IMG/VR virus record: IMGVR_UViG_3300033463_000020 | Reading direction: 5' to 3' (one strand) | Source: a virus | Taxonomy: Duplodnaviria > Caudoviricetes | DNA length: 64,000 bases | In this document: positions 1-64,000 of the stretch, in pieces | Layout: each line of letters begins with the position of its first letter | How positions within the stretch are numbered: the first letter of the stretch is position 1 | The notes under the pieces: generated by a model | Told to the model about the DNA's origin: nothing | Database searches by the model: none | Seen by the model: the letters and a program-made list of their open reading frames with translations, nothing else | Translations under genes and position numbers: made by a program

Positions 1-154
1 AATGAAATTGAATTCAAAGAATATCGTTTTTGACGAATGTGATGATGTTGAGGAAATGCGGCGGCTGGGCTACCAATTCGCACCGTTGTTACGCGTTGGA
101 GATAAGGTTATGGACTTTACACAAGCTATACAGTGGGTGAATAGGAGCGTATAA
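1..154 (+). CDS. Glutaredoxin/NrdH-like redoxin, 3' part (probably starts before the window)
   Basis: Frame from nt 2 reads MKLNSKNIVFDECDDVEEMRRLGYQFAPLLRVGDKVMDFTQAIQWVNRSV-TAA. This resembles the C-terminal half of phage glutaredoxin-like proteins and lies directly upstream of nrdD. The CxxC motif is not in the window. Confidence 0.6.
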   Translation, partial: MKLNSKNIVFDECDDVEEMRRLGYQFAPLLRVGDKVMDFTQAIQWVNRSV

Positions 155-156
155 TT

Positions 157-2175
157 ATGGACATTACATTAAAGTTAAATAAAGATTTTGAGCGCGCACT
201 GGACGCGTTACGTGAAGAATTTGGGGAAGAATTTGAGTACATTAATGGTATTCATCCCAGTCAGTTAGATTATTCCGAATTTCTACAGCAATTTACGGGA
301 CGCGATACCTTGGCAGATGCCACGATCGACCCCAACGCCAATGCTAACCATAGAGATATCCGGTCTTTTATGACGGAAAAAGGCAAGCCTTCAGATAAGC
401 TGTTCGGCCTAAGCAAAATTTTCTACGAGATTAAAAAGCAGTGGGGATTAAAAACAGCTAAAGAATGGCTCCGCCAGGAGTTTAGCCGCGGTTTCTATCT
501 GAACGACAGTGCGACAGCGTCGTTGTATCCGTATTGTTGGGCGCAAGACGTTACGCGTCTGGCTACGGAAGGCCTGTTTTTCCTGAACCACTACAACAAT
601 GAAGCGCCTCAGCATTTATTGACATTCTTCGATGATGTTATCGAGTTTATTTCATTCTTGTCTAATAGGCAGTCTGGCGCGGTAGGGTTGCCCAATGTCT
701 TAGTTTGGGCCTACTATTTTTGGAAGCATGATGTTGAAAACAACTATTACATTAAAGATCCCGAATATTATTTGCGGCAATCGTTCTAGAAGTTTATCTA
801 TAGGTTAAATCAGCCATTCCTGAGAATCGATCAAAGTGCCTTTACTAACGTTTCTATCTTTGATCGTCCGTATCTAGAATCGCTTTTTGGAGGCGTAGAA
901 TTTCCTGACGGATCCTTTGCTATTGATCATATCGAAGATCTGATTCATGTACAAGAAGTATTTATGGAAACGGTTTCCGAAATACGCAAGGTAAACATGT
1001 TTACATATCCTGTGCTAACTTTTTGCATCCTTAAAAAGCCCGGATTAACCGACGCAGATCGCGAGGCGATGATGCGCAATCGGCAGTGGGATCTATTTGT
1101 GGATGATAAGTTTGCCAGGTGGGCATCGAAGCACAATATGCAATGGTACGATTCGAACTTCTTCTTGTCGGACAATGTGGGCACCCTATCGAATTGCTGC
1201 CGACTTCTCAGCGACACTTCCAAGTTGGATGCTTTTATTAATAGTATTGGTGGCACCGCGCTTTCTGTTGGTAGTTGTCGTGTTAGCACTATCAATTTGG
1301 CGCGTATTGCTTATGAAGCCCTGGGCTATGATAAAAACGTTAATGTGGACCTTACCAAAATCGATCTGGAGAAGGCTAAACAGCGTTATTTAAAGATCCT
1401 AGAGGAGCGCACGCTACTTGACTGCAAGGCGCTGTTCAGTATGCGGCACATCTTGAAGCGGAATATCGAAAAGGGTCTATTGCCAAATTACTGTGACGGG
1501 GGCGTGGAACTAGACAAATAGTTCTGCACAATTGGCGCAATTGCGGCATATGAGGTTATGGATTTGTTTGGCTTGATTCAAACGGATGAGTTTGATAACA
1601 AGAGCTATTCAGACGGGGCTGTAGAATTTATGACCCAGATTTTGGATACCATTAACCGCGTCAAAGATTCCTTTGACTGTGATTACTCTATGAATTTGGA
1701 ATGCATTCCCGGCGAGAATTGTGCGGGCGTTATCTGTCAGGCTGACAATCTCTTGTTTAGACAGTCGCGTTATTTTATTTACAGCAATCAGTGGATACCG
1801 CTGATGGCTAAGTGTACTTTGCAAGAGAAGTGTCGGCTCGGGCATCTGTTCGATGAAAAATGTGGTGGTGGTACCATTGCACATATTAATGTCGAGAACA
1901 GATTCCCGAATGAGCAGGCGGCGTGGGACATGCTGAATTATGTTGCAGCATCTGGCGTTATTTATTCGGCATTCACTACTAAGATTAACGTATGTGAGCA
2001 CAAACACGCGAGCATAGGCACGAGTACGTGTCCAGAGTGTGGGGGTCCGATCGTTGACCAGTTTGCTCGTGTGGTAGGTTTTTATGTCCCTATTTCCAGT
2101 TATCAAAAGATTAGAAAACGGGAATTTGATTTACGGAAGTGGTATAACGTTTTGGAGTCCGAGAGGCTGTTTTAA
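157..2175 (+). CDS. nrdD: Anaerobic (class III) ribonucleoside-triphosphate reductase, 672 aa, 2 in-frame TAG
   Basis: ORFs 157, 964 and 1558 share one frame and are joined only by TAG (787, 1519). Motifs: QSGAVG, SNCCRL, C-terminal CEHKH..CPEC Zn site, RVVGFY glycyl-radical loop. The TAGs sit at usual Gln positions (F-Q-KFIY, LDK-Q-FCTIG). Confidence 0.95.
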
Positions 2176-2682
2176 GTGAAATTAAAGTTTTTAGTTGACG
2201 AGGACTGGAGTAATTATAAAATTTGTGCAATGTTCTTGGGGTTCCCATATTGTTCGTTTAAGTGTGAGCGCGAGTGCGGCTGTCCGGGGATATGCCAGAA
2301 CAGTCCATTGGCTCGGGCTCCAATTATTGAGGTCGACATAGATCGTATTGTCGCCCGTTATATGGACAACCCCATCTCCGGTGCTATCGTGTGTGGCGGT
2401 TTAGAACCTTTAGATTCGTGGTCGGAGTTGTTGGCGTTCGTGACTGCAGTGCGGCAGCAAACCACCGATCCGATTGTGATTTATACTGGATATTATGCCG
2501 ATGAAATTACAGAGTAGTTAGACACTCTTAAAACTTTTGAGAATATTATTGTAAAATTTGGGCGTTTTATTCCAAATCAACAATCGCGGTACGATGAGGT
2601 ATTGGGGGTAACCCTGGTTTCTAATAATCAATATGCAGTGTATCTTGGCAAGTCTACAAACGGAGGTACGAATGGAGCTTAA
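2176..2682 (+). CDS. nrdG: NrdG-like radical SAM activase, 1 in-frame TAG
   Basis: CSFKC..C motif and GGLEP. The frame continues past TAG 2515 through KFGRFIP..LGVTLVSNNQYA to TAA 2680-2682. Confidence 0.85.
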
Positions 2683-3796
2683 GCAATGTATCATGACCAA
2701 TTCGCGTTGCTATAAGGAAGGCGGGCGCATTGAGCCGCACATCGGTATCGTTGTGCACTCTACAGGGGTAAATAATCCCAATATAGCGCGCTATGTCCAA
2801 CCTAGCGACGACGATCCAAACAAAGACGCGATTATTGCAGATATCGGTAAAAATCGATATAGCAATGACTGGAATCACACTAACGTCAGTGCCGGAGTGC
2901 ATTGTTTCATAGGTAAAAATTTAGCAGGCGATGTTGAGTGCTATCAAGTATTGCCATGGAACAATGTGGCGTGGGGTGTCGCACGCGGTAAAATGCTGCC
3001 GAAGGGCTCTCCGTGCTATGCTGACTCCGCTCGGAAAGAAGTGGCATGCACAACCACCGAGGACAACTTACTGCCAGATGCGGTTTTTGCCACTTTGGAG
3101 AAGAGCGGCGTTGCGACCTGGCAGTACAAGGGACGGTCAGTTTATATCGAATATCGCGAGCTGGGTTCGTATAATTATGCGCCCACACCATACTTTCAGT
3201 TTGAGATCTGCGAGGATGGGCTAAAAGACGAAGCTTATTTTAGAAAATGTATGCAAACCGCACAGGAACTGTGCGCCTATTTATGCCAAACGTTTAATAT
3301 TCCGGTGGAACGGGTGGTTTCGCATCGCGAGGCATGGCTGCAAGGTTACGGAAGCGGTCATAGTGATCCGGATCATTGGCAAAAGCTGTTTGGTAAAGAT
3401 ATGAATTGGTTTAGAAGTGAGGTAACAAAACTAATGGGAACTACGACTTTCAAAGTTGGCGATAAGGTGAAATTTAAGTCCACGGCGATGACCTGGATTT
3501 CGGGAAGCACGATCCCTGCTTGGCTGAAGAGTTGGGAGCCGCTCTATGTTAGACAAATTGGTAGCGATGACACCAAGATTCTTGTATCGACTGTACCGAC
3601 TGGCGACGTAAGTGGCTGGGCTCGGGCTACAGACCTAGAGCTCTTGGAGCCCGCTGTTGATCCCACGCCGGAGCCGCAGCCGGAACCGGCCCCTGCGCCC
3701 ACGCCTGCACCTGTAGCGACCGAGCATTATAAAAAGCTCGCAGAACTGTATACGGCTATTGCTTCGGAGTTCCAGGCGATGGCCGACGGTAAATAA
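2672..3796 (+). CDS. Endolysin, N-acetylmuramoyl-L-alanine amidase (Amidase_2) with SH3-like C-terminal region
   Basis: VVHSTG, VHCFIG, QFEICED, SHREA..GSGHSDP Zn-amidase motifs. FKVGDKV..GW cell-wall-binding-like segment and Pro-rich linker. GGAGG RBS before ATG 2672. Confidence 0.85.
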   Translation: MELKQCIMTNSRCYKEGGRIEPHIGIVVHSTGVNNPNIARYVQPSDDDPNKDAIIADIGKNRYSNDWNHTNVSAGVHCFIGKNLAGDVECYQVLPWNNVAWGVARGKMLPKGSPCYADSARKEVACTTTEDNLLPDAVFATLEKSGVATWQYKGRSVYIEYRELGSYNYAPTPYFQFEICEDGLKDEAYFRKCMQTAQELCAYLCQTFNIPVERVVSHREAWLQGYGSGHSDPDHWQKLFGKDMNWFRSEVTKLMGTTTFKVGDKVKFKSTAMTWISGSTIPAWLKSWEPLYVRQIGSDDTKILVSTVPTGDVSGWARATDLELLEPAVDPTPEPQPEPAPAPTPAPVATEHYKKLAELYTAIASEFQAMADGK

Positions 3797-3847
3797 TTAT
3801 TCACATAACCGAGGGCAAAATCCTCGGAATTCTATACTTTTTGCACA

Positions 3848-3865
3848 ATAAAAAGAGGATTTTAT
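3848..3865. promoter_or_regulatory. ATAAAA-N6-TTTTAT palindrome, copy 1
   Basis: ATAAAA AGAGGA TTTTAT; the same arms and spacing recur at 17308, 51255 and 62865. Confidence 0.5.
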
Positions 3866-3897
3866 TGTGCGCATGGAGCCAAAAGGAGGGCTAAACT

Positions 3898-4236
3898 ATG
3901 CTGTATTATTCTAAGAAAACCAAACAAATGTACGAAACTGTCGAGGCGCTGGAGGAGGCCGAAAAAGCGTATGATGCTGAAATAGCAGAGCGTGAAAAAC
4001 AGGCCGCGGAAAGAAAGAGTCGTGCTGATGAGGTCCGGAAGGCTTATGAACACGCTCAAGAGGTCCGGCGCGCCGCGGCTGACATGATTACCAAGGCAGA
4101 TAAGGAATACTATGCTTTGCGTGATAAATTTGTACAGGATTATAAGGGTTTTCATTGGACGGTCTATGAAACGCAGACCGTCGATGATAATGTAATCAAT
4201 TTGCTAGGTCACACCCTGGCATCCTGGTTGCTTTAA
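3898..4236 (+). CDS. Hypothetical coiled-coil phage protein
   Basis: AGGAGG RBS, 112 aa, charged helical composition, TAA stop. Confidence 0.75.
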   Translation: MLYYSKKTKQMYETVEALEEAEKAYDAEIAEREKQAAERKSRADEVRKAYEHAQEVRRAAADMITKADKEYYALRDKFVQDYKGFHWTVYETQTVDDNVINLLGHTLASWLL

Positions 4237-4274
4237 TCTTGTAGAAAATCATAAAGTAAATTTTCTGCAACTTG

Positions 4275-4302
4275 GGGGGGTCTCGCTGCGGCGGGGCCCC
4301 CC
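4275..4302 (+). terminator. GC-rich hairpin (terminator or RNA-stability element)
   Basis: GGGGGGTCTCGC-TGCG-GCGGGGCCCCCC, intergenic, with no clear U-tract. Confidence 0.4.
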
Positions 4303-4442
4303 GATCATATCAATCTTACGATTGGAGGAGAGTACATGTATAAATTTCGATTTAAAGCACAGGATATACGCGTGTTCTCCTGTGACCGTAAAATTGTGTG
4401 GCCCCCAAAGGGCGTATTAAATAATGGGTGAGGTGAGAATAG

Positions 4443-7400
4443 ATGGCAGAGTTTTTTGATAGTATGGATGAAGTGCTGGCAGAATTACAGCGGCAAAATG
4501 CATTGCCAGATTTCGCCAATCCTACGGTGTCTTCTGGCCTGGGGGCTGGACGTGGTTTTGAAACAGAGAACGCTGAAAGCAGTTTAAGGAAGATTGAACA
4601 GGCCGCCAAGAAAGCACATGACGCTGGTTTAGAGGCGAGCACGGTATGGCATAAAGTTGAAAGTAAGCTGCAGCAACAAGGATATCGTATGGTTATTCGG
4701 CGGTCTCCACGTGGCCGCAATGAGTTTGAAATCTTTGCCGTACCTGACAATTTGTCCAAGTAGGAGCGTTAGGATATGAAGGTCTTGACCCAGTATCCCA
4801 ATCTCGTATGGAGTGGGCTGGAGAATGGGTTAAGTTCGCGCTATGGGCAGAAAACGATTGACCAGGGCCGATTAGATTATCTGGATGGTGCCCTGGCGTT
4901 TTATACCAATGCTACGCAATAGGCACAGGCAATTTTAAATCGTCTGACCAATCCGCGTGGCGGTAATAACACTAGGTATAATGATTATGCTAAGCTTGCG
5001 CGCAATGCCAAAAATGAGCTTGAGCGTCGTATTGCATAGCGTCATATTAAGAGTTCCGTTGCTAATGCAGAACGACATGCTAACTCTGGTTACAATGCTG
5101 TTAATAGTTATTAGACCGATGAGTTGTGGAAAATGATGCAGGGCACTGGTACGGCCCGCTCGATTGCGCAGCGCAAGTCTCTGGTAAGCATTTAGCCGAT
5201 GGTGGACTCTATATTGAATAAGGAATTCAAATAGATCATCTAGGCCTATACTAGGGCCAACCCATCGCGGCAACTAAGCAATTAGCAATTCAAAGCACGT
5301 GCCGAGCAGGATATTTTCCATACCCTATATTGGTATTTACAAAATCGTGCCGTGGACGCTTTAGAGAAAGAGTTGACCGAAGCTTCCTCAAAAGGCTGGA
5401 ACGCTGGTTATCTTTGGAAGAATCCGGAAATTCGTAAGGTCCTGCAAAATGCTGGTAGGCAATTGCACGGATTGGGGGCCGATGTCGGTCTCACCGGTGA
5501 GAGCTCGGCCAACCAAATGATGATAAACCTATTGCGGCACGGTGACATTGGGGTTTTCGGTTCACTGGGGGATAAGTCCGGCCGTAAACCTATGCAAGTG
5601 GCACAAATGCGTTAGCGGCAATAGAGAGCGCAAGAGGCTCTGGTAAAAGCGCTGATGAACTCCGCAACAAGCGGCGGTCTTTACGGCAAACGTCGTGTAT
5701 ATACAGGATGGGAGGTTGCCGCGGGGCTGGACAAGCTTGCGGAAGAATAGGCCCAGACCGGCGTTATGTTTGCCACGGCCGAGGAAATCCGCAAGGCGCA
5801 ACAGGCTCTCATGACGAGGGAAAAAAATAAGCGCAGCGCTGCTTCTGTGGGATATGGCAGTCTGCCGCACAATGGTGGTATTTTTTATAGCAAGGCATTG
5901 GGAGCAACTTTGGATAGTCACCAATAGCGATCAATGTCGGTATCTATGGAGGCTTTTAAGCGCGCGCAAGATAAGTTGGTCGATAAATTGCTGACCCCCG
6001 AAACGCGTGCCGATACTATTAAGAGCGTTGCCAAGTCGATTAAGGCTGGCGCAGCCCCACGAGCAGCATTTACACAATGGATGTCAACTTTTGCGCCGGA
6101 TCAGCGAATCGATCAGAAACAATTTTGGGAAGCCTTAGAGGCGCAAGAGTTCGCGGCAGCCTATTCCGAGGCGTTGTAGCGGCAAACTAGTCGCGAAATC
6201 CTTAGGAGTCAGAAGGGTATCAAGTTATCAACGGTCGGTGATCTCGCCCGGGTCATTGAACGGGATCCCATGGGTAAGGATCAGGTCACTATTGAATGGC
6301 TCGAAAAACACGCCATGCAGTCTGGTGAAAAACTATTGGGTGGGGCGCACTTTGTCAAGGGGCGCGCTAAAGAGATTGAAAATTTCCAGGAGTTAGCAGA
6401 GTAGATTTGGCTTGCTCGCGGGAAGAGCGCAACCACTGCGAGCAGATTGGCGAACAGGGTTGGGTTGCTGATGGAGCCCGAGAAGTTAACATCACGGAAT
6501 CCCGATGCTTTTTTGGCTGCATTCTTCGATGAGATCACTCGCGCCTTGGGAGGGGCGGGCGGTTCTCAAACACTCCTCAACTCGTTTATTGAGAGCGTCA
6601 ATTAGACAGTAGACGGAAAGAAGTGGCTTGAGCAGGAAGGTGACCATTGGAAGACGAATTTTGACCGTTTCGCGCGTCGGCCTGGTGATAGTGATGCGAA
6701 GATACAAGAGGCACTTCAGTCATATGTGACGCAGGTATAGCGCGGTTTGGCTGATGTGACGGAGCAACTCACCAAGAGGGCAGGCACACTCACCAATGAC
6801 ACTTTGAAAGCTGACGTCAATGCTCTAAATGATGAGCTAACTATGATGGGTCAAGCCTTAACGATCAAGGACGGTCAGCTGAAATATGACCCCAGCAAGT
6901 TCATCGGTGCCACGACCGTGGGGCAGCATCATGCCTATGACTATGGAGACCCGGGCCGCGCAGTACTCAACGCGGATTATCGTTTAATTGGTGCCATCAG
7001 CCGTGGTATTTTACGTAGTAACTTAGGAGGCACGACCTCTCCTGAGTATGCGCGCGCTCTATTGGGGCAGCGCAGTCGCAATGGCACGCCTAACGGGCAA
7101 TATGCCTGGCAGTTAGATTTGGATGCCAACGGCAACATTATAAACGCCGGTCAATTTGGCGGAACAGCGGAATCGCGTCGTGCTCATGAGCAGTGGGTGA
7201 AAAGTTTGGCTGCTGTTAATGATGTCAAACAATGGATGAATACACAGGGTGGTACCTGGACGGTTGCGAATTGGATGGCCAAAGGTAATCAAGACATTGT
7301 TTTGGGACATGGTCAGCTCGCGGAGTTTTTAGGTGCTCATGGTGTAGACGCCGGCGCGTTGTCAAAAAAGTAGCTCGCACAGCTCAAGAAACGTTACTTA

Positions 7401-10400
7401 GATGTGAGCGGCTTGCATGATGATTCGTTTGCGTATAAGGGCGAGTATGACGAGGGACATATGTCTGCTGCCGATTTCGCATCGAGTTTTGGGCGCATTG
7501 CGAAACTTGAAAAAGCAAATGCGGGGCGTTTGCTGTTTGTGCCTTTAACCGGAGGTATCGCCGGATCGAGCTTGGGAAAATAGTTGGTAACGAGCGCAAT
7601 CGCCCTGCCGCGTATGGACGCGCTGGGGGGCGCCGTAGAGACTATTTTAGCCAATGGGAACCGTGGTTATGATATCCCGGAACCATTGCGTATACTGCCA
7701 AGCCTTATCAATGCGTAGGATGACGTGCATTTTGCGCGAACTGGTCAACTATCAATCACACCTAAAGAGGCTTCCGAAGCTTTTACACAAGCCGCTTTTG
7801 AGAATATCGGACGAATGGTAGCCTCTGTGGAGTCGAAAAATGGTTCGGTGTGGCAGGCTGGCAATAAGGCGAAGCTATATCATTCCGCGATTCGGCACGC
7901 TACGGCGCCCGACGTCAAAGGGGGCGCCTGGGGCGCATTGGGTGATGTGGCTACTCGTATGAACCCCGAGGATCTCGAGGCCATGCTGAGCAAACAGGAC
8001 CCAGACCAAACCGATGCTCAATATCTATCGCAGTTACAAACATAGTACTATTATTTATATTCAAATTTAGTTGAAGATCCCAAAAAATTAGAGGACATGT
8101 GGTCTGCGGTGAGCAGCCGGTACAAAGGACGCGCAGCCCTGACGAAGCATCTTACAGAGCTTGTGACCCGGGGATCGGATGCTTTTAACGCTCGTGCAGA
8201 ACTGGCTCAGCATAAGAAAGTAGCATTACATGGATTGGCGGGATTCGGTCTTCGTTATCCGTTGTCGAATGCCGAAGATACGCGTGCTGCGGATATTTTT
8301 GCTGATTCCGAGTTGGTGTCCGGTGAGGTTGTGGCGGCGCTCGGTGCTGGTGCCGGGCAAAACCTGGACTTCGATGGTGACACATATGCTACTGTGCTGC
8401 AAATGTTGGGTACCAGCGATCCAGCAGAGCGCGCGAAACTGGTAGCGCAGATGGTTCGGCAGAATGAGGTAGACCAGAATCTAATGCGTCGCCAGGCCGA
8501 TGCGTTCCGTGCGGATTATGAGAAAGAGTTAAAATCGGGAGTATCCTTGGAATCCATTGCACGGGCCGAGGCGGGCGAAGTTGCAGCGGTTACATCACGT
8601 TTAAACAAGGGGTTCACGGGACGATTTAGTAACCAGTTTTAGGCGATATCAGAGGCGTTGTCGTTGAACGAGCCATGGGCTGATCGTGACACACCTATGA
8701 ATGCAGAGGAACGTGCTGCGTTCTTATAGAATCAGGTGGTTCGCGCAGTATATGAAAGCTTTACGCAAGACGCTATTTCCTCTAAAAAGGTGCGCGAGCG
8801 TATCGAGGACCGATACGGTTCGGCTTGGGCTGGCAACTCCGGATACCTCTCTGAGATGGACAAGTTGTACGAATTGATCCAGGGCAAGAATACTTATGCC
8901 GGTATTGAGAGCATCAAAGATTTGGTGACTTTGGCTCAGGATCTGAAGATTCTGGGTACTGATGACAAGGGCGGAGTGTTTGGTTGGCGGTTGAATTCAC
9001 AATTGCTGGCAAAAATGGACCAGTTCAGCGACGATGAGGTGGCAAAAGCGCTGGGTGTGTCAACGGATGTTGTACGCGCCTGGAAGGATCCCAGCAATCA
9101 AGCTGCCACTCTTGGACTCACTGGCGATCAGCTTGCGCGTCTTATAGATACGGTTAACACGCGTGTGAAACGTGACACAGGGTCGGATATTGGCGCCGTC
9201 ATTCGTGATAAGATGAACCGCGCGGGTGGTATTGATGCGACATCAAACCCCATCTATCGCGTTGGCACTGATATGGGCACGGAAGCCCAGTATGAGCGGG
9301 TTAAAGAAACGAATGCGGCTCTAGCAGAAGCCGGCGCGCAAGCCGGGGCCTTCGGCGAAGCCCTGAAAAAAGCCACAGTAGCTTTAGATACAGCCACAGA
9401 CGAAGTTAAGGAAAGCACGGCCGCAGCTCAAAAGCGCGATGACGTCCTGGAGAATCTGGAATACGCGTTGAAACACCGTGCCACAGATGCGCCCGTAGCT
9501 GTTACGAGCTTAACGAGTAGTTTAGCGGGGGGCAATTTTGCTTCTGCGCTGGATAAGGCCGCGTTTGAGGAGGCGCTTATCCTGGCGCATGCAGATAACC
9601 CCAACGCCATTTAGTCGCTCGAAGGTTATGACGCTGAGACTTTTAAAAAGTTTCGTAATAGCCTGCTTGGTTCACGTCGTGGTACCATCGCCGACCAAGT
9701 AGAACAATTGGTGAATACGTACGGTCTGGACACGAGCCAAGTTAACAGTGTTGACGACTTCATTAAATTAGTTGAGGCAGATCCGAATGCACGTCAGGAT
9801 CTATACGAGTATAATCCCTCCGAGCACGCTATTGGTTTGGGGGTACTTCTTGGCCGTGGTGACGAATCTATTTATGGCAAGGATAGCGACGCACTGAAAG
9901 CAGCGCAGCGCAATCGTGCGCTTCAAGAGGCGTTGTTTGGTACCGAGAATGTAGATGCTGACCAATGGTCTCAACTCGTTAAAGGTTTTAACTTAGCAGA
10001 GGCGTTACAGCGCATGGCTTACAATGTGGGTGGCTAGTTTATTGGTCATGAATTTGGTGTTGTAGGCGGCAATGGCGCAGGTAACGCTGCCGGATGGAAC
10101 CATGGTCGTATTGACCTTTTGATGAAGAGCGTCGGAACACGTTCCGATGGTTCTACATATAATATTCTAGACGTTTTTGATAAAAAGAGTGTCCCGAGTT
10201 TAAGTCAGCTAGATAAATATGGACCTGGACTAAATTATCTCGCGCAGGTTGCTGTGTATGCAGAGGATCTGCGGTAGTTATAGGCTTATATTAATAAACA
10301 TGGCATAAAAACGCTGGGGCAATTAAAAGATAATAAAGAGTATTATTAGAACGCATGGCTGGCCAAGGGTGGCCGCGAGATTGATGATGAAACGTTTGCG

Positions 10401-13400
10401 TTATTGAGCGACCCCTCTACCGTTATTCGTGCTGCATTGACTTATGTAGACGATTATGGTAATATTCGAAATTATGACGTAGGCAGCGGTTTGGGTGGCG
10501 ATAAAGCATTGATGCGGCGTTTAGCAAATTATGCTATGCATGAAATCCCCGAGGCCAAGTGGGAGCCAGGCGATGCTGAGGTAATTAGACAAATCACGCG
10601 GATTAATAACCGAGGTGTAGCATTTGGCGGCCATGGTGGCGGCGGAGGCGGCGGCCCAGTTATTCCCATTGTTGGTGGAGCCGGAACGTCTGGCAACGGC
10701 GGCCTGATGAAAGAACTGAGCAGTGGCTTGGGTAAATATATCGGTCGTATTTTGGGCGGTAGTGGTTTGTATCGCTTATTTGCTAAGGTGCGCCAGGGGA
10801 TTGCATCTCTGGTAAAAGAGGCCACTGAACTGGACAAGACGTTGACGAACCTGCAAATTACTACTGGCGGTACACGTGAAGACACACGCCAACTGCTTTC
10901 TACATATGCGCAACTTGGACGTCAGCTCGGCGCTACCACACAAGAGGTAGCAGCTTCGGCGCTCGAATGGCAACGTTAGGGTTATGAGGCTGGCGAAGTG
11001 GCCGATCTGGTGACGTCATCTTTGTATCTAAGCAAACTCGGCATGATTGACGCCTCTACGGCAACGTAGAATTTAACTTCCGCCTTAAAGGGCTTTAAAA
11101 TCGCTGCATCTGAGTCTATGGATGTCGTCGATAAATTGACAGCAATTGACTTAAAAGCAGCAACTTCCGCGGGTGAAATTGCCAACGGCTTAGCCCAGTT
11201 TGCAAACATAGGTAGCTTGGCTGGTGTAAATCTTGACGAAGCGGCAGCGTATGTCGCGACAATCGCCGATGTTACCCAAATGAGTGGGTCGTCCGCAGGA
11301 CAAGCGCTAGAATGTTTTTGGCGCTTTATAGGGATAATACATAACCCTATTGGTAAAATCTTTTCTAATGATTAATATTAGATTTAATATTATGCTTGAA
11401 AACCCAGAAGTGGGCAACAAGGAGGAATTCGTTTTGATAGTTCAACAAAAATTGTGTAAATATTGTGGTAAGATATTTACACCCAATAGTCCGCGGCCCG
11501 ACTTGGTGCAATATTGTAGTCAGCATTGTAAATATGCGGCGGATTATAGTAAAAAATATCGTTATACTTATACGTGCACAAATTGTGGCGCCACAATTCA
11601 TCGCAGCCGCAAAATTACAGGGGCGTAGCCATTTTGTAATCAAGCATGTTTGAGCGCGTATGAGCATCGGCAATCGTATGAAACGCGCACATGTGAAAGT
11701 TGCGGGCAAATTTTCGAATGCGCCAAAACTAGCACGCAAAGGTTTTGTAGCCCTGAATGCCAAATTACGTGGCAGCGTGAGTATCCGAGGAGTGGGGGCG
11801 ATCACCCCGCATATCGGCACGACGTCAGCATCGCTGAGCGTACAATAGTTTGTGCATGGTGTGGCGTATCTTTTGTTGTCGAACCATGGCAAATTTCTAA
11901 AACTAAATTTTGTTCGCGTTAGTGTAAGCATGCAGCAATGTTAGATGCGGCACGTACCCAAAAAACTTGGGCTGAGCGTGTGGATACGGCTCCTTAGCGC
12001 ATCGCCAATGCTTTACTAGAGAGGTTGGGGATCGCATTTGTAAATGAGTATCCGTGCGGCTATTTTAGTTTAGATATTTATTGTGCAGAATTGCATATGC
12101 CCATTGAGGTGATGGGTACGTATTGGCACGCAGATCGCCGTATATATTCGACATTATCTGAAATATAGCGTCGAGATATCATTCAGGATAAGCGCAAACG
12201 CACATATGTACGGAATCATTTATCGGCCGAGATCTTATATCTTTGGGAGCAAGATTTATATGACGACCCGGCATTATGCGCGGCTTTGGTATCTTTATAT
12301 ATTGAATAGCATGGACAACTATTGAACTATCATTCACATAATTATCATCTAGAGAACGGACAGGCGGTGTTGAACGATTGTCCATTGGAAAATTATGTGG
12401 ACGCTGAGAATGATTACCACTCATTACTTGGCAACGGAGCCTTGAACGACTGAATGAAAAGACCCCATTTCGATGGGGATGCGACAGTCTGAACACGGGT
12501 ATAACAACAAGAAGCCCGTGAGCCGCGGTCGAGTGTAAAGACACTCTTGGAAGCACCGTGGCCCTCCGATAATAACAGGAGAGTAACAAAATTGTAAAAC
12601 AATTATATCACGCTATGGTAATGTTAAAGCCGGGGCTTTTAATAAAATGACCCTGGATGCCGACACTGGTGATGGAACCACGTTAAACGATGTTGAGCGT
12701 GTTTTATCCAAGCTGGGCATCAGTATTCGTGATAGCAATCTGTCGTTTAAAGATTTTAGCACCATTCTAGAAGAGATTGCCTCTAGATGGCAGACGTTAG
12801 ATAACGTTTCGCAACGTGCGATTGCAAATGCGTTTGCCGGCGTAAGACAGCAAGAGGCTTTTACGACTCTACTTTAGAACTGGGATAAATATCAAGAGTT
12901 ATTAGCAACCTCGCAGCAGTCCAAGGGTACTGCCGAAACCAAGTACGCGGCATACTAGTAGTCTTTGCAAGCGGCTCAAAGCGCACGTAAGACGACTTGG
13001 GAACAATTAGCCAACAGCGCAGAAATTTCTGAGCTACTAATTGCGATTAATAACGTGGGCAGATGGTTGGGAGAGTTTGTTCCCTTTCTGCTGAAGTGGT
13101 TACCACATGCGTTAATTTTAGCCGATCAGATCTTTTCAATACGCGGCGGCGGGTTTTTGAATGGCTTAATTAATTAGTTCTCACAAATGAAATTATTTTC
13201 AGCGCATAGCTTGAAAAATGAGAAATAGAAAACCCAAGAAACCAAAAAGCAGTATCGGGCCGAGCAGCAGAAGACTGAAGAAGAGAAGCATTAGGTGCAA
13301 GCGGAGCAAGAGCAAACTCGCCAAGATCAGCAACAAGCAGCAGGAGGATCGGGAGATGGCAAGACATCTGCCCGAGGCCGGGGCGGCGCGCATAGCAAGG

Positions 13401-16400
13401 CCCAGGTTATTAGTGCTGGTATTACTTACGGCCTCGGTCAAATTGCTTCGGGCTTAAGTGCTTATGGCAGCGCTGGGGCTACGCATACTTTTACGAATGC
13501 CGCCGGCGAAAGTCGTGACGTCAACTCTTCTTAGCGCGCACGTCAGGCTGGACGCGGGATCGCAGCGGTTTTAGCCGTAGCCTTACCCGCCGTTGGCGCT
13601 ATTCTTGGCAATATCGTGGGCGATGAAGTTAGCCGTCGGATTGATGCGGCACGCGATGCAGCCGACGAGCGTACGCGGGTGGCATAGGAAAATTTGCACG
13701 TATTAACCAGCGCACAAACCAACTTGGAAACTATGATCCGACTACGAAATGCGGCTCTCGTCTCAGAAGAAAAAGAGCGCGATCAAGCCATTGCTGAGTA
13801 TATCGCGACTATGTATGCTTCGGATAATGTTGCGGTACGGGAAATCTTAGAGAAGTATTTAAAACAGATTTACGGAGAGACCAAAACTATTAGGCAAGTA
13901 ACCGAAGCGATGCATTCGGGTGATGAAAAGGAGCGCGCTTAGGCCGCACACGCCCTAGAATTGGCCCAGGCATAGGCCGAGCACGCTCAAACGCGTCGAG
14001 CTCGAGCGTCTGAGGACTATGCGGAAGCCGAAAGATTGCGTGAGGCTATGCTGGCATATAATGCGTCACGTCCGGGGTATACGGCCAGCGGCATTAGCAA
14101 CCGGACTAATGGTCTGAATATAGGACATAGTGCTGGCGTTGGGGCAACGGCAGGTGGTCTTGTCATGGGCGGTGAGGTCGCCGCTATGCTGGCGGCGGCT
14201 GGCGCAGTAAGTGCCATTCCTGTGTGGGGGTGGATTATAGCAGCGGCATTAGCAGCTACAGCCGGTGTGGGCGCGGGTGTAGCCGCTTATAAGTCGAGAT
14301 CGGCCAGAAGCGAGATTGAGGAAGGGCAAAACTGGTCCTGGGAAGAGCAGTGGGACGACCTGAAGCTGGACGAGAAGATTTCGCGGTTATTAGCGGCTGA
14401 AGAGGCCCAAAAAGACGCAGTCGAACGTAACGCACGGGGTGCCACTGAACAACTTGAGGCTACGCGTGCCCTCCGAGAAGCCTACGAGGATTATCGCGAG
14501 TATTTACGCGCATAGTATGAGGAAGATAACAAAGCTAAAATGGATGAGGCTTTGATTTATGCTGGTTGGTAGTCTAACGGCTCTTTTAATACTGATTCGA
14601 GCGATATTAACGCCACAGAGTACTTCTTGAAGGATTTGAACGTCGTATAGGCAAAAAATTACGGGCAAAAGGCGTTGTATGACGCGCTGGCTGAAGCGCT
14701 GGGCGAAGGTGCGCTTGAGGGCATTAATATTAAAAATGCCGAGGGTGAATATACTGAGTATTTTGTAAATTATGCACGGCATATTATGTCCGAGAATGAG
14801 GACGTAGAGTCTGTTCTCAGCGGCGAAGCGTATACCTTGAATGAGGCGCTTGACAAGCTAGGCTCAAACACTGATCAATTTAGTCGGGCGACGATGCAAG
14901 ATTTCGCACGTGCAATGCGTGTTGCACGCAAAGAACTGGGGGACTATAGTGAGCTGGTGGGCGAATTAACTTTGGCTGAATTGATGATGACGACCACAGA
15001 GCTCGAAGAAGAGTTCGACAGCTTATACGGAGTACTGGGGAAGGTATCGGACGGCACGCAGTCTGTAACCAAGTGGATGACAGACATTGTGGCTCACTAC
15101 CCCGATTTAATTAATTACATGAGTAGCACTCCGGCGCTCATTACCGCAATCGTGAACAAGCTCTATGACTTAAACAATCAAACCATGCGTCAACAATATG
15201 AAGAATATGGTGAAAGTACATCGTTCTGGGCAAAGACGATGCGCCCGGGCGCTGAAGGTTGGCTGGCTGAACAGGAGAAGCAGGGGAACATTACCTCAGC
15301 AGAACACGAAGCGGTGCTTAAACTGATCCAGGATAAGCGAATTACTAAGCTGAACGAGGCGGTGCAGAGATTGGCCGTGGTGCCATCTTTGGCTGAAGAT
15401 AGCCCGTTGCGGCGTACCTACGAGCTCATGGAACGGGCTATAGAGGCGGGCACTAACGGAGTTATCCTACGCTCGGATATTTGGACTGAACAGACCCAAA
15501 AGCTGACCAATTTTATTGCCGAACAACTTAAAGCTCAAGTGGCTGCGCTAGAGGCTCAAAAACAGGCGTTGCAGGATGTTAACAAACAGCGACAATTTGA
15601 GGTTGAGCTTCTAAATGCACGCAATAAACTTGCAGACGCAATGAATCAAAAGCAGCGCGTCTATCGTACCGGCGTAGGTTTTGTATATGAGCCTGATCAG
15701 GGGGCTATCAAAAAGGCGAAAGAAGAACTGTAGGAAGTCTAGTTACAGAAAGACGTGTCGAAAATTACTAAGCAAATCGACATCTTGCAGGAGGAAGCGA
15801 GTTAGTGGGAGACCCTGTGGAGCACGCGTACCAAGGAGCTCTAGGAGGCAGTTATTGAGGAAATTTGGGGCAAGAATTACACGAATTTTAAAACCGCGTT
15901 ATTTGGAGATTCTGCGCAGCAGACCTTGAATGTTGGTGAGCATGGCGTTAAGGTGGACGCCGCGAGTCTTCATGAGTAGCTTGATACTATTTTTGGTACG
16001 AGTAAAGGTGCGTTTAGCACTAGTATACAGACTGCTGTTTTTGGATCTACTGAGACGTTGGCTACTTGGTGGCAAAAAACAGGCGCGACATCGGTCGAGT
16101 CATTGTTTGGTTATTTACAGGCCATTATAGATAATCAGAACAAAGAGACGAACCCCCAGGTTTTAGAGTTACAGTAGGCGTTCAAAACCTATAACAAGTT
16201 AGCTTCAGCTCGGGGTAACGGTGTATCGGTTGACGCCAATGAGTGGAACTCGGCATTACAGGATTATAAGACCAAATTTACTGCCGCAGTAAATGCGGGG
16301 CTCATAGATGAGAATTGGGCATTCAATTAGAATTATAATCTCACCAGCCAAAGTCACGCCCCGGGCAGCCGATATGAATATACTTATAATCCCTGGGATC

Positions 16401-17311
16401 TTGGAAACCATGTTGATAAGCTTCTGATGACCCCCAGCGCAGTGGAGGCTGTGTCGACCGTTGGCGAGATATTCCGACAGGGCGTGGTTCAGGCGCGTGC
16501 AGGATATGCGTGGCCTTAGGGGGAGAACCCTTACAATTCCGCAGTTCAAGTTACGGGATATGTGCCCATTGAGCCCACCTCAACGTTTGCCACTGGTTTG
16601 AATCGCGTTAAGAACGAGTTTAAGTGGGGTGATGGTGAGGGGAAAGAGCGCGCCTGGTTCTGGACCCCGGGTCTGCTTAAGAGCGGGGGGGCCGAGTTTT
16701 CTGAAGGCACCTCGAGCGACCTAATGACAGCATTTACATCGGCTAATAACTGGTCTGATGTTGCGCGCAACTTAGCTGACGAAGATGAGTTTTTAATTTG
16801 GACCCAAGATGGCGGTTATATCTTATTATCCGGCGGTCACGCATACAAAGCGAACACAGCGACATTGTATGAGGTAGGTAAGACGTTGGCGCAATAGGGA
16901 TTGAGCGGATAGGAGCCCTCTCTCGGACATACGACCAGAGGAAGCCACGCGGCTGGAAGCCTCGGATTGGCTCAAACTGGTACGAGGTTAATTAATGAGT
17001 TTGGCACTGAAGCGATTATTACCCCTTCTGGCACCATTACTGCGCTACCTTCGCATACTGGGATTATTCCTGCCGATATTACGCGGAATCTTTGGCAGTT
17101 GGGTGAAGTAGCGCCTAGTATTTTGCGCGTCGCCGAAACCATTGCACCCGATAGCATTCTCCGCAGCAGCACCCAGTCTGCTATAACAGATCAATCGTTT
17201 AATATCAATAATTTGTCGATGAGTGTCAATGCCGACGATAGTTTTGACGTAGATGCCTTCATTGAAGCGATTAAATCCCGCGTTGCCTTGACGCATCACG
17301 CTCACCGATAA
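4443..17311 (+). CDS. Giant tape-measure protein with N-terminal two-barrel RNA polymerase-like region and PD-(D/E)xK nuclease-like domain; join(4443..11308,12595..17311), ~3860 aa, about 50 in-frame TAG
   Basis: Fragments from 4443 to 11118 share one frame and those from 12647 to 16967 share another; the offset equals the 1286-nt intron. I read the gaps and found only TAG. TP901-type tape-measure core at ~10800-12950 (ELDKTLTNLQITTG..EWQRQG..SKLGMID..VVDKLTAID..GQALKTIISRYGNVK). Typical TMP C-terminus (HAAG..LINEFGTEAII). Confidence 0.9.
11309..12594 (+). mobile_element. Group I intron in the tape-measure gene
   Basis: Removal restores GQAL|KTIISRYGNVK in frame (CT|T). The exon ends in U and the intron ends in G. 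P1 is AAGCGCT(11302-11308)/GGCGCTT(11320-11326) with U.G at the splice site. P10 is TGTTTT/AAAACA. P7 is GACTG(12448)/CAGTC(12485) within R- and S-like elements. Confidence 0.9.
11434..12453 (+). CDS. Intron-encoded homing endonuclease: Cys-rich Zn-finger repeats plus Vsr/DUF559 (EDxHD-like) nuclease domain, 5 in-frame TAG
   Basis: GGAGG RBS then TTG 11434. Four CxxC..CxxxC repeats. C-terminal NEY..LDIY..IEVMGTYWH..QDKRK..ILYLWEQD. TAG at 11626, 11920, 11995, 12166 and 12307. The TGA stop overlaps P7. Confidence 0.8.
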
Positions 17312-17325
17312 AAGCGGTGTTTTAT
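17308..17325. promoter_or_regulatory. ATAAAA-N6-TTTTAT palindrome, copy 2
   Basis: ATAAAA GCGGTG TTTTAT, overlapping the tape-measure stop codon. Confidence 0.5.
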
Positions 17326-17390
17326 TAGGTTTTAACCGTAAGTTTTATGCAAAAAATGCATATTTCATGAATAAAATCTAGTGCTTTATT

Positions 17391-17418
17391 GCGCTGGCGG
17401 GCTTCGGCCCGCCGGCGC
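17391..17418 (+). terminator. GC-rich hairpin with UUCG loop
   Basis: GCGCTGGCGGGC-TTCG-GCCCGCCGGCGC, intergenic after the tape-measure gene. Confidence 0.5.
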
Positions 17419-17515
17419 AGATTCATGCCGTGTTCCCCGGCTAAAACATGCACACTAAGTTGGGCGTGTATGTTTTATCCGAGGAGCGCGATATCTTAAT
17501 TAGGAGGTAAATTCC

Positions 17516-20500
17516 ATGGCGGTTTATAAACCCACTTTGTGCTATCCATTTTCCAATGGTCTAGACATTCGCACGGGTGTCCAGAAAATTAGCGAGACGG
17601 GTGCGCTCGTAGATCCAGCGCAATGCTTGACGTGCCGTATTGAAACGTCCAATGTTGCAATTACAGGATATTCAGTAGCATTGTTTTCGACGGCTCACGA
17701 ACAAATTTTTCCCAAAGTTTTTGAAGATGCGACCAATAAGATACCGTATGTGAGTCCAATTTCGGAATTGCAGTATGCGTCTTTGGGTTATGACGCACAG
17801 AATCCCACGGGGGTTAACTCGGGTGTTAATGGTGCAACATTGCGTATTCCTTTTTTCCGTGCTACACGTGCAGACACTGACTATCCGAGATCATTAAACG
17901 CCATATATTATCAAGCTGATTATGTTGTGGCACATTTAATTTTAGACGAAACCGCTGCAGAGGAGGCGCCTAGTGATTACCGAGCCACACGAGACCCCAG
18001 TGTATATACTAATGTCGATGAGGCCGAGTACTGGAAACAAACGACGCGTACGGGGGGTACGTATTTAATTCATACGACTACCACCGATCCCACCGATGTC
18101 ACACATATTTCCAATGCCAGTTATGTTGCAAATGGTGGCGCTTTAATATGTGATGGCGAACCCTTAATTGTGGGTGATTTAGTAGGGGTGATTTTGGGTA
18201 CTGAACCCCAAAGTGGTGCACCTATCTAGATGACCAAGGGTGGTATATATGAGGTTGCCACAATTCCTGCGGCAGACGACGATAGTCGTATGATTTTCGC
18301 GCTAAAATTGCGTAATACGTTAGCGCTAAAAAGCCGTTTAGTGGTTTGGCAAGGTGCGTCTTTGCATAATACCATGTGGGAGGTTACTACTGATGGTTTG
18401 GGGTAGCGTGGCGCATTGGACGATGCTTTGTGGTGCGATACCTACGGTAACCCCGTAGAGTTGGACGCGCGGGGGACGCATTATCAATGGGAGATTACGC
18501 TCTACCAAGGCACTACCGCGATTGGCGAGTCGCTACCCATTTTACCCGCCGATACTGTAATGCGCACTCGTTATGGTGGCTGGGTAGATTATACAACTAT
18601 TGGCCCTCAATGGTTTGATAATATTGTAACTGGTGGACAAATTATGGGGTCGACGCCAGAACGGCTGTAGTTGGCCGATGCCAGTGAGCAATATTTACCG
18701 GCGGGTACCGATTCGGATCCCCTGGTGTTACAAGATACATTTTGTGCTATATTCCCGTTGCCCGCAGGGTCGGCAACAGATTATACATCCTGGTCGAGTA
18801 TTAGTCGCTTTCCTGTGCATGATTACGATGCACGTTATGGGCATGTATATCCTTATGCCAAAACTTTGTTAGGCCTGAGTCCGCCCAGCGCAGAATAGTG
18901 GTGTGCTTTTTATGAACACTCAACAAATCCGCAGGAAATCTTAGACACAGATATTGTGGATTATGCATATGCTACGGAACTAGCCTTAAGTTTCTGGCAC
19001 GTAACCGATGGCGCTTGGCACCAAGATTCGATATCTGCAAATGACTATAACGCTGTCGATCTTTGGAAGGGCGTGTCCGTGACCGAACGGTATCTGGTCG
19101 TGGGATCGGACGGTAGTTATAATCCCAATCCTACAGGTAGTGGCGGTCAAATTTTGTTAACTGCGCAATCCAGACGGTGGCAAAATGGCGTGTGGCAAAT
19201 TAAAACGATGGAAGCAGCTTGGGGGAATAGCACAAGTAAAAAATATTATTTAACTCGTGCAGCTAAGTATGAAACCTGGGGCGATTTCATTGGCCGCATC
19301 GTCTATGCCCCACAGCCGTCCAGTATGAACTGGACTAGCCTAGCAGCAGCCGGGGCCGCCAATTTGTGGAATTACCAAGATGTCGATATGCAATATGGTC
19401 GTGGGGATTTAGTATTTTCACCTGAGCGACCTATTCTATTGTTCCGAGAAAAATTATGGCACGTAAATAATTTTACTGGCGTGGTCCGTAGTGTGGATCT
19501 ATATAGCGCTTACTCGGCGGGGTCAGGTTTTACCCCGCAAGATAGCGACGGTGCCCGTTAGAACGCATGGCAAATTGGCGATTATGTGGCGGATCGCACG
19601 GGTACGATCTATTATGTTGCGGGCTGTACGCGCAATCACACGTAGTTTACTTTGGAGCGGGTCGGTAACGCCGCAAATTATGCCTTTATTTATGTCGTCA
19701 ATTTTGCGCGAACGTCTACGGGAATTCTTTATGATGCCGGGGGCACCGTTTATACCTGGGTTCCGGCGACGAATTCAGAGCCCGCGAGCTGGCAACAAAC
19801 ATGGGAGTTACATCGTGCTAAAATTTTAAAGAATAATACGACGTATACTTATGTCTCTCCTTGGGTTAAGGGTGTGGTGGATGCACGTATGAGCATGAAA
19901 TTGCTTAGTCCGGGTGTTGCGGTGGTCGCAAACTCGAACGTCACCACTGATATTATTCGTATTCGTGGCCTGAATGACGTGGTCTATCGTTTAGATCACG
20001 ATGCATTGGATGAGCCCATGGAAGCATATGGCGCGAGCAACCCCTTTATTCCCTATCGTTACAACATCTGTAGTTATTTCCGCACATCGGAGCCGAATCC
20101 CTTTATTGCATATGAGCGTCCGTATTTACGGCTATTCTTAGAGCAAGAATTGTTGACTAATTTATCGATGGTTGCGCCTAGTGTGCCTACTGCTGTAGAA
20201 ACCAGCCATCCTTTAGCGGTGGAGTGGTTGGAGCACATTACCACATATGTGGCAAGAAAACTCAACTTAGGTGTTGAATACCAGCAATTTAACCACACGA
20301 TGTGGGAAAGTTACTAGTGGAAATTATATTCGGGTGATGGTACGACCCTATTGCAAGACACCGGACGGTGCTACGATGGACTAATTTAGACAACATTTTA
20401 TGGTTTGGCCAACGAGCTGAGTGCAAATGTTCCCTATTGGGCTTCTGTGATTGTGGAGAACAGTGTCGGCGATGTTTTGGAATATCGCTTACGTTTTGAA

Positions 20501-23500
20501 ATTGCTGCGGGTTCGCAATCTTCTTTTGTGGATGATGGCGGCGGAGAACGGTGCTGGTTTACCGCTGCTTATGATTGCAATACATAGTCGAATTTAATTA
20601 CATTCTAGTGGGCCGATCCCGATTAGCCTACTCCGGTATCCCCGAAGTATTCGGTTTACCGTCGAGAATATGAGGTATATGAACAACCCGGGGAGCGTTT
20701 TGAGGGATATCGTCAAAGTGATACCGTGTTCACTCGTGATGCCGCCGGCACCATTCCTCTGCCGCGTATTGACTAGGCGTTGTATGAAGATTTAACTATT
20801 GTGGGGACTAAACCTGCGCACGTATTTTATGTTTTCCGCGGGAACCTTGGCCGTTTTGTATAGTCGGCATCGACATATCGTGAATTTAAGGGGGCCTGGG
20901 AGCCCGTGGTAGCGGTACGACAAGCGCCTGCAAACGCTTATATCGATCTATTCAGAGATTTTAATATTTCTAATGGTCGTTCGTATCAGTATATCATTTA
21001 CCCGGCCATTGATGAATGGGGCACCCCAGAAACTGTTGAGCAAACCTTTGCAAACTACTCTGGATTAATTTGGGAACCGCTATCAGTCAATGCCGGTGCA
21101 TTAACAGACGGTACTTTGGAAACCTCCCCGTATAACGGCGGTGCTGTGGTTACAGTGGGCGATTGCTGGAGTTTGGTTGAATTAGTGCCTGAAAAATCTG
21201 ATATTAATGCTCCGATTATTAATTAGCGTTATCGTGTAGATAATGATAATATTTGGTTATTTAGATATGATGTTGAAACCGGAGAGCAGACTCAAAATTT
21301 GGCACGCAATGAATTTGCCAACCTGGGACGTTATCCCAAATTTGGTTTTGGTCGTACAAATTATGCATCTGGGGCGGTATCGGCACAATTGGGCAGTGAA
21401 TTGGTATGCTCATCTAAATATAAATATATTGAACGTTTATCGCATTCGCGGCTGGCCCCTCTTTCTACCAATGAAAAAGCAGAGATGCTGAAACAATGGT
21501 AGGCCTTTATGTATTCACGCAATCCTAAATTATTGCGAGATATTAAGGGGCAAAGTTGGATTGTGCAAGTCTTAGCGTCATCGAATCGTACTAAGAATTA
21601 TTATCCGGAAACGCCGGACACGATTTCCTTCCAATGGAAAGAAGTGGGATCACCGCGTAACGTTATTATTTATGGAGACTATAATGCAGACAATGCTGAA
21701 ATTAGTAAAACCATAGGCAAGGCCGCGTGGAGTAGGGTATTCGCAGGTTTGGGCGGTGCTAATGCAGCAGTGCCCGAAGTGCCTTATCGTATAACATGGA
21801 GTGATGCGATGTGGTCGTTCGATACACTTAACACTGGGACAGAAGCGCGTATTAAATTGGGGGCACCGCCTACGGCTATAGATGACTATACATATGCCAT
21901 TAGTGGGGCCGCTGTTAATGGTGTCGGTAAAATAGGGACCGTTACCGATCATAGTGGTGCTGCTATCACGTTACCCGCGACTTTTGACAGTAGTGCCCTG
22001 TATTTCTGGGTTTTGAATGCCAACGCTCCTTTGCGACTATATTTCCCGGTGGAGACTGTGGTCACTGCAGATTATACTAATCCTTATGTCTTAATTCCTA
22101 CGGGAGACACAGAATTAGTCGTTGGAGCCAATCATACTGCATATGATCTTTTGGTGGTCACTAACAATGCAATGGCCGCAGAGTCGAATCCGGCCTATGT
22201 TGTTGCGGGCAATGGCGCGGCTGCCATTACACGCTTGGATTTCATATTCCCTGCGGATTATAGTGCCCCTCCGAGTACTGTTGTGAATACTGACTATGTC
22301 AAGGTAGACATATAGGGTACATCGGGTAGTGTAACATTTTCTTGGGTACGCGATGATGCGTCACATGGGCATGTGTTATTATCTGGGGTTACTGCACCAT
22401 TGAAAGTTGCCATTTCTGGTATGTTGCGCCTGGCAGCGCCCACCCTAAGTCGTAGTGCGCCCACCAGTACCGTATTAGTTTGGACCAGTATACCGAACGC
22501 TACCGCGTACGAGGTATACTTGGACGGCACATTGGTGACTACTACAAGTGCGCAAACATATGATTATGCTGACTATACTGGTACACCCACAGCTGGCTAG
22601 CATTTCTGGACAGTCTGTGCGGAGACAACGACGGGGGCATTTTCGAAAGAAACCTCCCCAGTTATCGCACAGTGGTATACGATCGTTAGCCAGTGTGCAC
22701 GTTGCGAAGTCCGTCCGGGCTCAGATAGTGGTACTTGGGATTATACGTCGGCTACAATCTATTATGTGTTTGACACTAGCACGAATTTGGCTTGTCCATG
22801 GCAAGTTCCCATGAGTAATGGTTAGCCCGGGGTCTGGTAGTGGACGTATTATAACTCGAGTTCGGGCAGCTTGTATATCTTGGGCGAAGATATGGCGGGT
22901 CTTGCAGCAGATGGTGTCATTACGCAAAATACTTTATATATTAATGTGGGCGCAGTACCTAGGATCACTGCCCCGGTAATTTCATAGCGCGGCACGGTGA
23001 TTTACTGGAGCACGAGAGCCGAAGTAGAGAAATATCGTGTGTATGCCGATTACGGGACGGACGTGTTCACTGTTGATCTCCCCAGGCCCGCCAGTGGTGG
23101 TAGGTGCCAGTATGATCTCTCCGATTATTTGACTCAAGCTACGACTTATGATATTTCTGTGGTGGCGTTTGGTACCAAGGGTCGTTTTTATGGCACCAGT
23201 CTACCTAGCAATGTTATTACGGTCACACAAGAAGCGATATATGCTACCACCGAGAACGGTGCTACGGCCGAGGCGTCGAATCCTGATATGATATGGCATG
23301 GAACCTCTGTTGTGTTGAAATATTGGTTTGACGGCGTGAATTATATCTGTCCAACTACTGCGCCAACTGTTACGGGTGCGACAGGCAGCTGGACAAAAAT
23401 TAGCGACCTGTATGGTGAACTAACTATTTCGTCGCCTACTGGTTCGGTAGTATTCACTATTTCTGGCGTACCTGGCGTAAGTACTAGTTATACAACCGTC

Positions 23501-24733
23501 TGGGATACGGTGATCGAAGCAAGTGGTACTGCGGGTACGCCGCCCGCGGCCTGGGATGTCACTGAGTCAAGCTTGGCGTATTCATTTATTAGCAATAGCA
23601 TTGCTTATACTGGTATTTATATCGACGAATATGGGTGTATGTATTATACGGCGAATAATATAAATACGCTTGTTTTTGATACGGTAGGTGCCGTGGGGCC
23701 CACTGGCTGGCAGGATGAGGGTTATCGCACCATTGTGTCTACCGTAGATCCCGACACAGTATTCTTGCAAGACTGGGCGGTTTTCTACGATAAAAATACC
23801 GACGGTGTGATTCCCACCCCCTTGTTCCCCGTGCAATGGAACTTTGTCATGGAAACCGAGAGTCCTACAGATGTTGCGAACTATTGGACGGTCCTCGGTT
23901 CCTATGTTAATGTTGGGTTCTACAGCAATGGCACGTCCTATACACGGTTCTCCGTTGACAGCGATGGTAGCATTTATTATGGTACGACGTCTAGTAACAC
24001 ACTTGTATATGACTATATTGCTGGTTGGGTACTGCCTGCATACCGGACAATAGCATGTGAAACGAACCCTGAACTATCTTTTGTTGGCAGTGATTGGAGC
24101 GGTTTCTATCGCGCTAATACTGTCCAAACCTAGTGGAGGAGCAGTCTAGACACTGGTTTAGAAGTTGATGGCGGCTCTATTTGGGGCGTTAGAGACGAGA
24201 CATTGTCGATTACTTTTGTATCTAATAGCACGACATACTCGTCTATTTATATTGATACTGAGGGCAGCATGTATTATGGTGGCACCATGGTATATGAGTA
24301 TCAGACCGGCTGGGTGAACGACGAGTATCGCATCATTACGACGGCGCAGCCCGCTACAACCGCATTCAATCACGGCGACTGGCTCACTTTTTATTATGCG
24401 AATACCGGCGCAGTGACGTATTGGCGCAGCAGATTGGAACCTTCAGGAGAGGATATGTCATATGAGGTGCTGAATCGGACCCTGTATTGTGCATTTATGT
24501 GCAATGGTACGATGTATGCATCGCTGTCTTTTGATAATGCGGGTAATTTTTATTACAACACGGCCCGGTAGTTTGGTGGAGGTACCAAAGTTTACGACAA
24601 CAATAGTGGCTGGGTACAGGGCGCCTATCGCTTGATCGCCACCGCTAGCAGCGGTAGCGAAGTCTTTGGCTTTGATGACCAAGACTGGTCAGATTTTTAC
24701 GACGCGAATGCTAACATTACAGATGAAGATTAA
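17516..24733 (+). CDS. Large tail-tip/baseplate (distal-tail-like) protein, ~2405 aa, with Ig/FN3-like segments and four C-terminal ~100-aa repeats
   Basis: Twelve ORF fragments lie in one frame joined only by TAG. AGGAGG RBS, TAA 24731-24733. It follows the tape-measure gene and has a beta-rich, T/S/Y/G-rich composition. Confidence 0.8.
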
Positions 24734-24755
24734 AATTTAAAAGGAGGGGGATCTG

Positions 24756-26015
24756 ATGAGTACAACGACTCACTATGTTAATCTTAGTAGCGGCGACACC
24801 TTGGCGTTCACGATTAATGACGAGGACGCTTTGGGTTATTATGCGAATGCCGGAACGGATATTGCGTGGTTGCAAAATGCTATCTCGGATAATACCGTTC
24901 AGGCTATTTTTCGGATTTATGTTTTATATCCCGACGAAACTATTGCTTATGAGATCCCCCGCGATCGCATTAAGTCTGGCGGTAGCTATAATGAAAATTA
25001 TCAAAATGGCTAGCGGCGCACCTTGTCATTTACGTTGTACAACGAGGATGGACAGTACACCCCCAATGTTAATCAATTTTGGGTGGGTACGAAATTGCGT
25101 TTAGATATGGGGCTGTTATTGCCTTCGGGTAATAGCGTGTGGTTCCAAAAAGGCATTTTTGTGATTACCACCGCAGCCCCTTCTAAGGTCCCCGGGGCGC
25201 ACGAGGTGAATATCTCTGCGGCAGATAAATATTGTTTGTTTGAGCAGGGGCGAGGAGTTTTAGGAAGTACATATGTTGTTCCGGTGAACACCGATATCTA
25301 TGGTCTTATTTCGTCGATCTTATTTACCGACGGCGGGAACGGATATCTACTAGATTCAACACCGTTTTTGTTTAACCGTGCGCTGGAAACGAAAAAGACC
25401 TAGGCTGAAATTACCAAAAGCGCCGGCGATAATTTGGGCAGTATCTTGTCAGATATTGCCCTGCAAATTAATGCTGAGGTTTTTTATAATTCTACAGGCC
25501 AATTGGTTTTTGCTCCGATCCCCGAAGTCACTGCTGATATTAATAAGCCCATTTTATACCATTATGAGACGCCCAAGGGTGACCTGAGTTAGCTGGACTT
25601 TAACTTGGATTACGCTAATATTGTAAACCGAGTGGTGGTCATTGGCACGTCGTCGTCTGGAGGAACCTTTAGCTATGTGGTCGCTAATGACGATGCAACG
25701 TCGCCATTATGTTGGCAACGGATAGGTTTCCGTACCGGCGAGGTGATTACGGATACTAATATTTATTCGATGTAGCTAGCCAAAGAACGCGCCGAGTATG
25801 AGTTGAGATAGCGCTTAATTTTAACCAGTTCCGTAAATCTCACGATTATGTGCAACCCGTTTTTGTCGGTGAATAATTTAATTACGATTTCTGATGAGTT
25901 TTATGGTTTAAATCGTGAAAAATTCTTAATTCAGTCTGTGGGATGTGCGTTGGATTTCTCGAACCAGATGCAAATTAGCGTAACAAATATTCGGAACCTA
26001 CCATTTTTAACTTGA
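24756..26015 (+). CDS. Baseplate hub / tail-associated protein, 419 aa, 5 in-frame TAG
   Basis: One frame through five TAGs to TGA. NGQRRTLSFTL, NRVVVIG and AKERAEYEL segments resemble phage hub proteins, and the position fits. Confidence 0.7.
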
Positions 26016-26040
26016 CCTGGGCTGTTTGCCCCAATATAAT
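26012..26040 (+). promoter_or_regulatory. Sigma70/A-type promoter with CCCAA-TATAAT
   Basis: TTGACC-17 bp-TATAAT; the spacer ends CCCCAA. Confidence 0.75.
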
Positions 26041-26088
26041 ATCACAGACCCGTAGGGGGCCAATGCAATTATCAGGAAAGGATAAGAT

Positions 26089-26340
26089 ATGGACAAGATT
26101 ATTGCACAGGACTGCACAGAACACGTTAATCATCCACAACACTACAATGTGGGGACAATCGAAACAATTGATTATTTACACAGTGTGCTAGGCCCGGAGG
26201 GGTGCTACGATTTTTGTGTCGGCAACGTTTTGAAATACGTCAGCCGTGCCAAACACAAAGGCAAACCTCTCGAGGACTTGCAGAAGGCCGAATGGTATTT
26301 GCATTATGCTATGCAGGTGCTGCGTGAGTCTGAAAAATAA
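26089..26340 (+). CDS. DUF3310 family protein (T7 gp1.7-like)
   Basis: VNHPQHY..IETID..FCVGNVLKYVSRA..K..EDLQKAEWYL signature. Confidence 0.85.
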   Translation: MDKIIAQDCTEHVNHPQHYNVGTIETIDYLHSVLGPEGCYDFCVGNVLKYVSRAKHKGKPLEDLQKAEWYLHYAMQVLRESEK

Positions 26341-26343
26341 CAG

Positions 26344-26372
26344 TTGACGGTTGCCCCCGATCCCAATATAAT
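26344..26372 (+). promoter_or_regulatory. Sigma70/A-type promoter with CCCAA-TATAAT
   Basis: TTGACG-17 bp-TATAAT; the spacer ends TCCCAA. Confidence 0.75.
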
Positions 26373-26424
26373 ATCTACGATGAGCTATACTCGTCACATT
26401 TTTTAATGCACAAAGGAGCAAATT

Positions 26425-27357
26425 ATGCCTGAAAAACAGAAAAACAGATACGCTAATTCGGTTCGTATCGTTGGTTATTTGAAGGAGAACAATCTTGAAA
26501 CCGTTACAAACACTCGTGGAGACCAGGTCATTCGAGGGGCGCTAGTAATCGCTACGACTAAAACCAGCAGCTACAAGGTCCAGTTTTATGTAGCCGCAAT
26601 GACATCAGCGAACGAGCCCTCGCAGGACTATGAACGACTGTCGGCGCTGCTGCCCGCCAATACCACGACGGTTGCGTCTCTCTTGAAAGCAGACAGTAAT
26701 ACTGATTTTGATAGCGCGATCGCCAATGCCACAAAGGTGTGGGTAATGGCGCGTTTGGACGAGTATGCGTCCCGCAGCGGTGAACGCGAGACTTCCATGA
26801 TTACCATCAAGGGCTTCCGGGGCGGTATCGCCAGCGAAGATAAATTCAGACCCTGTGCGGAGTTTGAAGCCGATGTGTATATCGAAACGCTGGCCGAAGA
26901 GGTGAACGGTGCTAACGAAAAGACGGGCCGTCTGTCTCTGGGTTGCGTCGTTCCGAAGTACAAAGAGATCATGGATCGCATTGATTTCATCGCGGGAACC
27001 GAGGGCAACGCTGCTCAGTTTATTGCCAGCCACTGGAAGGTCGGCGACACAGTGCACATCGGTGGCGACCTGGTCAATCTTCAGGAGCGTGTATTGGTGG
27101 AATCGGAGACCCCGAGCGAGGGCTTCGGACGTCTCACGGAGCCGCAGTACGAAACGCGGTTTGTTCGGGAGCGTGTTATTACCACTGGCGGACCGTGCAA
27201 GTGTGACCCGATCACTAAGGCGATGGTCAAGGAGGGGCTGGCCCAGCGAGAGCTGCTTATGCAGAAAAACGGTGCACGCGCCAAGCAGTCTCCAAATGCG
27301 AACGCTAACACCAGCGCAGCTCCGGCAAAGGCCGACCTGAGTGAGATGGATTTCTGA
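26425..27357 (+). CDS. Probable single-stranded DNA-binding protein (tandem OB-fold)
   Basis: NSVRIVG and WKVGDTVHIGG OB-like strands, low-complexity linker, acidic-aromatic C-terminus (SEMDF); no TAG. Confidence 0.6.
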   Translation: MPEKQKNRYANSVRIVGYLKENNLETVTNTRGDQVIRGALVIATTKTSSYKVQFYVAAMTSANEPSQDYERLSALLPANTTTVASLLKADSNTDFDSAIANATKVWVMARLDEYASRSGERETSMITIKGFRGGIASEDKFRPCAEFEADVYIETLAEEVNGANEKTGRLSLGCVVPKYKEIMDRIDFIAGTEGNAAQFIASHWKVGDTVHIGGDLVNLQERVLVESETPSEGFGRLTEPQYETRFVRERVITTGGPCKCDPITKAMVKEGLAQRELLMQKNGARAKQSPNANANTSAAPAKADLSEMDF

Positions 27358-27367
27358 GGGGCATAAT

Positions 27368-27772
27368 ATGACCGCCGATAAAAACGAGAACACGCCGTCG
27401 CTGGTCGACTTTGATTAGTTGGCCTGCTAGTTGATGGCAGTGCCGGGATCTCCCAAAGAGCTAGTAGCTTCGCCGGAGTTTTCGGAGCGGTATATAGAGC
27501 TTACCAATGCTTTAGCTTCTTTACAGGAACTAAAGAAAAACGTGGACGGCATGATTAAGGACGTGCTTCGTGAATAGTACTATGAAAATGGTGAAAATAG
27601 CATTGTCACGCCAGAGTGTCGTTATACCTATGTGCCTGTTGGCACGCGGGAAACGTTCGACTCCAAGGCGCTAAAGATTGCCGATCCCGAAACATATTGT
27701 CGTTATGTAAAAGTTGCGCAGGTGAGCGATTCTATACGTATTACTAAAAATCGTACTGATGGCACCCAGTAA
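27368..27772 (+). CDS. Hypothetical protein resembling the C-terminal region of YqaJ-like recombination nucleases, 134 aa, 3 TAG (absent from the ORF track)
   Basis: Open from ATG 27368 to TAA 27772 when TAG is read through; RETFDSKALK..PETY..YVK segment. Confidence 0.65.
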
Positions 27773-28403
27773 CATGAAGTCCTGGGAGCGGCATGAACTA
27801 CCCAACGGTGAGCTGGTCATGTTTAATGCAGACGAGCATGCGTATATCGTACGTGACTAGGTAGTGCCCAGCGTCACAACGCTATTATAGACGGTTTATG
27901 GCAATCCATATACCGGCGTGAATCCGGAAACTCTGGACCGCGCAGCGAGATATGGCACTGCGGTACATAGCGAGCTAGAATCGTTGGTAAGCTATCGACA
28001 GGAGTGGGGGGAGGCCCCCACTCCGGAGATGATGCATTTTTAGGAAGTATAGAATTATTTTACCTATATTGAACCTATTTATTAGATAGTGCCGCAGCTC
28101 TTAGAGCGCGTGGTGGTGTTATATGATGCTGCTTAGCGCCCGGTCTCGGCCGGGCGTTTTGATATGCTGTGCACAGTAGCGGGGAAACCCTGTTTGGCCG
28201 ATTTTAAGACTACGTCGGCGATCCATCGCCCCCAAGTTACTGCATAGCTAAACTTATATCGGCGTGCTGCCGAGCAGTCGGGTTATTTGACCCAGGTTGG
28301 TTCGGTGTCGCTGGGGGTGATACACTTGCATGGCGAAACCAGTCGCTTTTTCCCTATCCCTATTTTGGGCGAGAATTTTCTAGAGCGATTTATCCCCAGT
28401 TGA
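27759..28403 (+). CDS. PD-(D/E)xK (RecB/Cas4-like) exonuclease, ~214 aa, 7 in-frame TAG (absent from the ORF track)
   Basis: PSVTT, GTAVH, E, AGRFD, DFKT and [TAG]LNLY, where the TAG occupies the conserved Gln of the QxxxY motif. Confidence 0.85.
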
Positions 28404-28428
28404 CGGGGGACTTGCATCCCAATATAAT
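28400..28428 (+). promoter_or_regulatory. Sigma70/A-type promoter with CCCAA-TATAAT
   Basis: TTGACG-17 bp-TATAAT; the spacer ends TCCCAA. Confidence 0.75.
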
Positions 28429-28465
28429 GTGGGTAAAGTCCATGAAGTAAAAGGAAGGGTAAAAC

Positions 28466-29326
28466 ATGAATTTTCCTCTGCTGACCTCTGAAGACATCGA
28501 GGTCAAAGTCAAGACCATTACCAAAACAGGCGCGCTCTTGCTGCTATATAAAACGGCGCGCGTAGACGCCAAAATTTTGGATGAAACCGTAGGCCCGCTG
28601 AACTGGTGCTGTGACTATGAAGAAATTAAAGGTAATCTATTTTGCAGGGTCGGAGTGCGTGAAAGCGCCGACCAGGATTTTGTGTACAAAAGCGATTGCG
28701 GCATTGAGTCGGGCCAGGATGATGGCAACGAGAAGAAAGCCGAGGCCAGTGATGCATTTAAACGCGCCTGCAGCCGCTGGGGCATCGGACGCGAGTTGTA
28801 CGACAGCTCTCTGCAGATCTGGGCTGAGGTAGCGACAGTTGAGCGCAATAACAAATGGTATTTACAGGATCCGTTTGCGCGTTATGTCGTAACGTCAATC
28901 GAGTATAATGAGCAGACTCGTGTAATTACGGCGCTCGAAATTTGCAATGCCAAAAGTAATGTGTGCGTCTTTTCATGGCGGCGACCGTCAGAAGGCGCCC
29001 TGGGGCGCAAAATGGTGAAGACCTGGGGCGGGAATAATGAGTCTACTGATTCTCCGGCCAATACTGAGACGACGCCGAAAGCAGCGCCCAAGACGGTAGC
29101 TCAAGCCGAAACCACGGATCGGATCCCGTTGGCACAGCTGATCAGCGATATCGGCGGCATGGTTAAGACGATGATGGCTAAAGACGGTGGGGCGGGCGCT
29201 TACAAGGACATCGTGGCACGCATTGCGGGCAGCGCGTCGTTCCGCTGCAACACTGCCACGGAAGAGCAGTATGATATCGTAAAGGGTATCTACGACGCTC
29301 TTGCTGAGGCAGGATATGGCAACTAA
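28466..29326 (+). CDS. Sak/Rad52-like single-strand annealing protein
   Basis: LYKTAR..ILDETVG..W and KAEASDAFKRAC..WGIGRELY Rad52/22 motifs. Confidence 0.8.
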   Translation: MNFPLLTSEDIEVKVKTITKTGALLLLYKTARVDAKILDETVGPLNWCCDYEEIKGNLFCRVGVRESADQDFVYKSDCGIESGQDDGNEKKAEASDAFKRACSRWGIGRELYDSSLQIWAEVATVERNNKWYLQDPFARYVVTSIEYNEQTRVITALEICNAKSNVCVFSWRRPSEGALGRKMVKTWGGNNESTDSPANTETTPKAAPKTVAQAETTDRIPLAQLISDIGGMVKTMMAKDGGAGAYKDIVARIAGSASFRCNTATEEQYDIVKGIYDALAEAGYGN

Positions 29327-29798
29327 AATTTGCCGCGGGTGTAATCAGCATATCGTTGGGATGAACTATGGATACGGTGGCGCTACTTATTGTGCCGCTT
29401 GTTTCCAGAAACTCCAAGATCGTCTGGCCCACGACGAGGGGGATCGCAGGTTATTATATGACACGATACGTCGTATTTTCAATGTTACCGAGATTCCCGA
29501 TGAAGTGGTAGCTGCGGTTAATCGTGAAGTGAAGGCCGGCCGCAAATTGACCGGCCTTACTGCCACCTTACGTTATTATTATGATCTTGAGGGACACGTA
29601 CCGGGCGGCGTGTATAGTGCTATTCCGGTATTCCGTGAACAGTACGAGAACGCACGGGATTATGCCCGTAAAATGGCGCAAATTGCGGAGCGTAATCAAA
29701 ACATAGACCTTGACGTCCCCCCGACGATAGTAACGGTCACCCCCGAAAGTTTGCGACCTATTCGGCAGCGTCCGACTATCAATATTGAAGATTTGTAA
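29316..29798 (+). CDS. Hypothetical Zn-ribbon protein upstream of the helicase
   Basis: N-terminal CRGC..YCAAC; overlaps the previous stop codon. Confidence 0.65.
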   Translation: MATKICRGCNQHIVGMNYGYGGATYCAACFQKLQDRLAHDEGDRRLLYDTIRRIFNVTEIPDEVVAAVNREVKAGRKLTGLTATLRYYYDLEGHVPGGVYSAIPVFREQYENARDYARKMAQIAERNQNIDLDVPPTIVTVTPESLRPIRQRPTINIEDL

Positions 29799-29824
29799 AT
29801 TGACGGAGAGGAGGAAGTCCGTTT

Positions 29825-31435
29825 TTGGATAACATACAGTCCGTAGAACTACAGACAGGGGTAGCCTCGAATAAACTGGCTATCATGCATGTTTTGGCAG
29901 GATTAATTGACGACCCTCTTCGTTTTGCTAATAACGCCTACTCCTTTAGCGAGGACGACTTTCCTGAGCGTTTTCATAAGATAGTGTTTGCAGCCATTCA
30001 GCATTTGGCGATGAATGGAATGGAGCACATAGGGTATATTGATATTGATCAATTTCTTAAGCAGTATGCCGTACAATACAAGGTGTTCTGCGCCAATCGG
30101 GGCGTGGAGTATATTCAAAACATCATGGCAATGTACGACCCAAAGAAATTTGACTACTATTATCATACACTTAAAAAATATAGTCTGATTAATGACTTAA
30201 ATGCGAAGGGAATCGACACCAAAGATATCTACAATCCCGATATTATTGACCCCATTGAGAGTGAAAAGATGTATCGGACATTCGATAGTCTCACGGTCAA
30301 TGACATTCTGTTAACGGAAGAAACTAAAATTATTCTGGCCAAAGAAAAATTTGGTAGCAATAGTGACCGTGTCGAGAACAAGGCCGGTGATGGTCTGCGT
30401 GCCTTAAAAGAGCGCTTCAAAGAAACCCCGGATATGGGGTTGGGATTGTTATCGCCCAAGCTGACCACTATTTTACGCGGGCAGCGTCGAGGGTGTCTGT
30501 TTATTGAATCGGGCGGATCTGGCTTTGGTAAGTCACGTCGTGGCAATGGTGAGGCCTGTCATTTAGCTATCCCCGAATATTATGATACTCAAAAAAAGAC
30601 CTGGGTGAACACCGGGCTGCATGAGAAAGTTCTGATGATTTCCACCGAGCTGGAAGAGTTTGAGTGTCAGCAAATGTGGATGGCTTTCGTCGCGGGTGTT
30701 TCCGAGGCGCATATCAAAGACGGACGTTACGCCCCGGGAGAGGAAGAGCGCGTTGATAAGGCCATAGATTTAATTGAACGTTCGGAATTATATTTCGTTA
30801 GTATTACGAACTATGATACGGACGATATTGTCAATATTATCAAGAAATATAAGCAATTGCATGATGTGAACTATGTCTTTTTTGACTATTTGGGCGAGAC
30901 ATTAAAGATCACATCATCCGCAACGCGTCAAACCCGGGTGCAGGGGCTGCGTACCGATCAGATCTTGCTTTTGTTATCATCTGCATTGAAAGACACGGCC
31001 AAAACACTGGGTATTTATATCTGGACTGCTTCACAGCTGTCGGGCGATTACAAAAATGCCAAGGATTTAGACGCTGCGTATCTACGATCGGCGAAATCAA
31101 TCGCTGATAAAGTGGACGCTGGTTTAATCTTAATGCCCGTGCGCGAAGCCGATCAGCCCGTTATTGATACGTATTGTGCGCGTGGTTTTGAGTTGGCGCC
31201 GAATTTTGTTATCACAGTCTATAAGGTACGTGCTGGCAGCTATCAAAATATTAAAGTGTACGTCTATTTTGACCGGGCTACGTGCCAAATGTTTGACTGT
31301 TTTGTGACCGACCGCGATGGTGCGATCCTGCCGATAGAGGACACTAATGTTGACCTGGTGTTGGATGACACGCGGACCGAGGCTTTCTTAGAGGCTTACG
31401 ATCTCAAGGCTGGCGATGAGGATTTTGATTTTTGA
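29825..31435 (+). CDS. DnaB-like replicative helicase
   Basis: Walker A GGSGFGKSR, ISTE, YVFFDY, ASQL and SIADKVD motifs. Confidence 0.9.
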   Translation: MDNIQSVELQTGVASNKLAIMHVLAGLIDDPLRFANNAYSFSEDDFPERFHKIVFAAIQHLAMNGMEHIGYIDIDQFLKQYAVQYKVFCANRGVEYIQNIMAMYDPKKFDYYYHTLKKYSLINDLNAKGIDTKDIYNPDIIDPIESEKMYRTFDSLTVNDILLTEETKIILAKEKFGSNSDRVENKAGDGLRALKERFKETPDMGLGLLSPKLTTILRGQRRGCLFIESGGSGFGKSRRGNGEACHLAIPEYYDTQKKTWVNTGLHEKVLMISTELEEFECQQMWMAFVAGVSEAHIKDGRYAPGEEERVDKAIDLIERSELYFVSITNYDTDDIVNIIKKYKQLHDVNYVFFDYLGETLKITSSATRQTRVQGLRTDQILLLLSSALKDTAKTLGIYIWTASQLSGDYKNAKDLDAAYLRSAKSIADKVDAGLILMPVREADQPVIDTYCARGFELAPNFVITVYKVRAGSYQNIKVYVYFDRATCQMFDCFVTDRDGAILPIEDTNVDLVLDDTRTEAFLEAYDLKAGDEDFDF

Positions 31436-31446
31436 GGTGGTGAGCC

Positions 31447-32568
31447 ATGTTAGATAGCAATAAAGTCAAAAAGCGCTTGACCACCGAGAATGTCATTGAG
31501 CTATGCTGCACGCTACAGGATGACCGGAACGTGTTATATGATGCGCAGGGGCATCCGATTTTCAATACGTGTCTTTGCCACGGGGGAGACAGCGATAAGT
31601 TATATTATTATCCCGAAACGCAATTGTTCCACTGCTACACCTGCGGTGATAGCTATGATATATTTTCGTTGGTTCAGCGCGCCAAGGGATGCGAATTTCG
31701 CGATGCGTTTCGGTATATCGTTGATTTTTTTAAGCTGAGAGGATTTCGAGACGACAGTGATGAAGATCCTCCGCTGAGCGATGACTGGGATATTTTCCAG
31801 CGCATTAAGGACTGCGAAACCAATGGGGTCGTGCGCGAAGAAGCGCCCCCGATGCCCGAAAATCTATTGGAATTTTTCTACCCGCTCGCCGCGCCTCAGG
31901 AGTGGCAGCGCGATGGCATCAGCCCACAGGTCATGCGTGCCTTCGGCATTCGGATAGATAGTGCCTTGCAGCATATCATTATCCCGCACCGTAACGTGCG
32001 AGGTGAGCTTATTGGGATCCGGCGGCGCTCTTATGATCCGCTGGAAGTAGCCGGTGGTAAGAAGTATATGCCGGTAATGATCGAGGGCGATATATATCGT
32101 CATAGTCTAGGCAGCAATTTATTTGGGCTATATGAAAATCAGCGTGTTATTCATAACACGCAAAAAGTTTTAGTAGCCGAATCCGAGAAGTCGGTTTTGC
32201 AACTCGCTAGTATGTACGGGCTCGATCAGTGCTGGGCAGTTGCGACATGTGGCTCGTCGTTTTCACAGACGCAGATGAGCCTGCTACTGGAGCTCGGAGT
32301 ATCTGAAGTGGTTTTGGGATTTGACCATGAGTTTACTGGTGGCCGCGGCGCAGATGATACTGTGGCGTATGAGGCTAAGCTTTTGAAAGTGGTGGCCCCT
32401 CTATTACCATACGTCAATGTTTCGGTAATCATGGACTATGATGGATTGACGAAGTATAAGGACTCGCCCACTGATTGTGGCCGCGAGATTTTTGAACAAC
32501 TTTATCACCAGCGGATACGGTTGTATACTTATGATGAAAAAAGAAAGACGAGGAAAAGGAATGGCTGA
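31447..32568 (+). CDS. DNA primase (CHC2 Zn finger plus Toprim)
   Basis: CH..FHCYTC, IIIPH, NLFGL, VAESEKS, LGFD and KDSP motifs. Confidence 0.9.
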   Translation: MLDSNKVKKRLTTENVIELCCTLQDDRNVLYDAQGHPIFNTCLCHGGDSDKLYYYPETQLFHCYTCGDSYDIFSLVQRAKGCEFRDAFRYIVDFFKLRGFRDDSDEDPPLSDDWDIFQRIKDCETNGVVREEAPPMPENLLEFFYPLAAPQEWQRDGISPQVMRAFGIRIDSALQHIIIPHRNVRGELIGIRRRSYDPLEVAGGKKYMPVMIEGDIYRHSLGSNLFGLYENQRVIHNTQKVLVAESEKSVLQLASMYGLDQCWAVATCGSSFSQTQMSLLLELGVSEVVLGFDHEFTGGRGADDTVAYEAKLLKVVAPLLPYVNVSVIMDYDGLTKYKDSPTDCGREIFEQLYHQRIRLYTYDEKRKTRKRNG

Positions 32569-33544
32569 AAAATTTTCTTATTCCAAGCTGAATACTTTTG
32601 AAGCCTGTGGGTGGAAATATAAGCTATAGTATGTAGATGGACATTATATTTCTGCAGATTCGCTGGCTATTTAGCTCGGTCTGCTGGTGCACGGGATCGA
32701 GGAAGAGATCGCACGCACTATTCAAATGGGGGGCAAGCCGGACTACGACAAACTGAAAGATAAATTTCAAAACGCGGGGATGGGTGGTGCTGCAACACCG
32801 GATCATCGTAGTGCCCTACAGGGGATTAAAGTTCTGTAGGAAAAATTCAAAGAAGATTTCTTTGAGCCCGATGACCGGGGTGCTTCATATCACACTCGCA
32901 CGGAAGATTATTTAGCTTATGGCATTTATCGCCTGGAGCGTTATTTGGCCCAGCATCCAACTTTAGAGATCTCGGGCATTGAGCAGTTCTTCTCTATAAA
33001 TTTCCAGGGGAATGTTCTGAGTGGTTATATCGACCGTGTCTTCCATGACCGCGAAACCAATATGTATTATGTCGAAGATATCAAAACACGGGCCAAGCCC
33101 TTCCGCGATACCGAGCTTAATACTCCGTTACAGTTTGTTATATACGTGTATGCCCTGGCCGAGAATCTGGGGTTGGATTACAGCCATTTCCAATGCGCTT
33201 ATGATCTTCCCTTTTTGGATACGAAACAAGTTGCAGGATCCTCCGGCTTTATGTCGCGAGGTCTGAAGAAAATACGTGAAGCGTTTGGAGATATCAAAGA
33301 TAAAAACTTTGTGCCGTCACCGTCGCCACTGTGCCGGTGGTGCCAATTTTCTCCAACCAACCCCGGACAGCCGGAGGCCGGTAAATTATTGTGTCCATAT
33401 TATTCGTTATGGACTCAAGAAAATCGGATCCACACAGTGGCTCACAAGTGGGAGGGCATTGAGCGTCATCCGGCTATTATGGCGGATGAAGTGCGGGCCC
33501 AAACGGCGAGTGAATCCAAAGTCTTGTCTGAGTTCGACTTCTGA
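32561..33544 (+). CDS. Cas4/AddB-like PD-(D/E)xK nuclease with probable Fe-S cysteines, 327 aa, 3 in-frame TAG
   Basis: FSYSKLNTFEAC..KYKL, GLLVH, E, GYIDR, DIKT, QFVIY, CRWC..C. The three TAGs lie in the N-terminal third. Confidence 0.85.
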
Positions 33545-33556
33545 AAGGATTAAAGC

Positions 33557-34027
33557 ATGGGGAACGTAGTGCACGAAATTAGTCGTGTGACTTTGAATTT
33601 TGACGCCCTGGAGGAATGGCGGGATACTGCCGCTGATGATATTCCTATTTGTAGTTTACTAGGGCTATATCGCGCTGCCGGCATTGTGGAAATTATGTCA
33701 GAGTATGCGGCACAACATTCCGGTATGCAGTTCTGTGCATTGGACAATTTGTCGTGTAATTTCTACACCTTGTAGCACATACGGCGTTTTGTGACCGACA
33801 ATTGGCGTAAATTTTCTTTGCGCCTAGAGGGGGATTGCAAGATCCGGTGGGATACGCATCGTTATGCGAAAGGTGTGGCGCACCGTCCATTCAATTTAAA
33901 GGCCAAGGTGCAGCACAGCCTCAATCTAGACTTTGCGAACTTTTGTCCGGCCATAGATGATGAGCTGCCCGATGATGTGATCGTATTTGCGGTCCCTGGG
34001 GCTCCGGAGAGCGACGATAAAACTTGA
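33557..34027 (+). CDS. Hypothetical protein, 156 aa, 1 TAG
   Basis: ORFs 33557 and 33791 are in frame across TAG 33773. Confidence 0.7.
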
Positions 34028-34052
34028 CGAATAAGTTGTACCCCAATATAAT
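34024..34052 (+). promoter_or_regulatory. Sigma70/A-type promoter with CCCAA-TATAAT
   Basis: TTGACG-17 bp-TATAAT; the spacer ends CCCCAA. This implies the dnaE start lies downstream, at GTG 34084. Confidence 0.75.
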
Positions 34053-34083
34053 GATAGTGAATAACAAAGAAAGGCACGTAGTC

Positions 34084-37000
34084 GTGAGTAATTTTGTTTC
34101 CTTGCACAATCATAGTTGGGCCAGCAACTTGAGATTTTTAGATTGTATAAACCGGCCCAAGGAAATGGTGGACAAAGCCCTCTCCTTGGGCTTTTCGGGT
34201 CTGGCGTTTACTGATCACGAAGCGCTATCAGCGGCTGTCGAGATTCTGAAAGCCCGCGATGCTATTCGGAAGGATCATCCCGATTTTAAGATTATCTTCG
34301 GCAATGAGATATACTTAATTGATCAGACTGAAGTTGGACAAACACGTGATTTTTATCACTTTATTTTGTTGGCCAAAGATTTAACGGGCTGGGACCAGTT
34401 GCGCGCCCTGTCTTCCCGTGCTTGGGAGCGAGGCTACGTAGATCGTGGGCAACGGAGAGTGCCGACCACCTATCAGGATCTCGAGGAAATTGTGAAAGCC
34501 AATCCCGGCCATCTCTTGGCTAGCACTGCTTGTTTGGGCGGGCGCCTGGCTAAGGCCATTTTGGCTCATGATGTTCAGGGTGCCAATGAATTTGTGCGTT
34601 GGTGCATCGACGTGTTCGGGAGCGAGAATTTTGCGCTCGAATTGCAGCCGGCAAATTCCGACGAGCAGATCCAGGTGAATCACACCTTGCTGCGTTTTAG
34701 CCAGTATTATAATATTCCATATATTATTACGACGGATAGCCATTATTTGAACAAAGAGGACTTCGTTGTTCATTCGGCTTTTTTAAATAGTAAACAGACC
34801 ACTGATCGGGAAACGGATAAGTTCTATCGTTTCACGTATATGATGAGCCTGGAGGAAATGCGAGAGATCTTGCAGGCTTCAGGACTGACGAACGATGAGA
34901 TTGAGCGGGGTTTTCAAAATACAGTAGAGCTGACCGCAGCAATGGAAGATTATGATTTCCGTCATGGAACTATTGTCCCGCGTATTAAGATCCCCGATTT
35001 TCAACTCAGCAAAATTTTATATGCATATGATGGCTATCCGGCCATTCGTAAACAGTATGATAGTGCCGATGACCAAGACCGTTATTTGATGTATCAAATC
35101 GAACAAGGTTTGCAGCATAAGCATGTTACTATCACCACAGTGATACTTGAACGTATTGATGCCGAGTTGGATATTCTTCAGTATATCAGTGAACAGATTG
35201 GACAGAACCTCAGTTCTTATCTGAATTTGACTGTAAATATCGTTGATATCGCGTGGCAGGTTAGCTTGGTTGGGACTGGGCGTGGATCTGCCTGCGGTTT
35301 CTATATTAATTATCTTATTGGTATTACGCAGGCTGATCCTCTACAATATAATTTGGCGCACTGGCGGTTCCTTAATAAGGAACGCGCGGAGCTACCAGAT
35401 GTCGACGAAGATTTTCAGCCGGAAAAAACGGACGACATCGTACGGTTATTGCGCGAAGCTTACGGCGAAGATAACGTGTTAAATTGCGCTACCTTTAAAA
35501 CGGAAAGCTTAAAGAGTGCGATCCTTAGCTGTGGGCGTGGCCTGGGATACAATAATGATGAGATGCAAGCTTTGGCGGCACTGGTGCCGGAGCATCGTGG
35601 ACACTTTTATACCTTAGACGAATGCCTGGTCGGCGATACCGAAAAGGGTTTCGATCCTGTGCCGGGCTTTGAGGGTAAATTCGTGGCGTACCCGGGCCTG
35701 CTAGAAGCCGTTCGTAAGATCGAGGGGCTGCCTACCAATTCCAGCATTCACGCTAGTGCTCTATATGTTTTTAATAACGGGTTTTTAGCTCAAAACAGCA
35801 TGATGCGCGCGCCCAACGGTACTAAGATCACAGCTTTTAATATGCACGATAGTGACGACCTGGGCGCTTTAAAGATGGACGTGCTTCGAACCGATGCCCA
35901 GTCTAAGATCGCGAAATGCATGGAGCTCTTGTTGGCTGATCAGCAGATGGAATGGAAGGGTTCGTTACGCGCGACCTATGATTACTATCTGCATCCCGAT
36001 GTCTTGCAGTATGACAACCCACAGATGTGGGCTGATATGGCAGACGGGAAGATCGCCAATTTGTTCCAGTTCGAGACTCAGGTCGGGGCTGTCTGCATTA
36101 AGAAAGCGCGTCCCACTGATGTTATGGAGCTGGCCGAAATTAACTCTATCATGCGTCTGCAGGCGGACGAAGGCGAACAGCCTATTGATCGGTATGTGCG
36201 TTTTCGGAACAATCCGGTGGCGTGGGATCTCGAGATGATTGAAGAGGGGCTGACCACTCACGAAATGGACATCCTTAAAAAGTATCTTTCCGGGAGTCAT
36301 GGAGTGTCCGGTTCCCAGGAAGTGCTTATGCGCATCTTGATGGATCCGGAGGTTTGTGGATTCACGCTGGGGGAAAGTAACGCGGCCCGTAAGGCGATTG
36401 CTAAAAAGATCGCCACGAAACTTATTCAGTTAAAAGCCGACTTTTATGAAAAGGGCGGACAACGAGCCCGCAAGGAGTTCCTGGACTATGTCTGGACCTA
36501 TTGTATTGAACCTCAGTTGGGCTATTCGTTTTCCATTAACCATACCCTACCGTACTCTTTAATTGCCCTGCAGGAAGCTAACCTGGCCACCCGCTGGGAT
36601 CCGCTATATTGGAAGTGCGCATGTCTTTGCGTGAATTCAGGCAGCTATGTGGGCGCCATGGGCGACGAGGACGATGAAGCCGACGATAGCGAAGGGGTAG
36701 ATGAGAGTGCCGATGGTAAACGCCATGTTGCGCCTAACTATGGCAAGATCAGCCGCGCCATTACGGACGCGCAGCGAGCAGGGGTAAATATCGAACTACC
36801 GGATATTAATCGGGCTCAGGCGGATTTTGTACCTGATATAGAAAATCAAAGTATTCTCTATAGTTTGCGGGCTGTTACCGTTGTGGGCGATAACTTATTG
36901 GCTGCAATTATCGCGGGGCGTCCTTATCAGTCCATGCAAGATTTTGTTACGCGCGTACAGCCTACACGTGCCCAGATGATCGGTCTGATTAAAGCGGGAT

Positions 37001-37962
37001 GCTTTGACGCTCTTGAGGGGCAGCCGCGTATGCGCATTATGACGCGTTATCTGCAGCAACTTGCCGACGAGGACTACCCGTTAAAAGATAAGCTGACCCT
37101 GGTACAGATACGTAAGGCAATTGATATGGGGTGGACCACCCCGGAATTTGCGGAGTCGATACGTATTTTAAAATTCAAGCAATACGTAGAGGCGCACTGC
37201 CAGGATACGGAAAATAAAAGGCTTCTTTTATCAGACGATAAATGCATTAAATTTTTCGAACAGTATATTATGAACCAGCTGAACCTGACTAAGGGAGAGT
37301 ACAGCGTGCTGCCCGGGGGACGGTTGGCTGTAAAACTCACAGCGTTCCGAAAAGTGATTACCGCGTTGCTGGCGCCGGTGGTAGAGTATTTTAATACCGA
37401 GGCCGGGCGACAGGCATATAAAGATTTGCTGCAGGGGGCCTTCCTAAAGGAAATGTGGGAGACCAAGTGTGCGGGATCGATTTCACGCTGGGAGATGGAA
37501 ACATTAAACTTTTACTATAGCGGGCACGAATTGCGCAGTGTCGGTAAGGCCAAGTATGGCATCGGTAGCTTCTTTGCGCTGCCTGAGCGTGGTGATAATC
37601 CGCGCATGATTGCACTGGTTGGTACGGTAACCGACACGAACAATACCCGGCATACTATCAGTCTATTAACACCTGAAGAGGGTGTAGTTGACGTAAAGTT
37701 CTATGGCGGTACTTATGCGCAGTACAACCAGCGGATCAGTATTATTGACGCCGCTACACAGAAAAAAACTGTTGTGGACGAAAGCTGGTTGAAGCGGGGT
37801 ACGTTATTACTCATATATGGTATCCGAAAAGAGAACATGTTCCACGCGCGCACTGACCGTAGCGGTCCACTGCCGCGAACCATCGGTCTGATCGAACAGA
37901 TACATTCTGATGGCACATTAGGGGTCCGGTATGCACGCCGGCGGAAAGTCGAGAGTAAATGA
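34084..37962 (+). CDS. dnaE: DNA polymerase III alpha subunit (family C)
   Basis: PHP domain (LHNHS, FTDH, TTDSHY), GRGSA, LPDVDED catalytic motif, LKMDVL, FQFE, YSFSINH; no TAG. Confidence 0.95.
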   Translation: MSNFVSLHNHSWASNLRFLDCINRPKEMVDKALSLGFSGLAFTDHEALSAAVEILKARDAIRKDHPDFKIIFGNEIYLIDQTEVGQTRDFYHFILLAKDLTGWDQLRALSSRAWERGYVDRGQRRVPTTYQDLEEIVKANPGHLLASTACLGGRLAKAILAHDVQGANEFVRWCIDVFGSENFALELQPANSDEQIQVNHTLLRFSQYYNIPYIITTDSHYLNKEDFVVHSAFLNSKQTTDRETDKFYRFTYMMSLEEMREILQASGLTNDEIERGFQNTVELTAAMEDYDFRHGTIVPRIKIPDFQLSKILYAYDGYPAIRKQYDSADDQDRYLMYQIEQGLQHKHVTITTVILERIDAELDILQYISEQIGQNLSSYLNLTVNIVDIAWQVSLVGTGRGSACGFYINYLIGITQADPLQYNLAHWRFLNKERAELPDVDEDFQPEKTDDIVRLLREAYGEDNVLNCATFKTESLKSAILSCGRGLGYNNDEMQALAALVPEHRGHFYTLDECLVGDTEKGFDPVPGFEGKFVAYPGLLEAVRKIEGLPTNSSIHASALYVFNNGFLAQNSMMRAPNGTKITAFNMHDSDDLGALKMDVLRTDAQSKIAKCMELLLADQQMEWKGSLRATYDYYLHPDVLQYDNPQMWADMADGKIANLFQFETQVGAVCIKKARPTDVMELAEINSIMRLQADEGEQPIDRYVRFRNNPVAWDLEMIEEGLTTHEMDILKKYLSGSHGVSGSQEVLMRILMDPEVCGFTLGESNAARKAIAKKIATKLIQLKADFYEKGGQRARKEFLDYVWTYCIEPQLGYSFSINHTLPYSLIALQEANLATRWDPLYWKCACLCVNSGSYVGAMGDEDDEADDSEGVDESADGKRHVAPNYGKISRAITDAQRAGVNIELPDINRAQADFVPDIENQSILYSLRAVTVVGDNLLAAIIAGRPYQSMQDFVTRVQPTRAQMIGLIKAGCFDALEGQPRMRIMTRYLQQLADEDYPLKDKLTLVQIRKAIDMGWTTPEFAESIRILKFKQYVEAHCQDTENKRLLLSDDKCIKFFEQYIMNQLNLTKGEYSVLPGGRLAVKLTAFRKVITALLAPVVEYFNTEAGRQAYKDLLQGAFLKEMWETKCAGSISRWEMETLNFYYSGHELRSVGKAKYGIGSFFALPERGDNPRMIALVGTVTDTNNTRHTISLLTPEEGVVDVKFYGGTYAQYNQRISIIDAATQKKTVVDESWLKRGTLLLIYGIRKENMFHARTDRSGPLPRTIGLIEQIHSDGTLGVRYARRRKVESK

Positions 37963-40352
37963 AAAACAACGTTAGTGGCTTAGATTCTTTGATTGACCAG
38001 CCGGTGGTCGCCAAGGTAACGCTGCATAATTATCGTTTTCCCAAAGATCGTGCGCATAGCTCGGGTGAGTTTGCGATTGTCATTTTAGATGTCTTAGAGG
38101 TACAGCGGGGCACCATTGCTGAAGAATGCTATCTAGCAGATCGGCGTATTGTTGTGTCGGGGCGGATACCCCGGCTTGAGGACGATATGGAATATATCTT
38201 CACGGGTCGTTTACGCGTTGATCCCAAGTGGGGGCCTCAATACACTTGTGACGAGATACATGCAAACTATAATATGAACGATCCCGCCGAGCAGCGAACG
38301 TTTCTCGGGTATTTCTTAACCGAGCGTCAAATCAATTTGCTATACAAGACCTGCGCCGATCCTATTAACTTGATTCGCCAGCATAACCTGAGCGAGCTCA
38401 TAAAAGTTAAGGGTATCGGACCGACCACAGCAGAGCGCATCTGCACTCGGTTTGCGGACAATATTCAGAATAGCCGAGCTTATGTGGAATTGGCGAATTT
38501 GGGACTAACCAAACGCGCGATTGACACAATTGTGCAGCAGATCGGCTCGGCAGACATTGCCATTGACATGATCAAGGCAAATCCCTATACATTAATTCGT
38601 TTAGTGCGGGGATACGGCTGGGAACGCGCAGATCGTCTCGCGCTAGCTCAAGGTTTTGGTAGAGGGTGCAAAGAACGGTGCCTGGCGTACGCCGAGTATA
38701 AGTTAAACACGCTTGCCATGGACGAAGGCAACTCGCGGTTGCCCATAGACGAACTTTTAGACGAGCTAGCTCAAGTCTGCGCGCCCACAGATCGCGCTCA
38801 AATCGCCGAGTGGATTAAGAGCGTGACAGTAGGAGAGCAGGATTTCGAACAGAGATATCAGGAGTACCAGCAGACGCAAAAGGATGCAGACCCGCCGCTG
38901 CTCTTCTACTCAAAGACAGCGCGCTGCATTGGCTTGTACAGTCTGCGCATGGTAGAACGACGGATTACGGGCGAACTGGTGCGTTTAAAGAGCGCACCGC
39001 ACGCTTGGAATTTTGATCACAAACAATGCGAACAAATCATTGGCCAGGTGGAGGCCGAACAGGGATATCAGTATACACACGAGCAGAGACGGGCCATTTG
39101 GAATATTTTAGATTCTAACGTCAGTATTTTGACAGGTAGCTCCGGATGCGGTAAGTCAAGCACTTTGAAGCCGCTGATCCGTATTTTCCATCAGGCAGGA
39201 ATCTCGGTAGCCCAGTGTGCATTGTCTGGACGTGCGTCGAGTTTACTCACGGAGTATACGGGGCTAGAAGGGAAAACCATCCACCGACTCTTGGGATACG
39301 ACCCAGAACGCGAGCAGTTCATCCACAGTGCCCGGAATCCTTTGGAGGCTGACGTGATTATCTTGGATGAGACTTCCATGGTTGGCGAAGAATTGTTTTT
39401 ATCATTGATCAGTAGTATCAAAGATGGAGGCAAGCTTTTGTTGCTGGGCGATACAAAACAGTTGCCCCCGATTTCCGTGGGGAATGTTTTGGGCGACTGC
39501 ATTAGGTCGGGCTACGTACCGACCAATACGCTAACTATTGTGTAGAGACAGGCGCTTAAAAGCGGTATTGTTTCCCAGGCGATCCGTGTGTGCGAAGGGA
39601 AGTCGATTGTGAAAACCGACTTCTCCGGCAGTGAGATTCGCGGCGAACTTAACGATTTTAAGTTAATTGCGCGTGACGATGCCGCCCTAGTCCACGCACA
39701 GGCGGTAGAGGAGTTCAAACGCCTGTGGAATAAAGGCATTTCTGCCGACGATATACAGATTATTGTCCCCGTGCGTTCGCGTGGGATTAACAGTTGCCGA
39801 GTGTTTAATAGCGAAATTCAGGCCTTGGTTAATGGCGCCCCCTCCTCCAAAGCGGTTACGGTTGACGTTTTTGACAATGGCTTGAAATTCGAAGTTACAT
39901 ATAAACCCGGTGATCGGATCTTGGTACTGAAAAATAACTACCATGCCCGTACATTGAATGGCACCGAAACAGCGATTTTCAATGGCAATATGGGGCACAT
40001 TGTAGATTTGGATCCCGATAATATGATTATCCAGTTACAGGATACGTCAAACATTATTATTCCACGTGAAAGCTGGGATAATATTGGCTTAGCGTATGCT
40101 GTCACCTGTCATAAGTGCCAGGGGAGCCAGGCCCCGTACGTAATTGTGAGCCTAGACTACTCAGGTTATTCATTATTAATGCGTGAGTGGTTATATACCG
40201 CGCTGACTCGTGCGCAAAAATTTTGTGCTTTGGTGGGACAGCCGAAGGCTATTAACCTAGCCACGCGAGTCAGCAACGTAAAGGTTAAGAACACCTGGCT
40301 AAAAGATGAACTCCACGAGTGCTACCAACGAGAAATAGGAGTTCTTGTTTAA
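37959..40352 (+). CDS. recD2: RecD2-like SF1 helicase, 1 in-frame TAG
   Basis: HhH (VKGIG), GSSGCGKS, TIHRLL, DETSM, GDTKQLPPI, [TAG]RQA, AVTCHKCQGSQ, LYTALTRA. Confidence 0.9.
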
Positions 40353-40368
40353 GAAGAAAGGATCGATT

Positions 40369-40938
40369 ATGGCTATTTGGGTAACGAGTGATTGGCACTT
40401 CAATCACGGAAATATTCTTCGCTTTTGTCGCTCATAGTTTGCGAATATCGAAGAACACAACGCTCTGATTATTGAGCGTTATAATGCGGTTGTAGGGCCA
40501 GACGATTTAGTTTATGTGTTGGGTGACGTTGGGTTCACCCCCGTGGGTGGCATCGCCGGCTGCGTTGAACAATTGAAGGGGCGCAAAGTCCTGTTAATTG
40601 GCAACCACGATAAGCTACAAGATAGCATGTATCGTAAAATGGGCTTTATCAGTGTCGTACGTCATCCAATTTATTATACAACTAATATTATTTTAAGTCA
40701 TGTTCCAATTATAGAATGCTTAAACAATCCGTGGGCAATTAATGTCCACGGACATTTACATAAGAGCTATGTAAATTTACCCAACTATTTCAATGCAAAC
40801 GTGGAGTTGCGCGATTTCGCTCCGGTCAATATGGACGAAATTGTAGCAATGGCGGACGGCATGTGTCGTCCATCTCGGTATGAACAATATACGCAGGAGT
40901 GGTACGCCGCCTGGGAGACCCGTTTACCGAATAGTTGA
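40369..40938 (+). CDS. Calcineurin-like metallophosphoesterase, 1 TAG
   Basis: SDWHFNH, LGDV, GNHD, SHVP and HGHLH motifs. Confidence 0.9.
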
Positions 40939-40963
40939 TTTTGTTATGGCACCCCAATATAAT
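40935..40963 (+). promoter_or_regulatory. Sigma70/A-type promoter with CCCAA-TATAAT
   Basis: TTGATT-17 bp-TATAAT; the spacer ends CCCCAA. Confidence 0.7.
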
Positions 40964-41001
40964 ATGGATGTAAAGAAATACTATATAGGAGGTACAGTGT
41001 T

Positions 41002-41283
41002 ATGACGATTAACGGTATTAAGCAAATTTTTCACAATGTGGCGACACAGAAAGGTTATCAACTCGAAGAGCGCCCCTCGCTTTCCACCAATTCTTATTAT
41101 TTCAAGTTGCTTGGAGCATCTAGTTCAATTCTGTTTCGTGTTTCGGATCATGCTACACGAGACAATGTAATTACTTTGCGTATTGATAAGAAATTAAATG
41201 TGGATCGTGTGCGCGGATTTATTCTAAATCGTTGTGCGGATTTAAGTGTGCGCCAGCGGGACAGATATTTTGCGCAACTGTGA
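41002..41283 (+). CDS. Hypothetical protein
   Basis: AGGAGG RBS, 93 aa, S.STNSYY..RVSDH segment. Confidence 0.7.
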   Translation: MTINGIKQIFHNVATQKGYQLEERPSLSTNSYYFKLLGASSSILFRVSDHATRDNVITLRIDKKLNVDRVRGFILNRCADLSVRQRDRYFAQL

Positions 41284-41292
41284 GGGAAAATT

Positions 41293-42492
41293 ATGACCAG
41301 TATATATTTGGACGGGGCTGCTAATACCCCACTCTCAAGGGCTGCATTCCGTGCTATGCGGCCCTTTTTACGGCACGGGCTAGGGAACACTATGTCTGTG
41401 CACCATTTTGGCGTCGCCATGTTTACAGCGTTGGAGTAGGCGCGCGATACTATTGCCACGCTAACGCATGCGCGCCCCGAGGAGATTTTCTTTACTTCTG
41501 GAGCCACCGAAGGCAACAATTAGGCGATTATGTCTGCTGCCCAGCAATGGCGGGCCACGCACGAAACGGGAGGCCATATTATTTGTTCGGCGTTGGAGCA
41601 CGATTCGGTATTAAAGTGTTGTGTTAGAGTCGCCGAGATAATGCATTTTGATGTTTCTTTTGTACTGCCCAAGCAGGAAAATGGCTATCGTATAGACATG
41701 GCGGATATCACCCCTTTGCTTCGACCGGATACTTTTCTGATCTGTGTTATGGAAGTAAACAACGAGCTGGGGACACGGAATCATGTGGCTCAAATTGCTT
41801 AGGAAGCCACTCTGCGCGGTATTGCCACACTAGTAGATTGTACCCAAGGGATTAGTACCGGGGGATCAAGTGTGGCTATCGCCAGTCGTATACCCTGTGC
41901 CACTTATTTAACTTGTTCTGCGCATAAATTTTATGGCCCCACAGGCGTAGGGCTGTTAATTGCTCGGCGTGCGTTGGAACCGCTGATTGTCGGTGGAGGG
42001 CAAGAATAGGGGGCACGCGGCGGCACCCACAATTTGGCGGCTATCGTAGGCATGGCCGCAGCGCTAAAAGAATTGCACCGGACAGATTACTCGGGTCATT
42101 ACCAGGCGTTAACTAATCACCTGTGTGTGCGTTTAGCAACCAGCCTACCAGATGCCAGATTTAATGTGTGGCCCGACGCGCCCGGCATTGTAAGCCTTAA
42201 CTGTGGCGCTATGATCACCAGCGGACATTTAGCCAGCATGCTGGATAGTTATGGTATCGCAGTGAGTGCGGGTTCGGCATGTGATGCTGATCACGATGAA
42301 ACCGCGGGGCAATTTCACGCCTCTCACGTGTTAACTGCTCTTGGTTTGAGCGAAACGGAAATTCGTAACACAATACGCGTATCCTTTATTCGTACGACAA
42401 CCATGAGGGATATTGATCGATTAGTGTTTGCGTTACGAGATTTATATGATTTATATTATTCTTCTGCAAAGGAGCCAAATGTTACAGTATGA
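41293..42492 (+). CDS. iscS: Cysteine desulfurase (IscS/NifS family), 4 in-frame TAG
   Basis: YLDGAANTP, FTSGATEGNN, EHDSV, NNELGT, SAHKFYGP (PLP Lys), GGGQE, SAGSAC (catalytic Cys). Confidence 0.9.
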
Positions 42493-42995
42493 TCAGGTTT
42501 GAAAAGGTAAGCTTCGAAGAGTTTTCACGGGCGTTAATTGAAAGTTGCGGTATTTTTCTCTCCACGGATGAACGGCGTGCATATTACGATGCAATTAAAT
42601 TGCCTACGCGCAGCACGCCCGGAAGTGCGGGTTACGATATCGCGACTCCCATTCCAATTAATATACCCACAGATGGGCGTTATATTTTGGTACCGACGGG
42701 GATACGGTTCGTAACGGATCGTTCCGATATTGTCTTGTTATGTGCGCCGCGCAGCGGTTTGGGTTTTGGCAGAGGTGTCCGTTTGCGTAACACCCTGGGT
42801 GTGATTGATAGCGATTTTCAATTTTCAACTACGACGGGGCATATCATGCTAAAGCTGGGAGCTGACGAACCCTGTGAACTACCGGCAGGTCGAGCGTGTG
42901 TACAGGGGATCTTTGTTCCCTTTCTCACGGTAGATGACGAGACCACAGAGGGCATGGTACAGCGGACCGGCGGACTCGGTAGTACGGGGCGCTAA
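42489..42995 (+). CDS. dut: Trimeric dUTPase
   Basis: SAGYD, PRSG, GVIDSDF, QGIF and RTGGLGSTG motifs. Confidence 0.92.
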   Translation: MIRFEKVSFEEFSRALIESCGIFLSTDERRAYYDAIKLPTRSTPGSAGYDIATPIPINIPTDGRYILVPTGIRFVTDRSDIVLLCAPRSGLGFGRGVRLRNTLGVIDSDFQFSTTTGHIMLKLGADEPCELPAGRACVQGIFVPFLTVDDETTEGMVQRTGGLGSTGR

Positions 42996-42996
42996 A

Positions 42997-43380
42997 ATGC
43001 GTATGACCAATCTGTACAAAGAAACTGAATAGGTACTGGCTCGGCATAAATTAAAATGGAGCCATATTCGATTTGTGTGCGATAGTACAGGGGTGATCCC
43101 TTTGGCGGATTTTACTCGGCGCGCAGCCGTCATCGATTATGACGCCGACTATGGTGTGGTGTATATCGATCCCTCGCTGAAAATTGTTGGGGGCACCTGG
43201 TGGTTAGAGCGGGCGAACTATGACGGCCTGGAAGGCTGGGTTTTTCGGCGTAAGCCGGAGCAACCGGGAGTCTATGCTACTCCCGGACGTTTAATGGCAG
43301 AGCACCCGTTTGACGACAAAGGGTGGCAAGACGAGATTGAATTGTATGATCCACAAGAGCCACTGCGGTGGCATGTGTGA
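42997..43380 (+). CDS. Conserved phage hypothetical protein, 1 TAG
   Basis: In frame from ATG 42997 through one TAG; YDADYG..WLER..YDG.EGW motif. Confidence 0.65.
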
Positions 43381-43388
43381 GGCAATGG

Positions 43389-43598
43389 ATGGAAGATACT
43401 ATAATTATTAAAAATCCCGATACGACCCTGGTAAAGGAGATCCAAGAAGCAATTGCGGCCAATGATGGTTACTGTGTGTGTGCCATTGAGCGCACGCCAG
43501 AGACCAAATGCATGTGCAAGTTTTTTCGCGAGCTCCCGGAGGGACCGTGTCATTGCGGCCTATATATAAAAGTGAAGAAGGACGGTACGAATTCGTGA
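43389..43598 (+). CDS. Ferredoxin:thioredoxin reductase catalytic-chain-like small protein
   Basis: GYCVC..CMC..GPCHCGLY cysteine pattern. Confidence 0.7.
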   Translation: MEDTIIIKNPDTTLVKEIQEAIAANDGYCVCAIERTPETKCMCKFFRELPEGPCHCGLYIKVKKDGTNS

Positions 43599-44155
43599 AC
43601 ATTTATTTGGCAGGGCCTATTTTTACCTATGGGGATTTACTGCGTAATACGGAGTGGGCAGCGAAAGTGCGTGCTGCGTTTCCTGGCGTAAACCTGTATT
43701 CGCCGGTGGAGAACACGGAGATCAACGGGGTCGAGGGCAAAAAGAAGTTTGCCGGATCTCAGGCGATCGTTAACGGGGACAATGCGCGACTGGACCACAC
43801 AGACGTTTTGCTGGCATGTATTGACGGAGACGTTATCCCCGCGGGGACGGCAGCCGAAATTGGAAAATTCCACGAAAAAATTATGCGTGGTGATCGCAAG
43901 TGGATCGTAGGCATTTGCACTGACAATCGTCAGTGTCACTTGACTCATAGCGCAGCAAAAGATGCGGGCGGTGCATCGGCACCCGGAGAGCAGCAATATT
44001 CTTACCATAACTTATATGTGACCGGGCTAATTAAACAGGCCGGCATTTTAGTAGACAATATTGATGACGCGATTGCGTTCATCCGTGACAATTGTGTCTG
44101 TAGAAAGGAGACGGGCGACGAAATTGAAGGCGAAGTCTTCAATGATCGTTCATAA
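43595..44155 (+). CDS. Nucleoside 2-deoxyribosyltransferase family protein
   Basis: IYLAGPIF, YSP, D, GTAAEIG, NLYV motifs. Confidence 0.85.
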   Translation: MNIYLAGPIFTYGDLLRNTEWAAKVRAAFPGVNLYSPVENTEINGVEGKKKFAGSQAIVNGDNARLDHTDVLLACIDGDVIPAGTAAEIGKFHEKIMRGDRKWIVGICTDNRQCHLTHSAAKDAGGASAPGEQQYSYHNLYVTGLIKQAGILVDNIDDAIAFIRDNCVCRKETGDEIEGEVFNDRS

Positions 44156-45464
44156 GACCATGAGTAATTTAATTTATGGGGTAACTGAGAGGCCCCGCAA
44201 GTTATCTGAGTGGATCGGATATATCGCGCAGTACTTTTTCTGTGTTTTACCGGCAACTATGCTGATCTCACGCATCTGCGGGACCAGTATTGCAGCCGGA
44301 CTGGTGTCGGCAGGTCTGGGTACACTAACCTTCCTTGCCATCACAAAAATGCGCTGTGCGATGGTAACCAGTAATTCAGGCGCAACCGTTAGCGCGATCG
44401 TTGGTACAATGGCCTTGAGCAAAACCGTAGAAGCGGGTATGACAGGGGTCGTTGTGGGCGGCTCCATTATGATGCTCGTTTATATGATCGCGGCTATTCT
44501 GGTCAGAAAATTCGGCACCAATTGGCTTAACAAGTTAATGCCTCCCGTAGTGTCGGGATCTACCATTATTGTAATTGGTGCGTCGCTTACTCTCTTTATT
44601 CCCGCATATGCGCAGGTCAACGGTCAGTTCTCTTATTGGGGCGTGGCTGTCTGCCTGTGTACCATGGCGGTCGCAGCCTTGGTCGGTCATTATGCTAAAG
44701 GAATTTGGAAAACACTGCCCTTCTTGGCAGCGATCATTGTCGGTGACGTCCTGGCCATTGTTATTACGCTGTGCGGACTGGCTCCGCTGGTTGATTTTGC
44801 TGCGATGGTTCCCCATTCGGTCCTGTCGCTTCCCGAGCTCGCTTTCCTCCATCTAGATTTTGTAAACTTTGAGTGGTCGACGCTGCCCCAGATCTTACTG
44901 ATGTTTGGGTTGGTGGCGCTATCGGCAATGACAGAGCACGTGGCTGATGTCACCACCGCCGGCAAAATTGCGGAACAAAATTATCTGCAGGATCCCGGGT
45001 TGCATCGAACGTTACTTGGTGACGGAGTGAGTTCGTTTGTGGGCTCCCTGACGGGCACACAGATGACCACTACTTATAGTGAGTACACGGGCACAATGGC
45101 CGTAAGTCGTGTGGCAAGTGCCTGGGTGACCCTGGGAACGGCTGTGGCATTAATTGTGTTTGCTTTTATCACACCGTTTACAAATTTCCTGGCGTCATTG
45201 CCCAACTGTATTATTGCTGGAATTAGTATTTTAGCATACGGTGCTATTGCTAATACCGGGGTGCGAACATTGATCGATGCAAAGGTGAATTTTACACAGA
45301 ATCGTAACTTGTTTATTTTTGCAGCCATGTTCTCCGCGGGTATTAGTGGCTTGGCCATTCCTATTACTGAAAATTTTGCAATTAGCGGCATTGTATTTGC
45401 AATGATCGTCGGTATTGTCTTAAATCTCATTTTACGAGAGCGGAAGGGTGACAGTAAAGAATGA
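44142..45464 (+). CDS. NCS2 (uracil/xanthine, UraA-like) nucleobase permease
   Basis: Multi-pass hydrophobic protein with PPVVSG, EHVAD, RTLLGDG and TTYSE NCS2 signatures. Confidence 0.9.
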   Translation: MIVHKTMSNLIYGVTERPRKLSEWIGYIAQYFFCVLPATMLISRICGTSIAAGLVSAGLGTLTFLAITKMRCAMVTSNSGATVSAIVGTMALSKTVEAGMTGVVVGGSIMMLVYMIAAILVRKFGTNWLNKLMPPVVSGSTIIVIGASLTLFIPAYAQVNGQFSYWGVAVCLCTMAVAALVGHYAKGIWKTLPFLAAIIVGDVLAIVITLCGLAPLVDFAAMVPHSVLSLPELAFLHLDFVNFEWSTLPQILLMFGLVALSAMTEHVADVTTAGKIAEQNYLQDPGLHRTLLGDGVSSFVGSLTGTQMTTTYSEYTGTMAVSRVASAWVTLGTAVALIVFAFITPFTNFLASLPNCIIAGISILAYGAIANTGVRTLIDAKVNFTQNRNLFIFAAMFSAGISGLAIPITENFAISGIVFAMIVGIVLNLILRERKGDSKE

Positions 45465-45748
45465 ATGAGCCCAACACGCGAGAAGTGATTGGCGGCGCAA
45501 CGCGGGCGGTTCGAGAATATTATGTCAATATGTATCCTCGGACCACCGCTATTTTACCGGATATTGACGTAACACTGATTTCATGCACCCAAATCCAGGG
45601 AGCCTGGTCATTATTATTTGAGGTTTCTATGCCGGTAAGTGCTTTGTGCCGAGTTGAGGCTACATATATTCGAGAAGCATATTGTTATGAGATCACGGAG
45701 TTTTTGAAAACTAATTCCGCATCTATAGTTCCGCATATTCCTAGTTGA
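45461..45748 (+). CDS. Hypothetical protein
   Basis: 95-aa ORF coupled to the permease by an ATGA overlap. Confidence 0.55.
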   Translation: MNEPNTREVIGGATRAVREYYVNMYPRTTAILPDIDVTLISCTQIQGAWSLLFEVSMPVSALCRVEATYIREAYCYEITEFLKTNSASIVPHIPS

Positions 45749-45773
45749 TAATTGTAGCACACCCCAATATAGT
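45745..45773 (+). promoter_or_regulatory. Sigma70/A-type promoter with CCCAA-TATAGT
   Basis: TTGATA-17 bp-TATAGT; the spacer ends CCCCAA. Confidence 0.65.
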
Positions 45774-45806
45774 AAGTATAATGTTTGAGGAAGGAACAAG
45801 ATTTTT

Positions 45807-46274
45807 ATGAAAAATCCAGCTGTGAACCAGCAGTACTTTTCTGCTGAGAGAGTAAAATCTGGCGCCATGTCTGCTTTTATTCAAACCCTATTAACATTCG
45901 CATATGATACGGATGACAAGGATACTGCTACATATAACGATGTGCATGTGTATCCCGCGGATTGCGGCGCATTTATGGTTGAATGGGCACAGGAGCCCTG
46001 GAGCCGTGAATACGGTGGTAGTTTCCAGTACGTTGACGAGGATCAGGTTGTCGTACTAGAACGGGCATTTCCTGATGGGACATATGAGTATTTTGCGTCA
46101 GAAGAAGAGTTCACTACAGCTCTCAATGATTGGCTCGTGGAGCATCCGGAGTATCATCGCAATCAATGGGGCATGTGGACCACGAGCAGTGACGCATCTG
46201 ATGAGGATACTGAGGATGATGAGGACGACGAACCCGATGAGGAGTCTTCAGAGGAGCAGCACATAGACGAATGA
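45807..46274 (+). CDS. Hypothetical protein with acidic tail
   Basis: 155 aa, D/E-rich C-terminus. Confidence 0.7.
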   Translation: MKNPAVNQQYFSAERVKSGAMSAFIQTLLTFAYDTDDKDTATYNDVHVYPADCGAFMVEWAQEPWSREYGGSFQYVDEDQVVVLERAFPDGTYEYFASEEEFTTALNDWLVEHPEYHRNQWGMWTTSSDASDEDTEDDEDDEPDEESSEEQHIDE

Positions 46275-46825
46275 GTCGTAAGAGATTTAGTGACTGGGAC
46301 GATTACGATGAGTTCGAGGACACAGGCGGATACACTAAACTGTCCAAAAGCGATAAGCGTCGTCAGCATGAATTAGAAAATGTACGGCGTCCTAAGCGCG
46401 GTCATCGGCACAGTCCCACTTTAGATTGGGAGATCCTCGATGATCCTATTCCGGAACCGATAGAGTCGCCTGTAACGCCAGTAGAGTCGCCCGCAGAACC
46501 GCCCCCGTCTGTTACGCCTCCCGCCGTAGTGTTTGACCCCGATGCTACCACATTTGGTACGCCTAAGGGATTAACTGACATGAATACCCGGGTGGTGAAG
46601 GGGAATGAAATCAACTATGATCGCGTGGTAGACATGTGCAAAGTCGAAAACGACCACAACGGTCGTTTGACCTATGGAATTAAGTTCACATTCTTTGGGA
46701 CTACCGCGCAACGAGAGTTATCACGTATTGCTTGGTTCAACATTAACCAAGCTGAGCGTGACCGTTTATATACTCAAGAACGCAAATTTTGGCAGTCTCT
46801 TCAGGGAGATAGAAAGGATAGTTAA
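46271..46825 (+). CDS. Hypothetical protein with Pro-rich linker
   Basis: 184 aa, with start and stop overlapping its neighbours. Confidence 0.7.
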   Translation: MSRKRFSDWDDYDEFEDTGGYTKLSKSDKRRQHELENVRRPKRGHRHSPTLDWEILDDPIPEPIESPVTPVESPAEPPPSVTPPAVVFDPDATTFGTPKGLTDMNTRVVKGNEINYDRVVDMCKVENDHNGRLTYGIKFTFFGTTAQRELSRIAWFNINQAERDRLYTQERKFWQSLQGDRKDS

Positions 46826-47484
46826 TGAAGAACCGTATGTGTACTGGTACCGAGGTAGCTGTAGTGGGGCTTTCCGACGTATTGTCTGAGCTGCCCCTGG
46901 CCGAAATGGCGGCCCTGCCGGCGCCGAGCACGCTAATGTATTACCTTGATCGCAACGATCGGATGTTGTGGCTCGAAGGCGACGTTGACGAGGACGTTTT
47001 GAGCCTCGAAAAGCAGATCTTATATTTTAATCGGTGCGATGCCGGGATCCCCCCCGCAGAACGCAAGCCTATCAAACTGCTGATCTATAGCTATGGCGGA
47101 GATGGGGTGGCTAGCTTCAGCTTAATCGACGTGATTTTGAATAGCCAGACGCCCATTTACACCATTAATATGGGTGTGGCTATGAGTGCGGCGTTGGTCA
47201 TTCTGTTGGCCGGGCACAAGCGCTATTGTTTGCCTCGGTCTGTTGCATTGATCCACTCTGGTTCGGGTGGTACCAATGGAACCTATGAGCAGAACGAGGC
47301 TCAGATGAAAGACTACCAGCACTTCGTAGGTGTAATGCGCGATTTCATTCTAGAACGCACCTCTATTACCGCCAAGACCTTCAATAAACAGAAGGGCAAG
47401 GAATGGTATCTTTATGCCGCAGATCAGGTATCACACCACGTCGTAGACGCTGTGATTAATAGTCTAGACGAAATTAACCCCTGA
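46825..47484 (+). CDS. ClpP-like (S14) protease
   Basis: IYSYGG, GVAMSAA (Ser), LIH (His), WYLYA..VVD. Confidence 0.85.
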   Translation: MKNRMCTGTEVAVVGLSDVLSELPLAEMAALPAPSTLMYYLDRNDRMLWLEGDVDEDVLSLEKQILYFNRCDAGIPPAERKPIKLLIYSYGGDGVASFSLIDVILNSQTPIYTINMGVAMSAALVILLAGHKRYCLPRSVALIHSGSGGTNGTYEQNEAQMKDYQHFVGVMRDFILERTSITAKTFNKQKGKEWYLYAADQVSHHVVDAVINSLDEINP

Positions 47485-47490
47485 TTTAAG

Positions 47491-47519
47491 TGGACAAATG
47501 AAATCCACCCCAATATAAT
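47491..47519 (+). promoter_or_regulatory. Promoter at the head of the tRNA cluster, CCCAA-TATAAT type
   Basis: TGGACA-17 bp-TATAAT; the spacer ends CCCCAA. Confidence 0.7.
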
Positions 47520-47574
47520 GGGGATGTCAGCCGGGGCGCGGCCAGTTGAGCCAGATTCTAACGCCCCGGCGTAT

Positions 47575-47651
47575 GGGACGGTAGCCCAACGGCAGCAGGC
47601 AGCAGACTCAAAATCTGCCAAGTGAGGGTTCGAATCCCTCTCGTCCCACCA
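47575..47651 (+). tRNA. tRNA-Leu(CAA), short variable loop
   Basis: Cloverleaf; anticodon arm GCAGA-CTCAAAA-TCTGC, GTTCGAATC, A73, CCA. Confidence 0.85.
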
Positions 47652-47849
47652 ATTGCTCTGTGATCTTTGCGGATTAGGAGACGCGTCGGAAGCGCAAACT
47701 TCGTGGATGCGGGTGCCAGTCTATGAAGGCTCGCAGGTGAAGTCGCCCTCGGGCGATAAGGCCGTCCCTTGTTGCAGGACGGGGAGCGTATAAAGGGCAA
47801 ATCTGGCAACGGCCGGTACCTGAGACCACGAATCCGGCCATCTGAATAA

Positions 47850-47924
47850 TGGGGTGTAGTATAAAGGTCAGTACAACGGTCTCTAAAACCGAGAATCTCA
47901 GTTCGAGTCTGAGCGCCCCCGCCA
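47850..47924 (+). tRNA. Amber suppressor tRNA (anticodon CUA)
   Basis: Anticodon arm CGGT-CTCTAAA-ACCG (CTA at 47883-47885), GTTCGAGTC T-loop, G73, CCA. Confidence 0.92.
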
Positions 47925-47930
47925 TTACAC

Positions 47931-48000
47931 GGGGGCGTAGCCGGATGGCTAGGCGGTGGTTATTCCACTAAGGCAAGGTCCCTCCTTGCCGCCCCCTCAA
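47931..48000 (+). ncRNA. Degenerate tRNA-like element
   Basis: GGGGGCG/CGCCCCC acceptor, GCC/GGC D-stem, 5-nt anticodon loop, non-canonical T-loop. Confidence 0.5.
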
Positions 48001-48005
48001 CACTT

Positions 48006-48080
48006 AGGGATGTAGCCAAGTGGTAAGGCAATGGACTTTGACTCCATCACTCGTAGGTCCGAATCCTGCCATCCCTGCCA
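48006..48080 (+). tRNA. tRNA-Gln(UUG)
   Basis: ATGGA-CTTTGAC-TCCAT, AGGGATG/CATCCCT, G73, CCA. Confidence 0.92.
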
Positions 48081-48120
48081 ATATGTTCGCTTTGCGCGAA
48101 CGATTCTTTAGGAGGTAAGC

Positions 48121-48321
48121 ATGAAGAAGTTTATTGCACTTGGCCTAGCCCTTCTTTGCATACTGGTTTGTGTGATCGGATGCGATAAGAAGAAGGGAGA
48201 AGAGGAGACCACCGTCGAAGAGACTGAAGAGATCGTGGAAACCACGGAGGCTCCTGAGACAAACGAGGATACCACCGAAGTTGTCGAGCCCGTTACCGAG
48301 ATAGAAACGACGGCTGTTTAA
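48121..48321 (+). CDS. Small acidic lipoprotein
   Basis: MKK plus hydrophobic stretch plus VIGC lipobox-like site, E/T-rich tail, AGGAGG RBS. Confidence 0.75.
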   Translation: MKKFIALGLALLCILVCVIGCDKKKGEEETTVEETEEIVETTEAPETNEDTTEVVEPVTEIETTAV

Positions 48322-48512
48322 GTAATATTATACCCATGGTAATCTGCGGAAAGCCCATGAAAGACAGAGATTTGCGGATCTGTGGGCGATCGGATGAGTC
48401 TGAAGCCCTTAATGCGAAAGGTACAGTATTAACTTTTATCTAGAGACGATGGCCGGATGCGGCCGCGCACTGGACGGATGGTAACTGTTACTGGTTTGCG
48501 CAGATATTGATT

Positions 48513-48698
48513 ATGCGTTTTCCTTGGCTGTAGTTATATTACATGCCGACGATTGGACATTTCGTTGCTGGTGCGCCGCCGTAGTATTATGATGCTAATG
48601 GTTTAAACACCGAAAATGATGAACACATTCTATTCAGTACGTTGGCGCGGCAAGATCCGGCCTGGGCTGATCGAATTCTACGAGATTGTAGAGACTAA
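48513..48698 (+). CDS. Possible small protein, 61 aa, 2 TAG
   Basis: Open from ATG to TAA only when TAG is read through; no clear RBS. Confidence 0.35.
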
Positions 48699-48885
48699 TA
48701 TTTGCCAGTTCGCAAGCTGCACTCTTGCGTGAGGCCCGTGCAGGGGCCAAAAGGTGAGCAACTACCCTAAAGAGAGCGCCGGACATCTCGCCCGTTGAGG
48801 AGAAAAGAATGGGTCAAATACTCCTATCCCATCACCAGCACGCAAGGGCATGCGGAAGAGTCAGGTTAAAGTTGGAGTCTTTTAT

Positions 48886-48972
48886 GCCAGTGTGGCGGAA
48901 TCGGCAGACGCAACGGACTTAAAATCCGTTGTCCGCAAGGGCGTATGGGTTCAAGTCCCATCACTGGTACCA
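48886..48972 (+). tRNA. tRNA-Leu(UAA)
   Basis: ACGGA-CTTAAAA-TCCGT, long variable arm, CCA. Confidence 0.92.
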
Positions 48973-49106
48973 GCGCCTCATATGGGGAAGTATGTTGGAA
49001 GCCAAAGAAGGAATGATGACAACATTTCATAGATACGGCTCATTAGCAAACGGTTAGTTCGTCACTAAAGTCGAGGGTGCAAATCCCTTCTCTCCACCAA
49101 TATTTT

Positions 49107-49197
49107 GCAGGGATACCCAAGCGGCCGAAGGGGGCTGCCTACTAAGCAGCTAGGCTTGGCAACGAGTGCCTGGGTTCGAATCCCAGTCCCTGCGCCA
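49107..49197 (+). tRNA. tRNA-Ser(ACU)
   Basis: GCTGC-CTACTAA-GCAGC, long variable arm, G73, CCA. Confidence 0.85.
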
Positions 49198-49657
49198 ATT
49201 AGGGAGATTCCTTCCGCAGTCGGATCAACTCCCTCCGGGTGATGCCGGGCAAAACAAATGGATCGACGGGGCGTATTCAGGCAGGGCCGATGACCACAGC
49301 ATTAACCCTCCAGTTCATGAACGGGTTGGCAAACCTCTCGCGAGAGGAAGCTTCCATCAAAATGCCCTTGCTCGGGTCTGAAGCATTGAGAAGACCATAT
49401 GATGCTCAGGATGAAACGCTTGGTGGTGAGAGCGGCTGACCCGAGAATTATTGGGGCGACAAAATCCGGGAGATGTACCGACATCTGTGCTCGAGGGCTG
49501 AGGCAACGAGTGAAAACAAAGACCCCAGAAAAGTTTTCGGAAATAACTATAAACCGACATAGAGTTCAAGGGTTGGCGGTCTGTGCCCCTCGGTTGCAAG
49601 CGGGAGACGAGAAGGACCACGCATGGAAATGAACGGCAGTGCGAAAAACCGCCATTT

Positions 49658-49734
49658 GGCTCATTAGCTCAGTTGGTCAGAGCGAGTGACTGTTAATCAT
49701 TAGGTCATAGGTTCAAGTCCTATATGAGCCTCCA
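49658..49734 (+). tRNA. tRNA-Asn(GUU)
   Basis: AGTGA-CTGTTAA-TCATT, GGCTCAT/ATGAGCC, CCA. Confidence 0.88.
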
Positions 49735-49737
49735 CAT

Positions 49738-49834
49738 ATCCACCTAGCTCAACACGGTAGAGCCTGTTGCTTTCGGAGCGGTATATGCAACATAAACGCG
49801 CTCGATGCGGGTTCGAATCCCGCGGTGGGTACCA
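49738..49834 (+). ncRNA. tRNA-like RNA with enlarged anticodon and variable regions
   Basis: Intact acceptor, D-arm and T-arm plus CCA; TGTTGC/GCAACA stem closes a 16-nt loop. Confidence 0.65.
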
Positions 49835-50201
49835 AAAGACGGGTGTAGACACCCGCGAACAGTAATTGTTCTATACTGTTTAGCCGATGACGGAAGTTGT
49901 TTGGTTAGGGAAGCGACTTTCAGAGGGCCTATTACAATGGTTAGCGCTGATCCAATGCCTGACTAGGTAAGTGAGCACTTACCGAAAGAAAAGCGTAACT
50001 CTCGACCAAATAATCGGGGTGCAGATGCACTTCTTACCAGCCCGCCCGGTGGCGCGAGAGTTCATTTTTAGACAAAAAAACTTAAGGTGCTACGGACCTC
50101 TCCCCACTAGGCCTTGGACTTGGACGAACTGGCGATGGGTAGAGCTTAGCGTAACGGCCGGGCAGTAGTTAAATGGAGTTCGATGAACAGCCTTAAGATA
50201 C

Positions 50202-50380
50202 AATACAGTGGCGGAATAGGTAGACGCTTAAAGAGTTGGTTGAGAGGTTCGAGTCCTTAACAAGCCTCATAGGTATAGGGTGTATACAACGTGAGATACA
50301 CTCAATGGGGCAGTGCAATCGGAGCGCACCATTTAAAGGTCGTAACTTCTCATATAAGGTGCAAATCCTTATCTGTATTA
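50202..50380 (+). ncRNA. tRNA-Leu-like scaffold with ~100-nt insertion replacing the anticodon arm
   Basis: AATACAG/CTGTATT acceptor, TGGCGGAATAGGTAGACGC D-arm, ATAAGG-TGCAAAT-CCTTAT T-arm. Confidence 0.55.
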
Positions 50381-50388
50381 AATTATAA

Positions 50389-50465
50389 TGGGGTGTCGCC
50401 TAACGGTATGGCGCTTGATTTGGGATCAAGAACCAAAGCAGGTCCGACTCCTGTTACCCCAACCA
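50389..50465 (+). tRNA. tRNA-Pro(UGG)
   Basis: CTTGA-TTTGGGA-TCAAG, TGGGGTG/TACCCCA, ACCA. Confidence 0.85.
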
Positions 50466-50836
50466 GGCCATTGTAGCATTAAAGGCCTCGATTCTAATTG
50501 GTGGATAGGGAATTAAAGCAGTCCACCCCGGCAAGCAGAGAGATAACCGTTGCTACGCGGAAAGCGCTCCCTAGTCTGCATCAAATTGCTGGCAACCTCA
50601 GGTGCGCTCCTGAGATTGGTCCATACAACGGTAGACAAGCATTGAAAGTCAGGAAGAAAATAACAGCGGGATCTAAAGTTGGGACACATTGAGATCCACC
50701 TTAACAGGGTTAGATGACCCAGTACCAAGGAAGTGCACCCCAAGCCCGCCCCGTGTGATTGAGCCGACGCGCACGGCAACTGCACACCCGGTGTATGATT
50801 TAGCGCAATTTTTATTGGCCAATGGAGGACACAAAC

Positions 50837-51115
50837 ATGGATGATCGTTGGTTTTTGATTGAGTTGCAGAACCGGCCGGATGGAATTACCAATTCCACCA
50901 TAAACAGTTACAGCACTCAGCAAACCACCCGCGCGATGTTTTATCAGCGTTGTGCTGCGGCATGCAGCAGCCAGCAGTTTGTTACTGTTTCGCTGATCAT
51001 CGTGGATTCACACGGGAACATTATCGAAGACAAAGAGTTGATGACTTCTTATGTTCCCCCGGAACCCGAGCCCGAACCTGAGCCGGAGCCGGAACCGGAA
51101 CCCGATCCGGAATAA
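50837..51115 (+). CDS. Small protein with C-terminal (PE)n tail
   Basis: GGAGG RBS, MDDRWFLIELQ..., ends in PEPEPEPEPEPEPEPDPE. Confidence 0.7.
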   Translation: MDDRWFLIELQNRPDGITNSTINSYSTQQTTRAMFYQRCAAACSSQQFVTVSLIIVDSHGNIIEDKELMTSYVPPEPEPEPEPEPEPEPDPE

Positions 51116-51157
51116 TAATCTATTGCAGAGTAGCGGACGTTTCCGCTCTCTGCTCAT

Positions 51158-51242
51158 GTCGGAATGGTGAAATGGCAGCCACGCGAGATTTAGGATCTCG
51201 TTCCGAGAAGGAGTGCAGGTTCAAGTCCTGTTTCCGACACCA
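51158..51242 (+). tRNA. tRNA-Leu(UAG)
   Basis: CGAGA-TTTAGGA-TCTCG, long variable arm, ACCA. Confidence 0.92.
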
Positions 51243-51254
51243 AAAAAACATATT

Positions 51255-51272
51255 ATAAAATAGTGCTTTTAT
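51255..51272. promoter_or_regulatory. ATAAAA-N6-TTTTAT palindrome, copy 3
   Basis: ATAAAA TAGTGC TTTTAT, upstream of the tail-fibre block. Confidence 0.5.
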
Positions 51273-51296
51273 TTGGCACGGAAGGAAGGGTAAACA

Positions 51297-51620
51297 ATGA
51301 AAATTATTGAAACAGCTAATGGACAGCAGCAGGTGGTGGGAGTTTCGGAGTGCGAACTCCGTGAAACCAGTGATGGCCTCATTTGGGCGCCCTGCCTTTC
51401 GGCCCGGGACTATGCGGAGATTTGTGAGATTGCACCGCATGATACACAGGCTCCGGCACGAGCCGCAATGTCCACAGAAGAATACGTCGCCAGTTTAGAC
51501 GACCGTGAAATACAGGCGCAGGCAACTTATGCCGCATATCTCAGTGAAAAGATTGCGGATGGTGAGGCCCTCCAGGCCTTTCTGAGTACGCAAGGAGGAG
51601 GCATGTATGTCAGAAGCTAA
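51297..51620 (+). CDS. Hypothetical protein
   Basis: 107 aa with a purine-rich RBS, immediately before the long tail fibre. Confidence 0.65.
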   Translation: MKIIETANGQQQVVGVSECELRETSDGLIWAPCLSARDYAEICEIAPHDTQAPARAAMSTEEYVASLDDREIQAQATYAAYLSEKIADGEALQAFLSTQGGGMYVRS

Positions 51621-54600
51621 TAAGTAGTATTAGGTTAATTCGAACGATCTTATCACCGTTGCCGACGCCATTCGCTTGCGGACGGGAGAGACGCGCGATT
51701 TGATCTTCCCCGACGAATTCGTCGTGGGCATTAATAGTATAGCCGGCACATGGCGGCCAATCCATGTAAATGGTACCGAAATTTTATCGACAGATCCGGC
51801 TAGCGGTTTTTTGAATCTCAAGATCGCTTCCGGATCTGTTAATATATTGGGCATTACCGCCACCTCTGCAACTGGAGGACAGAATGCCGAATTTGGGATT
51901 CGTGTCAATCCTACTTATTTCTCCTCCGACGCTTAGAACGGGCTCAGCCTGGCAAATTCATGGATTTCGACGCTCGTCACGAATCCTATGCAGGCCGCGA
52001 ATGACCTGATCGTCGGTGGCACGTCGGGGGCTCCCACTCGTTTGGCGGGTGGCTCCGTCGGCCAGGTACTGGGGATTGACTCCAACGGCAACATAGGATG
52101 GCTTAGTGAAGCTCATACGGGCACCGTTACTTCGGTAACGCTAACCTAGGGTGCCGGTATCACGGTGTCGGACTCTGGGGTGGCGATTACCTCGTCTGGC
52201 ACACGCGAGATTAGCTTAAATATCGCTAGTACATCCGCGTTGGGCGGCATAAGAGTTGGCGAGGGGTTGATGGCGACCGCTGCCGGTGTGCTAAGCATTG
52301 ATTCTACGACAGCCACAGAAGGTGACGTATTCATTCGGGACACCGACGGTTTTGCGTGGACTCATCAGTATACTGCATACAATACATCGTCGATTCCCTG
52401 GGGTAAGGTCAATACCACATCGACCTCGACACTCTTCACCGCGACGGTGCCGGGTGTTTCAGCATATCGCGATGGAGTCTCTTTCTGGCTTAAGAACGGA
52501 GTCGTAACTTCGGCCTCTGGGTTTACAATCAATATTAATGGTTTGGGTGCCAAAAAGGTTTATTCCAACATGGCCCCTACGACGCGTGATACAACCATTT
52601 TTAATATTAACTACACGATGTTATTCGTGTACGACGCTGCGCTTGATGATGGAGCTGGCGCTTTTGTTTGCTACCGAGGTTATGATGCCAACACTAACAC
52701 CATTGGTTATCAGATTCGTACGGGCGGCTCAGCTTTGGTAGCGCAAGCTAAGTTTTACCGCTATCGTTTGCTATTCACATCAGCTGATGGAACGCAATGG
52801 GTGCCGGCGAATACTAGCACTTCAACGAATGCCACTGCTGTACGTGCTGTTAACCAGTCGCCCATAGATCCTTTTGGGGCAATTGTCTGGTATGGCACGA
52901 CGACGGCGGTCGAAGCCAACGCCGTTCCCAGTACCTCGTATTTATGGCAGCAAATGTATGGTAGCTCGACGTTGATCGGGTATTCTTTCAACAGAACAGG
53001 TGCGGCAGCGACGATGACAGCGCACTTGCCAATTTATATTAAATGCGCGCCGTAGTCTGACGGATCGGCGATCATTGATGCCGATACACCATATGTGCAG
53101 ACGTTGCCCGCCACTGACGATGGTAAGATCTATATCATGCTAGGCCGGGCAGTCGACGCGACACATTTTGAAATTCTATTGAACCACCCGGTCTACACGC
53201 ACGTGAATGGGCATGTTCAATTGTGGACACCCTATGCAGCGATCGCTGGCAGCGCCGGTGCAGCAACCAGTGCCATCTATGATGGCGGCTTAAATCCATA
53301 GCAAAAAATCTCAGAATGGTATGGGCATAGCATATCAGTTAGCGGTCACACTTTGACCCTGGAGGATGCGAATGGCGATGAGTTAAACGCTATTACATTA
53401 CCAGATGACAATACAACCTATACCTTAGGTACGGGGCCACAGACTGTCACCTTGACTCCCAGTAGTGGTTCGGTGCAGAGTATTACCGTACCCTACGCCA
53501 CCAGTGCATTAAATGACGATGGTGGAAATTAGATCACAACTCATTACGGCCATATATTAATAACCAATGGTAATACCGTCGGTTTAGAGGATGGCAACGG
53601 TGATGAAATTACGGGTAGTTTTATCACGGTACCATACGCCACCAGTGCCGGAAGCGCCAGCAGTGCAACCAGCGCGATATATGATGGTGGTCTGAACCCC
53701 ACTCAAAAAATCTCAGAGTGGTACGGACACTCGTTATCATTGAGTAATGGCGTTCTCGCGCTAGAGGACGCAAACGGGGACAGTTTAAGTACTGTGACGT
53801 TACCCGAAGGCGTGACGTATACACTTGGCACGTCGGGCAACAACGTAACCCTTACTCCAAGTACGGGATCGGTGCAGAGTATCACCGTGCCGTACGCTAC
53901 TAAAGCCTTGGGCGACGATGGTGGAAATTAGATCAGCACTTATTATGGGCACAAGTTAATAATTTCAGGGAATACCCTGGGGCTCGAAGATGGTAACGGT
54001 GATGAGATCACCGGTAGTTTTGTCACAGTGCCATATGCCACGGCGGCTGGATCTGTCGCTTGGGCTAATGTGTCCGGACACGCCGCCGGCGTGAAGGACG
54101 ATCTGGGAATTGCAGCCTCTGGCACTACATTCTTGCGCAAAGATGGAACATGGGCTACACCCACTGATACGAATACTACATACAGTTTATCGGGGGCCCT
54201 GGGGTCACATAAATTTACAACCACATTAACGGCGACCAATCCCTCGGGAACCAGTACGTCGGTCATTGAGTTCGTCGCGGGTAGTAATGTCACTTTAACG
54301 GATGACACCACCAATAAGAAGATCACAATTGCCGCGACAGACACTACTTATACGCTGGGAACGGGCGTCAATACGGTTACACTTACTCCCAGCTCGGGGA
54401 GTGCGCAAAGTATTACTGTACCGTATGCTACGGCAGCGCGGAATGACGACGGGGGCAATTAGATTTCTGCCACGTACGGCCACTCTCTCGTGGTCAGCGG
54501 GACTACCGTTGGTTTAGAAGATGGCAACGGAGATGAAATTACTGGCAGTTTCGTTACTGTACCCTATGCATCTTCCGCTGGTTCAGTGGCCTGGGATAAT

Positions 54601-57600
54601 GTATCGGGACACCTCGCTGGAGTTAAGGCAGATCTGGGCATTGAATCTAGCGGGTCTACTTTCTTACGTAAAGATGGTACCTGGGCGACGCCGACCGATA
54701 CTAATACTACCTATGCGATTTCTGGTGCGCTGGCGAGCCACAAGTTCACCACGACTCTAACTGCCACGAACCCATCGGGTACCAGTACCGCTGCTATTGA
54801 ATTTGTAGCGGGCAGTAATGTGACCCTGACAGACGATACGACCAATAAGAAAATCACTATTGCGTCCGCGAATACCACTTATACGTTGGGTGTGGGAACC
54901 AACACAGTCACACTCACGCCAAGTTCTGGCAGTGTACAGACGATTACAGTACCTTATGCCACCAATGCTCGGAACGATGATGGGGGCAATTAGATTAGTA
55001 CCACCTATGCTCACTCTTTAATAGTTAGTGGTAATACGGTGGGGCTGGAAGATGGCAATGGCGACGAAATTACTGGCAGCTTTGTGACGGTTCCTTATGC
55101 CTCTTCTGCTGGTTCTGTCGCGTGGGCCAATGTTGATGGGCACCTCGCTGGTGTGAAGGCAGATTTAGGTATCGAGTCTACAGGATCAACATTTTTACGC
55201 AAAGATGGTACCTGGGCCACGCCAGCTAATACTACATATACGCTTTCGCATCCTGCAGATACGTATAACCTGGTCTTAAGTGCTGGGGGCACCGCCCAAG
55301 ACACTATTACGTTGGGCGCAAATGCTTGGAATAGCACTGCCATCCCCACCGTTTATATTAAGAGCGCTGCGGTAAGTGGCAGTACGTTGACCTTGACCAA
55401 GTCGGACAACACGACTGTTACATTTTCTGACACGGACCTAAATACGTGGCGTCCGATTAAGTATGGATCAACGACGCTTAATGATACGGCAACAACATTA
55501 GAGTTTGTGGCTGGCAGCAATGTGGGGTTATCTTTCAGTAGCGGCAAGCTAACGATCAGCAGCAGCTATACCAATACGACGTATACGTTGGGGACCAGTG
55601 GTAATACAGTTACGCTGACACCGAGCTCCGGGAGCGTGCAGAGCATCACTGTGCCCTATGCAACTAAGGCTCTTGGCGACGATGGCGGGCATCAAATCAG
55701 TACTCATTATGGCCATCTTTTAGTTATCAGCGGCAACACTATTGGATTAGAGGACGGTAACGGCGATGAAATCACAGGTAGTTTCATTACTGTTCCTTAT
55801 GCAACTGCTGCTAACACCGCGACCACTGCAGATAGCGCAAATTCTGTTGCGTGGGCTAACGTGTCTGGCCATGCCGCTGGAGTCAAAGCAGACATTGGTA
55901 TCGCGACCACTGGCACTACCTTCTTACGCAAGGACGGTACCTGGGCAACCCCAACAGACACTAATACGACATACGCTATTTCGGGCGCTCTTTCGAGCCA
56001 TAAATTTACCACAACTTTAACAGCAACCAACCCTTCGGGCACAAGTACTACCAGTCTGGAGTTGGTCGCCGGTACGAACATTACACTAACCGACGACACC
56101 ACCAACCGGAAGATCACGATCGCATCCGCTAATACCACATATACCTTAGGAACGAACGGAAACTCTGTGACTTTAACGCCCAGTTCTGGATCCGTACAGA
56201 GTATTACAGTTCCCTATGCCACCAACGCAAAAAATGACGACGGAGGCAACTAGATTTCTACAACTTACGGGCACGCACTGATAGTTAGTGGAAACACTGT
56301 GGGGCTCGAAGACGGAAATGGCGATGAGATCACAGGCAGTTTTGTAACTGTTCCCTATGCTACTGCCGCGGGATCGGTTGACTGGGCAAACGTTAATGGT
56401 CATGCCGCCGGGGTAAAAGCCGATTTGGGCATTGCATCTTCAGGCGCGACTTTCTTGCGCAAGGATGGACAATGGGCGACGCCCGCAAATACGACTTATA
56501 CTCTAACGCATCCGACCAATACTTACAATCTTGTCCTAAATGCTGGCGGGACCGCGCAAGACACGATTACGCTGGGGGCGAATGCGTGGAACAGCACCGC
56601 GATTCCTACAGTCTATATCAAGAGTGCATCTGTAAGTGGGAGCACCTTAACTTTAACCAAATCCGACGATACGACAGTCACCTTTTCAGACACCGATCTG
56701 AATACCTGGCGGCCAATCAAATACGGCTCCACCACGCTCAATGACAAGACTACGACGCTGGAGTTTGTAGCCGGCAGTAATGTTGGGCTATCTTTTAGCT
56801 CAGGCAAACTAACTATTTCTAGTAGCTATACTAACACCACCTATACGTTGGGCACCAACGGGAATACCGTGACGCTGACACCGAGCTCTGGCTCTGTACA
56901 AAGTATTACTGTTCCATACGCCACCAAGGCTTTAGGGGATGACGCCGGCAATCAGATTACGACAACTTATGGTCACGCTTTGGTTGTTAGTGGGAATACC
57001 GTAGGCTTGGAAGATGGCAACGGAGATAGTATTACAGGTAGTTTTATCACAGTCCCCTATGCAACGGCCGCGGGTAGTGCAACGACAGCAACAACGGCTG
57101 ACACTGCTAATTCTGTCGCATGGGCAAACGTGTCGGGGCATGCGGCCGGAGTCAAAGCCGACATTGGCATTGCCACCAGCGGAAGCACTTTTTTACGGAA
57201 AGACGGACAGTGGGCGACACCAACCGATACTAATACTACGTATAGTCTTTCTGGTGCCCTCTCAAGCCATAAGTTCACCACGACCCTTACGGCCACGAAC
57301 CCGTCCGGGACGAGTACTTCAGCAATTGAATTTGTGGCTGGGGGCAACATCACGTTAACCGATGACACGACTAATAAGAAAATCACCATTGCCGCCACCG
57401 ATACCACATACACGTTTTCGGCCCCCTTATCAAAGAACAGCTCTAATGTTGTTAGTTTGTCCCTGGGTACCGGACTAACTACTTCTAGCAACGCGCTAGT
57501 GGTTGATTCTGGATGGTTGGAGGATGAGATTTCCGATGCTTTGACGGGTTATGTGACGGGCAGTGGCACTAGCGGGTATTTAGCCAAGTGGAATGGCAGC

Positions 57601-57924
57601 GGGTCGCTTACCAACGGCCCATAGCTGGGAAGTTCCACCACAACTTATTTACGCAACGATGGTACTTGGGCAACTCCCACGGATACGAATAATGCGGTAA
57701 CGCAAACCGCTACCACCACCAATGCAACGTATGAGGTTTTGTTTAGTAATACTGCGGACAATACCACACGCACCGAGGGGGCGCGGAAAAATAGTAACCT
57801 GTTATTCAATCCTTCGACGGGTACAATGAGCACTGTGATCTATACCATGATGGTGGGCACCACAGCCAAAGCACGTATGAACTATGATAATACTGTCGAG
57901 GCAATTAAATTTACATTTGTGTGA
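51607..57924 (+). CDS. Long repetitive tail fibre protein, ~2105 aa
   Basis: All fragments from 51676 to 57739 are in one frame joined by TAG; GGAGG RBS; T/S/G-rich with repeated FLRKDGTWATP and SITVPYAT..DDGGN(Q)I modules. Confidence 0.88.
53250..57420 (+). repeat. Tandem coding repeats within the tail fibre
   Basis: Seven copies of TYTLG..VTLTPSSGSVQSITVPYAT..DDGGNQI..YGH..GLEDGNGDEITGSF.TVPYA, with alternating spacer modules. Copies are near-identical in protein but diverged at synonymous sites. Confidence 0.9.
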
Positions 57925-57936
57925 GAGAGGTGGAAC

Positions 57937-59676
57937 ATGGCTTTAAAAATTTGGATGCCATTTGTTAATGATACTGAAAATTAGGGCTTGTGTTCCACCG
58001 CCACGCTGTAGAAAACCGTCGACGCCTATACCGCATAGACCGACGGTAAACTGGGGGGTGCCTATTCCGGCTATAGTTTATACCACGCCAGCGAGGAATT
58101 CCTGGGCAATCAATGGAGTGTGGCAGCTTGGGTGAATGCGGTCTCCTTCGGGTAGTATAACAATATTATTTTTTGTAAAAATATTAGTAGTAGTACCGAT
58201 TGCCACATTTATTGGTCTGTAATTTCGAACAATACTTACAATATTGGGGTGAACGGTCCGAGCGGAACTACGACATGTTCCTATACATTCGCCACCAATA
58301 CCTGGTATCATCTTGCTACAACTTATGATGGATCACGCATTAAAATGTATATTAATGGGGGCCTAGTGAAAGATGTGGCTTATGCTTCTACGCAACCAAC
58401 TGGTTGTTTAAACTTCGGCTTAGGTGCCCGCTCCAGTAACGCGGCGGGCACCAGTGCCACGGCTGCGGGTAACTGGAAGTTCAATGATTTCCGGCTATAT
58501 GATACGGCAATCTCAGCCAAAGAGGTAGAAGAGCTGGCACGCGGTTTGGTGCTGCACTATAAGTTAGACGGCGGTATCATGCGGGGTTAGAATCTAATTG
58601 CTAACAGCAAACTAGATGCCACGTGGCCGTTTCCGACCTCATCATACTCGGATAAATATTCCCCGACCACTCTTTCTGTACCGACAGGGGACGTGTACAC
58701 GCTGTCATTTGACGCAAAATCTACTGTTGCGGGCGACGTTATTAGAACGCATTACTATAGCCCCAACACTACTACAACCTGTATCTCTAGCCAAGGAACT
58801 ACGCGCACGGCCAGCGATGGCTATATGACTTTCACCTTATCGAAGGAGTGGCAAAGGTACTGGGTGACATATTATTAGACAACGACAACTGCGGTTAAAC
58901 ATATTATTTGTCCCCGACTTATGAGCGGTGAGGGCACAGGATCTGTATCGATAAAAAACGTGAAATTTGAAGAGGGGAAAACGGCTACTGCGTGGTCTCC
59001 GGCGCCATCGGATGCCTTATATGATACGGCCTATAGCAGTAGAGTGTGTGATTGTTCAGGCTATAAGCATCACGGCAGTATTGTCAACACTTTGGCTACT
59101 AGTTCCAATACGCCGCGTTATACTGCTTCAATCAAAATACCCGCAGCTTCTAGCGGTGTCAAATTGTCCAATTTTTCTATCGGTAATGTTTGGTCCATGG
59201 GGTGTTGGTTTTACTACCCATCGAAGGACAATACGGGTTGGAAAGCGCTCGTTATTTTAAACAATAATGGCGGTGATGCCGATTTATAGTTTGGGAATTT
59301 TATTAACTGTAGCGGAACCAACTTGCAATATAGCGCCAATGGTAAGTATACCACGAGTGTCAGTTTCACCTATGGAACGTGGAACCATGTTTTCAATACC
59401 TATGATGGTACCGTTTTGCGGTGCTATCTGAATGGCCAATACCAAACGTCGGTCACTCCAGGGCAAACCTTGTTGCGATCGAACTTGGGGATTGGTTTTA
59501 AAAGCTCCGCCACTGATTTCAGCACCTATGGGAATTCGGCGACGAATGCCCAAATCAGCGATGTGCGTATCTATGCAACCGCTTTGAGCGACAAACAAGT
59601 GTTGGAGTTATACAATGAAAGTGCGGCAATTGACCGTTCTGGCACATATTATACAAGGGAGGTGATTGAACAATGA
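57937..59676 (+). CDS. LamG/concanavalin-like (plus CBM-like) receptor-binding or tail protein, 579 aa
   Basis: One frame across several TAGs; two LamG-type segments (TWYHLATTYDG..MYING; NDFRLYDTAIS; SDVRIYATALS) and a KNVKFEEGKTATAWSPAP segment. Confidence 0.8.
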
Positions 59677-60254
59677 ATGGTTTGGATATAACGCGTACTG
59701 GCCTTTCTTGTGCCAATCGCTTCCAAGAACTATATGAAGACCAGGATGGCAATAGGTTTATGATGCTACTCTGGCATGATAATAAATAGGGTAATCAATT
59801 GTTTACCCAATCGAATGCTACGAATAATGAAGAGCCGGGCCTATTCTCGCGGTTATATTTACTCGAGAGTGCGCCCGCGCTCTTCCAAACAAGTGGCGCT
59901 TTCGAATTCATCGCCTTTATGCCCGACGATAATGATCTGATCTATCGGTGGAAACAAACCTCCAATCCGATGACAACGACCAGCGTATCGGGATTTACAA
60001 ATATCTCGAATAGTACTGCCGGGCTGTCAAAATATAATAGTAACACATATTTGCGCACGCAGGCCACATGGTGGGGGGCGGTTGGATGTTGGACCGCATA
60101 CACACAAGGTGGCCGCCGTGGTATCCCCGGCTTCGGAGGAAATAGCGACGCCAATGTGTGTACGGGTTTAATGTTGTTATTCGCGAAAATTAATGAGAAG
60201 TCTGTAATGGACTTTCCTACATTATTACTTGCCAATGATTTTCAAGAATATTGA
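59673..60254 (+). CDS. Tail-associated protein (weakly fibrinogen-C-like), 1 TAG
   Basis: In frame from ATG 59673; FSRL..FEF..RWKQTSNP segment. Confidence 0.6.
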
Positions 60255-60256
60255 AG

Positions 60257-60285
60257 TTGACTTTTTGGGCACATGCCCTTATAAT
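60257..60285 (+). promoter_or_regulatory. Sigma70/A-type promoter
   Basis: TTGACT-17 bp-TATAAT, upstream of AGGAGG and ATG 60312. Confidence 0.55.
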
Positions 60286-60311
60286 ATAATAAAAAAGGAG
60301 GAAGTGGCACA

Positions 60312-62834
60312 ATGGCATAGTTAAAAGATTTAATGGTTTATGGCGATGCCAAATTTTTAGCAAATGCCATGTTAGACCATGATCCCACCCTTAACCTTGA
60401 GGCTGCAACGAAACATTATGTGGACTAGGCGGTTGCTGGTACCATCACCGGATCGGGTACTAACGGGTATTTGACCAAATGGAGCGGCGGTAGCTCTATC
60501 ACGAATGGGCCATAGTTGGGCTCCAGTACGACAACCTATTTGCGGAATGACGGCAGTTGGGCTACGCCGCCCAATACCACCTATACATTGGGCACGGGGA
60601 CAAAAACGGTCACCTTAACGCCGAGCCCCGGATCAGAGCAGAGCATTACCGTACCTTACGCCACAAGTGCTCGGAATGATGACGGCAACAATTAGATTAG
60701 TACCACATATGGACACAGTTTATTGCTTAGTGGCGGCAAGCTTAGCTTAGAGGACGGTAACGGTGATGAAATTTCGGGTAGTGGGGTCACCATTCCGGGT
60801 TGGCGACCAGTTAGTCCACGTGATTTTACGAATGGCACGCTAATCAAAACCAGCATTAATTATGCGGTATCCGACGGCGCGGCGTTTTATTTGCACATTT
60901 TAAGTGATGGATACGGCACTGCTGACATCGATACTGTGGCAACAGGATATATTTATAGTAGTAGTTACCTATACGCCACTGGTATCACCAATTATGGGCG
61001 TTAGATTCTCCCCGAATTAAAAGCCATGAATATCGACGGTAATTTATGTTTCTGGTTTGCGCGCATTGGCTACTGGCAGTCTTTTGCATGCGAGTGTTAT
61101 TCGGCGAGTTCAGGAAATTATAATTCGAATTTAGTCACTGAGGTGAGTAATTCGGCTGACCCCTCATCCTCTGCTACCAAAGTGGTGGTGCTAGGGACGG
61201 GGGGGTCATCTCCCAAGGGCATTAATAAAAGCGTATTTGCTCATTCTGCAGGGTCGCAAACTACTAATTATTTGACAAAATGGTCTGCTGGTAATACCAT
61301 TACTGATGCTGCGGCCTATGACACTGCTGCGAGTAATAGTACAATAGCGCAACGCACTGCTAACGGCTATTTATATGCTACTTACTTCAATAATTCTAAT
61401 TCAGCAGTAAACATCGCGAGTTACACCGTACGAGGGGTTAATTTTACTTCTTCTGATGGCTTCGTCCGCAATACACCTAAAGCCAACTTTACTAGTTGGC
61501 TAGGACTCGGAGAACTTGCTTATCTCAGCGGTACGAGCGGTAACGAAAATAAATATTTAATATTTGATGGCTCTAGCGAATATAGCTGGGGCGACGTGAA
61601 GAGTTTAACGGGTTGGTCAGCTCTTTCTACAACAACCGCAGTTAATGATTTTATGACTGGCAACACTCTTAAATTTGCCGAAGTTAAATCTTATACTACT
61701 GCCGCGCTTGATGGCAACGACGGAGTACTACTTTCTGTTGGATATCCAGGGACTACCAATGGTTATGGTATGCAAATACTTATGGATGATAATAACGCAA
61801 AAACCACCATATATGCGCGCGGTCGTAAGGCAACCAACTATGACACATGGCGGAAAATCGCTCATAGCGGCAATCTAACATTAAGTATTAGTAGTAATAA
61901 TTTATCATTAAAAGTAGATGGCACAACAGTGTCTACTGTGACACTACCGAACACCTGTTTAGCCGAAGGCACAAAGATTTTAATGGCTAACCATACAGAA
62001 AAGAATGTCGAAGATATAGCAGCAGGAGATTCTATTCTTTCATATGATCCTAATACAAATTAGCTGATTGAGGCTATAGTAGTAGGCAATTATGAAACAG
62101 GAGTTTCTGATGATTTTGTTAATTATTATTTTGACGATGGTTCTTTTGTGACTATTTTTGGCAAGCATTGTTTGTATAGCGTTACTGAAGGAACAGCACG
62201 TGGTGTAGATTTTTGGGAGCCAGGCTGGGAAAGCATTAACGATAAAGGAGAAACAATTACCTACATTGGCTCTGAAGATATTCATAATGCTGGTCGTAAA
62301 CGTCACTTCGACCTTCACAGTTCCAACAAATTATATTTCGCGAACGGTATCCTGAATGCCCAGTCGCTGACTCTCGACTATCCGTTGTATAAAGACGGCG
62401 AACTTCCTAAAGAATTCATCGCCGCTCTTAAGGCTGACTTTGATTCTTCGGCGAATCTCCACACGCATCAGTTCGATAAGAAGACTGGCTCTATTCTCGC
62501 CCCTATCCTCAAAGAGCTCAAAGTTCAGAAGAAGGTTATGGACGACAACAAGAAGCTTCTTGCCGATTCTGATTACCTGGTCGCGAAATTCACCGAGGGG
62601 CTTATCAGCGCCGCTGAGTGGCTCAAGGCGAAAGCTGAACGCGCGGGCTGGAGAAGTGCTGTCAACAAAGCAGAACCTCTGTACGCCGCGGCTCAGGAGC
62701 GTTATGAGGCGTTTAAAGCCAAGTATGCACCGACCAACACAAAGCGCGAAAGATTCAACGCAGCCGTCGCGCGAGACAACGCTTGCCTAGGCGCGCTGAA
62801 GGCTTATTACAAATCAAAGAACGAATTAAAATAA
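60312..62834 (+). CDS. Tail fibre with Hint (Hedgehog/intein) domain and C-terminal tail-assembly-chaperone-like domain, 840 aa
   Basis: MA[TAG]LKDL start, ATKHYVD, and repeats shared with the long fibre. CLAEGTKILMA..VEDI..GD (from 61956) and LYFANGIL Hint blocks. C-terminal LADSDY..K..E..R..WR..VN. Confidence 0.8.
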
Positions 62835-62864
62835 GAAATCGTAAAACTCTTCGCAGCGACCGAA

Positions 62865-62882
62865 ATAAAAACACCATTTTAT
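62865..62882. promoter_or_regulatory. ATAAAA-N6-TTTTAT palindrome, copy 4
   Basis: ATAAAA ACACCA TTTTAT, followed by TATAAT. Confidence 0.5.
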
Positions 62883-62930
62883 CTTATAATATTGCCCCCT
62901 TTTAGGGCGATCATTAATTCAAAAATTCAC

Positions 62931-62952
62931 GGGGGCGGTTCATTCCGCCCCC
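62931..62952 (+). terminator. GC-rich hairpin
   Basis: GGGGGCGG-TTCATT-CCGCCCCC, intergenic, no U-tract. Confidence 0.4.
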
Positions 62953-62977
62953 GATCCCATGAACGGAGGAAAAAACC

Positions 62978-63193
62978 ATGGCACAACGAATGGAAAACGA
63001 ACCCAATCACATTTTGGTAGAATCTTCACATCGCGCGCAGGCCGAAGACAGGTTGTGGTATGTAATGGACGACAACGACCTCGACACACTGAAGTCGGAG
63101 CAGACGGTTTATTTTGGAGACAAAGCCTATGTGATCAAAGCGCAAAAATTCTACATTATGGGTAACGACGACACTTGGTATGAATTGCCCTAA
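62978..63193 (+). CDS. Small phage protein
   Basis: CGGAGG RBS; G.KAYVI..FYIM..WYEL pattern typical of small tail-associated proteins. Confidence 0.7.
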   Translation: MAQRMENEPNHILVESSHRAQAEDRLWYVMDDNDLDTLKSEQTVYFGDKAYVIKAQKFYIMGNDDTWYELP

Positions 63194-63204
63194 GGAGGGC
63201 TAAA

Positions 63205-63438
63205 ATGGGAATGGATTTTAGACGTCCCAACTATGTAACGGGATTTCGCTGGGGCAAAGCCCTAATTTGGGCTGCTAATGAAAGCGGCGGCAAAGGGAGA
63301 CCAAATCCGCTCGATGAACCAATTGCAGAATTAGTAACACCTTAGCCGCTATCTACTGCTGAGGGGGACAATACTTTAACAGTTGCCGCGGAAGTAGATG
63401 ACATATCCTTGGATGACACGTCTGTGAAGCATAAATAA
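63205..63438 (+). CDS. Hypothetical protein, 77 aa, 1 TAG
   Basis: AGGAGG RBS; open to TAA when TAG is read through. Confidence 0.55.
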
Positions 63439-63485
63439 TCTACGAATAGGCGTAATTCTTAATTTTAACCCGTGGAGGTTCCCGT

Positions 63486-64000
63486 ATGGGTATTTATCTA
63501 GGTTACCGTGAGCTTGTTTTAACGGATGACGAGCTGTCAGATTTTTATTCCGGGTTATATGAATTTCCTGCCGATCTGGCACGGAATGAATATGTGATAA
63601 TTAAGAATGTTGAAGGAGAAATTGTAGCAAAAACGCGATACGACGGTGAGGCAATGATTCAAGTACGCTACCCCACCATCACCAATCGCAATATGACTGT
63701 TTGTGGGCGTAATGAATATCAGCATTGTGCAATCGACTTGCTATTGGCACGCAATGTCCCGGTCAAGTTATTATTGGGGGAGAGCGGAAGTGGGAAAGAT
63801 TATTTAATGTCCGCTGCCGCCATGGCCCTCATAGATCGGGGAAAGTTCCAAAAAATCGTGTACATTCGTCCGAATGTTACCATTGATGGGGTGCCCGACA
63901 TTGGCTACCGTAAAGGCGACACCTTCCAAAAATTAGCGTGGACCCTGGGGCCGCTGATAGACAAATACGGAGGGTAGCAAGCTATTGAAAACCTCATTCG
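63486..64000 (+). CDS. phoH: PhoH-like ATPase (runs off the window)
   Basis: RNEYQ..A, GESGSGKD Walker A, YIRP, IGYRKG..KL..W; continues through TAG 63975. Confidence 0.85.

Follow-up and report, generated by a model that had tools for sequence, protein, structure and literature searches.

A putative cysteine-free PD-(D/E)xK nuclease-like module between the polymerase-like region and the tape-measure domain of a giant, TAG-recoded phage protein

The window, a 64,000-nucleotide stretch of DNA, belongs to the genome (approximately 150 kb) of an uncultured, TAG-recoded phage and contains a giant tape-measure gene, the features of which are listed in Table 1. The first part of this gene is covered by an open reading frame on the + strand (4443-11375), which encodes a protein of 2,310 aa (P0001) with 30 in-frame TAG codons, and which is open only if TAG is read as a sense codon. 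The window also encodes a tRNA whose anticodon would read TAG, and Gln is found at two of three aligned TAG sites in relatives that were called in the standard code; TAG was translated as Gln for P0001 and for the whole tape-measure protein. The gene is split by an intervening sequence carrying an HNH homing-endonuclease ORF, and an Rfam search of positions 11200-12800 recovered neither a group I intron family nor any other Rfam family. The coding end of exon 1 was placed by alignment to the uninterrupted tape measure of L003, the open frame itself continuing to 11375 into the intervening sequence. With TAG as Gln, exons 1 and 2 together encode approximately 3,860 aa.

Exon 1 is composed of a polymerase-like region, a nuclease-like module and the start of the tape-measure domain. 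The first of these contains the motif DFDGD, which we take to be the signature by which two-barrel RNA polymerases bind metal. L004 shares the extended form G-x-N-x-DFDGD with the window unchanged. As in the window frame, the proteins of L004, L005 and L008 each carry DFDGD N-terminal to a tape-measure domain on one polypeptide. A profile built from two sequences of the DFDGD region found no polymerase among PDB sequences, and aa 1000-1700 gave no tblastn match at E 1e-3 against 50,697 GenBank phage records, including P23-45. At the other end of the exon, PhageMin_Tail (PF10145) is matched at P0001 aa 2157-2290 with 66.8 bits, and the similarity of the relatives' tape measures to P0001 starts at aa 2083-2092. 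The nuclease-like module is located between DFDGD and PF10145, which agrees with its placement in the preliminary description of this DNA. That description had also reported most of the region as missing from the ORF track and bracketed by TAGs, and this is borne out by the in-frame TAGs of the module (9612, 10035, 10275, 10281 and 10347). Those at 10035 and 10275 flank a core of 79 aa (10038-10274), which is absent from ORF lists under table 11 because a TAG-flanked stretch of this length falls below the usual ORF cut-offs.

Table 1. Features of the tape-measure gene and related loci in the window.
Feature	Coordinates	Strand	Basis or remark
Tape-measure gene, exon 1: polymerase-like region, nuclease-like module, tape-measure domain start	4443-11309	+	TAG=Q frame
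DFDGD, aa 1309-1313, upstream of the module	8367-8381	+	sequence
Nuclease-like module, aa 1680-2075	9480-10667	+	RecB-type PD-(D/E)xK, diverged, without cysteines, helical insertions, ends at the poly-Gly linker
AVTSLT, aa 1686-1691, candidate N-terminal S/T motif	9498-9515	+	weakly conserved (L004 SVSTRL, L008 LSPTGI)
RRGTIAD, aa 1745-1751, candidate GT..H helix of PDDEXK_1	9675-9695	+	D1751 replaces His
GHEFGV, aa 1868-1873	10044-10061	+	predicted strand 1
HGRIDLL, aa 1887-1893, candidate motif II with D1891	10101-10121	+	predicted strand 2
VFDKKS, aa 1911-1916, candidate motif III D1913-x-K1915	10173-10190	+	end of predicted strand 3
YLAQVAVY, aa 1932-1939, candidate motif IV Q1935-x-x-x-Y1939	10236-10259	+	predicted long helix
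Poly-Gly linker, aa 2062-2071, boundary of module and tape-measure core	10626-10655	+	sequence
First tape-measure domain part	10716-11309	+	PF10145; phrog_4211 positions 598-775; L003 aa 1145-1342
Intervening sequence, ~1.28 kb, splits the tape-measure gene	11310-12589	+	gap mapped with L003
HNH homing-endonuclease ORF inside the intervening sequence	11350-12453		phrog_1271 HNH, E 3.6e-19
Exon 2, remaining tape measure	12590-17311	+	phrog_4211 positions 788-903; L003 aa 1341-1512 on 12590-13102
Stand-alone canonical PDDEXK_1 nuclease of the phage	32477-33544		PF12705 scan
tRNA, anticodon CTA	47850-47924	+	ARAGORN

The six motif strings on which the preliminary description had based its nuclease reading are all found at their positions in Table 1 in one + frame of the open reading frame. 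RRGTIAD aligns with GSLRGTLAH of L008, at the start of that protein's Pfam PDDEXK_1 match, and corresponds to QGRMSD in L004; the His of the GT..H motif is Asp in the window (D1751) and in L004, and His in L008. In the predicted first strand H1869 is invariant, while the window clade and L008 (SEIG) retain E1870, for which L004 has Leu. The three remaining motifs were aligned with both L008 and the PDDEXK_1 family: motif II (G1888-R-I-D1891) with GGKIDAL and GYIDRI, motif III (D1913-K-K1915-S) with VGDYKT and EDIKT, and motif IV (Q1935/Y1939) with QAQMY and QFVIY, respectively. The composite pattern G-x-h-D...h-[DE]-x-K...Q-x-x-x-Y occurs once among the 20,333 residues encoded by the long + strand frames of the window, namely in this module, against 0.04 occurrences expected from shuffles and none in 300 shuffles for stricter versions, figures that are supportive only, as the pattern was composed after the sequence had been seen. 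Two other readings of these strings were rejected: GHEFG as a zincin HExxH, of which the second His is missing, and H-G-R-I-D as the HxxxD of a Peptidase M23, for which there is neither a downstream HxH nor a Pfam match.

Relatives of the module were reached only via the better-conserved tape-measure segment; searches with the motif pattern and with the module by tblastn found none in viral, metagenome or genome contig collections, and none were found among GenBank phages. Four lineages were compared, the window and three others with 68% (P0006), 55% (P0004) and 30% (L004) identity, across which H, G-R-x-D, D-K-K and Q-x-x-x-Y are invariant, among just 19 invariant positions in 96 columns. Unconserved motif residues had been named beforehand as grounds for giving up the nuclease reading; G-R-x-D, D-K-K and Q-x-x-x-Y are instead kept in homologues down to 30% identity, and such invariance of the motif II Asp, D-x-K and Q-x-x-x-Y is the pattern expected if catalysis were under selection. 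The survey of homologous tape measures suggested in the preliminary description recovered the same domain order, polymerase-like region, nuclease and tape measure, from the window clade, from L004 and from L008, each a deep lineage of its own, and found the module to be absent from L005-7, a third polymerase-tape measure lineage.

The substitutions described above could also point to a PD-(D/E)xK fold that is not catalytic and that binds DNA or serves a structural purpose, holding the genome end or keeping the DNA in position at the pore for use by the polymerase. The loss of the motif-I Glu in L004, the Asp in place of the GT..H His in the window and L004, and the dispensability of the module in L005-7 all fit such a role, and the PD-(D/E)xK superfamily includes many inactive domains. 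We nevertheless consider it quite improbable, given that the catalytic residues of motifs II, III and IV are invariant at such low identity and that Asp is able to substitute for His as a metal ligand.

The closest link to a recognized nuclease is provided by the L008 protein (2,325 aa, standard code), in which DFDGD at aa 1300 is followed by PDDEXK_1 at aa 1783-1910 and then by the tape-measure domain. Its PDDEXK_1 match lies above the Pfam threshold, with 25.3-27 bits by hmmscan and 28.9 bits in a six-frame scan (cut-off 22). The window module matches the L008 module by BLASTP with E 8e-4, the latter scores 6.3 bits with the candidate-family HMM, above all 1,000 shuffles, and in an unguided MAFFT alignment all five catalytic motifs of the two share columns. 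The significant part of this similarity is located in the N-terminal helix region, and the core alone compared with the L008 core was not above shuffles (P 0.29). Against a 42-sequence PDDEXK_1 family, the four-lineage core gave an hhalign score of 20.1 (P 0.023) with the alignment in catalytic register, a score matched by only 1% of column shuffles (z 2.9). This signal arose only once L004 was added; for the close relatives alone, the hhalign and hmmsearch --max scores against the PDDEXK_1 family equalled those of shuffled and reversed controls.

The profile match to PDDEXK_1 or Cas4 by which the preliminary description had proposed to check its reading was not obtained: hmmscan against Pfam, NCBIfam, PADLOC and PHROGs gave no PD-(D/E)xK match for the window module or its close relatives at E values up to 10. 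A six-frame genome scan with PF12705 misses the module and has the stand-alone nuclease as its sole match, and profile searches with the module or its relatives found no match among PDB sequences. Language-model searches were performed with the exact table-11 fragment (the 79-aa core) and with the natural relative P0004. The neighbours of the core were PDDEXK_1 (twice, 0.86), PDDEXK_3, Dna2, Cas_Cas4, PDDEXK_9 and DUF2800, every named one being a PD-(D/E)xK family, and those of P0004 include Herpes_UL24 and Tox-REase-9; all scores are below 0.9, the tool's reliability line, so that these neighbours serve as leads only, and they probably reflect the same motifs. Two AlphaFold models with mean pLDDT of 52 and 46.6, and below 50 in the core, show a helix followed by three strands and a long helix, and the motifs fall on the elements where they would be expected. 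No nuclease was found with these low-confidence models in Foldseek searches against the PDB (performed twice) or in VIA-align wide lists, where the matches covered the helical part only.

These results bear on whether the motifs could have arisen by coincidence in a lineage-specific linker or another fold, the L008 nuclease then having been inserted independently at a comparable position. Such a coincidence would account for a domain that no profile library recognizes, for low-confidence models that match no nuclease fold, for the lack of significance of the core-only comparison with L008, and for several statistics of only about P 0.01-0.03. It seems improbable in view of five motifs that occur in family order and spacing, that are invariant in four lineages, and that co-align with a Pfam-validated domain at the same architectural position. 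The BLASTP and HMM scores with L008, the low expected frequency of the motif pattern per window, and the origin of all named language-model neighbours in one clan likewise speak against it.

Candidate counterparts of the complete motif series, from the GT..H helix and the E strand to G-x-I-D, D-x-K-(S/T) and Q-x-x-x-Y, stand in the module in the order and with about the spacing seen in the RecB/AddA/AddB-type nucleases of PDDEXK_1 (PF12705), and the predicted order of elements is shared. The module differs by longer loops, including an insertion of approximately 27 residues after the GT helix and some 45 helical residues after the QxxxY helix, by the Asp in place of the GT..H His, and by a divergence too large for profile libraries; furthermore, it is located inside a predicted virion protein rather than being stand-alone or positioned beside a helicase. 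The module shares RecB-like catalytic motifs with Cas4 (Cas_Cas4/DUF83), QxxxY included, and Cas_Cas4 is among its language-model neighbours. The hallmark of Cas4, however, is an iron-sulfur cluster bound by four cysteines, and the window protein has no cysteines in aa 1620-2075; the module is therefore not Cas4 proper. The motif order put forward in the preliminary description is recovered column for column in the alignment with the L008 PDDEXK_1 domain. The phage's own stand-alone PDDEXK_1 nuclease possesses four invariant cysteines (C44, C286, C289 and C306).

Taken together, these data make it likely that 9480-10667 encodes a tape-measure module of approximately 400 residues centred on a diverged, cysteine-free PD-(D/E)xK nuclease domain of the RecB / PDDEXK_1 type, delivered with the virion and acting at DNA entry. 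Judged from the sequence, the candidate active-site set would be complete, with D1751, H1869/E1870, D1891, D1913-x-K1915 and Q1935-x-x-x-Y1939; the fold, activity, virion delivery and substrate of the module are inferred.

Tape measures have long been regarded as passive rulers. That a tape measure is able to carry a polymerase is shown by P23-45 gp96 (also in P74-26, G20c and TSP4), in which a virion RNA polymerase and the tape measure form one protein, and for which transcription at the pore of the tape measure while DNA enters was proposed and no nuclease is mentioned (Chaban et al. 2024, PMC10770324). The window protein has in common with gp96 an N-terminal DFDGD polymerase region, a giant tape measure and a presumed delivery at infection, without detectable sequence similarity between the two; at Pfam sensitivity gp96 contains Peptidase_M23 only and no PD-(D/E)xK domain, and unlike P23-45 the phages described here are mostly TAG-recoded and have tape-measure genes with intervening sequences. 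The combination had been presented in the preliminary description as undescribed, which applies to a nuclease between polymerase and tape measure, an arrangement found in no paper, but not to the polymerase-tape measure fusion, already known from gp96 (PMC10770324).

By analogy with tape measures and gp96, the whole polypeptide would occupy the tail tube and, on infection, be ejected into the envelope and cytoplasm of the cell, and the phage would thus probably inject the nuclease together with polymerase and DNA. The nuclease would arrive ahead of any phage gene expression, linked on one side to the polymerase and on the other to the DNA-entry channel. The preliminary description had suggested host DNA attack, genome processing or template preparation as putative uses. 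The group of QxxxY-bearing nucleases that comprises RecB, lambda exonuclease, Cas4 and Dna2 has DNA ends and single strands as its substrates, and the module would most likely be a Mg2+-dependent nuclease working on these at the entry site.

An injected nuclease could also be directed against other DNA, in that an active, virion-delivered PD-(D/E)xK enzyme would, as infection begins, degrade or nick the host chromosome, a plasmid or the DNA of a competing phage, so as to shut off the host, supply nucleotides or counter defences. All evidence for the domain is shared with this alternative, a nuclease that arrives before phage genes are expressed would be well placed for an immediate strike on host DNA, and recombination and replication could be left to the separate canonical PDDEXK_1 nuclease. 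We consider it unlikely: the tether between the polymerase and the membrane-spanning tape measure would limit the reach of the module to the entry pore, RecB-type QxxxY nucleases mostly require DNA ends, which an intact host chromosome does not offer, and there is no sign of how host DNA would be told apart from phage DNA.

The role that we prefer for a nuclease acting at the entry site is 5' resection of the end of the entering linear genome, which would provide a single-stranded template or promoter for the fused polymerase. It would be in keeping with the transcription proposed for gp96 at the tape-measure pore and with the presence in the phage of a separate canonical nuclease for later functions. 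N4-like and crAss-like virion polymerases are capsid-internal ejection proteins of short-tailed phages and are not fused to tape measures, and we know of no nuclease domain reported in them. With N4 vRNAP and phi14:2 gp66 the predicted system has in common a polymerase in the virion that is ejected for early-gene transcription. The crAss-like virion polymerase gp66 is good on single-stranded or denatured DNA and poor on double-stranded DNA (bioRxiv 10.1101/2020.03.07.982082), and the two-barrel polymerase fused to the module may similarly favour single-stranded templates. In its complete form, the proposal is a self-contained machine that injects, resects and transcribes, in which the tape measure would form the channel, the nuclease would resect the 5' strand of the first end, and the polymerase would start pre-early transcription with no host factor; we put it forward tentatively, as conceivable rather than likely. 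A nuclease adjoining the entering genome could do harm, and both L005-7 and P23-45 manage without the module, points that speak against a resection role.

If the nuclease reading is correct, large uncultured and mostly recoded phages would send a toolkit for DNA processing and transcription through the tail as one polypeptide, which would represent a new class of virion-borne nuclease for host takeover and counter-defence, and would offer a concrete idea of how single-chain virion polymerases gain a usable template on fresh double-stranded DNA. TAG recoding, intervening sequences and extreme divergence hide such domains from standard annotation.

Residues 1680-2075 of P0001, the TAG = Gln translation of the front part of the giant tape measure, very probably contain a diverged RecB-type PD-(D/E)xK domain whose active-site set is apparently intact. 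The preliminary description had reported six motif strings of such a nuclease; all six are located in the single P0001 frame, in which TAG is read as sense, and the 79-aa core is, as had been stated, hidden from the ORF track, being missing from the table 11 list because TAGs at 10035 and 10275 lie on either side of it. Among the 20,333 residues that the window's long frames encode, a single copy of the composite pattern G-x-h-D ... h-[DE]-x-K ... Q-x-x-x-Y is seen (shuffles expect 0.04), which is supportive only, since the pattern was written after inspection of the sequence.

The source record is complete, comprising 149,604 bp with direct terminal repeats, and the window corresponds to its bases 72030-136029. 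Read with table 11, the region around the module is split into short ORFs; once TAG counts as sense, the window has open frames exceeding 2,000 aa. Near the core, aligned TAG sites hold Gln in 2/3 among relatives called in the standard code, which agrees with Gln as the predicted meaning of TAG in the window phage. The CTA suppressor belongs to a cluster of nine tRNA genes (47575-51242); ARAGORN's Pyl label for it derives from the anticodon alone. Recoding differs among members of the phage group, since the L008 polymerase-nuclease-tape measure gene (1862-8839) and the L003 tape measure (6545-14671) are in standard code with no TAG, and the window, L004 and L005-L007 are TAG-recoded.

Features of the window and of related tape-measure loci
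Feature	Record	Nucleotides	Residues	Strand	Remarks
NrdD, anaerobic ribonucleotide reductase	window	133-2175		+	PF13597 247 bits, 3 TAGs
P0001 ORF	window	4443-11375	2,310 aa	+	30 in-frame TAGs
DFDGD, polymerase-like region	window	8367-8381	1309-1313	+	upstream of module
AVTSLT	window	9498-9515	1686-1691	+	P0001 frame
RRGTIAD	window	9675-9695	1745-1751	+	P0001 frame
GHEFGV	window	10044-10061	1868-1873	+	P0001 frame
HGRIDLL	window	10101-10121	1887-1893	+	P0001 frame
VFDKKS	window	10173-10190	1911-1916	+	P0001 frame
YLAQVAVY	window	10236-10259	1932-1939	+	P0001 frame
Poly-Gly linker	window		2062-2071	+	module/tape-measure domain boundary
Intervening sequence	window	11310-12589			1.28 kb; HNH homing-endonuclease ORF 11350-12453
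Tail protein	window	24756-26015			phrog_1887; after 2,405-aa ORF
Stand-alone PDDEXK_1 nuclease	window	32477-33544	355 aa	+	canonical; 3 TAGs, 73 bits
tRNA, anticodon CTA	window	47850-47924		+	ARAGORN
P0141	L008		2,325 aa		standard code; GDFDGD aa 1300, PDDEXK_1 aa 1783-1910, tape-measure domain last
Tape-measure interruptions	L004	6174-7571, ~7893-8169
Tape-measure interruption	L005-L007	10337-10645
Tape-measure interruption	L008	8840-10000

In the kind of profile search that the preliminary description had proposed, the window's own module matched no PDDEXK_1/Cas4-type profile, nor any other nuclease, in Pfam, PHROGs, NCBIfam or PADLOC at E up to 10. A six-frame PF12705 scan of the genome missed the module and returned the separate canonical nuclease as its sole match (32573-33352, 73 bits), and PDB sequence profile searches with the module gave nothing. 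An all-against-all phmmer of 1.84 billion representatives recovered only eight module-related fragments, which represent two or three lineages close to the window's. When these close relatives only were compared by hhalign with the PDDEXK_1 family to which the phage's own nuclease belongs (42 aligned members), HGRID/DKK/QVAVY were placed on GYID/DIK/QFVIY with a score no better than that of shuffled or reversed controls; hmmsearch --max gave the same null. Two AlphaFold models (mean pLDDT 52 and 46.6, below 50 over the core) display, at low confidence, a helix, three strands and then a long helix, each motif falling where the family would have it, and fold searches with both returned only noise. 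Prediction is best (pLDDT 55-82) for 9708-9990 (aa 1756-1850), where a conserved helical insertion, LYEY..GLGVLLGRGDESIYGKDS, separates the GT helix from strand 1; this insertion is shorter in L008. In the language-model comparison, every neighbour of the exact 79-aa core belongs to a PD-(D/E)xK family (PDDEXK_1 twice at 0.86, PDDEXK_3, Dna2, Cas_Cas4, PDDEXK_9 and DUF2800), at scores below the tool's 0.9 line, and those of the relative P0004 include Herpes_UL24 and Tox-REase-9; these neighbours are a lead on domain identity, and the language model probably reads the same motifs. A coincidental motif resemblance with no real nuclease domain behind it appears improbable, and the relative that we regard as decisive for the module's identity is L008.

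Related loci were collected with the start of the tape-measure domain as bait, because its conservation greatly exceeds that of the module. The TAG-recoded IMG/VR record L004 encodes a P0001 homologue (30% identity across residues 607-2211) whose module retains KGRYD, LDKKA and QDLLY. Across four lineages (the window, P0006, P0004 and L004), only 19 of the 96 columns in the core show no variation, among them H, G-R-x-D, D-K-K, Q and Y, so the proposed motif residues are largely conserved, the GHEF Glu being replaced by Leu in L004. A non-catalytic module that holds DNA is unlikely. Adding L004 raised the hhalign score of the core against the PDDEXK_1 family to 20.1 (P 0.023), a value that 1% of column shuffles, and no more, could match.

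When the related records were scanned with PF12705, each phage's stand-alone nuclease was recovered, together with a further match in the record holding L008 (28.9 bits, E 5e-8, above the curated cut-off). This match falls within an open frame of 2,328 aa and precedes the tape-measure domain by about 1 kb. In the protein, P0141, this PDDEXK_1 domain scores 25.3-27 bits (Pfam cut-off 22) and lies between DFDGD and the tape measure, the same order of parts as was described for the window. The window and L008 modules are related as judged by sequence comparison: BLASTP gives E 8e-4, spanning FKKFRNSLLGSRRGTIADQVEQ / FEKQREYLIGSLRGTLAHAKQE and onward, the candidate-family HMM scores the L008 module above all 1,000 shuffles, and all five motifs share columns in an unguided MAFFT alignment of the window, L004 and L008. 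The catalytic core alone is not significantly similar to L008 (P 0.29), so it is the N-terminal helix region, together with co-linearity, that carries the statistical link.

Upstream of the module, G-x-N-x-DFDGD is identical in the window and L004; past the poly-Gly linker, the tape-measure domain matches PF10145 (66.8 bits) and eleven tape-measure PHROGs. In the L005-L007 ORF (3869-10417, +; 2,182 aa, 15 TAGs), DFDGD (aa 1169) and the tape measure are separated by a K/E-rich helical stretch alone, and BLAST shows no similarity to P0001 ahead of the tape-measure domain; this ORF represents a third, highly divergent lineage in which a polymerase-like region is fused to a tape measure. As these loci have DFDGD and tape measure without the module, the latter is accessory. 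L003 carries 1,144 additional N-terminal residues, which include neither DFDGD nor a nuclease match. The sole tape-measure-fused polymerase described is gp96 of Thermus phage P23-45 (PMC10770324), which has no sequence similarity to P0001 and in which Pfam finds Peptidase_M23 only, in contrast to the nuclease module of P0001. We found no paper on a nuclease domain inside a tape measure, and the window's protein would be a virion polymerase fused to a tape measure, a type already described, with the nuclease as the new element.

Tape measures occupy the tail tube and are expelled during infection, therefore the nuclease would be present before any phage gene expression, tethered beside the entering DNA. 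QxxxY-type RecB, lambda-exonuclease, Cas4 and Dna2 enzymes have ends and single strands as substrates. Transcription at the tape-measure pore while DNA enters has been proposed for gp96 (PMC10770324), and gp66, the virion polymerase of a crAss-like phage, works well on single-stranded or denatured templates but transcribes double-stranded DNA poorly (bioRxiv 10.1101/2020.03.07.982082). Because of these substrates and the gp66 preference, we tentatively favour, as one possibility of low probability, that the nuclease would resect the end of the incoming genome, preparing a template for the fused polymerase; an active module attacking host or competitor DNA instead is slightly less probable.

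The window's tape-measure gene is in two pieces, the uninterrupted L003 tape measure aligning to 10716-11309 and then 12590-13102; without the intervening sequence, in which Rfam recognises no family, the full protein would have about 3,860 aa. Interruption sites differ within the phage group, and endonuclease-size ORFs are found in some intervening sequences (HNH in the window, 355 aa in L004, 282 aa in L008) and not in others. Twenty residues beyond the window's exon end are also kept in L004, which suggests a common intron 5' part. Immediately downstream of the tape measure, a 2,405-aa ORF (17516-24733, +; 22 TAGs) has no Pfam or PHROG match.

The stand-alone nuclease, present in all related records examined (G001-G005) and having hundreds of relatives, carries four invariant Cys and is putatively Cas4-like with an iron-sulfur cluster, whereas the module contains no cysteine and is for this reason not Cas4 proper. 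The contig of P0017, a 62%-identical relative of this nuclease, is 145 kb long and was deposited under a Methanobrevibacter sp. MAG; this may hint at the host or reflect a binning error. A bacterial host is favoured by the endolysin of the window, an Amidase_2 (2633-3796), and the encoded NrdD indicates an anaerobic host environment.

Follow-up and report, generated by a model that had tools for sequence, protein, structure and literature searches.

We analysed a window of 64,000 nucleotides, bases 72030-136029 of a complete virus record of 149,604 bp (direct terminal repeats, 48% GC) that represents a cattle-gut phage of about 150 kb. ARAGORN identified nine tRNA genes in the complete genome, all inside the window, and one of them is the only tRNA in the genome with a CUA anticodon. 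The tRNA features at the locus are:

47850..47924, + strand: amber suppressor tRNA(CUA) with a Trp-type framework (ARAGORN, Rfam, Trp versus Gln covariance models, and a parse into fields)
47883..47885, + strand: its anticodon CTA, positions 34-36, which differs from the Trp anticodon CCA at position 35 only
48006..48080, + strand: ordinary tRNA-Gln(UUG), 81 nt downstream of the suppressor and 60% identical to it, which served as an internal contrast

The suppressor gene is 75 nt long with the anticodon CTA (ARAGORN), and scores 51.7 bits against the Rfam tRNA model RF00005 (gathering score 29, E 3e-10). It has the layout of a cloverleaf with a 7-nt anticodon loop and a T loop of the UUCGAxU type, and it parses into the fields TGGGGTG TA GTAT AAAGGTCA GTAC A ACGGT CTCTAAA ACCGA GAAT CTCAG TTCGAGT CTGAG CGCCCCC G CCA. 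In the acceptor stem, U1/C72 is mismatched and G2-C71, G3-C70, G4-C69, and G5-C68 are paired; G73 and an encoded CCA follow, and U35 lies in the anticodon. The preliminary description of this locus, made from the sequence, had listed the U1/C72 mismatch, G2-C71, G3-C70, U35, G73, and the CCA end, and all are present in our parse. Two further features were absent from that first reading: the top pair of the anticodon stem, A27/A43, is open, so that the stem is 4 bp long, and the variable loop consists of 4 nt. We note as a side observation that C34 occurs in natural tRNA-Gln(CUG) and that A36 is unavoidable in any amber suppressor. ARAGORN gives the label tRNA-Pyl to any CUA anticodon; we found no Pyl-type structure and rejected that assignment. 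A search with Rfam at a permissive threshold found no theta/HDV-like ribozyme beside the suppressor.

The anticodon arm had been described as one base from that of bacterial tRNA-Trp, and this holds: the arm of E. coli trpT (MG1655; L275:5958-6033) is CCGGT CTCCAAA ACCGG, and the core CGGTCTC[T/C]AAAACCG differs between the two at position 35 alone. The arm was also said to be unlike that of the neighbouring tRNA-Gln, which reads ATGGA CTTTGAC TCCAT. E. coli trpT carries GTTCGAGTCT and CGCCCCTGCCA and ends in GTTCGAGTCTCTCCGCCCCTGCCA. Of the two further motifs noted as Trp-like, GTTCGAGTCT and CGCCCC-N-GCCA, both occur in the suppressor as claimed, and GTTCGAGTCT also occurs in trpT. ARAGORN found no tRNA-Trp(CCA) in the window, as reported earlier, nor in the full genome with its nine tRNAs.

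We compared the suppressor with a family of 14 related short-variable-loop CUA tRNAs from other phages. Each of the 20 other cloverleaf pairs is kept in 13-14 of the 14 members, with many compensatory changes. Pair 1:72 is formed in only 5 of 14: U1 is present in 13 of the 14 members, and opposite it position 72 may be any of C, U, A, and G. Since U1 is kept and 1:72 is mostly open across the family, an open first pair with U1 looks selected. This pattern of conservation indicates that the suppressor is a genuine tRNA, maintained by selection, and one of a conserved family.

TAG as a sense codon in the phage genome

Across the whole genome, 73 of the 109 non-overlapping long ORFs contain in-frame TAG, 272 codons in all, and the 109 ORFs end in TAA (63) or TGA (46). 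The late region is fragmented under the standard code; reading through TAG gives ORFs of 2310, 1554, 2405, and 2105 residues. The 73 TAG-containing genes are mostly virion, tail, and nuclease genes, and the TerL, portal, tape measure, and tail genes all hold in-frame TAG. The phage genome contains neither a release factor gene nor a class Ib/Ic synthetase domain (GluRS/GlnRS-type or TrpRS/TyrRS-type), and host enzymes must therefore serve.

We inferred the meaning of TAG in four independent ways: (i) from NrdD; (ii) from a tail protein; (iii) from a desulfurase-like protein together with TerL; and (iv) from internal repeats. The features that carry this evidence are:

133..2175, + strand: NrdD-like anaerobic ribonucleotide reductase with two informative TAGs (787 and 1519), which correspond to Gln in 118 of 120 and 120 of 120 homologues
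24756..26015, + strand: tail protein with five in-frame TAGs, four of which correspond to Gln in 113, 117, 50, and 72 of 120 full-length homologues
41293..42492, + strand: class-V aminotransferase / cysteine-desulfurase-like protein with four TAGs, of which sites 170 and 239 are Gln in 98%- and 71%-identical homologues
41521..41523, + strand: exceptional TAG, residue 77 in the desulfurase-like protein; the aligned column has Trp in 82 of 120 homologues, among them the closest (TEGNN-W-AIKSA), and Gln in 4
51607..57924, + strand: 2105-residue repeat protein with the repeat ITVPYAT..DDGGN-x-I, in which x is TAG in five copies, CAA at 55693, and CAG at 56953 in paralogous copies

The 120 NrdD homologues used for the alignment are of 73-83% identity. 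In the tail protein, the fifth TAG falls in a variable column, with Gln in two among the closest homologues. TerL residue 247, encoded by TAG, is Gln in the three closest homologues, and the distant homologues (30-40% identity) are uninformative at five of the six TAG sites. The repeat carries TAG in six copies overall, the sixth at 60693. A codon-pair comparison with L008, the only close fragment, and with phages that share NrdD offered too few sites, and the tape measure protein, used as a query for related loci, found no relative. In sum, TAG has Gln as its counterpart at about ten conserved sites, in up to 120 of 120 homologues, and Trp at one other site.

On these alignments TAG is a sense codon in the phage, and it aligns with Gln. 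The preliminary description had taken TAG as Gln, and the NrdD, TerL, desulfurase-like, and tail alignments agree with it, as do the swaps of TAG with CAA and CAG in the repeats; the codon at 41521 is the one Trp exception. Lys is the other usual fate of U35 suppressors, and G73, as against A73, favours Gln over it (PMC9976931). We rejected TAG=Lys on the basis of G73 and the Gln alignments.

Isotype class and ancestry of the suppressor

Our reference set of 752 tRNAs came from 285 sequence records, which covered phage contigs, bacterial loci, E. coli, and a Clostridia bin. As surrogates for the tRNAscan-SE isotype models we built covariance models (CMs) on 21 Trp(CCA) genes and 28 Gln(UUG/CUG) genes, mostly from phages. 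The suppressor scored 71.3 bits with the Trp CM and 52.7 bits with the Gln CM, a gap of 18.6, and the comparison is fair because each model sees about one anticodon mismatch. True Trp tRNAs scored 73-75 bits with the Trp CM and 50-54 with the Gln CM, and the window's own tRNA-Gln(UUG), which lay outside the training set, scored 80.2 bits with the Gln CM and 48.7 with the Trp CM. Trp-versus-Gln isotype scoring had been proposed earlier as a check on the Trp derivation, and with these home-made models it came out for Trp. The Lak-phage relatives of the suppressor score nearly equally with the two models (Trp versus Gln, 62.7 versus 61.4 and 60.2 versus 60.3 bits).

Sequence comparison gave a similar picture. 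When 576 non-suppressor tRNAs were ranked by global identity to the suppressor, the top four were all Trp(CCA), and 11 of the top 20 were Trp. Identity reached 72% for a Bacillota chromosomal Trp(CCA), 71% for E. coli trpT, and 62-63% for the E. coli Gln tRNAs; with 72% as the best value among the 576, none of them is a near-identical Trp(CCA) parent. BLAST of the suppressor against 50,697 phage records returned Lak-phage tRNA(CUA) and three annotated tRNA-Trp genes, with no Gln, and the best cellular matches in 301 Bacillota genomes were two tRNA-Trp(CCA). The same search against E. coli genomes returned nothing even at an E-value limit of 10, despite the 71% global identity to trpT.

We also scored the suppressor with a naive-Bayes positional profile, which has a leave-one-out accuracy of 73% over 20 isotypes and assigns Trp correctly in 19 of 22 cases. 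Trp came first of the 20 isotypes whether the anticodon arm was included (Trp -44.3, then Cys -66.7) or left out (Trp -39.4, then Gln -52.0), and the body-only Trp score of the suppressor was reached by just 1 of 551 non-Trp tRNAs. Features of the Gln isotype (the arm GGA-CUUUGAC-UCC and the D arm GCCA-AGUGGUA-AGGC) differ from those of the suppressor. By every whole-molecule measure that we ran, the suppressor is scored as Trp-type, not Gln-type. A clustering of the body with tRNA-Gln and a failure to insert Gln were the two outcomes that the preliminary description set against its proposal; neither emerged from these comparisons or from the codon alignments.

That proposal was a derivation from tRNA-Trp in the manner of Su7. 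The Trp-type framework and the arm one base from that of tRNA-Trp stand; descent is less firmly placed, as the same arm sits on unrelated bodies and the body-only signal is modest. The Trp-likeness of the suppressor is concentrated in the anticodon arm, which agrees with Trp arms at 13-14 of 14 positions, a level matched by Trp alone among the 576 tRNAs. At least 115 viral contigs contain the identical 15-nt arm CGGTCTCTAAAACCG, with a tRNA(CUA) at 109 of the loci listed. With the arm removed, the bodies of the listed loci fall into the classes Trp (23), Arg, Lys, Ser, Tyr, Gln, Thr, Leu, and others. Ser(UGA/CGA) genes share much of the arm by nature, but Leu- and Lys/Thr-like bodies do not; the identical arm on the latter therefore implies that it was reached repeatedly and that convergence is possible. 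In bacterial genomes the arm pattern is mostly a chance occurrence, with a tRNA at 18 of 120 loci.

It is accordingly conceivable, though we think it distinctly less probable than descent, that a Gln-inserting suppressor gained its Trp-like arm by convergence or arm exchange on a tRNA-Gln or another ancestor, under selection for efficient UAG reading. Beside the arm on Ser, Leu, Lys, Thr, Arg, and Tyr as well as Trp bodies, several observations fit such an origin. The 5' strand of the acceptor, UGGGGUG, is the same as in phage tRNA-Gln genes (e.g., L080 and L096); U1 is the base typical of Gln tRNAs, of which 68% have it, compared with 18% of Trp tRNAs; and the Lak relatives, as noted, are equidistant between the two models. 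Raw body identity and a same-contig comparison did not separate Trp from Gln, and on contigs that carry a suppressor together with Trp and Gln genes, body identity was tied at 5:5. Other observations weigh on the side of tRNA-Trp. A Gln arm would need five changes (34, 36, 38, and a swap of 31:39), and a Trp arm would need one. Beyond the arm core, the D stem (G-U-R-U / R-Y-A-C), the 4-nt variable loop, and the open A27/A43 lean toward Trp, the unpaired A27/A43 being present in 3 of 22 Trp tRNAs versus 1 of 554 others. The body-only likelihood favours Trp over Gln by 12.6 nats, a margin that is matched in 4 of 22 true Trp tRNAs and in 1 of 34 true Gln tRNAs (about 6:1 for Trp), with 7 of 34 true Gln tRNAs misclassified as Trp on body-only scores. 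Weighing these features, we consider descent of the suppressor from a tRNA-Trp gene probable.

Identity elements and the route to glutamine

Bacterial Gln determinants comprise G73, U1-A72, G2-C71, G3-C70, G10, U34, U35, G36, A37, and U38, and the Trp determinants comprise G73, A1-U72, G2-C71 to G5-C68, A9, C34, C35, and A36 (PMC9976931). From the E. coli GlnRS set, the suppressor has G73, an open 1:72 with U1, G2-C71, G3-C70, G10, U35, and A37; U34, G36, and U38 are absent, and it has C34, A36, and A38 in their place. It retains 8 of 10 TrpRS determinants, lacking A1-U72 (here U1/C72) and C35, on a set drawn from E. coli and B. subtilis that may not be that of the host. GlnRS has to open the 1:72 pair of its substrate. 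An acceptor-side Gln set (weak 1:72, G2-C71, G3-C70, G73, and G10) is complete in 50% of Trp and 44% of Gln tRNAs, versus 0 of 520 other tRNAs. The suppressor has all five elements, which bears out the earlier claim that its acceptor end fits GlnRS, with the qualification that tRNA-Trp and tRNA-Gln share this set.

The precedent invoked in the preliminary description is accurate as far as the sources treat it: in the passages of PMC2965240 (citing Yaniv et al. 1974) and PMC9976931 on this tRNA, E. coli tRNA-Trp with a CUA anticodon loses recognition by TrpRS and is charged by GlnRS. The sharing of the acceptor-side set by tRNA-Trp and tRNA-Gln accounts structurally for this charging by GlnRS in E. 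coli. By analogy, the change of C35 to U in the phage tRNA would remove the main TrpRS determinant and create the main GlnRS determinant, on an acceptor end that may already have what GlnRS needs (an open 1:72 with U1, G2-C71, G3-C70, G73, and G10). The host glutaminyl-tRNA synthetase would then be expected to charge the suppressor with Gln, as in E. coli su+7; the cognate CUA anticodon would read UAG and deliver glutamine, and this would let the 73 TAG-containing genes be completed. The arm of the suppressor, with A36-A37-A38 in its loop and a GGU/ACC stem, is the one that gives efficient UAG reading in suppressor work. We lean, with moderate confidence, toward a single functional amber suppressor with a Trp-type framework and C35U that inserts Gln via host GlnRS, the charging step being inferred from the identity elements.

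A sister class, of suppressors that share the CUA anticodon and the main anticodon arm, also bears on glutamine loading. Its members have a long variable arm, and U1 and G73 are frequent in them, as are Trp-like D arms in many. In 25 of 47, the variable-arm hairpin has a loop YUYUGAN, that of the Gln anticodon, compared to 0 of 122 ordinary class-II tRNAs. This difference suggests that getting Gln onto suppressor frameworks is under selection. The suppressor at 47850-47924, with its 4-nt variable loop and no second arm, is the plain form.

Several other readings accept or dispute parts of this scheme. If the suppressor kept its Trp identity, TAG would mean Trp (code 32), in keeping with its Trp isotype score, its 8 of 10 bacterial TrpRS determinants, and the TAG at 41521 in a Trp-conserved column. 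We regard this as very improbable, as C35, a major TrpRS determinant, is lost, the roughly ten conserved TAG sites align with Gln (up to 120 of 120) and none of those with Trp, and the internal repeats swap TAG with CAA or CAG, not with TGG. A milder form is a dual Gln/Trp identity, by which UAG would be ambiguous in the phage, mostly Gln and sometimes Trp. E. coli su+7 itself reportedly shows dual Gln/Trp behaviour. We consider this improbable for the phage; if true, the TAG at 41521 would give a functional fraction of the desulfurase-like enzyme, and relatives with TAG=Trp would be the alternative end point of this tRNA framework. Still harder to credit is a tRNA that has decayed or acts as a decoy, with TAG read through by something else. 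The U1/C72 and A27/A43 mismatches, and a cloverleaf that single-sequence folding does not recover, would suit decay. Against this stand the Rfam score of 51.7 bits, the family of 14 that keeps U1 and keeps all other pairs by compensatory changes, and the fact that this complete genome, with its 272 in-frame TAGs, has no other CUA tRNA; moreover, suppression is reported to be better with open 27:43 pairs (PMC13092985).

A further alternative, which we rate as unlikely but less so than the three above, keeps Gln as the inserted residue and replaces the charger: in a host without GlnRS, a non-discriminating GluRS would glutamylate the suppressor and GatCAB, reading U1 and the first pair, would amidate it. 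The phage tRNA-Gln is closest to Bacillota tRNA-Gln (89%) and less close to that of Bacteroidota, a weak lean from BLAST of the tRNA array. The suppressor's closest relative (84-86% identity) lies on a 60-kb, 34% GC contig of a TAG-recoded phage (G001:C41) binned in a sheep-rumen Clostridia MAG. In that bin (G001) and in a Ruminococcus bin (G003), the GlnRS model gave GluRS-level matches of 41-50 bits versus a cut-off of 426, so that two of the three Bacillota bins that carry CUA suppressors of similar kind are without GlnRS above the cut-off, in bins that are incomplete. U1, kept in 13 of 14 family members, would also suit amidation, and the Gln-anticodon-like hairpin of the sister class (25 of 47 versus 0 of 122 controls) suggests that anticodon reading by Gln-route enzymes is limiting. 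However, G001:C41 is itself a phage contig, and bin G001 may not be the host; bins G002 (Clostridia) and G004 (Bacteroides) do have GlnRS above the cut-off. GatCAB reportedly wants a U1-A72 pair, and the suppressor has C72, not A72. Nor does the suppressor carry the set on which GluRS depends, U34, U35, C36, and A37 with an augmented D helix (PMC9976931).

Comparison with known systems

Phage suppressor tRNAs and TAG=Gln are already well known (Borges et al. 10.1101/2021.08.26.457843; PMC9523058), and co-option of host GlnRS has already been proposed by Borges et al. (10.1101/2021.08.26.457843). The phage described here resembles the code-15 phages Lak, crAss-like, and phAss-1 (10.1101/2021.08.26.457843; PMC9523058; PMC10607447) in having a single suppressor in its tRNA array, in a concentration of TAG in late and structural genes with replication genes TAG-free, and in encoding no cognate synthetase, for which reliance on host GlnRS has been proposed in those phages. 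Lak tRNA(CUA) is also the best database match of the suppressor (79% over 61 nt). Unlike these three groups, the suppressor here comes from another phage lineage, with a genome of 150 kb and 48% GC, and whereas the phAss-1 suppressors are of Gln isotype by tRNAscan-SE, this one is Trp-type by 18.6 bits.

In that respect it is closer to the suppressors surveyed by Kienbeck et al. 2024 (PMC10879173), who found the Trp isotype in 19.4% of 180 theta-ribozyme-associated phage suppressors and considered a possible TAG=Trp (code 32). Both are phage suppressors for which an isotype model says Trp; here, in contrast, the codon alignments give Gln, and Rfam finds no HDV-like ribozyme adjoining the tRNA. 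Our literature search, which was not exhaustive, found no paper tying a Trp-isotype phage suppressor to Gln decoding via su+7. The conflict between a Trp isotype and Gln alignments would be explained by su+7, since there a tRNA-Trp(CUA) takes Gln. The isotype score of a suppressor, from which the inserted residue of phage suppressors is usually guessed, need not equal the inserted amino acid. If this is general, the TAG=Trp calls based on suppressors of Trp isotype (19% in one survey) have to be looked at again, and pipelines for annotation should take the code from alignments and not from the tRNA. The family-wide open U1:72 and the shared arm would be testable determinants for making a host synthetase serve a stop codon, and would offer a natural basis on which to develop amber suppressors that are orthogonal or efficient.

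A further close counterpart is E. coli su+7 (supU; Yaniv, Folk, Berg & Soll 1974, through PMC2965240 and PMC9976931). There are clear differences: su+7 is a laboratory mutant of a chromosomal gene, whereas the suppressor here is natural and phage-encoded, is 71% and not 99% identical to trpT, has an open U1/C72 for A1-U72, A27/A43 for C27-G43, and a 4-nt variable loop, and its charging by GlnRS is a prediction. Their likeness lies in a Trp-type framework, a single difference from the Trp anticodon (U for C at position 35), and UAG read as Gln, as far as those sources describe su+7. The arm core CGGUCUCUAAAACCG is identical in the two tRNAs, and G73, G2-C71, G3-C70, G4-C69, G5-C68, and A9 are common to both. 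A su+7-like design of the phage suppressor is supported by its covariance-model scores and by its nearest ordinary tRNAs.

Anticodon arms of the suppressor tRNAs

We examined the anticodon arms of tRNA(CUA) genes in viral contigs and found that one 15-nt arm, CGGTCTCTAAAACCG, is common to genes whose bodies are otherwise Trp-, Ser-, Leu-, Lys/Thr-, Arg- or Tyr-like (loci L009-L123 and L129-L248). In some of the phages that carry this arm, TAG may be read as an amino acid other than Gln. Those tRNA(CUA) genes whose variable arm is long have a main anticodon arm identical to that of the window's suppressor. Among the matches listed from the viral contigs L009-L123, 25 of 47 such genes hold a small hairpin inside the long variable arm whose loop, YUYUGAN, resembles the Gln anticodon loop (for example, L025, L037, L071, and L118); this loop occurs in 0 of 122 normal class-II tRNAs.

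The pair at the top of the anticodon stem, 27:43, is A/A in the window's suppressor. Across our collection of 752 tRNAs, this pair is open in 31% of CUA suppressors, compared with 8% of the remaining tRNAs (Fisher p 1.6e-10), and in 36% of phage tRNA-Trp(CCA). Stronger reading of stop codons has been linked to 4-bp anticodon stems, as arise from an open 27:43 (PMC13092985).

Related arrays and a TAG at a Trp column

A 133-kb viral contig, L317, which is a relative by its desulfurase-like protein (46% identical), carries an array in the order Pro(TGG), Sup(CTA), Gln(TTG) at 18284-20320. Its suppressor shares U1/C72, G73 and CCA with the window's, but differs in its arm and in its loop, CTCTAAC. 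In the arrays of the more distant relatives L334, L336, and L362, Trp(CCA) adjoins Gln(TTG). A further contig, G001:C41 (loci L272-L274; 59.9 kb, 34% GC), lies within a sheep-rumen Clostridia metagenome-assembled genome and is TAG-recoded: reading TAG as sense raises its ORF content from 8,949 to 14,105 aa. It carries Trp(CCA) and Gln(TTG) together with the closest relative of the window's suppressor, and this contig in the Clostridia bin is probably of phage origin.

Of the dozen or so informative TAG sites, only the codon at 41521-41523 falls at a Trp-conserved column, where 82 of 120 cysteine-desulfurase-like homologues have Trp (motif TE[SG]NN-W-AIK). This TAG could mean that replacing W by Q is tolerated there, that decoding is ambiguous, or that part of the gene came from a relative in which TAG is Trp.

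Other elements of the array and a possible RNA polymerase

The following features belong to the array or its surroundings, except for the last, which lies outside the window:

47931-47996, + strand: cloverleaf-shaped element of 66 nt, found by folding, directly 3' of the suppressor tRNA
49107-49197, + strand: class-II tRNA-Ser, anticodon ACT (A34)
49738-49834, + strand: tRNA-Arg(TCG), 97 nt, Rfam 40 bits
49882-50000, + strand: drum RNA (RF02958) hit within the tRNA array, 46 bits (gathering score 43)
G000:C1:42273-45242, - strand: protein of 989 aa, weakly matching PF05183, a eukaryote-type RdRP family (E 9e-9)

The predicted fold of the 66-nt element comprises a closing stem of 6 bp and three hairpins with loops of 4, 5, and 5 nt. 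With a free energy of -38.4 kcal/mol (z -3.5), the element folds better than all 200 shuffles. It received no tRNA call from either ARAGORN or Rfam, and a role as a tRNA-like processing or decoy element is possible.

We note that the tRNA-Ser(ACT) is unusual for its A34 anticodon, AGY codons normally being read by GCU in bacteria. The related locus L362 has a similar tRNA-Ser(ACT). The tRNA-Arg(TCG) has a long insertion 3' of the anticodon stem, and its Rfam score is the lowest in the array. As for the 989-aa protein, PF05183 is the fold family of the YonO and crAss-like phage RNA polymerases.
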